Source: Thermodesulfobacteriota bacterium
GTDB taxonomy: Bacteria > Desulfobacterota > WTBG01 > JAGOGO01
Length of the DNA: 32,000 nucleotides
Reading direction: 5' to 3'
NCBI GenBank assembly: GCA_026625185.1
Contig: CP113000.1
Location: 795,622-827,621, forward strand
Below are positions 1 through 32,000 of this stretch, piece after piece (position 1 is the stretch's first letter; each line of letters starts with the position of its first letter). The notes beneath the pieces are model-generated. The model was given only the letters and a program-made list of their open reading frames with translations, was not told where the DNA came from and ran no database searches. The translations under genes and the position numbers were made by a program.

Positions 1-128
1 GTTTTTCAATTGTTCAAGAGTATATTCGCCGACTGATCACTTTCAGCGCGGCAACAACAACAAGTAAAACCATCGCCTGGCACATTGCGCTTTTTTCTCT
101 CTTTCTTATTTATCTGCCCTTCACGCAT

Positions 129-314
129 ATGACCCACTTTTTCATGAAATATTTCATGTGGGATAAAGTGCGGTTTGAAGACGAACCAAATTTTCGTGGC
201 AGCGATATGGAAGGCAAGATTGCAAAAGCATTAACCTACACACAAAACTGGTCAGCTCCGCATATTCAAACCGGCAAGAAATGGAGTGAGACAGCTTCAA
301 AGGGAGTAGAATAA
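129..314 (+). CDS. hypothetical small protein (61 aa), possibly translationally coupled to the downstream Fe-S gene
   Basis: The ORF ends in TAA directly abutting the next start (gaaTAAATG). It has no recognisable motif and no clear SD, and could equally be untranslated leader. Confidence 0.2.
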   Translation: MTHFFMKYFMWDKVRFEDEPNFRGSDMEGKIAKALTYTQNWSAPHIQTGKKWSETASKGVE

Positions 315-1925
315 ATGAAGAAAAATAAACTCACGTTAAAAGATATGAGTACCGCGTCCGGACAATTGGTGGAACTTAAACAGGAAGAGTTTATGAAGCT
401 TCCAAATCCGTATGATACTCCAGAAGCTCAACCTCCTCTAAAATCTTTAAGCGACGAGGTGCGGGAGAAATTTGAATGTGACCTTGATGGCTTCATGGCC
501 ATCAAAATTATCCGGCCAAAGAGCCGAGAAGAAGAAGAACGATTAGTTAACAAATTTTTAGACGGGTTACGTAAGCTCCTCAGCAAGGAAAACAATTGGA
601 CTTTTTTTATGCCGCTTATGCTTTCTTTGGAATACTGCGCAAAGTGCCAGACCTGTAGTGATGCGTGTCCCATCTACGTGTCGAGCGGGAAAAACGAGGT
701 TTATCGGCCCACGTTTCGCTCGGAGGCTCTCCGTAGCATTGTCGATAAGTACATTCGAAAAAAAGGCAGCCTTTATCTCAAAATGACCGGCAATGAAATT
801 GAACTCAACTGGAAGATGGTAGCACGACTGGCTGAGCTTGCCTATCGGTGTACACTTTGTCGAAGATGCGCTCAAACCTGCCCCATCGGAGTGGACAACG
901 GCCTTATCACACATGAGTTGAGAAAGCTCTTTAGTCAGGAGCTGGGGATAGCCCCGGAAGAGATCCACGCTAAAGGTTCGGTTCAACACCTGCAAAAAGG
1001 CTCCTCCACCGGCATGATCAAGCAGGCATTTGCGGACACTCTTGAGTTCTTGGAGGATGACATTGAGGAGAAAATCGGCCGAAGAATAACCATGCCGATT
1101 GATAAAAAAGGAGCGGAAATTCTTCTCATCCACAATGCCGGCGAGTACCTCTCCTGGCCGGAAAATCCCTCGGCTTTCGCGATCATTTTCGACGCTGCCG
1201 GCGTTGACTATACCTTATCGAGTGAAATTGTAGGGTACGATGCGGTCAATTACGGGCTGTGGTATGACGATTTCCAGCTTGCTCGGGTTGCCTTAAAACA
1301 CGCACAGATTGCTAAGGATTTAGGGGTCAAAAAGATTGTGGTGGGAGAATGTGGACATGCTCACAAAGCTATTTCCGTGATCGCCGACCGGATTCTCATT
1401 GGCGACCTCAATATTCCCCGGGAAAGCTGTATTCCAATTTTGGAAGACATTGTTGTCAACGAAAAAATCAAGCTCGATCCCCGTAAAAATAATTTTCCGG
1501 TGACCCTTCATGACCCTTGTAATATGGTAAGGCTTATGGGGATTGTTGAGCCACAGAGAAGAATATTAAGAAAGATTGCCCCCCGGTTTCGAGAAATGGA
1601 ACCTCATGGAGTGGAAAATTACTGTTGCGGCGGCGGAAGCGGTTTTGCCATCATGCCTTCTCTCAATTTCCCGGACTGGAGATCGGGTGTGTCTGCCCGG
1701 ATGAAGTTTAAACAAATTCTTGATGCTTTTCAGGATGTTATTGACCCGAGCATCAAAAAAATGGTGTGCGCCCCCTGTTCTAATTGTAAAGGAGCAATTC
1801 GAGATCTGTTGGCGTATTACAATGCCTGGGAAAAAACCGGGATTGCTTATACAGGATTAGTCGAATTTATTGTCAATGCCATGGTAGATGTTAAAGAGCC
1901 ATACATCGAATGGCCGGAATTTTAA
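315..1925 (+). CDS. HdrD/DsrK-family iron-sulfur oxidoreductase (2x 4Fe-4S ferredoxin motifs plus CCG-type Cys-rich domain), with no adjacent membrane partner
   Basis: 536-aa ORF with an AGGGAG SD. It has motifs CAKCQTCSDACP and CTLCRRCAQTCP, followed by GECGH, HDPCN, YCCGGGSGF and CAPCSNC, typical of heterodisulfide-reductase-like CCG domains. It is a paralogue of the ORF at 6454-7887. Confidence 0.85.
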   Translation: MKKNKLTLKDMSTASGQLVELKQEEFMKLPNPYDTPEAQPPLKSLSDEVREKFECDLDGFMAIKIIRPKSREEEERLVNKFLDGLRKLLSKENNWTFFMPLMLSLEYCAKCQTCSDACPIYVSSGKNEVYRPTFRSEALRSIVDKYIRKKGSLYLKMTGNEIELNWKMVARLAELAYRCTLCRRCAQTCPIGVDNGLITHELRKLFSQELGIAPEEIHAKGSVQHLQKGSSTGMIKQAFADTLEFLEDDIEEKIGRRITMPIDKKGAEILLIHNAGEYLSWPENPSAFAIIFDAAGVDYTLSSEIVGYDAVNYGLWYDDFQLARVALKHAQIAKDLGVKKIVVGECGHAHKAISVIADRILIGDLNIPRESCIPILEDIVVNEKIKLDPRKNNFPVTLHDPCNMVRLMGIVEPQRRILRKIAPRFREMEPHGVENYCCGGGSGFAIMPSLNFPDWRSGVSARMKFKQILDAFQDVIDPSIKKMVCAPCSNCKGAIRDLLAYYNAWEKTGIAYTGLVEFIVNAMVDVKEPYIEWPEF

Positions 1926-1927
1926 TT

Positions 1928-1957
1928 GACGTTGATAATCAAAAACGTCTTTTTTTT
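1928..1957 (+). terminator. candidate intrinsic terminator
   Basis: GACGTT-N10-AACGTC stem followed by T8, starting 3 nt after the stop codon. The stem is short and AT-rich. Confidence 0.45.
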
Positions 1958-2058
1958 CTTCCGGTTGGTGATTTAATGATCCCTTCGGTTCAGGTCGCTT
2001 ATTTTATTCAGCAGACTTTGAGATCCCGAACTTGTTTCTGGATCTCGCAATAGGTTGA

Positions 2059-2093
2059 TTTCATTACCTGCCTGCTGCAGGCAGGTAATGAAA
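2059..2093. repeat. perfect 35-nt palindrome (17-bp arms)
   Basis: TTTCATTACCTGCCTGC-T-GCAGGCAGGTAATGAAA, checked base by base. It is flanked by further hairpins at 2020-2046 and 2113-2131. Confidence 0.9.
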
Positions 2094-2312
2094 CAAGCCT
2101 CCCATGAATTGATGCCGAAACAGGTTCGGCACGACACTTTTTTAAGCCCAGAAGCAAGACATTAAGCCCCTTTTACCGTTTTTCAAGAGTCAATTAGATT
2201 CATAAAACTGATTCTGGTTTCCCGCCTTAAGTTATAGTATAGTAGGTTTATCCTATTATACTTTCTCTGCTGTTATTTTTTCTGTAAGATAAAATTGTAA
2301 GGAACAGGAAAA

Positions 2313-3671
2313 ATGAAACTGTCTTTAAAGGATCAGTCACGAATCTTAAACATTTCCGAGGTTAAAGTCCTGGAAAATATCGGAGAAGGAATTTTAATTA
2401 TAGACGATACTTTCCGCATTACCTATTTTAATTCCAAAGCGGTTTCCCTTACCGGTATACCCCGCAAAGAAGCGGTGGGAAAGCCATGTTATGAAATACT
2501 TGCCCTCTCAAACTGCACTGAGGGCTGCCCAGTACAAAAAATGGTCGAGCAAGGGGAGTCAATTGTTGATTACCGCTCCTTTATTAAAAGTCCTGATCGC
2601 GCTGCAGTTCCGGTGGAAGTTCGTTTTTCAATCTTGCGGGATCGCCAAAATCATTTTTCCGGCGGGATAATAACTGTCCGAGATCTTCCCTCCAAATATA
2701 ATAATGAGTTGGAAGGGGATCACCAGATTTATTCATTCCAAGGAATTTATGCAAACAATAAGAGATCGTTAGAAATTTTTGAAATTTTGCCTGACCTAAG
2801 CCGTTCTGATGCTTCCGTGCTTCTGCAAGGAGAAAGTGGCACTGGCAAGGAACTGTTTGCGGCTGCGATTCATAACTTGAGCTATCGAAAAAACAATCCT
2901 TTTATAATCGTAAACTGTGCTGCTTTGCCTGAAAATCTTTTAGAATCAGAACTTTTTGGATATATAAAAGGGGCTTTCACCGATGCAAAACAAAATAAAC
3001 CTGGGCGTTTTCAACTTGCCCATCAGGGGACGCTCTTTCTTGACGAGGTGGGAGATATTCCGCTTTCACTTCAGGCAAAACTGCTTCGGGTGGTGGAAGA
3101 AAAATCATTTACTCCTTTGGGTGGTACTAATGTGGTGAAAGTTGATGTGCGGATAATTTCGGCATCAAACCGCGATTTAGAGCAAATGGTAACCGTTGGA
3201 ACGTTCCGCCGCGATCTTTACTACCGGCTCAACGTTGTAAAGCTTGAAATCCCTCCTTTACGAGAGCGTCCGGAAGATATTCCTATTTTGATTAAACATT
3301 TCATTAACCAGTTTAACAAAAAAACTTTCCGAAACATTGAAGGGGTATCTACTAATTATCTGGAGGTTCTTAAAAACTATAAGTTTCCGGGAAATGTTCG
3401 CGAGTTAGAAAATATTATCGAGCATGCATTTGTGATGTGTCGAGGAAACACCATTCGCAGAAACCATCTTCCTTCTTATCTTTCTCGAACACCTCAAAAC
3501 CAGGAAAATCCCATGGGATCAGTGGAGCGGCTCTTCAACCAGATGGAAAAAGAGACGATTCTTAAAGTATTGGCAAAACACAAGGGAAATCGATCAACCG
3601 CTGCAGATGAGCTTGGTATGCACCGCACCACCTTATGGCGGAAACTCCGCCGAATAGAATTGAATTCATGA
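2313..3671 (+). CDS. sigma-54-dependent transcriptional activator (PAS - AAA+ - Fis-type HTH), no receiver domain
   Basis: 452 aa. N-terminal PAS with C59-x8-C68-x3-C72-P. Walker A GESGTGKE, GAFTDA (a variant of the GAFTGA sigma-54 contact loop) and Walker B LFLDEVGD. C-terminal HTH STAADELGMHRTTLWRKL. Confidence 0.9.
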   Translation: MKLSLKDQSRILNISEVKVLENIGEGILIIDDTFRITYFNSKAVSLTGIPRKEAVGKPCYEILALSNCTEGCPVQKMVEQGESIVDYRSFIKSPDRAAVPVEVRFSILRDRQNHFSGGIITVRDLPSKYNNELEGDHQIYSFQGIYANNKRSLEIFEILPDLSRSDASVLLQGESGTGKELFAAAIHNLSYRKNNPFIIVNCAALPENLLESELFGYIKGAFTDAKQNKPGRFQLAHQGTLFLDEVGDIPLSLQAKLLRVVEEKSFTPLGGTNVVKVDVRIISASNRDLEQMVTVGTFRRDLYYRLNVVKLEIPPLRERPEDIPILIKHFINQFNKKTFRNIEGVSTNYLEVLKNYKFPGNVRELENIIEHAFVMCRGNTIRRNHLPSYLSRTPQNQENPMGSVERLFNQMEKETILKVLAKHKGNRSTAADELGMHRTTLWRKLRRIELNS

Positions 3672-3685
3672 AGGTAAAGGAAAAT

Positions 3686-4816
3686 CTATGATATAGGGGC
3701 GGCATTGGCTTCAGTATCAGGAGAAGGCTGAGTAGGAGAGGTTGACTTGAGAGGAAACGTTACGCGAAAAACCGAACCTTCTCCGGGTGTTAGTGAACTA
3801 AAGGTTATCTGACCGCCAAGTTCGTTGACGATTTTTCTGGTCACCAAAAGCCCCAATCCTGTCCCGTAACGACCTTTTGTGGATAACATCCCGGTAAAAA
3901 AATAGTTTTCCCATTCCTCGGGAAGTCCCGGGCCATTGTCTTCAACCTCAAATACCACTAATGGTCCTTTGAAGAGGGAGCGAATAATTATCCGATGCTC
4001 ACGCCGGTTCACATCAAACTTACAGGCTTCTATCGCATTTTGCACTAAGTTGCTCAAAATCGTGTGCAGGTCTTCGGCATTAAACAGGATTGGCCCAAGT
4101 TTTGGTTCTAAATCCAGAACCAGTTTAATGTGTTCAAGGGCCGCTGTGCCCCGGAATAATTCAAAAACCTCACAGACGACTTGGTTTGGTTCAATAATGC
4201 TGAGGACATGTTCTCTTTTTTTAGCGCAATAAAGGATATCTTTGACCAGATTGGAAATTCGGGCGACATTCCGCTGAACGATTTCCCAACCTTTTAGAGT
4301 CTCCGCTTGGTCTCCTTGTTGCAAACCTGAGTTAACCACATAGATTCCCCCATCCAGGCCGGTTAAAATATTTTTTATAGAATGAGCCATGGTAGCAACC
4401 GTTTGTCCCATTAAGCTTAAGTCGGTCTGCAGCCGTTTAATATTGGTTATATTGGTGGACATTTCCATCACCGCCACAATCTGTCCTTGATCATTGTAAA
4501 GAGGACTCGTGTAAACAATGACAAAGGCTTCCTGGCCTTCACGGGTTATGACCCTCTCTTCACTGGAATGGACCTGCCCATCAGCAAATGTTTTAACCAC
4601 CGGACATTCCGGACAGGGACTGGATTTTCCTTTATAAACCTCATGACAGAGTTCACCTACCCGATTGCCGAAGTCTTGTTGAAAAAGCTGGTTGGTTTGG
4701 ACGATCCGTAACTCGTGATTTTGGACGGAGATATAGCAAGGAACGCGTTGAAAAAGCTGGGGGTAATCGTTTCTGGTAGGATCCTCTTTGCTGACGTCGA
4801 GTTGGTTTGGAGACAC
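3686..4816 (-). CDS. soluble PAS sensor histidine kinase
   Basis: 376 aa with a GTG start preceded by an AAGGGG SD and no obvious TM segment. PAS with C57-x10-C68-x2-C71-P, H-box MAHSIKN, and HATPase motifs NLVQNAIEA, DNGPGLP and GTGLGL. Confidence 0.85.
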   Translation of the reverse strand: MSPNQLDVSKEDPTRNDYPQLFQRVPCYISVQNHELRIVQTNQLFQQDFGNRVGELCHEVYKGKSSPCPECPVVKTFADGQVHSSEERVITREGQEAFVIVYTSPLYNDQGQIVAVMEMSTNITNIKRLQTDLSLMGQTVATMAHSIKNILTGLDGGIYVVNSGLQQGDQAETLKGWEIVQRNVARISNLVKDILYCAKKREHVLSIIEPNQVVCEVFELFRGTAALEHIKLVLDLEPKLGPILFNAEDLHTILSNLVQNAIEACKFDVNRREHRIIIRSLFKGPLVVFEVEDNGPGLPEEWENYFFTGMLSTKGRYGTGLGLLVTRKIVNELGGQITFSSLTPGEGSVFRVTFPLKSTSPTQPSPDTEANAAPIS

Positions 4817-4840
4817 GTGTTGCCCCTTAGAACAGAAAGG

Positions 4841-5215
4841 TTATTTTATATAAGTAGCAATCTTGTTCAAAAGCTCCTGGGGGGAAAAAGGTTTCTCAAG
4901 AAACTCTTGGGGACGAGGGACACTCTGATGGTCATGGGCGAAGAAGTCTTTATATTGCGTAACCGCGGAAAGAATGATTACCGGAATATCTTTATGCACT
5001 TCACTTTTTTTGAGTTTCCGATAAAAACCCACACCCGATTGATTAGGCATGATAATATCAAGGATAATTAAATCAGGAAAAAATTCAGTAAGTTTGCGAA
5101 ACCCATCTTCACCATCATCGGCAACCTTGGTGTGGTAACCGCTATTGGTAAGCAGAGAATTTAAGTAGGTTCGCACATCTTCTTCATCATCTATTATCAA
5201 TATTTTTTTTGTCAT
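4841..5215 (-). CDS. single-domain CheY-like response regulator receiver
   Basis: 124 aa with IIDDEEDV, acceptor Asp in LIILDIIMP, ILSA and EKPF. It is a paralogue of the ORF at 9228-9626 and shares an extended region before the conserved Lys. Confidence 0.9.
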   Translation of the reverse strand: MTKKILIIDDEEDVRTYLNSLLTNSGYHTKVADDGEDGFRKLTEFFPDLIILDIIMPNQSGVGFYRKLKKSEVHKDIPVIILSAVTQYKDFFAHDHQSVPRPQEFLEKPFSPQELLNKIATYIK

Positions 5216-5219
5216 TTTT

Positions 5220-5885
5220 TTAGCTCTTACTTCTTGATGAGGGAAAATGAGTTTGGGATTTATCCGCCTTTTTTATTCTCATTAAGACGGTTTTAACCTT
5301 TTCTTTCACTGGGGAGGGCTGATCGTCATTATTGACAATTGCATTCAGGGTGGTGAGCACTTCGGTATCGTGTTTACAACAAATTGAACCTAAAGCCTCA
5401 AGGGATGCAAGACGCACCTCAACCTCATTATCAGTAAGACACCTCATTAAACTTGAACGTGCCTCTCGGGCGCTGGTGCCAATTTGTCCCAGCACCCAGG
5501 CCACTCTTTCTCGAACATACCAGACTGAATCGGAGAGTGCTTCTATAAGGAAAGGTACTGCTACCGCAGCTTCCGGTCCTTGATCATTAATTGTTAAGAC
5601 CGCATATTCTCTCACATCTTCATGGGTATCTTGAAGCATAGGAACAATGTATCGTAAGATTGCGGGAATATCCAGTTTAAGCTCTTTTAAACTCTGTAAA
5701 GCTGCCAGCCTCACAAACCAAACAGTATCCTTCAGGGTTTTAATGAGCGCGTTATACGCAAGGGCATTGTTCTCTCCTAACTCGCCGAGAGTTCGGGCAG
5801 CGGCAAAGCGAATATGAGGATCTTTTGCCTCAAGGTCGCCTACAAGCTGAACAATCGCCTTTTGCATAGATGCACTTTCGGACAC
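5220..5885 (-). CDS. HEAT-repeat (PBS-lyase-type) protein
   Basis: It has five or more repeats of the D/x-VR-x-x-A-x-x-x-LG type (DPHIRFAAARTLGELG, WFVRLAALQSLKEL, DVREYAVLTI, WYVRERVAWVLGQIG, VEVRLASLEALGSI). The start is uncertain between GTG 5885 and ATG 5867. Confidence 0.8.
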   Translation of the reverse strand: MSESASMQKAIVQLVGDLEAKDPHIRFAAARTLGELGENNALAYNALIKTLKDTVWFVRLAALQSLKELKLDIPAILRYIVPMLQDTHEDVREYAVLTINDQGPEAAVAVPFLIEALSDSVWYVRERVAWVLGQIGTSAREARSSLMRCLTDNEVEVRLASLEALGSICCKHDTEVLTTLNAIVNNDDQPSPVKEKVKTVLMRIKKADKSQTHFPSSRSKS

Positions 5886-5900
5886 CCCGACATTCGTCGT

Positions 5901-6428
5901 TTAGGGTTTTATTAGGGTCCAGTCTCCTTGCCTGATTCCCAACTGATCAAGTATTTCAACTGCCCGTTTATTTAGGTGATAAGAGTTGGGTTTATCAGGA
6001 CCTACCATAATGACAGGGGTCCTAAAATTTGAAGCAAATTTTTCAATTGGTTCTCCCCCGAAGTCGGTGCCGTGTTCAGGATAACCAACCACTAAGACAT
6101 CATATTCTTTGCGGTGGAGGCAGCGGTGAAGCTCAGCGCCCTCATTGCCTTCGCAAAGCCTAAAACCGACTTTAACAAAGTCCCCTAACCAAAAGTCATA
6201 GTATTCACGCAACTCCAGCTCTTTTTTAGCTATCAGTTCATCAGTGACTCTTACCAATGTTTCTTTTTTATCATCAACATATACATAATCCCGACGAAAG
6301 CGAAAAGGTGAATCCAACCAGTGAAAGATATTGAGCTGAACATCGTGCATTCTGGCCAAGGTCAAAGCGTAATGGAATGCCCAGTCACCCTGGCGTGAAT
6401 AATGTGAACAAAGTCCGATGGCTTTCAT
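5901..6428 (-). CDS. universal-stress-protein-like alpha/beta protein (family assignment tentative)
   Basis: 175 aa with a strong SD (AGAGGGAAAA). The pattern MKAIGL...ALTLA...L.IFH ... DVLVVGYPEHG ... TPVIMVGP resembles the USP/adenine-nucleotide alpha-hydrolase fold. Confidence 0.5.
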   Translation of the reverse strand: MKAIGLCSHYSRQGDWAFHYALTLARMHDVQLNIFHWLDSPFRFRRDYVYVDDKKETLVRVTDELIAKKELELREYYDFWLGDFVKVGFRLCEGNEGAELHRCLHRKEYDVLVVGYPEHGTDFGGEPIEKFASNFRTPVIMVGPDKPNSYHLNKRAVEILDQLGIRQGDWTLIKP

Positions 6429-6453
6429 GTTTTTCCCTCTTTTGTTATTTAGG

Positions 6454-7887
6454 TTACTTTTCCTCTTTTTTTTCGGGCACCACCAATGCGTTTGCCACTA
6501 AGTCTAATACCTGGACAACTTGCATGTCAAGTTTATAGTGCCTGATCAAATCCCCCAGGCCGTCAACACAATTATGGCAAATAGTACAGACCTGCTTGGC
6601 CCCGGTATCTATTAACTGCTGGGCTTTAATCTTGGCCACTTCCATCCGGAGGGGTTTATATTCTACCATGGAAAGAGCTCCCCCACCGCCGGTACAGCAG
6701 AAGTTATCAGCTCGGTTAGGAAACATCTCCCGAAAGTCAGTGCAGACTCGTTTTAATATCCAGCGAGGCTCTTCGGTGAGGTCTCCAGATCGGGCGATAT
6801 TACAGGAATCATGAAAGGTGACCGGTAAAGAATTCTTCGAAGGGTCAACTTTTATTCGACCTTGACTGATATACCGGATTAAGGTAACTAAAACCGATTC
6901 TGAGGAAATATCTTGGGAATATTTAGCCCAGTTATAGCCTTCCCACCGGGTAGAACGATAACCGTGGCCACATTCCGAAATAACAATCCGTTTGGCTCGG
7001 AGTTTCTTAGCTGCCTCGTAAAGGTTCTTGGCCACAAAAGCACCTAACTTGTCATCTCCAGAAAAAAGGCCGAAGTTGGTCATATCCCACCCCCACCGGG
7101 GCATCGTCCAGCTTTCTCCAGCCGCATAAAATATTTTTGCGGCATGGCCGATGGAACGGGGGTCGTATTTGACCTCCCGGGGGTTAATCGTGTACATGAA
7201 ATCGCAGTCTTCCTTATCAACATGGATCTTGAAGGTGGGGTCACCTATTTCTTCACCAACCTCTTCACTCATCCACTCAAGTGTTTCCAAATATTCGTCT
7301 TCCGTCACCCCCATCTGGTTGCCGGTTTCCCATTGATCTTTGCTTACCACAAACACGCCTTCAGGTACAATGCCCAACTCGGTCAAAAGACCACGCGTAA
7401 GGCGGACTAAAATTGCCGTATCAACCCCCATCGGACAGTTTAGGGTGCAGCGACGGCAACCCGTACAGGTCCCGAAAACAATATTCTTGAGCCGATTCAT
7501 GTCCTCATCATTTTTGGGTGAACCGGCATGCACCCACCAGGGGATGATGCGGCCTGTCCAGTCAAAATGTTTTTTAAAAATGCGTCGGATTTGATCACCT
7601 TTATAAGCTGGAACCATAGTGGGATCGTGGGGGCGGGCAAGCACGTAATGGCAGACTTCTGAACACATACCGCAGTGAACACAGGCAGTCATTGACCCGA
7701 CCACTGAACGGTTGAGCCTGCTCTGTAAAAGTTCCAGAAACTTTTTCACATTATTGGTGTTGGGATCATAGACTTTAAGACGCCCTTCGGCCACGCAAGG
7801 AACCTTTTCCTCTACCGCCTTTTTCTGCTCCTTTGGATCCAAAGGTAAACTCAGGACATCTTCTATGTTTATGCTTTTCTCGATCAA
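6454..7887 (-). CDS. DsrK/HmeD-like iron-sulfur subunit (HdrD family, CCG domain)
   Basis: 477 aa with a TTG start and an AAAGGAGAA SD. Motifs CVHCGMCSEVC, CTGCRRCTLNCP, SECGHG, HDSCN, FCCTGGGGA and CTICHNC. It lies immediately downstream of a NarI/DsrM-like membrane protein. Confidence 0.85.
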   Translation of the reverse strand: MIEKSINIEDVLSLPLDPKEQKKAVEEKVPCVAEGRLKVYDPNTNNVKKFLELLQSRLNRSVVGSMTACVHCGMCSEVCHYVLARPHDPTMVPAYKGDQIRRIFKKHFDWTGRIIPWWVHAGSPKNDEDMNRLKNIVFGTCTGCRRCTLNCPMGVDTAILVRLTRGLLTELGIVPEGVFVVSKDQWETGNQMGVTEDEYLETLEWMSEEVGEEIGDPTFKIHVDKEDCDFMYTINPREVKYDPRSIGHAAKIFYAAGESWTMPRWGWDMTNFGLFSGDDKLGAFVAKNLYEAAKKLRAKRIVISECGHGYRSTRWEGYNWAKYSQDISSESVLVTLIRYISQGRIKVDPSKNSLPVTFHDSCNIARSGDLTEEPRWILKRVCTDFREMFPNRADNFCCTGGGGALSMVEYKPLRMEVAKIKAQQLIDTGAKQVCTICHNCVDGLGDLIRHYKLDMQVVQVLDLVANALVVPEKKEEK

Positions 7888-7901
7888 TGTTGTTCTCCTT
7901 T

Positions 7902-8603
7902 CTATTTGGTTAATGCCTTCTCATTATCTAACCCAGCCGGTTTTTCTCCTCCGCGTTTGCGCGGAAACACCCCGCGGTGCCCCATGAGTTTGCCTAAGAA
8001 ATAACGGGTAAAAGGATAGTAAAGGTAGTGGGAAATTTTCGAAAAGGGCACGTAAATCAGGAAAAATGTGGTCATGGCAAAGAATATTATCAGCGGCCAT
8101 TCGCCGGCGGTATGCTTGTTGGGCACAGCGAACACGCCGGAAGCAAAAAAAGAGGTCATCAAAATCAGAGAAAAGTAGTCATCGGGTGTGCTGATGAGCC
8201 TGAGGGCGGGTTTGGAAATACGCCGGATAAGCCTCAGGATTCCTACGAAAAATGCCGCCGCTAACGTAATCTGGAATATCCAAACAACCACCTTGACGTC
8301 AAAAAGCTGTGGCCAGTAGGGGATAATAAATGTCGCGCTGATTGCCGCCACTACTCCGAGGTGGAAAATAACAAACTGAAAATAAAAGCTCCAGTTTCTC
8401 CGCACGCTTTCCATGGCCCAGGGCATAGCAACATTCATCATGGAATAGGCTACCCCAACCTTGCTGCTGCCTACTCCATAACTAAAATCCTGAGGGGCTT
8501 TGAATCGAAACATCCAGAGCAGCCGAAGAACGTAAACCGCGCTCATAAATGCTAAGGCTACAAGCTGCACTTCATTCTCTAAAATTTTTAAGAATTCACT
8601 CAT
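7902..8603 (-). CDS. DsrM/HmeC/NarI-like membrane cytochrome b subunit
   Basis: Starting at ATG 8603 (SD GGGAGGAAG just upstream) gives 233 aa with multiple TM helices, conserved His residues (IFHLG) and the PFSKISHYLYYP motif typical of the nitrate-reductase-gamma-like family. The 268-aa ORF in the track (to 8708) would read through the sigma-54 promoter. Confidence 0.75.
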   Translation of the reverse strand: MSEFLKILENEVQLVALAFMSAVYVLRLLWMFRFKAPQDFSYGVGSSKVGVAYSMMNVAMPWAMESVRRNWSFYFQFVIFHLGVVAAISATFIIPYWPQLFDVKVVVWIFQITLAAAFFVGILRLIRRISKPALRLISTPDDYFSLILMTSFFASGVFAVPNKHTAGEWPLIIFFAMTTFFLIYVPFSKISHYLYYPFTRYFLGKLMGHRGVFPRKRGGEKPAGLDNEKALTK

Positions 8604-8686
8604 GCTTCCTCCCAACGATATATTTTTAATCAACAACTCTGTATAAAGGTCCCTCCGAGGGCCATTCAATCTTTCTTTCTTAAGTA

Positions 8687-8702
8687 AGCAAAAACAATGC
8701 CA
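8687..8702 (-). promoter_or_regulatory. sigma-54 (-24/-12) promoter
   Basis: The minus strand reads TGGCAT-TGTTT-TTGCT against the consensus TGGCAC-N5-TTGCW, with correct GG-N10-GC spacing. It sits about 85 nt upstream of the DsrM-like start, and a sigma-54 activator is encoded nearby. Confidence 0.65.
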
Positions 8703-8898
8703 CGACACTGAGCGCGTTTTCTTTTCGTTAAATCTTGATTAATTAATTAACTTTCAATATGTTGACTTTTAAAAACCAACCGCGCTTTAGGGATGGGTAT
8801 TACTTCTAAAAAATGTATCACTTGTTAATCATTTTTTTATAATTAGCTTAAATAATTATATTTTTAACTGAAAAAAGAGTATTTTTTATCTAAAAACC

Positions 8899-8943
8899 GT
8901 TGCAAGATAATTTTAGTGTTGCATTTATGAATCATCATGCAAC
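8899..8943. promoter_or_regulatory. candidate upstream activator sites: GTTGCA (8899), then inverted repeat GTTGCAT-N12-ATGCAAC (8918-8943)
   Basis: The hexamer TGCAAC/GTTGCA occurs 5 times within 200 bp of this intergenic region at 19-20 bp phasing. These sites lie about 200-240 bp upstream of the sigma-54 promoter. Confidence 0.45.
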
Positions 8944-9072
8944 GCGGGCCATATTCTGAAATTTTGATTTTAATAGTCTAATATTTAAATATTTTTTAAT
9001 TGTGAAACCCAAAACCAAAAGGTTTTAATTCGCTAAAAAATGCACCAATTATTATATTATATCTTCATTAAC

Positions 9073-9098
9073 TGCAACACTCAAATATAACGTGCAAC
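9073..9098. promoter_or_regulatory. two further direct TGCAAC copies 20 bp apart
   Basis: TGCAAC at 9073-9078 and 9093-9098, about 130-155 bp upstream of the divergent receiver gene. Confidence 0.35.
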
Positions 9099-9227
9099 AA
9101 CTATATTTCTATTAATTTGTAGGTCACTTTTCTTTTTCACCCATTGACATCAAGTGGGTTTTTTTGGTAGGGGTTTAGGTGAAAAGGGAAAAATAACCGA
9201 TTTTAAATTTTTTTAAGGAGGACAACA

Positions 9228-9626
9228 ATGGCACAGAAAAAGGTTTTAGTAATAGATGATGAGCCTGACGTATTGACCTACATTACCAGTATCCTGAAAA
9301 ATAACGGATATCTTTATGTTACTGCTAAAGATGGAATTGAAGGTATGGCAAAAGCCAGGGCAGAGAAACCCGATATAATCACCCTTGACCTTTTAATGCC
9401 GGAAAAGACCGGGATAAAATTATACCGGGAGCTCAGAAAGGATGAAGGGTTAAAGGGTATTCCGATCATAATGGTAACTGGTATCGCTTCGGAAGCTCAC
9501 CAGTTTGCCGATTTTAAAAAATTTATCTATGAGAGGAATATTCCGGCTCCAGAAGGTTATATTGAAAAACCTTTTAAAACGGAAGTGTTGATTGAAAAAA
9601 TTAAACAGGCATTGGGTGAACAGTAA
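9228..9626 (+). CDS. single-domain CheY-like response regulator receiver
   Basis: 132 aa with a strong SD (TAAGGAGGA). Motifs VIDDEPDV, IITLDLLMP, MVTG and EKPF. Confidence 0.9.
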   Translation: MAQKKVLVIDDEPDVLTYITSILKNNGYLYVTAKDGIEGMAKARAEKPDIITLDLLMPEKTGIKLYRELRKDEGLKGIPIIMVTGIASEAHQFADFKKFIYERNIPAPEGYIEKPFKTEVLIEKIKQALGEQ

Positions 9627-9744
9627 GGAGTAAAAACATTTCTACTTTTTATCTTTTGATGAAATCAATGTATAATAAATTGAAGCTTTATTTGGGAGAA
9701 AGATTCATCACTATATGTTTCAAAGGTAACAGGTAAAATACTTT

Positions 9745-9951
9745 ATGGATACAAAAAAGAATGTTGCCTTTCTCATTGATGAACAGAAAAGCTCAACGAG
9801 TGAGGAAAAAGAAATTAATTTTACTGCTATGATGGCTGCACGAGAGAAGTTGGGATTGAGCCAAAAAACGTAGCTCTTTACTGAAAAAACTTGAGCCCAA
9901 TTTCTCAGACAACTTAACATGTCATATGGCAATTCTCTTTTTAGGTTTTAG
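9745..9951 (+). pseudogene. possible degraded XRE-family HTH gene
   Basis: A single frame reads ...AMMAAREKLGLSQKT*LFTEKT*AQFLRQLNMSYGNS. This resembles an HTH_3 core (R-x-x-L-G-L-S-Q-x-x-L-A-x-K-x-x-V-S-x-x-x-L-S-Q-x-E-x-G) interrupted by TAG (9871) and TGA (9892). Confidence 0.3.
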
Positions 9952-10100
9952 TCAAGGAAGATGGATCGCTGAAGCAAGAGTAGATGGTCTGGCTGCATCA
10001 TTGGCCGATTAAAGAAGAGCATAGTTTGGGAATACCCCTCCGACACGGAGACGGGGTTTTAATTAACTCAATGATTAAGTTTGCCGCCGGAGGATAATAC

Positions 10101-11207
10101 ATGGAAGATGATATTTACCGCACCCTCATGAAGCACCTGGGCGAGGTAGGGATTGGTTATCCTCAGATTGATGATTTTTTAGAAGTCTTAAAAAAAACCA
10201 TTACCCCTAAAGAGGCCGAAATAGCTCTCGGGCTCCCTACCCGGCTACCGCCACTTGATGTTGAGGACGTTGAGGCGATTGCTGGCCGACTTAAAAAGCC
10301 GATAAAAGAAGTTGAAGAAATTTTAGAAAAACTTGCTCAAAAGGGTTTCCTCTATAAAGGAAAAACTCCCTCCGATAAGATTGGGTTTGCTTTTATCCAG
10401 ATCGGCTTTGGAATTCCCCAAATATTTTTTTGGAAGGGAAAAATTACTGATCAGGTAAAGGAAGTGGTCCGGCCTTTGGAAAAATATCTCGCTAAAGGGG
10501 CAAAAGAAGTCAGAGGAGCAGATAAGACCCGATTTTATCGCTATGTTCCGGTAAACAAAGCAGTGGAGCATGCCCTGCAGGCTGTTCTTCCTTTTGATAT
10601 GATGACTGAGGTAGTAAAGAAGGCACGCAAGATCGCCGTCGTCCATTGCCCCTGCCGACAAACAGCACGGATTCTTAAAGACTCGAAATGCACTCACAGT
10701 TTAGAGATATGTATAAAATTTAACAAGATGGCGGAATTTGTTTTGGAAAAGGGGTTAGGCCGGGAAATTTCGCAATCTGATGCCCTCGATCTTATCCGCA
10801 AAGCTGAAGAGGAAGGACTGATACATTTCGTGGATAATTGCCAGGATGAAATCCAGCATAACTGTAACTGTTGCTCATGCTGTTGCTGGAACGTTATGCC
10901 GATCAAAAAACGGCTGGTTCCTCGCGACTATATCATGGCTACGTACTACTTAAGAACAACTGATGAAAATGAGTGCATTAGCTGTGGCCAATGCGCTCAA
11001 GATTGCCCGCTCGAAATCATTACGATGGGAAATGATCTGCCAGTGGTTGATGAGAGCGTGTGTATTGGTTGTGGAGTATGCCTTCTTCATTGTCCCACTG
11101 GAGCGGCCAAACTGAAAAGGAAAGATGATAAAGTTCCCTTTAAGAACTTTCAGGTTTTACACCAAACCGCGATTAAAAACTCGATTTCAAAAAAACAAAC
11201 CTCATAA
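10101..11207 (+). CDS. 4Fe-4S dicluster domain protein with an additional Cys-rich region
   Basis: 368 aa with a GGAGGA SD. The C-terminus has CISCGQCAQDCP and CIGCGVCLLHCP, and upstream are HCPCRQ and CNCCSCCCW (10863-10889). The N-terminal ~100 aa is helical and possibly winged-helix-like. Confidence 0.8.
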   Translation: MEDDIYRTLMKHLGEVGIGYPQIDDFLEVLKKTITPKEAEIALGLPTRLPPLDVEDVEAIAGRLKKPIKEVEEILEKLAQKGFLYKGKTPSDKIGFAFIQIGFGIPQIFFWKGKITDQVKEVVRPLEKYLAKGAKEVRGADKTRFYRYVPVNKAVEHALQAVLPFDMMTEVVKKARKIAVVHCPCRQTARILKDSKCTHSLEICIKFNKMAEFVLEKGLGREISQSDALDLIRKAEEEGLIHFVDNCQDEIQHNCNCCSCCCWNVMPIKKRLVPRDYIMATYYLRTTDENECISCGQCAQDCPLEIITMGNDLPVVDESVCIGCGVCLLHCPTGAAKLKRKDDKVPFKNFQVLHQTAIKNSISKKQTS

Positions 11208-11436
11208 AAAGATTCATTTTAACAAAAACATCTCGTACAAAATTGCCCGGGAATAGTTTCCACAAAATCCACCTGCTGCTTGCCTCCACGATTTTCTTGG
11301 ATCATTAGTCTATTTTTTCTTATATCAAGCAATCCTATAATATGGGTAAAGGAATGGTGGTTAATATTTTTTTGTTTTAAGGTGTTTTCTGATATAGTAA
11401 AATAATTATGTTGATCATCAAAAGGAGGGAATCATT

Positions 11437-11658
11437 ATGGAGAATGAGACCATAAAAAAGCTCAATGTGCTTTTAACGCATTGGATGGAACACAATCGAG
11501 AACATGCGGCCGAATATGACAAATGGGCCCTCCAGGCAAAAACCGAAGGGTTCACCGAAGTTTTCGCTGCCCTTAAGGAAGCAAGCGATGTGATTCAAAA
11601 AACTAACGAAAAATTATTAAAAACCTGGGAGATTCTCAAAAAACAAACCAAGGAATAA
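11437..11658 (+). CDS. hypothetical small helical protein (73 aa)
   Basis: Strong SD (AAAGGAGGGA). Predicted all-helical, with the motif THWMEHNREH. The stop lies only 4 nt from the convergent glgA stop. Confidence 0.55.
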   Translation: MENETIKKLNVLLTHWMEHNREHAAEYDKWALQAKTEGFTEVFAALKEASDVIQKTNEKLLKTWEILKKQTKE

Positions 11659-11662
11659 AAGC

Positions 11663-13138
11663 TTAATCACCTGGGTTTCCTAACTTTGCCAATGCCTTCC
11701 GGTAAAGTTCCACATATTTTTTCGCAGATATTTTCCAAGAAAAATCAGCATCCATGGCGTTCTTGATGAGTTTTTCCCACTTCCCTTTGTCATTATAAAG
11801 AGTTAAAGCCTTTTTGATTGTCTTTAGCAGCTTGTTGGCATCATATTGTTTAAATTTAAATCCGGTTCCTTTCCCCGATGATGGATTAAATTCTTGAATA
11901 GTATCATCGAGCCCGCCAGTAGCCCTTACAATAGGGATCGTGCCGTATTTCAAACTATAAATCTGGTTAAGTCCGCAGGGCTCATAACGTGAGGGCATTA
12001 AGAACATATCGCACCCCGCTTCGATCTTATGGGCCAAGGTATTATCGTAAGCGATTTTTATTCCGGTCTTTTTAGGATATTTTCCCCCGATCAGGGTAAA
12101 AAGTTCATTATATTTTTCATCACCAGTTCCTAAAAGCACAAAACCGAGGTCCATTGTCATCAGTTTGTCCATAATCTGGGCCAGAAGATCAAAGCCTTTC
12201 TGGTCGGCCAGGCGGGAGATCACACCGAGTAAAGGAACAGAGAGAAGCTCTTCGGACAGACTGAAAGCCTTTAACAAATCCTGCTTGCATTTCGGTTTTC
12301 CGGTCAGGTCCTCAAGTGAATACGGTGAAGCGATAAACGCATCGGTGGCGGGATTCCATTCTTCATAGTCAGCGCCATTTAATACTCCGTAAAGGTCTTT
12401 TTTACGCGTGCGCAGAATCCCCTCCAGTCCGTAGCCGAATTCCTCGGTCTGAATTTCCCGGCTGTAAGTTTCGCTCACGGTATTAACAATATCCGCGAAA
12501 ACTATGCCGGCTTTCATAAAACTGATCTTCCCCCAGAACTCCACTCCGGCAATGGAAAAAAGTTCCGGAGGAAGGCCGGTTAAGTCAAAAGCCTCTCGGG
12601 AAAAGAGGCCCTGATAAGCCACATTATGAATAGAAAAAATCGAAGCGGTTTTCGCGAACCGGGGATCTTTTCTATACACGGTTTTCAAGTAACAGGGAAT
12701 TAAACCGCTTTGCCAGTCATTACAGTGGATGATATCAGGAAAAAAGTTAAGTTTCTCGCATAGCGCAAAAACCATTTTGGAAAAGAAAATGAACCGCGCG
12801 GCATTGTCAAAATAATCTCCTTTTGGGGTGCCGTATAAATTACTCCGATCGTAAAATTCCTCCTTTTCTACCAGATAGAACAAACAATCGTTTTCTTCGG
12901 TTAACAATGTTCTGATATCCCCTTTCACTGTTTGTTTGCCCAGCGTTACTTCCAGGTCTTCAGCGAGAAGTTTATAGTTGAATTTCTGTTCCCTCGCCAT
13001 CCGGTAAAAAGGCAGCACTAGCCGCGCGTCAACCCCGATCTCTTTGAGAGCTCTTGGCAGAGTGCCGCTCACATCCGCCAATCCGCCTGTTTTTGCAAAA
13101 GGGACTGCTTCTGACGAAACAAAAAGGACTTTTAGCAT
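11663..13138 (-). CDS. glgA: glycogen synthase (ADP-glucose type, GT5)
   Basis: 491 aa. N-terminal SEAVPFAKTGGLADV signature plus HCNDWQ, PSRYEPCGL and TGGLDDT motifs. Confidence 0.95.
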   Translation of the reverse strand: MLKVLFVSSEAVPFAKTGGLADVSGTLPRALKEIGVDARLVLPFYRMAREQKFNYKLLAEDLEVTLGKQTVKGDIRTLLTEENDCLFYLVEKEEFYDRSNLYGTPKGDYFDNAARFIFFSKMVFALCEKLNFFPDIIHCNDWQSGLIPCYLKTVYRKDPRFAKTASIFSIHNVAYQGLFSREAFDLTGLPPELFSIAGVEFWGKISFMKAGIVFADIVNTVSETYSREIQTEEFGYGLEGILRTRKKDLYGVLNGADYEEWNPATDAFIASPYSLEDLTGKPKCKQDLLKAFSLSEELLSVPLLGVISRLADQKGFDLLAQIMDKLMTMDLGFVLLGTGDEKYNELFTLIGGKYPKKTGIKIAYDNTLAHKIEAGCDMFLMPSRYEPCGLNQIYSLKYGTIPIVRATGGLDDTIQEFNPSSGKGTGFKFKQYDANKLLKTIKKALTLYNDKGKWEKLIKNAMDADFSWKISAKKYVELYRKALAKLGNPGD

Positions 13139-13512
13139 ACCCTACCTCTACTATAATATTCCAGTATAATTAAAATTTCCTTGACCTTGAAATTATTATA
13201 TTCCACCAGCACGTGCAAGGCAAGAGGAAAAGACCTCTGCAGGGGTTGTAAGTTTTAAACATTTTCTTGGTGTTTTCTTTAAAAGGTTTTTGATTGTTTT
13301 TCATTTAGAGGACCTGATTATAGCAAACTCGATTTTCTTTTTGCCAAAAAGCGCACCATAAGATTAATGGCATATTTGACCGCGCCTTTTCACCCCGCTG
13401 TGTCAGGGATTACTGATTAAAAATATATTGTAATTTTTTAGAAGTTAAACTATTATCTTGACCCATTGCGATAAGAGAAGTTTCATGGGGTTTGATCACG
13501 AGGAGGAAACCA

Positions 13513-14028
13513 ATGGAACAAAAAGAAGAGGAAGCAATTAAAAAAGTGATGCGGAAGCTGTGGATTGTTTGGGCTTCCATGCTCGTTTTTTTGGCAATGC
13601 ATATCGTCGTTTGTTATCATCTGGCTGAGAATTTAAAAACCCGGTCCTCACAAGCAGTTCCCCTCGTAATGGTTAAAAACATCTTTTATGGCCTAACTGT
13701 TGGTTCTTTATTGCTCGCAAATTTTTTGAAAAAATTAGTGTTGAGAGTTAAAACCGATCATTCACGTCAAGCGTCAATAAACCCCACCCCAGTCCGTCAG
13801 CAACCTCCCTTCGTGACAGGATATTTCACGACAGTTATTGTTTCTCTCGCTATTTCAGTAAGCATCGGGCTTTATGGTTATGTTTTTTTCTTTTTCAGTG
13901 CTGACTTCCCGACCCTTTATACCTTTATGGCCATTTCGGCTGCGGCGTTGTTTTACTTCCGTCCAAAAATAGAAGAACTAAAAAAGTTAGCTGCTGCCAT
14001 GGAAAGCGCTCATGGCGCAGGCGAATAA
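13513..14028 (+). CDS. hypothetical membrane protein (about 4 TM)
   Basis: ATG at 13513 preceded by AGGAGGAAA (the track's TTG at 13492 is less likely). It has hydrophobic segments, no recognisable motif, and lies 40 nt upstream of lemA. Confidence 0.6.
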   Translation: MEQKEEEAIKKVMRKLWIVWASMLVFLAMHIVVCYHLAENLKTRSSQAVPLVMVKNIFYGLTVGSLLLANFLKKLVLRVKTDHSRQASINPTPVRQQPPFVTGYFTTVIVSLAISVSIGLYGYVFFFFSADFPTLYTFMAISAAALFYFRPKIEELKKLAAAMESAHGAGE

Positions 14029-14067
14029 AATATAACGGTTAATTTTTTTTAAAAAAAGGAGGAGACA

Positions 14068-14637
14068 ATGGTCGGATTAATTGTTCTGGCAGGTATCGTC
14101 CTGATTGTCGTGTGGGGAATAGTAACCTTTAACCGGCTGGTATCCCTTCGGAACGAGGTGCAGAATTCCTGGAAACAAATCGATGTCCAGTTAAAGAGAA
14201 GACATGATCTTATTCCCAATTTGGTTTCTGTGGTCAAGGGCACCATGGAATTTGAGCAAGACACCCTCGAGAAAGTTATAAACGCACGGGCAAAGGCGGT
14301 TTCAGCCGGCAGCATGCAGGATAAAGTGAACGCCGAAAACATGCTTACCCAGGCTTTGGGAAAACTTTTTGCGGTCATGGAAAATTATCCGCAGCTTAAG
14401 TCCAATCAAAATATCATGCAGCTGCAGGAAGAGCTTACCTCAACCGAAAACCGCATAGGATTTGCCCGGCAGTTATATAACGATCTGGTCGCGCAGTACC
14501 GGATCAAGCAGGAAGTTTTTCCGAATAATATTTTTGTCGCGTTTTTCGGCGTTTTTAACAAAGAGGTCTATTTCGAGGCGGAGGAGGAGGCGCGCAAAGT
14601 TCCTCAGGCGGACACCAGCATCAGACCAAAAAGTTAA
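14068..14637 (+). CDS. lemA: LemA family protein
   Basis: 189 aa with an AGGAGGAG SD. N-terminal TM, then the NRLV.LRNEV.NSW.QIDVQLKRRHDLIPNLV and ENYPQLK signatures of LemA. Confidence 0.9.
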   Translation: MVGLIVLAGIVLIVVWGIVTFNRLVSLRNEVQNSWKQIDVQLKRRHDLIPNLVSVVKGTMEFEQDTLEKVINARAKAVSAGSMQDKVNAENMLTQALGKLFAVMENYPQLKSNQNIMQLQEELTSTENRIGFARQLYNDLVAQYRIKQEVFPNNIFVAFFGVFNKEVYFEAEEEARKVPQADTSIRPKS

Positions 14638-14648
14638 CCGGTTAATCC

Positions 14649-16271
14649 ATGCCATTTACTTTTATTGATATAGAACGCCAAAAGAGCTGGAAGATCGGCC
14701 TGTTTTTTGTCATCCTTCTGCTCATGTATTTTTTCAGCGCCCTGGTGATCGCGCGGATGGTTTTCGGCAACATCTTTGCAAAAGGCGTAATCCAGGGGGC
14801 CTTCAATGCTATTTATATTTTTATTTTTGCTGCGATGTTCGCATTTGTTCACTTTTTTCTCTTGTCCTATGATGTCACCGAAACGATAAAAGAAAAACTG
14901 GGCGCAACCGACCTTGACCCTGAAGATGACCTGCACAAACGTCTGAAGAACATTATGGCCGAAATCCATGTGGCTACCGGCAATAAGCGAAAAATGACGT
15001 GCGCTGTTATTCCTAGTCCGGCGATGAATGCTCTTGCGGCTAATGACTTCAAGGGAAACGCGCTCATCGCAATTACTGAAGGATTAGTGTCAAGACTTTC
15101 GCGGGATCAGACCGAGGCGGTTATTGCCCACGAAGCCTATCACATTCTCTCCGGTGATTGCCGTGAAAGTACCCTTGCGGTAAGCCTCTTCGGGTTTTCC
15201 ATGCCTTTCATGGAAAAAATTATGATTTACTGGGGGCGACTCTATCTCTTGTCTTTTATTCTTTTTAAACTTGGATATCTTTTAAACATGTTAATTTCAC
15301 GGGAGCGTGAATATCGGGCTGACGCCGGCGCGGTCCGGATGACCCGCAATCCTCTTGCACTTGCGGAGGTACTCTATCTGCTTTCCAAAAACTGGCGAGG
15401 CACAGGTTTGATCAGCAGTGACCTTGAAGGGTTATGTATCGTAAATCCCCGTCTCGATGAACTGGACGAATCAGAAGGTTTTTTTGCCGACCTTTTCTCC
15501 AGCCATCCACCCATCGAAAAACGAACTGAAATACTTCTGAATATGGCACACGCGGGTGTGGCTGAACTTGAGGCAAGAAGGAAACAAACCGCGACAAAAT
15601 CTTTGCCTGAAGAAACAGAAAAGAAATACTACGCCTTAGACGCTCTGTATGCCTGGCAAGGCCCTTACGCAGTGGCCGAGCTTGCCGCATTGCCATGGTT
15701 TTCTCCCCTGACCTGGGTAAGCGACGGGAGTGAAACGACGACCAAGGCATCTCAGATACCTGCGTTACGCGAAACACTTAAAACCCGTATTGCACCGCTG
15801 GAAGGGAAAATATCGGAGTATCCCTGCCCGGTGTGTCGGCAGCCGCTCATCCAGCAACACTACGAACAGATCCGGATATATCCATGTAACTTTTGTGGGG
15901 GCACGTTGGTTGACTGGGATAAGCTTCCGCGGATTATTATCCGGCGGGAAAACACCTGGTCCGAAAAAATCAAGGCCCAGGCGTGCGCGACCCTCAAGGA
16001 AAATCAGCGGGCCTATATCATGCGCCGCAGCAAAAACAATAAAACCAAAGCGGTCTCGTTGCAGTGTCCTAAATGCAAAAGGAGTATGCAGCGGACATTT
16101 TACAGCTATGTCTATCTTGTTGCAATAGACCGCTGTGCTTGCGGAGCGACGTGGTTTGATAAGGATGAACTGAGCATGCTCCAGTGCATGATCGAAAATA
16201 AGATGGCAGGAGAAGATTTTGCTGAAGAAGAAAGAAGAAATGATCGGAGAGCGCCCGCGCCCCGGCAATGA
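14649..16271 (+). CDS. membrane M48 (HtpX-like) zinc metallopeptidase with C-terminal GYF-like and two zinc-ribbon domains
   Basis: 540 aa. TM helices, HEAYH (15129-15143) and REREYRAD (third ligand Glu). Then YYALDALYAWQGPYAVAELAALPWFSPLTWV (GYF_2-like). Then CPVCRQPL...CNFCGGTLVDWDKL and CPKCKRSM...CACGATWFDKDEL (TFIIB-type zinc-ribbon pattern). Confidence 0.85.
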   Translation: MPFTFIDIERQKSWKIGLFFVILLLMYFFSALVIARMVFGNIFAKGVIQGAFNAIYIFIFAAMFAFVHFFLLSYDVTETIKEKLGATDLDPEDDLHKRLKNIMAEIHVATGNKRKMTCAVIPSPAMNALAANDFKGNALIAITEGLVSRLSRDQTEAVIAHEAYHILSGDCRESTLAVSLFGFSMPFMEKIMIYWGRLYLLSFILFKLGYLLNMLISREREYRADAGAVRMTRNPLALAEVLYLLSKNWRGTGLISSDLEGLCIVNPRLDELDESEGFFADLFSSHPPIEKRTEILLNMAHAGVAELEARRKQTATKSLPEETEKKYYALDALYAWQGPYAVAELAALPWFSPLTWVSDGSETTTKASQIPALRETLKTRIAPLEGKISEYPCPVCRQPLIQQHYEQIRIYPCNFCGGTLVDWDKLPRIIIRRENTWSEKIKAQACATLKENQRAYIMRRSKNNKTKAVSLQCPKCKRSMQRTFYSYVYLVAIDRCACGATWFDKDELSMLQCMIENKMAGEDFAEEERRNDRRAPAPRQ

Positions 16272-16321
16272 TAACTTTTTTTTTCGCCAACCAGCGGCGA
16301 CGATGAGAGATGGGTCCAATG

Positions 16322-16358
16322 ACCCCTGTGAAATTTTTTCTCACGGGGTTTATTTTTT
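16322..16358. terminator. hairpin between convergent genes (bidirectional terminator candidate)
   Basis: CCCC(T)GTGA-N9-TCACGGGG followed by TTTATTTTTT on the plus strand. It sits between the M48 stop (16271) and the cbiO stop (16350). Confidence 0.5.
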
Positions 16359-17150
16359 GTGAGTGTAATCTGAATGGTGGTGGGTATGATGGGGAATTTT
16401 ATTCGGATCCCACAACGAAATTTTCTGCATGCATAACGGCTTTTCAAGGCTGTTGGCGTGAAGAAAAGCTTCGTCCTGAAGGATTTCTTGCGTTGAGGCA
16501 TCAGCGGTGACACAGCCGCCGTGAAGGACAATAGTCCGCTCGCACAGCTCCAGGGCCATATCTAGGTCGTGGGTGGCGATGATTTTTGTATGCTCGAAGG
16601 TTTTGAGCAGTTCGATCAGCCGTCTCCGTGAGCGGGGATCAAGGCTTGAGGTCGGTTCATCCAAGACCAGAATATCCGGAGACATAGCCAGAACGGTAGC
16701 AATGGAAACAGAACGTTTTTCACCTTGTGAGAGCTTATACGGAGGGCGCTTTGCCAGGTGTCCCACGCCGGCTGTCTCAAGAGCCCGAAGAACCGTTTGT
16801 TTTGCCTCATCTTTGGTCATTCCGAAATTCAACGGTCCAAAAGCGACATCATCAAAAACCGTCGGCATGAATAACTGATCATCAGGATTCTGAAAGACCA
16901 TACCCAAGCTGCGGCGCACCTCATTCAGATTTTTGGAATTCAATGGATAGTCGCCAATCCGTAAAGTCCCTTGCGCGGCTGTCAAGCAGCCGTTTAAATG
17001 AAGCAAAAGAGTTGATTTGCCCGCGCCATTTTCTCCGACCAGGGCCACCGATTCCCCGTGTGAGACACGAAACGAAACCCCGTTTAGTCCCACCGTGCCG
17101 TCCGGATACGTATAATGCAGATCAATCGCTTCGACAATATGATGAGTCAT
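16350..17150 (-). CDS. cbiO: ECF transporter ATPase (CbiO/NikO type) with a His-rich C-terminal tail
   Basis: Walker A GENGAGKST, signature LSQGEKR, Walker B ILVLDEPTS. The start at ATG 17150 overlaps the cbiQ stop (ATGA). The tail reads PHHTHHHSDYTHKK. Confidence 0.9.
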   Translation of the reverse strand: MTHHIVEAIDLHYTYPDGTVGLNGVSFRVSHGESVALVGENGAGKSTLLLHLNGCLTAAQGTLRIGDYPLNSKNLNEVRRSLGMVFQNPDDQLFMPTVFDDVAFGPLNFGMTKDEAKQTVLRALETAGVGHLAKRPPYKLSQGEKRSVSIATVLAMSPDILVLDEPTSSLDPRSRRRLIELLKTFEHTKIIATHDLDMALELCERTIVLHGGCVTADASTQEILQDEAFLHANSLEKPLCMQKISLWDPNKIPHHTHHHSDYTHKK

Positions 17151-17959
17151 GGCACTATTCCTGTAATGAGTGTGCCCAGATGCAAAGGCACATTGGTACA
17201 TCTAAACAACACAAATAAAGACACCCACCCCGACATAAAAATTATTTCCGGGACTCTGATTTTCATTGATCTGATTAAATAAAAATGGCCGTCAAATCCG
17301 CGGCAACACATGGCCCGATAAATTCGTTCGGCCCGATCAAGCGTGCGCAGCAACAGATGACCGATAAGGGAGATGAAAATTCTAAAACTCATTGTCCCGG
17401 AATTAAACGTCCGAAGGGACCGGGCACGCACCATCCGGTCTGCTTCGTCGGTCATAACAAACAAATATCGATAAAAAAATAAAAGCTGAACGATGAATGG
17501 TTTTGGAACACCGAATTTTCTCATTGACTCACAAACCGCATTAAAACCGGTCAACGATATTAAAATGAGAGCGGCAGTCACCGTCAATACAAAGCGCAGG
17601 AGGATGGATAAAAAAGAGACGAATCCACCCGAAATCCCTACCGAGCCGATGTGAAAAAGTATTTCCCGGTCAAGCAGAGGATTGAAAACACCGATCAAGA
17701 TGGCAAACGGTGAAACGATTAACACTTTTTTCAGGAGGTAATTATACGGAAGCCCGCCGAGGGATATTAACGCGATAGGATAAAGGAAGAAAGGAAGTAT
17801 CGCGGAGAGGGCGTATTTGTCAAACGAAACCACCGCCACGATAAACACTAAGGTGGTAATCAATTTGGCGCGCGGGTCCAGACGATGGAGCAGGCTGTCC
17901 CCTGCCGCCAGAGCGTCCATTCGGCCAATATCAAATGAGTTTTTTCCGATGTTATTCAT
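17147..17959 (-). CDS. cbiQ: ECF transporter transmembrane (T) component, CbiQ family
   Basis: 270 aa polytopic membrane protein with RLDPRAKL near the N-terminus and an ARSLR-type coupling motif. It lies between the cbiM-like and cbiO genes. Confidence 0.85.
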   Translation of the reverse strand: MNNIGKNSFDIGRMDALAAGDSLLHRLDPRAKLITTLVFIVAVVSFDKYALSAILPFFLYPIALISLGGLPYNYLLKKVLIVSPFAILIGVFNPLLDREILFHIGSVGISGGFVSFLSILLRFVLTVTAALILISLTGFNAVCESMRKFGVPKPFIVQLLFFYRYLFVMTDEADRMVRARSLRTFNSGTMSFRIFISLIGHLLLRTLDRAERIYRAMCCRGFDGHFYLIRSMKIRVPEIIFMSGWVSLFVLFRCTNVPLHLGTLITGIVP

Positions 17960-18030
17960 GGTGGTTATAAAAAAATTTGGTTAGCTGAATACGCGCCGGC
18001 CCTGGTCACCAAATATTCCTGTATTACTTT

Positions 18031-19071
18031 TTATCTTTCTGGTAACGATTTAATCTTGCGGCGTTTAAGAACTATCCCGATCAGTACAGCCAGCACAAGG
18101 GTTAAAAAGCCTCCGATCAATCCGGACACCGACGTCCCCGGATCAACCGCCGGCCATGTAGGACTTTCGCTGGCTTCAGGTTTGGGTTCGCTTTTTTTAA
18201 AACCATAATCCGGCAAGAAGGCTGTTTTTCCCTGAACATTAGCCAATGAAGCATGCACTTTTTCGGACGTCTCCAACTCTTCCTTGCCTGAGGTCCTAAA
18301 CATGGACCATTCCAAACCATCCGGATTGCTCGACGCAAACCAGCTTAAGGCGCCTCCGGTAATGAGAGTTACTATCAGAACACCCAAAAGCAGTTTTTTC
18401 ATGTCGACTTTAACGATTGAGGCAACGCCTTGCGCGGAATTTAAAATCTCCGGACGCGCTTTCCACACAAAAGAAACCACCGCAGCACTAATTAATCCTT
18501 CCACGATACCGATGCCCATGTGAATCGGTTGCATCAGGAGGACAAATGTTTGAAAGGGAAGTTCTGATATTCCCGAAAACACGGTTTCAAGAACCACAGC
18601 AAAAGCCCCCAGCTGGAGACCAACAATCGCAGCAATAATGCCGCCCGTCGCGATTTTGGCTTGAGTAGGATTTTCTCCGGCAATTTTTTTATAAATGAAC
18701 GGATAGGCAAGAAAACAAGGGAAAAACCCGAGATTAAAAATATTACACCCTAAGGCCAACAGTCCGCCATCAGCGAAAAAAAATGCCTGCACCGTCAGCA
18801 CCGAGGCCATGACCAGGAAAGCGGCATAAGGTCCCAGCAGGATGGCCAGAATCATGCCGCCGCCCAGGTGTCCGCTGGAACCGGTTGCCGGGATAGTGAA
18901 ATTGATCATTTGCGCCGCAAAGATAAAAGCGCCCAAAACTCCCATAAGCGGAATCTTTCGGTCATCCGCTTCATCTTTCAATTTTTTGGCGCTATAACCG
19001 ATAAGCCCCGCAGTTGTCGCCCACATAGTAGCGCCCACCAAAGGAGAGATTAAAGCATCAGCCATATGCAT
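18031..19071 (-). CDS. cbiM: ECF substrate-capture component, CbiM/NikM fused to a PDGLE (CbiN-like) domain
   Basis: 346 aa with an AAAGGAGAA SD. N-terminus MHMAD (the Met1-His2 metal-ligand N-terminus of CbiM/NikM) and SSGH68LGGG. The C-terminal extension has NPDGLEW and a final TM. Confidence 0.85.
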   Translation of the reverse strand: MHMADALISPLVGATMWATTAGLIGYSAKKLKDEADDRKIPLMGVLGAFIFAAQMINFTIPATGSSGHLGGGMILAILLGPYAAFLVMASVLTVQAFFFADGGLLALGCNIFNLGFFPCFLAYPFIYKKIAGENPTQAKIATGGIIAAIVGLQLGAFAVVLETVFSGISELPFQTFVLLMQPIHMGIGIVEGLISAAVVSFVWKARPEILNSAQGVASIVKVDMKKLLLGVLIVTLITGGALSWFASSNPDGLEWSMFRTSGKEELETSEKVHASLANVQGKTAFLPDYGFKKSEPKPEASESPTWPAVDPGTSVSGLIGGFLTLVLAVLIGIVLKRRKIKSLPER

Positions 19072-19089
19072 CGTTAGTTCTCCTTTCTT

Positions 19090-20196
19090 CTAAAAATAGG
19101 TGTTTAACCTGATTCCGTAAATAAAACCTTCCGGATCTTTGTCTTCCTTAATTCGATCTTGAATATATTGAACATCAAAGGTTAGGTCGCTAAAATCACA
19201 AACCTGAAATTTTACGTAGGCTTCAGCCGCATTGGTATGGTTTATATCCGCTTCATCTGCGCCTTCGAGATATGCATAACCCACGCCTATTTCATCTTTT
19301 TCCCGGCACCACAACTTTCCATTAACGTTTAAGCCCAAAGAGTAAATTTTTTCATGATCTACTGCTGCTTCATCATCCTGCCATCCCAACCTTGTAAAAA
19401 CTCCAAGTATTTCACCCAGCTTTTGATCACAAGAAACCCCCCAACCTTTAAGGCGCTCATGGCCGCTTTCATTATCGTTCTGAAATTTATCGCTGGTTAA
19501 GAATCCATAAATCCGGTAGTTTCCTTCACCCAGTCCAGTATCTGCTTTATAACCCAGTTGGCAAGCATGGTAGTTGTAATGTCTACCTTCTTCATTTTTG
19601 GTGGCCATTTCGACCGCCCTTATGGTGAATTTTGAAATTTCAAGCTCGGCTGCGCCTCCAATATCATAGGAAGGCAAATTGACGTTTTTTTGACTAACAA
19701 AAATTTCGTTCATAAACTGAGTAGTTTCACAATTGGCAAAGGCATTGTCGTCAATGTAACAGGAGGAGTCTATAATGCCTCCGGTTATGGCGAGCGATGA
19801 ATCCTGAGAAAGTATAAATTTGTGCTTATACCAGGCTTCCAGAAGATAACTTCTATCCCGACCGTTAATATGTCTCAGATCACTCTTAAGGTCATCATCA
19901 TAAGGCGCTAAGGAAAAAGGAGAAACTGCATTCAACCCATCCTGGTCAGTATAACTGGCGGTTAGCTGAAACTCATCAGTTTTAGTAGGATGAAAATTCA
20001 TCCTAACATCAAGAATTCCTGAGCCCCGGCCTGGATGATGTGGTTCTCCATGGTCGATATCACCATATTGATAAACACCAGTAAGGGTGGTATCCGTGTT
20101 TAATTTGTCATTTATGTCGTATGCTAAAGTTAAAACCGGGGTTGTAAAAATTACAATAATGCTCAAAAAACAATAAATCGCATGGGCCTTTCTCAC
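19090..20196 (-). CDS. outer-membrane beta-barrel porin (OprB/carbohydrate-porin-like), first gene of the Ni/Co transporter operon
   Basis: 368 aa with a GTG start and a signal peptide ...TTPVLTLA/YD. It shows alternating beta-strand patterns, a C-terminal ...IYGIRLNTYF with terminal Phe, and LTFDVQYIQD resembling the OprB family. It lies 18 nt upstream of cbiM. Confidence 0.65.
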   Translation of the reverse strand: MRKAHAIYCFLSIIVIFTTPVLTLAYDINDKLNTDTTLTGVYQYGDIDHGEPHHPGRGSGILDVRMNFHPTKTDEFQLTASYTDQDGLNAVSPFSLAPYDDDLKSDLRHINGRDRSYLLEAWYKHKFILSQDSSLAITGGIIDSSCYIDDNAFANCETTQFMNEIFVSQKNVNLPSYDIGGAAELEISKFTIRAVEMATKNEEGRHYNYHACQLGYKADTGLGEGNYRIYGFLTSDKFQNDNESGHERLKGWGVSCDQKLGEILGVFTRLGWQDDEAAVDHEKIYSLGLNVNGKLWCREKDEIGVGYAYLEGADEADINHTNAAEAYVKFQVCDFSDLTFDVQYIQDRIKEDKDPEGFIYGIRLNTYF

Positions 20197-20248
20197 TTTG
20201 CAAAGTTCTTTCAGTTTTTTATTTTTGATAGATCAAAACCAGGACTTA

Positions 20249-20275
20249 GTGTTACTTTAATCATATTAATAACAC
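20249..20275. promoter_or_regulatory. NikR-type operator candidate (dyad GTGTTAC-N13-ATAACAC)
   Basis: 13 of 14 positions are symmetric. It lies immediately downstream of the -35 hexamer of the porin/cbi operon promoter. It matches my recollection of the GTGTTAC-N13/14-GTAACAC NikR box predicted for deltaproteobacteria and archaea. Confidence 0.5.
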
Positions 20276-20284
20276 CATTGTCAA
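20250..20284 (-). promoter_or_regulatory. candidate sigma-70 promoter of the porin-cbiMNQO operon
   Basis: The minus strand has TTGACA (20284-20279) followed by an AT-rich TATGAT/ATTAAA region. The exact -10 is ambiguous. Confidence 0.4.
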
Positions 20285-20298
20285 GCTTTTTTTTAAAA

Positions 20299-20600
20299 AT
20301 GCTCCTCAAATACGGCTTCCGCATCAGTATCTCTCGTAAGGGAAATCCATACGACAATGCCACCACCGAAAGTTTTTTAAAACTCTTAAGGTTGAAGAAG
20401 TATATCTCTGGGAATACCGGGCCCTGGAAGAGGTCCAGATTCGGCTTCCCTTGTTCACCCAAGAAGTGTACAATCACCAACGTCTGCATTCCTCTCTCCG
20501 ATACCGACCGCCGGTGGAATTTGAATAACTCTTTCTCAACAACCAAAAACCTTTTCCGACTGCCCTAACCGGAATTGTCTAATCTCCGGGGCGCAGTCCA
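20299..20600 (+). mobile_element. IS3-family transposase (OrfB) 3' relic, 5'-truncated and frameshifted, with a putative right end
   Basis: It reads ...GFRISISRKGNPYDNATTESF. After a +1 shift near 20376 it reads FKTLKVEEVYLWEYRALEEV...VYNHQRLHSSLRYRPPVEFE* (stop at 20526-20528), the canonical C-terminus of IS3-type integrase-core transposases. A possible terminal ...CA lies near 20600. The end coordinate is approximate. Confidence 0.8.
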
Positions 20601-20755
20601 GATTGGTGATAAAGTTTAAAGGAAATCTTTATTGCAAAAAAATTAAAGTGGTGTAAAATAATTATTAGAAAGATTTAAAAGGACGCTAATAGATCAGCTT
20701 TTTATTTCTCATTTAAGCAGTCGCTACAATTCTAATTGATTATATCGGCTTCAGG

Positions 20756-20821
20756 TTTACCCACTGCCTCGAACTGATCAGTAAAGAATAGTTACTATAA
20801 TCAGCGAAGGCTGTGGGTAAA
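20756..20821. other. 66-nt extended hairpin (possible structured RNA or miniature repeat)
   Basis: Outer arms TTTACCCACTGCCT / AGGCTGTGGGTAAA (13/14 pairs). Inner pairs are CG/CG, CTGAT/ATCAG and AGTAA/TTACT. Confidence 0.6.
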
Positions 20822-21042
20822 GAAATTTAACTCCGTTCTTTTATAATTTAGGCAGTAGAAGAATTCTTTTCACGGCCTTTTTTTTGCCTTTGTATTTTGA
20901 AGGCGTTTTGATATGCCTTTTTAAAAAGGGAAGTTAAGGAGTAGAATAATCGGTACCCAATAAAAGAGCTGGAGTTTAGGCCTTATGTAAACGCAAATTG
21001 AACATACGACAAGGATTAACTTCTACCTGGGTTGGAGGGAAG

Positions 21043-22707
21043 ATGCGACAACTTACAGGGAAACTGAAAGCATTAGAAATCAAGCTCAAGCGGACAGAAG
21101 AGGTGTTGCGGGATACTGAGGAATTCCATCCCAGCCTTTTGCATTATGTGCCCACCCCCATCGTAGTTATCACTCCAGATAGTTCAATAACATATATAAA
21201 TCCTGCCCTGGAAAAAGCAACTGGTTTTTCCCTTGGAGAGGTTATCGGGAGGAGGCCTCCCTACCCCTGGTGGACTGAAGAGACGATGCAAAAGATCAGT
21301 GAAGATTTCAAAGAAGCTTTTCATAAAGATGTACAGGGGGTTGAAGAACTTTTAAAGAAAAAAAATGGAGAGCGATTCTGGGTTGAGGTAAATTCTACGC
21401 CGGTAGGAAGAAATGGCGAGCTTAAATATTACCTGTCAACCTGGGTTGATATTACCGCGCGTAAGAAAGCAGAGGAGGATCTGAAGGAAAGCGAACAAAC
21501 GTACCGAAATGTAATTGATAATATCGGTATCGGGGTAGCACTCATCAGCCCGGCGATGGAAATATTAACCTTAAACAATCAGATGAAAAGATGGTTTCCA
21601 ACTGTTGATGCATCCCAAAAGCCCATTTGCTACCGTTCTTTTAATCTCCCCCCGAGAGAAAGCATCTGTTCTTACTGTCCAACCGTTAAGACATTAAGAG
21701 ATGGAGAAATTCATGAGAACATATCCGATACCCCTTCAGGGGATAAAATAATTAACTACCGAATAATTTCATCTCCTATTAAAAATAAAGCCGGCAACGT
21801 TATTGCAGCCATAGAGATGGTAGAAAATATTACTGAGTGGGGGCAGTTAAAACAGGTATTAAAAGACAGTGAAAAGAAGTATCGAACCATTTATGAATCT
21901 TCCCGTGACGCCATCATGATAGCGACTCCGGAAGAAGGATTTTTGGCGGGCAATCCTGCTACTGTAAAAATGTTTGGCTGGGCTAATGAGCAAGAATTTA
22001 TATCCCAGTCCCCGGCAAGCGTATCCCCTGAGTATCAACCTGATGGCGCCCTATCTTCAATAAAAGCGCAACAGATGATGGCAATAGCCCTGAAGAAAGG
22101 AACCCATTTTTTTGAATGGAAACACAAGCGATTAGATGGAACCGAATTTTTTTCCACCGTTTTATTAACCAGAATGAAGCTAAACGGTAAAAACGTTTTA
22201 CAGGCCACCGTTCGGGACATTTCTGATCGTAAATTGGCTGAGCAAGAGCTGATAGAAAAACAAAAGCAACTGGAAGCTAAGACAAAAGATCTTGAGGAAA
22301 TAAATACCGCGTTGAATGTCTTGTTAAAAAAAAGGGAGGGAGATAAGAAAGAACTCGAACAAAACGTGGTCTTAAACGTAAAGAAACTGATTGAACCTTA
22401 TTTAGAAAAATTAAAAAAAAGTAGGATGAACGAAACTCAGAACGCTTACTTGGATATCTTGGCATCACATTTAAAGGACATTATTTCACCATTTGCACAC
22501 ACCTTATCTTCAAAGTATTTGCATTTGACTTCCGCAGAGATCAAGATTGCAAGCCACATAAAGCAAGGCAAGACGACTAAAGAGATAGCATCGTTGTTAA
22601 ATTTGTCCTCCCAAACGATAGAGTCTCACCGAAAGAATTTGAGAAAAAAATTAGGGATAAGAAACAACAAAATAACTCTCAGAACCCACCTCAAAACCCT
22701 CCAATAA
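21043..22707 (+). CDS. multi-PAS LuxR-family transcriptional regulator (no receiver domain)
   Basis: ATG 21043 with a GGAGGGAAG SD. It has three PAS-like modules (the middle one with C-x12-C-x2-C-P), a coiled-coil linker and a C-terminal LuxR/GerE HTH (LTSAEIKIASHIKQGKTTKEIASLLNLSSQTIESHRKNLRKKLG). Confidence 0.85.
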   Translation: MRQLTGKLKALEIKLKRTEEVLRDTEEFHPSLLHYVPTPIVVITPDSSITYINPALEKATGFSLGEVIGRRPPYPWWTEETMQKISEDFKEAFHKDVQGVEELLKKKNGERFWVEVNSTPVGRNGELKYYLSTWVDITARKKAEEDLKESEQTYRNVIDNIGIGVALISPAMEILTLNNQMKRWFPTVDASQKPICYRSFNLPPRESICSYCPTVKTLRDGEIHENISDTPSGDKIINYRIISSPIKNKAGNVIAAIEMVENITEWGQLKQVLKDSEKKYRTIYESSRDAIMIATPEEGFLAGNPATVKMFGWANEQEFISQSPASVSPEYQPDGALSSIKAQQMMAIALKKGTHFFEWKHKRLDGTEFFSTVLLTRMKLNGKNVLQATVRDISDRKLAEQELIEKQKQLEAKTKDLEEINTALNVLLKKREGDKKELEQNVVLNVKKLIEPYLEKLKKSRMNETQNAYLDILASHLKDIISPFAHTLSSKYLHLTSAEIKIASHIKQGKTTKEIASLLNLSSQTIESHRKNLRKKLGIRNNKITLRTHLKTLQ

Positions 22708-22786
22708 CGGGTAAATTTCCTACCCAGTTTATCCCCAAGAAATCCCAGTTGAAAAACATTGGACTTTTTGGTATGTTAGTGCCAGC

Positions 22787-22891
22787 CATTTAACTTCTTA
22801 ATTCCTTACCCGGACTCGATTGGTCCCGCTCCTCAGGGGCGGGGCCAAAGGGTCATTTAACTTTTTAATTCCTTACCCGGACTCGATTGGT
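22787..22891. repeat. two 38-bp direct repeats (37/38 identical) separated by a 29-bp GC-rich hairpin spacer
   Basis: CATTTAACTT(C/T)TTAATTCCTTACCCGGACTCGATTGGT at 22787-22824 and 22854-22891. The spacer CCCGCTCCTCAGGGGCGGGGCCAAAGGGT contains CCCGC/GCGGG. Confidence 0.9.
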
Positions 22892-22970
22892 TGATAAACT
22901 ACGGTCTGTCTATCGCCTCTCTTTTGGGGAATTGAATTCAAGCAAAAGGTAAATATTCAGGAGGAACAAC

Positions 22971-23168
22971 ATGACCATTAATGAAATTCGAAACATGGCA
23001 AAAGGTATGGGTATTAATACCTATAGAATGAAAAAGACATATGTGATTCAGTCTATTCAAAGAGCGGAAAACAACATTGCTTGTTACGGCACCGGGAGGG
23101 TGGAACGTTGCCATGAAGATGAATGCTGTTGGAGAGGTGATTGTCGTTCCTTAAACAATAAAGAGTAG
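22971..23168 (+). CDS. small Rho_N/SAP-like helical domain protein with a C-terminal five-Cys motif
   Basis: 65 aa with a strong SD (CAGGAGGAA). INEIRNMAKGMGINTYRMKKTYVIQSIQ resembles the Rho N-terminal/SAP helix-extended-helix motif. This is followed by C38-x8-C47-x4-CC-x4-C58 (CYGTGRVERCHEDECCWRGDC). Confidence 0.7.
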   Translation: MTINEIRNMAKGMGINTYRMKKTYVIQSIQRAENNIACYGTGRVERCHEDECCWRGDCRSLNNKE

Positions 23169-23284
23169 CCCAAAAGTAGTTTCGTTTTGCAGGGGACACC
23201 GAGACATAATGGTTTATCAAACACATTAATTTTACAAAGTTTGTTTGAACTTCAACCGGTTGAAGGAAGAAAGGGGGACTCACC

Positions 23285-23578
23285 ATGGCATAAAATTTCA
23301 AAATTTTTGTTCACCGAAACAGCGACAACCTTCATTTACAATTAATGGGTGATTTTGATGGCTCTTCCGCCCATCAGCTGGTCAATGCGTTGAAAAAGCA
23401 TGGTGCTGGGGCTTATAGTGTTTTCATCCATACCAGTGGCCTTAAGGATATTTATCCTTTTGGTCGGGATACCTTTCAAAATAACCTTCACCGCCTGGAC
23501 CACCAATTCTTTGGTAGCCTGATATTTACCGGCGAGAATGCGAAAAACATAGCACCAAGAAGTAGCCAAATTCTGTAA
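23285..23578 (+). pseudogene. small conserved-looking gene interrupted by an in-frame TAA at codon 3 (possible STAS-like fold)
   Basis: AAGGGGGA SD, then 6 nt, then ATG GCA TAA. The same frame continues NFKIFVHRNSDNLHLQLMGDFDGSSAHQLVNALKK... The track ORF (23345-23578) begins only at the internal Met. Confidence 0.5.
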
Positions 23579-23584
23579 ATAGGG

Positions 23585-23619
23585 AAACCAAAAGGAAGGT
23601 GGTTTACTTTTTCACTTTT
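23585..23619 (+). terminator. weak intrinsic terminator candidate
   Basis: AAACCA-N9-TGGTTT followed by ACTTTTTCACTTTT, directly after the stop at 23578. Confidence 0.3.
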
Positions 23620-23678
23620 GTTAAGGTTCCAAGGCTCATGAGGGATTTGGTGGTTTATCCGTTAGTAAGTTCTGATAA

Positions 23679-23873
23679 ATGAATGAAAGCGTTGGTTACG
23701 CGAGAACAACTATGGAGAAAGAAAAATTTAAATGTGCTTGCTGTGGCAACGAATTAGGCTGGAAACGGGCTACCCATGAGTGTCATATTTGCGGGAGGTT
23801 TTTTTGTAATAAGTGCATCAATGGAGAAGGGATTTGCTTTTCCTGTGAAGAGGAAAACAAAGAGGAGCCATAA
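23679..23873 (+). CDS. small eight-Cys zinc-finger protein with FYVE-like cross-brace spacing
   Basis: CACC-x12-CHICG-RFF-CNKC-x6-CFSC. The spacing CxxC-x12-CxxCG-x3-CxxC is identical to the core of FYVE fingers. An alternative start is ATG 23712. The SDs are weak. Confidence 0.6.
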   Translation: MNESVGYARTTMEKEKFKCACCGNELGWKRATHECHICGRFFCNKCINGEGICFSCEEENKEEP

Positions 23874-23913
23874 TTTTTCTAATTGTCATAAAACAAAAAC
23901 AAACTCAGCCCCA

Positions 23914-24090
23914 AAAAACATACTGTTTTTTGAGATTAACGAAGTTCTGCGTTGTCTTTATTAGATGGAGCTGGTTGAGGAAGGATATATTACTCTCGAA
24001 GCTTCTAATGCACGAAAGGCAATAAAACCATTGGAACACAGCAATTACTTTAAGCTTTCATTAAAATTAATTGTTTTATCTCATGTCTAA
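23914..24090 (+). pseudogene. degraded receiver-domain gene fragment upstream of the kinase
   Basis: One frame reads KNILFFEINEVLRCLY*MELVEEGYITLEASNARKAIKPLEHSNYFKLSLKLIVLS. This aligns by eye to a receiver N-terminus (K-x-ILIVDD-NEV-x-R-x-L-...-LEE-x-GY-x-V-x-EASNG-x-EAL-...-YDLILLD). The DD pair is lost, there is an in-frame TAG (23962), and the acceptor Asp is lost. Confidence 0.4.
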
Positions 24091-24115
24091 ATTTAAATGC
24101 CAAAGGGAGAATGTG

Positions 24116-25846
24116 ATGAGGTTGGAAAGACCGAGCTATGAAGAACTTGAGCAAATGGTCACAGAACTCAAGGAGGAAAACCGAAAGCACCGACAGGCGG
24201 AAGAGCAACTTCGCAAGAGTGAAGATAAGTACCGGACACTTATTGAAAATTTACCTCAAAAAATATTCCTTAAGGATAAAAATAGCGTTTATGTCTCCTG
24301 TAACGAAAATTACGCGAGAGATTTAAAGATCAATCCCAATGAAATTACTGGAAAAACTGATCGCGAGTTTTGGCCAAAGGAACTTGCTGATAAATACATT
24401 ACAGATGATAAAAAGGTTATGGAGTTGGGAAAAACTGAACATATCGAAGAGCAATATATTCAAATGGGAAAGGAACGTTACGTTCAAACAGTCAAGACCC
24501 CGGTCAAGGATGAAAATAATAATGTCATTGGTGTGTTGGGAATTTTTTGGGATATCACGGAACGCAAACTGATGGAGGAAGAACTTAAAAATTATCGAGA
24601 TCACCTTGAGTCCCTGGTAATTGAGCGCACCGCTGAACTATATGAGACAAATCGACAATTGCAGCAGAAAATCATTGATTTCAAGCAGGCTGAAGAAGAA
24701 ACCCGGAAATTGAATGCCCTTGTTCGACAGGAGAAAGACAGGCTATTAGCACTGGTCAACAGCATGAACGATGAGGTCTGGTTTATTGATACGCAGAGGA
24801 GATTCACATTATTAAATCCATTTCGCCATAGGTTCGACCCTGACTCTGGTGAGTGGGTAGACGAGAAAAAGCTCGCAGGGAAGCTGGAAATTTATCGTCA
24901 TGATGGCAGCATCCGTCCTCTCGAAGAGTCGCCGGCATTGCGTGCCCTTCAGGGTGAAGTCATTGAGAACTTAGAGGAGATAATCCGAATTCCCACCAGC
25001 GGTGAGTTGCGGTACCGCTCGGTCAATGCAGCCCCGGTTAAAAATAACAGTGGCGATATCATTGGGTCGGTATCCGTTGTTCGAGACATCACCGAACGCA
25101 AACAGGTAGAAAAGGCATTGATCAAGTCTGAAACCCGTACGCGAGCGCTAAATGAACAGATTCTTAACATGTTGATGGTTGTCTCCCATGATCTAAGAAG
25201 TCCCCTTGTTGCTGTTGAAGCAACGCTTAAGCTGCTTATGCGTGGAATTTATGGACAAATGGATACCAGCGTGAAAAATACGGTGATTGATTTGCATGAC
25301 CGAATTCAGGGGTTGCTGGGAGTGGCTGAAGACTGTCTGGGCAAGGTTTCAGGAGTAACAGGTAATGTTGATTTTACAAAAAAGCTGCTGGATTTAAGGG
25401 AAGATATTATAGACCCGGTCCTGGATGAACTTTTGGGGGAGATGGAAAAACAAAACATAGTAATCGATAATCGTTTGGGCGCTATTCCCACTAAGCGAAT
25501 TCCCATCAAAGCAGATAAGGTTTGGCTTAAAATTGTATTCCGAAATCTTTTCAATAATGCCATCAAATACGGCGGCAAGGGATGTGAGATAGCCTTTGGT
25601 TGCGAAGACTGCGGATCATACTACAAACTTAATGTTTATAATAGTGGAGCGCCGATTGCGGATGATGTCTGCGAAAAACTGTTTACAAAATTTAATCGGA
25701 ATAAAGCGGAGGGTGAGTTGCCTTCTGAAGGAATGGGTCTGGGGCTGTATCTGACCAAAAAGATCATTCGGAATCATGGCGGTGACATTTGGTATGAACC
25801 CAAAGAAGGGGGTTCCAATTTTGTTCTAACCCTTCCCAATGAGTGA
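24116..25846 (+). CDS. soluble coiled-coil / dual-PAS sensor histidine kinase
   Basis: ATG 24116 with an AAGGGAGA SD. It has two PAS modules (each ending ...DITERK), the HisKA H-box VVSHDLRSPL, and HATPase motifs NLFNNAIKYG and GMGLGLYL. No TM segment. Confidence 0.9.
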   Translation: MRLERPSYEELEQMVTELKEENRKHRQAEEQLRKSEDKYRTLIENLPQKIFLKDKNSVYVSCNENYARDLKINPNEITGKTDREFWPKELADKYITDDKKVMELGKTEHIEEQYIQMGKERYVQTVKTPVKDENNNVIGVLGIFWDITERKLMEEELKNYRDHLESLVIERTAELYETNRQLQQKIIDFKQAEEETRKLNALVRQEKDRLLALVNSMNDEVWFIDTQRRFTLLNPFRHRFDPDSGEWVDEKKLAGKLEIYRHDGSIRPLEESPALRALQGEVIENLEEIIRIPTSGELRYRSVNAAPVKNNSGDIIGSVSVVRDITERKQVEKALIKSETRTRALNEQILNMLMVVSHDLRSPLVAVEATLKLLMRGIYGQMDTSVKNTVIDLHDRIQGLLGVAEDCLGKVSGVTGNVDFTKKLLDLREDIIDPVLDELLGEMEKQNIVIDNRLGAIPTKRIPIKADKVWLKIVFRNLFNNAIKYGGKGCEIAFGCEDCGSYYKLNVYNSGAPIADDVCEKLFTKFNRNKAEGELPSEGMGLGLYLTKKIIRNHGGDIWYEPKEGGSNFVLTLPNE

Positions 25847-25861
25847 CTATGAGGGCTTAAC

Positions 25862-26150
25862 TTGCTAAGAATAATATTTATTGCTGAAGATGAAAACCAT
25901 CTATAGGGTATTTTATGTATCTTACGACAAAAAACCATTTATTTAATAACCGGATCAAAAGTTTAAAGAGTATTTGGTTGGAAATGTCTTTAAATGGGGT
26001 GACCGGAAGTAAACCTTTGGGCTTGCTGACCAAGGTGCTATAAATTTAACAATTGAATCATGCCTTCCCAAAAAAACGGTTTTCCTTTAGACCTCGCTTA
26101 CTATTAAGGTGGGTGCTTAAAAAATGTCAGAAGGTGGCATCGTGCGATAA
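25862..26150 (+). pseudogene. heavily degraded response-regulator gene downstream of the kinase
   Basis: GAGGG SD plus TTG 25862, giving LRIIFIAEDENHL and then TAG (25904). Downstream, in shifted frames, are WLEMSLNGVTGSKPLGLLTK (a D-x-x-L-P-G-x-x-G-like region) and TVFL*TSLTIKVGA*. There are multiple stops and frameshifts. The end coordinate is approximate. Confidence 0.4.
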
Positions 26151-26208
26151 AAGAGAGACCGGTTGTTATTGGAACGTCTGAGAATATTAAAAATATTTGT
26201 TAACCGGC

Positions 26209-27762
26209 TTAGTTTTTTATGGTTCCTACCCCATAATCTCCGATTATTCGTTGGTCAACTTCCATAAGCTCGGTGACGCTCAGGTTGCTGATATCGACAA
26301 ATTTGCCGTTTTCCGGCCGACTGAGGTCGGTTAAATCCATTATCCGCGAGAAGGTATTAGCTACAAACAGCTCTCCCTGGGGAGAACTTCTGCGAATGCC
26401 GAAAACTAATTTTTTCTGAATGTCAGGAGGGAGGAGGCTAATTAAATGTTTTGACGTCCAGATTGCACCATCGCGGGCAAATTCGGAAAGTCTTCCGGCA
26501 AAGTTCACGGTGTCCCCTAAGGCGGTAAACTGGTTTACGGGAATGTAGCCAAACCATTCTCTTCCTTCATGGATGCCGATATTAAAACAAAGCCTATTGG
26601 TCCATTGCTTTTTAATATTCCATTCCGAATTGATCTCGGCGAGTTTTTTTCTGATTTCATACGCGCAGAGGAGCCCGTTTAAAACATGTTGAAAAGGTGA
26701 TTCCGGCTCAGCTAAAAAAAACCTCACCAATCCGTCCCCAACATGCTTCCCCATGGTGCCGTGATATTTCCTAAAAGAATTTTCCATCCTTGACCAGATC
26801 TCTGAGACCAATTCAAAGTATTCAGCCGGTGGAAGGTCAGCAGAAATTTTGACCGAGTTCTGCAAATCTGCCACGAGCACACAAAGGGAACAAAAAGAGG
26901 GCATTTTATTTAACATAAGGTCCCGAACAATTTTTTCCCTACCCAAAAGAAGATCCATAATCGGATCAAGTAATACATTAACAGGAATCAAAATTAAGAG
27001 CGTTCCTTCACGGAAAACACAGGAAATAAAGTTGTATTTTTTCCCACCTTCAAGGTGATGGTTTAAAACAAATTCTCTTTTTTCAATGGGTGTTTTTTGC
27101 CTGCTTTCTTTTTTTCTCCATAAGTTACTCAATAAAGACAGCTCCGCTTGGGAAAGAGACCGCAATGTCGAGTTATCGAGGGGAGAAGGAATATCATGAC
27201 TTGCAACCTCAGCATTTAAACTGATGAACTCTTCCAAATTCAAGAGAGCGGTTTTAGGAAGCGTGAGCGCGGTTTTAGGAAGAGCTTTGACGAGAAGTCT
27301 AAAAATATTTCTTTCTTCTGCAGTTGGTAAGTTTTTTAAATTATCTGCAAAAAGTAATTCCTCAGCGCTTTGGTTAATCCATTCCAGTTCCCATCTTCGG
27401 TTAACCATGTAAGCAGGATACCCTATTTCTGTTATCCGACCATATTTCCCTCTTTTTTCATGAGGACTCTCTGTTCCATCGCCAGGGTTTTTAAAAAGCA
27501 AGGGAGTAACTTTGTATGACGGCATTTCCTCCTCCTCTGAAGCACTTAATTCCTCTTCCTGTTTATTTTCACTCCATCCTTGAGCAGTGTTAGTATCATT
27601 TTGCACATTATTAATTAATGGGTTTTTCTCATCCCTGATTTCAATATTATTTTCATCCGGGGAACAGCCGGAAACATTATCACCCCCAGTTTTTTCATGG
27701 ATCTTGGCGAGTTTTTGGGTTAGGGGATCGTAAATATATCTTTGTTTCATCGAGTTATTCAC
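26209..27762 (-). CDS. class III adenylate/guanylate cyclase with an N-terminal acidic region and a PAS-like sensor region
   Basis: C-terminal catalytic core: VLVADLQNSVKI, GKHVGDGLVRFF, FNIGIHEG and ALGDTVNFAGRL. The start is GTG 27762 or ATG 27750. Confidence 0.85.
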   Translation of the reverse strand: MNNSMKQRYIYDPLTQKLAKIHEKTGGDNVSGCSPDENNIEIRDEKNPLINNVQNDTNTAQGWSENKQEEELSASEEEEMPSYKVTPLLFKNPGDGTESPHEKRGKYGRITEIGYPAYMVNRRWELEWINQSAEELLFADNLKNLPTAEERNIFRLLVKALPKTALTLPKTALLNLEEFISLNAEVASHDIPSPLDNSTLRSLSQAELSLLSNLWRKKESRQKTPIEKREFVLNHHLEGGKKYNFISCVFREGTLLILIPVNVLLDPIMDLLLGREKIVRDLMLNKMPSFCSLCVLVADLQNSVKISADLPPAEYFELVSEIWSRMENSFRKYHGTMGKHVGDGLVRFFLAEPESPFQHVLNGLLCAYEIRKKLAEINSEWNIKKQWTNRLCFNIGIHEGREWFGYIPVNQFTALGDTVNFAGRLSEFARDGAIWTSKHLISLLPPDIQKKLVFGIRRSSPQGELFVANTFSRIMDLTDLSRPENGKFVDISNLSVTELMEVDQRIIGDYGVGTIKN

Positions 27763-27914
27763 CAGATTTTACAATGATTCTTATTTAATGTCGGCTAAGT
27801 TTTGAGGGCCTCAAGAGAAAAATATGCCATTTTCTCCTATAATAAATTTTTTAATCAATATAAAAAAAATTAACTGATAAAAAAATAATTTTAAAATAGT
27901 TAGTTAACTTATTT

Positions 27915-27936
27915 AATATACAATATATTGTATATT
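27915..27936. repeat. perfect 22-bp palindrome in a divergent promoter region
   Basis: AATATACAATA/TATTGTATATT, checked base by base. It lies between the cyclase gene and cvpA. Confidence 0.85.
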
Positions 27937-28264
27937 TTTCAACGAACCTAACCACAGGCAGTAGAAGTACTGTTTGCAATTAATAATAATTAGATATTAA
28001 ATAGTTATATTTGAAATCTATAGTAATGCTTTACTTTTTAATTGTCAAGGAAATAATTTTTTGCCTGTCAATGAAAAATTAAAAAAATAAATTTTGTTCA
28101 CTTTAGGCAAAAAAATAAGTATTAGAATATCGTTAAATCACTCAATAGGATATTTTAGTAAGGTGAATAATCAATGGTGACTAAACTTCTACGTGGCGCA
28201 TCTAACAGGGGATTACGGTATAGTTTTTATAAAAATGTATTAGTAGTGGTCTTGCTGAGTTAAG

Positions 28265-28852
28265 ATGAATATTTTAGATTTTGTTATCCTTTTCATGGTG
28301 TTTATTTCCAGCTTTTATGGCTTCTTTCGGGGGTTTATTCGGGGTATTTTTTCTATCATATCACTTGTGCTCGGTCTTTTATTGGCCGTTAGGTTCTATC
28401 CTTTGTCCGCGCAGCATCTTTCGGCGGTGGCAAATGATCTCATGCTCAGAAACCTCATTGGTTTTATTTTTATTTTTATTGGGGTTAGCCTGGTGCTTAC
28501 TGTAATCGGAATCATCGTTCGAAGGGTTTTTACCCTCTGTAAACTCGGAACATTTGATCGGGTGTTGGGGGCTCTACTTGGTCTCTTCAAGGGTATTTTT
28601 ATGGGTACGGCTCTTGTTTTTGGTTTAATTTTCTTTTTGCCTTCTAATCACTCGGTGTTAATTCAATCAAGACTAAGCCTTTATTTCGTGCGTTTGGGCG
28701 AAATTCCCTTAGAAGCAGCTCCAGATAAAATAAAACACAATATTAACAGTAAAAAAGAAGTGTTGCTTGATCATTGGAAAACAAATTCCGCTCTTTTTAA
28801 AGGGAAGACACCTCTGGAACCGGAGTCGGTAACACCACAGGAAGAGACATGA
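28265..28852 (+). CDS. cvpA: CvpA family membrane protein
   Basis: 195 aa. The N-terminus MNILDFVILFMVFISSFYGFFRGFIRGIFSI and four TM helices are typical of the colicin V production protein family. Confidence 0.85.
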   Translation: MNILDFVILFMVFISSFYGFFRGFIRGIFSIISLVLGLLLAVRFYPLSAQHLSAVANDLMLRNLIGFIFIFIGVSLVLTVIGIIVRRVFTLCKLGTFDRVLGALLGLFKGIFMGTALVFGLIFFLPSNHSVLIQSRLSLYFVRLGEIPLEAAPDKIKHNINSKKEVLLDHWKTNSALFKGKTPLEPESVTPQEET

Positions 28853-29044
28853 GGTGGATTAGGTTTTTTTTAAAAGACCTATGAGTTCAGTTTTTACTTG
28901 GAGTTGACTCATGAACTGGATGGTTATTGAAGAATATAATCGCTTGTATCATCGGCCCGGAATGACATAAGTGGTTAATAATTTAGTAGAAACCGGCTAA
29001 TAGTTTCTAAGGGCACTCAGTTTTATTTTTCCCTTTTCAGCAAC

Positions 29045-31216
29045 CTATAAACTTAACTTTACATCCTTTTGAAGATTGAGCAGCTCATTCATTTTAGTTG
29101 AAATTTCTTTTAAAAAAATTTGTATGGTCGGCATAGTCTCCTGATTAAAAGAAGTTGTCAAGGCAATGAATTTTAATTCTAACGGTATATCTTTTACAAT
29201 AAAAGATTCGGAATGGAGGATTTTCAAGAGCCTTTGTAGCGCGAGACTGGCACCTCTTTCATCGTTCATGGGAAGCATAAGAAGAATTTTGTTTTCTTCC
29301 AAAACACCAAGAAAATCAGTATCGCGCATTACTTTTATCAAGTGCTCCATAACGACAAACCAGATATCATGCAGCTTAATTTTTTCTGAGGAGACAGGTG
29401 CTTTTGGAATAATGTTTACCAGTGACAAGGTAAGGGTTGAAAACGGCACCTTATAACGCCACGCTCTTGAGATCTCTTTTTTAAGGAAAAAGAGGATATT
29501 GCTCCGGTTAAAAGCCCCTTTAGGGTAGGTTCTTTTTTCAGCTTCCTTTGCTTGATGTTGCGTTCGTTTGGCGATTTCGTCAGCAATAATTTTAAGTTTA
29601 TCTTCCTCAAACCCCTGAGCTCGTAAGGATGAAATGATTTTTTCCAGAATAATCTGAATGTCTTTTTCGCTATCAATGCTTTCTTCGATCAGCGCAAGCA
29701 GAGCCGGCAGTTCCATGCTCACGTCGTCAGATAATGAAATTTTCCGCGTGACCCAGGCGGATGTTGTCTGCTTCAGAACCTCTTCTAAATGGTCATCAAG
29801 TTTTTTCTCCACCACGCTCAATAGCTGGGAATCTATTTTCCCTTGGAAACGCGAAAGCAGCTTTGACTGAACCTGAGAGATTAGTTCTTTGAGATGTTTT
29901 CCCCCTTCTTCTTTTTGTTCCGCCGCATCCAGCGCCAACTCACTTCCGATCCTTTCTACATAGTTTGCCAGTAATTCGCAAAATATTTTGTCGTCCCCGG
30001 TTCCTCGTCTAATTTCAGCGGCAAGAAAGATTAGCTCCGCGGCTCCGGTTGGATCACGCTTGACTTCCTTGATCAGATCATCACCCGATAACCCTATGTT
30101 GTCTGCGCTTTCTTTGAGCACCTGAGCCAATTCTTCGCTTTGCAATTCCTTGCCAAGTTCCTGAATAAGTCGAAGAAATTCAACCAGAGACATACCTTCA
30201 GCCAGCAGAGTTTCTTTTAACAGAGGAAGGAGGCGTTTGATTTCTCCCGGCTCAGGGAGAAGGCGACGAATTATCTGGGCAAGCCGGGGAATAGAAATTT
30301 CCCCCTGGTTATACTCTTCCCTGACAATGCGCACCATAACCTGATCAGTTAACGCAGTTGTTTCCTTCAGGACCATGTCTTCATGAGAGAAGCCAACCCC
30401 TAACGCTTTTTGTGCTTTAAGCTCCTCGATCAGATTTTTTTTCATGGTAAAGATCGAATCGGCCAACCGAATTAGGTCAACCGGTTCGGTTCCCGGCGAG
30501 GTCTGTTTCAGTTCCTGGTTGATCTGCTGGAGTTGCTGGCTGAGCATAACACCGACCTTACTGCTTTCACCGGTTTGCTGGGAAAGCAACAGGGCCTGGG
30601 AAAATTTTGTGGGATCCTCGACCAATGTGTGGAGAGAAAGAGATTTTTCAAGCTCCTCCAAAATGATTTGTTCAGTAAGCACTTCTTTTAAAGCATCAGT
30701 GCCTATGTCATGAGCAGTTTTAGTTAAAGTGGATAACGTTTCCGGTAAGGTGTCTCGTGAAATGATCTGGTCGTCCTGCGTCATTTTCTGTAAGAAGGTG
30801 TGATTGATCTTAAGGTGAGTGATTTCCATTGTGGTCAGGGCGGTTGTGATGGAGTCCCCAGTCGGGTAGGTTTTTTGATCAGAAAAAACTTTCAGAAACC
30901 CCCTTATCTCGGTTTCACTCAAACCCCGTTCGAAGGATAGGGACTGGATATTGGCCTTTTTAAAATGGGGAAGCATTTTTGAGGTGTTGATCCGAGGGTC
31001 AAAGGGCTGCTCTTCAAGGAAAAATTTATCGTGCAGCATAATGAAGGAGATTGAAGGCACCATCCTGAAACCTTCCCGTAAGGCTTTCAAGAACTCTTCC
31101 GCGGCTTGGACCGCAGCGGGATGATCAAGATGATACATTGCAATGCGATTCATAAGGAGGTTGAAACATCTTTCGATACTGTAAGATGTTGGTTTTGGCA
31201 GTAATAATTTTTTCAT
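29045..31216 (-). CDS. large helical signalling protein with a C-terminal degenerate GGDEF domain (RxxD retained, GGDEF replaced by EENKI)
   Basis: 723 aa. The C-terminal ~170 aa fits a GGDEF fold (FNRSNILFFLKKEISRAWRYKVPFSTLTL...RDTDFLGVLEENKILLMLP...). The N-terminal ~140 aa resembles the regulatory N-domains seen on HD-GYP-type proteins, and no HD motif is present. It lies 12 nt downstream of the kinase gene. Confidence 0.75.
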   Translation of the reverse strand: MKKLLLPKPTSYSIERCFNLLMNRIAMYHLDHPAAVQAAEEFLKALREGFRMVPSISFIMLHDKFFLEEQPFDPRINTSKMLPHFKKANIQSLSFERGLSETEIRGFLKVFSDQKTYPTGDSITTALTTMEITHLKINHTFLQKMTQDDQIISRDTLPETLSTLTKTAHDIGTDALKEVLTEQIILEELEKSLSLHTLVEDPTKFSQALLLSQQTGESSKVGVMLSQQLQQINQELKQTSPGTEPVDLIRLADSIFTMKKNLIEELKAQKALGVGFSHEDMVLKETTALTDQVMVRIVREEYNQGEISIPRLAQIIRRLLPEPGEIKRLLPLLKETLLAEGMSLVEFLRLIQELGKELQSEELAQVLKESADNIGLSGDDLIKEVKRDPTGAAELIFLAAEIRRGTGDDKIFCELLANYVERIGSELALDAAEQKEEGGKHLKELISQVQSKLLSRFQGKIDSQLLSVVEKKLDDHLEEVLKQTTSAWVTRKISLSDDVSMELPALLALIEESIDSEKDIQIILEKIISSLRAQGFEEDKLKIIADEIAKRTQHQAKEAEKRTYPKGAFNRSNILFFLKKEISRAWRYKVPFSTLTLSLVNIIPKAPVSSEKIKLHDIWFVVMEHLIKVMRDTDFLGVLEENKILLMLPMNDERGASLALQRLLKILHSESFIVKDIPLELKFIALTTSFNQETMPTIQIFLKEISTKMNELLNLQKDVKLSL

Positions 31217-31228
31217 GGCGTACGTTTT

Positions 31229-32000
31229 TTATTTTAAATAATTTTTTTCATAATTTTCCAAGCGATTCAGAAAATCCCGGCAGGTAGGATATCGATCATC
31301 CGGATCATAAGCGATCGCCCTTGAAACAATTTCATCCATTTCTTTATGAAGATTTGGGTTAAGATCAGAGGGATTTTTTAAAAAGACTCCCTTTTTATCA
31401 TACGCCTTTCGTTTGAGAAAGGCTTCGGTCGATTCATTTTCTAAAAATGGCAGCTCCGGTACCAGCATCTCGAAAAGCACGACCCCAACTCCATAAATAT
31501 CTGTCCGGCCGTCAACCTTTAACCCTAAGATTTGCTCAGGAGCCATATATGCCGGAGTTCCCCGAATTAGAAAATCAATGTTGTCACCTCGTAAAACTTT
31601 GGCCAATCCAAAATCAGAAATGATGGGTCTTTTGGTGTGTTTTTCCATGAGAATGTTGTCGGGTTTTATGTCACGGTGGATAATTTCTTCATTATGGGCA
31701 TAATCGAGGGCATCGAGCACTTGCGCGATGATTCGGATGGATGTTTTCACCGGTAAAATGCGCCGTGACGCCATAAAATGACTTTGGACTTTTTCCAGGA
31801 TAAATCCAAGTGAGTCCCCTTTAACCAATTGCATCGTAAAAAAAAGGTAATCTTCGGTTTCCCCAATTTCGTAGACCTGAACAATATTGGGATGTGAAAG
31901 GATAGCGGCTGACTCAGCTTCATGGTGAAACCGCTCAGTCACTGATGCCGTAAAATAGCATTTGGGGATGAGTTTTAAAGCGATCTGCCTTTTTAATGTT
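31229..32000 (-). CDS. Hanks-type Ser/Thr protein kinase, 5' end outside the window
   Basis: HRDIKPDNIL, DFGLAK and GTPAYMAPE. The frame stays open upstream of the track's GTG start to the window edge (...RQIALKLIPK is the VAIK-type Lys motif), so the gene is partial. Confidence 0.9.
   Translation of the reverse strand, partial: TLKRQIALKLIPKCYFTASVTERFHHEAESAAILSHPNIVQVYEIGETEDYLFFTMQLVKGDSLGFILEKVQSHFMASRRILPVKTSIRIIAQVLDALDYAHNEEIIHRDIKPDNILMEKHTKRPIISDFGLAKVLRGDNIDFLIRGTPAYMAPEQILGLKVDGRTDIYGVGVVLFEMLVPELPFLENESTEAFLKRKAYDKKGVFLKNPSDLNPNLHKEMDEIVSRAIAYDPDDRYPTCRDFLNRLENYEKNYLK

Follow-up and report, generated by a model that had tools for sequence, protein, structure and literature searches.

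A conserved Desulfobacterota operon combining an HmcEF/TmcCB-like redox pair with kinase and receiver genes beside an OrpR-like sigma-54 activator

The Hmc and Tmc respiratory complexes occur in sulfate reducers and belong to the HdrD-like membrane complexes; metabolic phenotypes have been measured for them. Their cytoplasmic partner is unsettled, with DsrC as a published candidate. In D. vulgaris, D. multivorans and S. carbinolicus, genes for response regulators, a universal stress protein (USP) and histidine kinases were already observed around Tmc and Hmc clusters; no function was assigned to these flanking genes. That a one-component sigma-54 activator can control a membrane redox complex has a precedent in DVU3142, which controls ohcBAC. 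A further activator, OrpR, senses potential through a [4Fe-4S] cluster in its PAS domain.

Here we analyse a locus in a stretch of 32,000 nucleotides of Desulfobacterota DNA (the window). A sequence-only reading had described it as a DsrMK-like operon with its own kinase and receiver, and had not recognised the composition as a described system. The composition is new only in part, comparable flanks having already been noted.

Gene order and conservation

All eight complete genes assigned to the system were recovered exactly at the coordinates in Table 1, the frame of the membrane-subunit gene being open up to 8708. The intergenic gaps of 14, 25, 15, 4, 24 and 14 nt agree with the 4-25 nt reported earlier. 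The operon runs membrane subunit-FeS-USP-HEAT-REC-HK. No internal terminators or promoters above chance were detected within it, and the six genes are probably co-transcribed. TM-like segments occur only in the 233-aa membrane protein, and the kinase is soluble as proposed. The divergent receiver is indeed a paralogue of the operon receiver, both being Response_reg proteins with 41% identity. Signalling genes are abundant in the window overall.

Table 1. Features of the locus, with positions in the window
Feature	Position	Strand	Basis
DsrM-like (NarI-type) membrane subunit, 3' end, cut by window edge	1-311	+	frame 3 open from base 3 to stop at 309-311
DsrK-like CCG iron-sulfur protein, 536 aa	315-1925	+	NCBIfam DsrK 355 bits
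OrpR-type sigma-54 enhancer-binding protein, PAS + AAA+ + HTH_8	2313-3671	+	Pfam, ligand motif
Soluble histidine kinase, one 4-Cys PAS domain	3686-4816	-	PAS_4 + HisKA + HATPase_c
Stand-alone CheY-like receiver, without output domain	4841-5215	-	Response_reg E = 8e-23
HEAT-repeat protein, 221 aa	5220-5885	-	HEAT_2 E = 1.9e-34
Divergent universal-stress-protein-fold protein, 175 aa	5901-6428	-	structure model
CCG iron-sulfur catalytic subunit, cytoplasmic, HmcF/TmcB-like, 477 aa	6454-7887	-	NCBIfam, motifs
HmcE/TmcC-like membrane subunit	7902-8603	-	NCBIfam, five hydrophobic segments
Sigma-54 (-24/-12) promoter TGGCATTGTTTTTGCT	8687-8702	-	exact consensus match
Proximal candidate activator-binding sites, three GTTGCA/TGCAAC hexamers	8899-8943	.	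hexamer enrichment, conservation
Distal hexamer pair, TGCAACA twice, 20 nt apart	9073-9098	.	same hexamer
Second stand-alone receiver	9228-9626	+	Response_reg E = 1.7e-20

Across related loci these genes form one conserved unit. In about 10 species-level Desulfobacterota MAGs the gene order persists with very short gaps; loci with the conserved operon are L001-L009, L019, L086 and L088. A core of CCG Fe-S pair, receiver and kinase also occurs in cultured Desulfomonile tiedjei, where the cluster ends with an IscR-like Rrf2 regulator; all other related loci are MAGs or metagenome contigs.

The two accessory proteins differ in their distribution. The HEAT protein was found in group A loci alone, with 48-88% identity, and the D. 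tiedjei, L082 and L084 versions lack it; it is an accessory gene specific to the clade of the window. The 175-aa protein falls short of the Pfam Usp cutoff (19.8 bits, cutoff 24). Its AF2 model (pLDDT 89.9) has USPs such as TeaD, Rv2623 and the KdpD USP domain as best Foldseek PDB matches, which confirms the USP-like label given earlier. Neither a PP-loop nor an evident nucleotide motif was found in it. Its family is narrow (197 members) and is linked to CCG Fe-S, REC and HK genes in D. tiedjei, L082, L083 and L084, while a distant member adjoins a Cys/Met PLP enzyme, two Rrf2 regulators and a radical SAM enzyme.

The membrane and iron-sulfur subunits and their relatives

The pair had been labelled DsrM-like and DsrK-like, which proved imprecise. 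The Fe-S subunit scores 320 bits with HmcF, 309 with TmcB and 250 with DsrK, and the membrane subunit 52 with HmcE, 44 with TmcC and 18.5 with DsrM. The D. tiedjei and L082 pairs likewise score higher with HmcF/TmcB and HmcE/TmcC than with DsrK/DsrM. We therefore rejected a DsrMK identity; judged by sequence, the pair forms a separate subfamily that is nearest to HmcEF/TmcCB. All NCBIfam scores of the pair are far below the equivalog cutoffs, which precludes a confident transfer of Hmc/Tmc function. In the Fe-S subunit Pfam finds Fer4_8 and CCG domains, and the protein carries two CX2CX2CX3C motifs, SECGH (C306) and C362-x34-CC-x35-C434-x2-C437, features that are also described for DsrK, HmcF and TmcB. 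In the membrane subunit only two TM histidines are conserved, H81 and H192, each in 99% of 79 sequences, and the protein with its five TM-like segments is probably a mono-heme cytochrome b. In 79 of 81 sequences (80 loci and the window) its gene immediately precedes the Fe-S gene.

A second pair starts the window. The protein encoded at 315-1925, a paralogue of the operon Fe-S subunit with a GECGH motif and the CCG cysteines, scores below the DsrK cutoff of 400 bits and well above its HmcF score of 206. It had been considered partner-less, an artefact of the window edge. Frame 3 of positions 1-311 contains LFLIYLPFTHMTHFF, and the translation matches the C-terminus of a full 295-aa protein in the ~91-95% identical contig L086 as well as a 313-aa protein of L005 for which DsrM is the sole NCBIfam match. 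The DsrK-like gene is syntenic with the operon in L004, L005, L008, L068, L071 and L086, and the second receiver accompanies it in L004, L008, L068 and L071.

Homologues of the operon Fe-S subunit are 63-94% identical across phyla. Orthologous pairs in other phyla (63-75% identical) have a two-Cys dsrC-like gene as immediate neighbour, often accompanied by one for a cysteine desulfurase. This applies to Aminicenantes, which also have the desulfurase, and to Smithella; Smithella/Syntrophus-type MAGs carry dsrC-cytB-FeS. Among the 53 loci in which the sequence extends 3 kb or more to either side of the pair, DsrC is linked to the pair in 32 and a cysteine desulfurase (TIGR01977), within 3 kb and next to the DsrC-like gene, in 31. 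All 41 linked DsrC-like proteins end with C-x10-C-V. These linkages point to a DsrC-type substrate. Orthologues of the pair in other phyla thus adjoin a metabolic partner of known type, which partly counts against the sequence-only reading. The 32-kb window contains neither dsrC nor a gene for a cysteine desulfurase or any other sulfur gene, in agreement with the sequence-only reading, and none lies within 10 kb in any locus of the clade; for this organism a DsrC substrate would thus be an extrapolation from about 70% identical orthologues. The kinase is linked to the pair in 12 of the 53 loci, and never together with DsrC (0/53). The kinase could replace DsrC as partner, or DsrC could be encoded elsewhere.

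Promoter, activator and two-component proteins

The sigma-54 promoter is present where it had been reported. It matches TGGCAY-N5-TTGCW exactly and is the only exact match in the window. With one mismatch allowed 1.84 matches are expected in the window, so that the match by itself is not beyond chance; it gains significance from its position 99 nt before the ATG at 8603 and from its conservation in related loci. This ATG, preceded by a GGGAGG Shine-Dalgarno sequence and opening the MSEFLKILE conserved in all homologues, is the true start, which places the promoter outside the gene. Five of the ten GTTGCA/TGCAAC hexamers of the window fall within one stretch of 200 nt that lies upstream of the promoter (corrected Poisson about 3e-6); the proximal ones include GTTGCAT-N12-ATGCAAC, and the distal pair has an equivalent in L001. 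No exact IHF site was found between repeats and promoter.

Cognate promoter element and upstream hexamers both recur in L001, L002, L003, L004, L007 and L008, in each of which the activator gene is adjacent or truncated by the contig end. The element is absent from other phyla and from L005, L009 and L010, which have no adjacent activator, and the hexamers are absent or single in these three loci. L006 is the exception: it has an adjacent activator, yet in the 600 nt scanned upstream of the membrane-subunit gene no promoter element was found, and hexamers were likewise absent or single. Promoter, repeats and activator otherwise co-occur across the clade, which supports the proposed sigma-54-driven unit. 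The activator stays linked to the operon though its position shifts.

In the activator, Pfam finds PAS, Sigma54_activat and HTH_8 and, as expected, no REC domain; Walker A and B are intact. C59-Y-E61-x6-C68-x3-C72 is kept in all clade members. The OrpR ligands C52, D/E54, C61 and C65 have the same spacing as C59, E61, C68 and C72, and the GAFTDA motif is common to the activator and OrpR/DVU2106; the likeness to OrpR was judged by these two features. Signature (C-x-E-x6-C-x3-C) and GAFTDA co-occur in 85 of the 120 nearest activator homologues. In contrast, the candidate binding site, the GTTGCA repeats, differs from the OrpR palindrome. By its motif, the activator PAS probably binds a redox-sensing [4Fe-4S] cluster. 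Because its cysteines match the OrpR ligand set, a cluster sensor is likelier than the thiol/disulfide switch serviced by the complex that had been suggested.

The kinase has H, N, G1 and G2 boxes. Its PAS cysteines C27, C57, C68 and C71, a set different from that of the activator, recur without exception in 24 PAS copies across groups and probably bind a cluster as well. A search starting from this 4-Cys PAS found a CCG Fe-S gene upstream of the kinase, and on its strand, in 35 of 37 metagenome loci and nearby in the remaining two; all 37 loci have a stand-alone receiver immediately upstream of the kinase. The CCG Fe-S pairs belong to three subfamilies, and the kinase also accompanies a full Hmc-type cluster with HmcB-like and HmcC-like subunits (L110). 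Kinase and output-less receiver are a near-obligate companion of this class of complex, and the earlier suggestion that they belong to it was borne out. The operon receiver best matches the DVU0259_DivK family (103 bits, cutoff 160) and retains DD, D53, S83 and K108. As it has no DNA-binding output, this is not the simple arrangement of a regulator next to an operon.

Possible function of the complex

Somewhat favoured among the readings is a redox-switched complex that belongs to the Hmc/Tmc branch of the HdrD-like membrane complexes and is reduced to two subunits. Its quinone-facing membrane subunit, with five helices and probably one heme, and its Fe-S subunit, in which a single noncubane-cluster site accompanies the catalytic cysteine of SECGH, would most likely pass electrons between the menaquinone pool and a cytoplasmic DsrC-type sulfur/disulfide carrier encoded elsewhere in the genome. 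The neighbouring activator may bind the GTTGCA repeats 200-400 bp upstream and fire the six-gene operon from the sigma-54 promoter. Given its OrpR-type ligand set, the operon would be expressed at low redox potential and silent once the activator cluster is oxidised. Kinase and receiver most likely follow the redox state of the cytoplasm, or one linked to the complex, and adjust the complex or its expression by protein-protein contacts, with the USP-fold and HEAT proteins as candidate targets or adaptors.

Possible, if unlikely, is that the pair has no bulk metabolic role and serves as the input device of the two-component system. Its HdrD-type site would directly equilibrate the kinase PAS cysteines, or a cluster held by them, with the menaquinone pool, and the kinase would report the redox state of the pool to stand-alone receivers. 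The kinase and receiver directly downstream of the Fe-S gene across three subfamilies, the four invariant PAS cysteines and the receiver without DNA-binding output fit this proposal, and mutual exclusion of DsrC and kinase is expected of alternative partners at the same catalytic site. This exclusivity is, however, confounded with phylogeny (Aminicenantes/Acidobacteriota versus Desulfobacterota and others). The kinase also occurs with full Hmc-type clusters, and Hmc/Tmc complexes have metabolic phenotypes; the related Cys pattern of the OrpR PAS binds its potential-sensing cluster without a partner enzyme. Conservation of the pair across phyla, including lineages without an adjacent kinase, argues for a conserved enzymatic role. 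We are more doubtful still about sulfur trafficking rather than respiration, in which the pair would reduce or oxidise a persulfide or polysulfide on a TusE/DsrC-type protein loaded by the cysteine desulfurase, for sulfide supply, cofactor or tRNA thiolation or sulfane-sulfur detoxification. In the clade of the window the USP-fold protein, a member of the adenine-nucleotide alpha-hydrolase superfamily, would be involved together with the HEAT protein. The frequent desulfurase, the neighbours of the distant USP-like member, the IscR-like regulator in D. tiedjei and the dsrC-cytB-FeS arrangement in Smithella/Syntrophus-type MAGs, with dsrAB and dsrMKJOP missing from described Smithella genomes, are in its favour. 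But the linked DsrC-like proteins all have the two-Cys DsrC signature and not the single cysteine of TusE, neither desulfurase nor DsrC lies near the operon in the clade, and the USP-fold protein resembles ordinary regulatory USPs. Some of the Aminicenantes neighbourhood simply reflects lineage synteny, as nearby cysteinyl-tRNA synthetase, folK and pst genes indicate.

That the pair is an ordinary spare DsrMK copy, of the kind common in sulfate reducers, with signalling genes beside it by chance is very improbable and conflicts with the synteny data. Some sulfate reducers, such as A. fulgidus, are known to have several DsrMK paralogues, a more DsrK-like pair lies right beside the operon, and signalling genes abound in the window. 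Against this stand the closely packed six-gene order in about 10 species-level genomes, the linked activator with its co-occurring promoter and repeats, the recovery of CCG Fe-S pairs from the kinase, and DsrM/DsrK scores below those of the Hmc/Tmc models.

Gene layout and the membrane/iron-sulfur pair

All gene coordinates of the sequence-only reading were reproduced by the ORF list, which also gave the tight minus-strand spacing claimed there (gaps of 14, 25, 15, 4 and 24 nt) and placed the convergent kinase and activator genes 14 nt apart. Pfam and NCBIfam searches identified the operon kinase as a PAS/HisKA/HATPase protein and likewise confirmed the HEAT-repeat protein and the iron-sulfur protein with Fer4 and CCG domains. 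A hydropathy scan counted five TM-like segments in the 233-aa membrane protein and none in any other product, so that the kinase is soluble, as had been claimed. According to the motif scan, kinase, receivers and AAA+ domain all retain their catalytic residues. The longest ORF of the membrane-subunit gene (GTG at 8708) overlaps the promoter; since MSEFLKILE begins every homologue, the real start is at 8603. Neither internal promoters nor terminators in the operon exceeded shuffled expectation, and co-transcription of its genes is plausible. No Rfam family reached its gathering score anywhere in the window.

Features of the window and of comparison loci (NCBIfam values are bits/cutoff; comparison loci, L numbers, come from other genomes and metagenomes and carry their own coordinates)
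Feature	Position	Strand	Description
Membrane-protein tail of second pair	1-311	+	frame 3
DsrK-like gene of second pair	315-1925	+	
Activator	2313-3671	+	PAS-AAA+-HTH
Kinase	4816-3686	-	PAS/HisKA/HATPase
Receiver	5215-4841	-	124 aa
HEAT-repeat protein	5885-5220	-	
USP-fold protein	6428-5901	-	175 aa
Fe-S subunit	7887-6454	-	477 aa; HmcF 320/750, TmcB 309/735, DsrK 250/400
Membrane subunit	8603-7902	-	233 aa; HmcE 52/275, TmcC 44/240, DsrM 18.5/300
Sigma-54 promoter	8687-8702	-	
Second receiver	9228-9626	+	132 aa
Ferredoxin-domain gene	10101-11207		368 aa
Glycogen synthase	11663-13138		
Housekeeping genes	13492-20196		
Signalling-rich stretches	20998-27762, 29045-31942		
Insertion in L007	~815-970		~80-235 nt upstream of the membrane-subunit start
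Genes upstream of the DsrM-like gene in L086	11652-14080		LQYC01004535.1; beyond the window's left edge
orp-typical genes in L083	11689-12610		DUF134; Nitro_FeMo-Co domain protein
USP-like gene and neighbours in L085	462-5313		
Four-gene set in L023 and L065	9300-12961 (each)		examples from L014-L065

The operon pair had been called DsrMK-like. This identity is not borne out by NCBIfam, in which HmcF/TmcB and HmcE/TmcC outscore DsrK and DsrM. Even though they are the best matches, the equivalog cutoffs of HmcE/HmcF and TmcC/TmcB are reached by neither subunit; the Fe-S subunit also stays below the DsrK cutoff, and DsrK is not its top match. As the top matches are Hmc/Tmc models yet lie far under their equivalog cutoffs, with DsrK and DsrM lower, the profile scores place the pair as a distinct, sister subfamily nearest the Hmc/Tmc branch and not as an equivalog of Hmc/Tmc. 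The Fe-S subunit contains two ferredoxin-type motifs, an SECGH cysteine (C306) and one complete CCG motif (C362-x34-C397C398-x35-C434-x2-C437). These features, among them the single CCG motif and a [T/G]ECGH-type catalytic cysteine, are reported for DsrK, HmcF and TmcB (PMC10861901); being common to all three, they cannot separate DsrK from HmcF/TmcB. The sole sequence match of the subunit among solved structures is 9ojn, a weak one (E = 4e-12).

The only TM histidines of the membrane subunit that are conserved across 79 sequences are H81 and H192. Membrane proteins of the NarI/DsrM type are di-heme cytochromes b with four conserved histidine ligands, a set that the membrane subunit lacks. Having two conserved TM histidines, it is expected to hold at most one bis-His heme, as against two in NarI/DsrM-type proteins. 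No gene for a periplasmic multihaem cytochrome c (HmcA/TmcA) was found in 3686-9227 or elsewhere in the window.

A second DsrK-like gene, at the left edge of the window, had been described as partner-less. It is in fact preceded by the tail of a membrane protein, containing LFLIYLPFTHMTHFF. The complete DsrM-like gene (295 aa) is present in L086, a metagenome contig ~91-95% identical to the window, and the equivalent of the truncated gene in L005 matched DsrM as its only model. Upstream of the full DsrM-like gene, L086 also encodes two more receivers and a 153-aa protein that combines an N-terminal HTH with a Cys-rich C-terminus (CWELKDCPSEKKEKCPAWEF...CWFINGTIC...CLEC), which brings four output-less receivers within ~16 kb.

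The USP-like protein remains below the Pfam cutoff for PF00582 (19.8 bits vs 24). Its AF2 model has a pLDDT of 89.9 and gives 47 PDB matches at E <= 1e-3, nearly all of them USPs, with TM values of 0.5-0.6. By inspection, the stretch corresponding to the ATP-binding motif G-x2-G-x9-G-[ST] (G115-YPEH-G120-TDF-G124-G125-E) does not fit it. The protein belongs to a narrow family of 197 members, in which Desulfomonile tiedjei and three comparison loci (L082, L083, L084) have the same core of genes. One further member, in L085, lies without an adjacent CCG complex between a PLP enzyme of Cys/Met metabolism and a radical SAM/SPASM enzyme; two Rrf2 regulators precede these genes.

The activator, the promoter and its upstream repeats

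That the activator is receiver-less agrees with Pfam, which matched PAS_9, Sigma54_activat, AAA_lid_14 and HTH_8 and found no Response_reg. Its PAS domain carries C59-Y-E61-x6-C68-x3-C72, kept in every member of the window's clade, and the window activator and all clade members have GAFTDA instead of GAFTGA. In OrpR (DVU2106) of Desulfovibrio vulgaris, C52, C61 and C65, together with a conserved D/E54, hold a [4Fe-4S] cluster that senses redox potential; on oxidation of this cluster, activity is repressed by the PAS domain. Among the D. vulgaris activators compared from Table 1 of PMC4641369, OrpR is the only one with GAFTDA. The window activator resembles OrpR in its PAS-AAA+-HTH architecture without a receiver, the identical C-x-[D/E]-x6-C-x3-C spacing, the GAFTDA loop and the location of its gene beside a sigma-54 promoter. 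The two differ in that OrpR controls the orp operons and binds the palindrome GGGCGYRTTTTGCGCCC, whereas the target of the window activator would be the operon of an Hmc-like membrane redox complex, with GTTGCA/TGCAAC repeats as candidate sites in the upstream region. Because these repeats replace GGGCGYRTTTTGCGCCC and the target operon is Hmc-like, the activator is best regarded as a member of the OrpR-type family with a different regulon and binding site, and not as an OrpR orthologue. Membership rests on two motif-level characters and the architecture, and cluster binding is putative. None of the activator homologues returned was named OrpR; of the 120 nearest, 85 have both the Cys motif and GAFTDA and a further 25 are fragments without the loop.

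The Cys motif C-x-[DE]-x6-C-x3-C and GAFTDA also occur together in homologues of the activator part 2313-3056 (P0244-P0360) from Spirochaetota, KSB1, Thermodesulfovibrionales and other groups. Being present far outside Desulfobacterota, the combination marks a large family of sigma-54 activators with putative Fe-S redox sensing. In L083, orp-typical genes adjoin a DsrMK-like pair to which REC, kinase and USP-like genes are convergent, an arrangement which hints at a wider link of Orp genes to these clusters.

There is a precedent for a one-component sigma-54 activator that governs a membrane redox complex: DVU3142 controls ohcBAC. There, too, a receiver-less enhancer-binding protein of a sulfate reducer adjoins the sigma-54 promoter of the complex. 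In contrast to the window operon, Ohc has no cytoplasmic CCG subunit, its activator is of the GAFTGA family and its operon includes no kinase, receiver or USP.

The promoter claimed by the sequence-only reading, TGGCATTGTTTTTGCT, is an exact -24/-12 match. With one such match in 32 kb it is unremarkable alone; it gains credibility from being kept in relatives and from its upstream spacing of 99 nt to the conserved ATG at 8603. In L001-L004 and L008 the distance from the element to the start codon is 65-104 nt; in L007 it is 235 nt, due to an insertion of ~155 nt. In each of these six promoter-bearing loci, the activator gene is adjacent or truncated by a contig end. No promoter element was detected in L005, L009 and L010, members of the same clade without an adjacent activator, nor upstream of the pair in other phyla. 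L006 is the exception, with an adjacent activator and no element in the 600 nt scanned; an ORF of ~190 aa intervenes. The L007 insertion, between promoter and start codon, contains a long inverted repeat (GTCATTGCGAGCGAAGCGAAGCAATC...GATTGCTTCG...CTCGCAATGAC) and looks like a small mobile or REP-like element.

Five of the ten GTTGCA/TGCAAC hexamers of the window cluster in a 200-nt stretch that lies 200-400 nt upstream of the promoter (corrected Poisson ~3e-6), at 8899-8943 and 9073-9098, and include GTTGCAT-N12-ATGCAAC. The hexamers recur upstream of the promoter in both activator-bearing sub-lineages, the activators of which are only ~60% identical to each other; in loci without a detected promoter they are missing or single. 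We infer that the repeats are candidate binding sites of the activator. An IHF site between repeats and promoter was considered and dropped: no exact WATCAANNNNTTR is present there, and the sole match in the window, at 2048-2060, is within chance.

Synteny, kinase and receivers

The 477-aa Fe-S protein has thousands of homologues, the best 120 of which are 69-94% identical and come from several phyla. A scan of species-representative genomes yielded 236 carriers, and 80 loci, nearly all from MAGs or metagenome contigs, were analysed; ORF-based and tblastn-based maps of the loci agree. The membrane-Fe-S pair is universal (79 of 81 sequences, the window included). Synteny holds beyond the source genome: the order membrane subunit, Fe-S subunit, USP, HEAT, receiver, kinase is kept in L001, L004, L006-L009 and L019 and is likewise present in the metagenome contigs L086 and L088, while the operon is truncated by contig ends in L002 and L003 and the accessory block is inverted in L005. 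The activator gene is linked at variable positions: the window, L001 and L086 have it downstream in convergent orientation, L002-L004, L006 and L008 upstream and in the same direction as the operon. A linkage that persists while gene positions change speaks for function. The HEAT protein and the OrpR-type activator are extras confined to the window's clade. In many Aminicenantes loci, a receiver and a kinase gene upstream of the membrane-subunit gene seemed to make the two-component link universal. The proteins are an OmpR/PhoB-type regulator and a membrane-bound PhoR-like kinase without Cys-PAS, encoded among pst/phoU genes, and this neighbourhood is ordinary lineage synteny.

The PAS cysteines of the operon kinase (P-C27-Y ... 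C57 ... C68-x2-C71) are present in all 24 PAS copies compared, which come from distant lineages. The motif scan recovered the kinase boxes MAHSIKN, NLVQNA, DNGPG and GTGLG and, in the receiver, DD9-10, D53, S83 and K108; both receivers are single-domain proteins with no output domain. The idea that the PAS domains of activator and kinase are paralogous Cys-PAS sensors was not supported, as their alignment is limited to a 30-residue Cys segment (E = 0.009).

A reverse scan seeded with the 4-Cys PAS of the kinase returned at least 472 metagenome instances, of which 80 were mapped. Counts were taken on the 37 loci with >=4.5 kb upstream of the kinase. A CCG Fe-S gene lies upstream of the kinase on the same strand in 35 of them (HmcF-like in 10, DsrK-like with a DsrM in 7, of a more distant type in 18) and nearby in another orientation in the remaining 2; a stand-alone receiver directly precedes the kinase in all 37. 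L110, a locus with the distant type, carries a fuller Hmc-like cluster, in which genes for an HmcB-like Tat ferredoxin, an NrfD-like subunit, the membrane subunit and the CCG protein precede those for a tandem USP, a receiver, the 4-Cys-PAS kinase and Rrf2. The cultured Desulfomonile tiedjei (DSM 6799; CP003360.1, about 4.894-4.900 Mb) has the order membrane subunit, Fe-S subunit, kinase, USP, Rrf2. From the reverse scan and the loci of the USP-like family, the recurrent unit consists of the membrane subunit, the CCG Fe-S protein, a receiver and the 4-Cys-PAS kinase; a USP is often included.

NreB-type kinases are likewise cytoplasmic, with a PAS domain whose four cysteines could hold a redox- or oxygen-labile Fe-S cluster. 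The Cys spacing of the operon kinase, C-x29-C-x10-C-x2-C, differs from that of NreB. Moreover, its partner is a stand-alone receiver and no DNA-binding regulator, and it is encoded with an HdrD-like membrane complex.

Substrate, related systems and possible mechanisms

As the sequence-only reading had stated, the window contains no sulfur-metabolism gene: neither dsrC nor dsrAB was found in the window or in the flanks of its clade, and dsrJOP is absent near the operon. In other lineages the pair is linked to dsrC. In about 40 Aminicenantes/Acidobacteriota loci, the pair has as its direct neighbour a 106-aa DsrC-family gene (PF04358, E = 6e-35), accompanied by a TIGR01977 cysteine desulfurase, and loci of the Smithella/Syntrophus type show the order dsrC, membrane subunit, Fe-S subunit. 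Where both flanks extend for >=3 kb (53 loci), a dsrC-like gene lies within 3 kb in 32 loci and a desulfurase in 31. The C-x10-C-V end, the two-cysteine signature of DsrC, is present in 41 of 41 linked DsrC-like proteins. The four-gene set of pair, two-Cys DsrC-family gene and TIGR01977 desulfurase (L014-L065) sits in lineages not known as sulfate reducers, and a description of it was not found in the literature.

DsrC is the established substrate of DsrMK(JOP), and the cytoplasmic partner of the Hmc/Tmc CCG subunits is unsettled, both DsrC and ferredoxin having been proposed. Described Smithella genomes are without dsrAB and dsrMKJOP, which indicates that the pair need not belong to classical sulfite reduction. 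Since the window protein is ~70% identical to dsrC-linked orthologues, the substrate of its complex is, by extrapolation, most likely a DsrC-type protein encoded elsewhere in the genome.

In its composition the operon is close to Hmc and Tmc. It shares with them the best family scores, the single CCG motif with the [T/G/S]ECGH cysteine, and a USP-fold protein, a receiver and a kinase, as hmc and tmc are flanked by response regulators, USPs and kinases. In the hmc operon, rrf1 and rrf2 encode regulators; hmc of S. carbinolicus has a USP and a response regulator at its flanks, and tmc/hmc of D. multivorans, described as 'resembling' D. vulgaris tmc, has three response regulators, a USP and four kinases. 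The window operon differs in containing a two-subunit core only, with none of HmcA/TmcA, HmcB, HmcC, HmcD and TmcD, in its HEAT protein and sigma-54/OrpR-type control instead of Rrf2, and in the occurrence of orthologues of its pair in phyla that do not reduce sulfate. DsrMK, a menaquinol:DsrC-trisulfide oxidoreductase, likewise combines a NarI-like membrane protein with an HdrD-like CCG protein, one noncubane-cluster site and the ECGH cysteine, and orthologues of the window pair in other phyla adjoin a two-Cys DsrC. Against DsrMK stand the lower DsrK/DsrM scores, two vs four conserved TM histidines, the lack of dsrAB, dsrC and dsrJOP nearby, and the truer DsrMK-like pair at the left edge of the window. 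The sequence-only reading had not recognised the composition as a described system. In view of the published hmc/tmc neighbours it is a variant of a known, unexplained arrangement, while several features are new as far as we could find, namely the minimal two-subunit form with its wide distribution, the alternative linkage of the pair to dsrC and a desulfurase, the near-obligate link of 4-Cys-PAS kinase and receiver to HdrD-like pairs, and the control by an OrpR-type activator.

In the model we prefer, expression of the operon would be redox-gated. The operon would encode a small quinone-linked reductase for a DsrC-type protein, and the kinase accompanying this reductase would be a second, cluster-type redox sensor, which may act via the output-less receivers on the complex or on accessory proteins. 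The main rival makes the complex the receptor of the kinase: the pair would couple the menaquinone pool to the 4-Cys PAS by cluster or thiol chemistry, through its noncubane-cluster site, and the kinase would phosphorylate the output-less receivers. The tight kinase linkage would suit such a sensor, as would the fact that no locus combines dsrC linkage with kinase linkage (0 of 53); this exclusivity is, however, confounded with phylogeny. Since the pair is strongly conserved in lineages without an adjacent kinase, and since full Hmc-type complexes, for which metabolic phenotypes are known, have the same kinase beside them, we consider a receptor function unlikely. A sulfur-trafficking role of the operon ranks lower than these two readings, as does the view that its genes are chance neighbours.

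Should the complex be a sensor after all, it would represent a widespread, unrecognised class of quinone-pool redox sensors, with HmcF-like, DsrK-like and full Hmc-type complexes as associates and at least 472 instances in metagenomes. The compact, highly conserved two-subunit relative, which in other phyla adjoins a two-Cys DsrC and a desulfurase, offers a simple system for examining the DsrC hypothesis outside classical sulfite reduction. The association of 4-Cys-PAS kinase and receiver with an HdrD-like pair is possibly a general rule, of which we found no description; if confirmed, it would mean either a dedicated regulator of these complexes or a new form of quinone-pool/cytoplasmic redox sensing in anaerobes. 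The OrpR-type Fe-S PAS family would be extended to energy-metabolism genes, with a candidate binding motif supplied. Experiments are feasible, as Desulfomonile tiedjei is cultured and carries the core module.

Among the other genes of the window, the ferredoxin-domain gene, which encodes a C-terminal double [4Fe-4S] ferredoxin domain and a Cys-rich stretch (HNCNCCSCCCW), was rejected as part of the system, being conserved only in the near-identical L086. The housekeeping stretch comprises LemA, an M48 peptidase with a zinc ribbon, a CbiMQO-type cobalt/ECF transporter and an OprB-like porin; these genes and glycogen synthase have no apparent relation to the operon. In the two signalling-rich stretches, a 723-aa ORF without a Pfam match adjoins a Ser/Thr protein kinase, and a PAS-PAS-LuxR regulator, a PAS histidine kinase and an adenylate/guanylate cyclase-domain protein are encoded.
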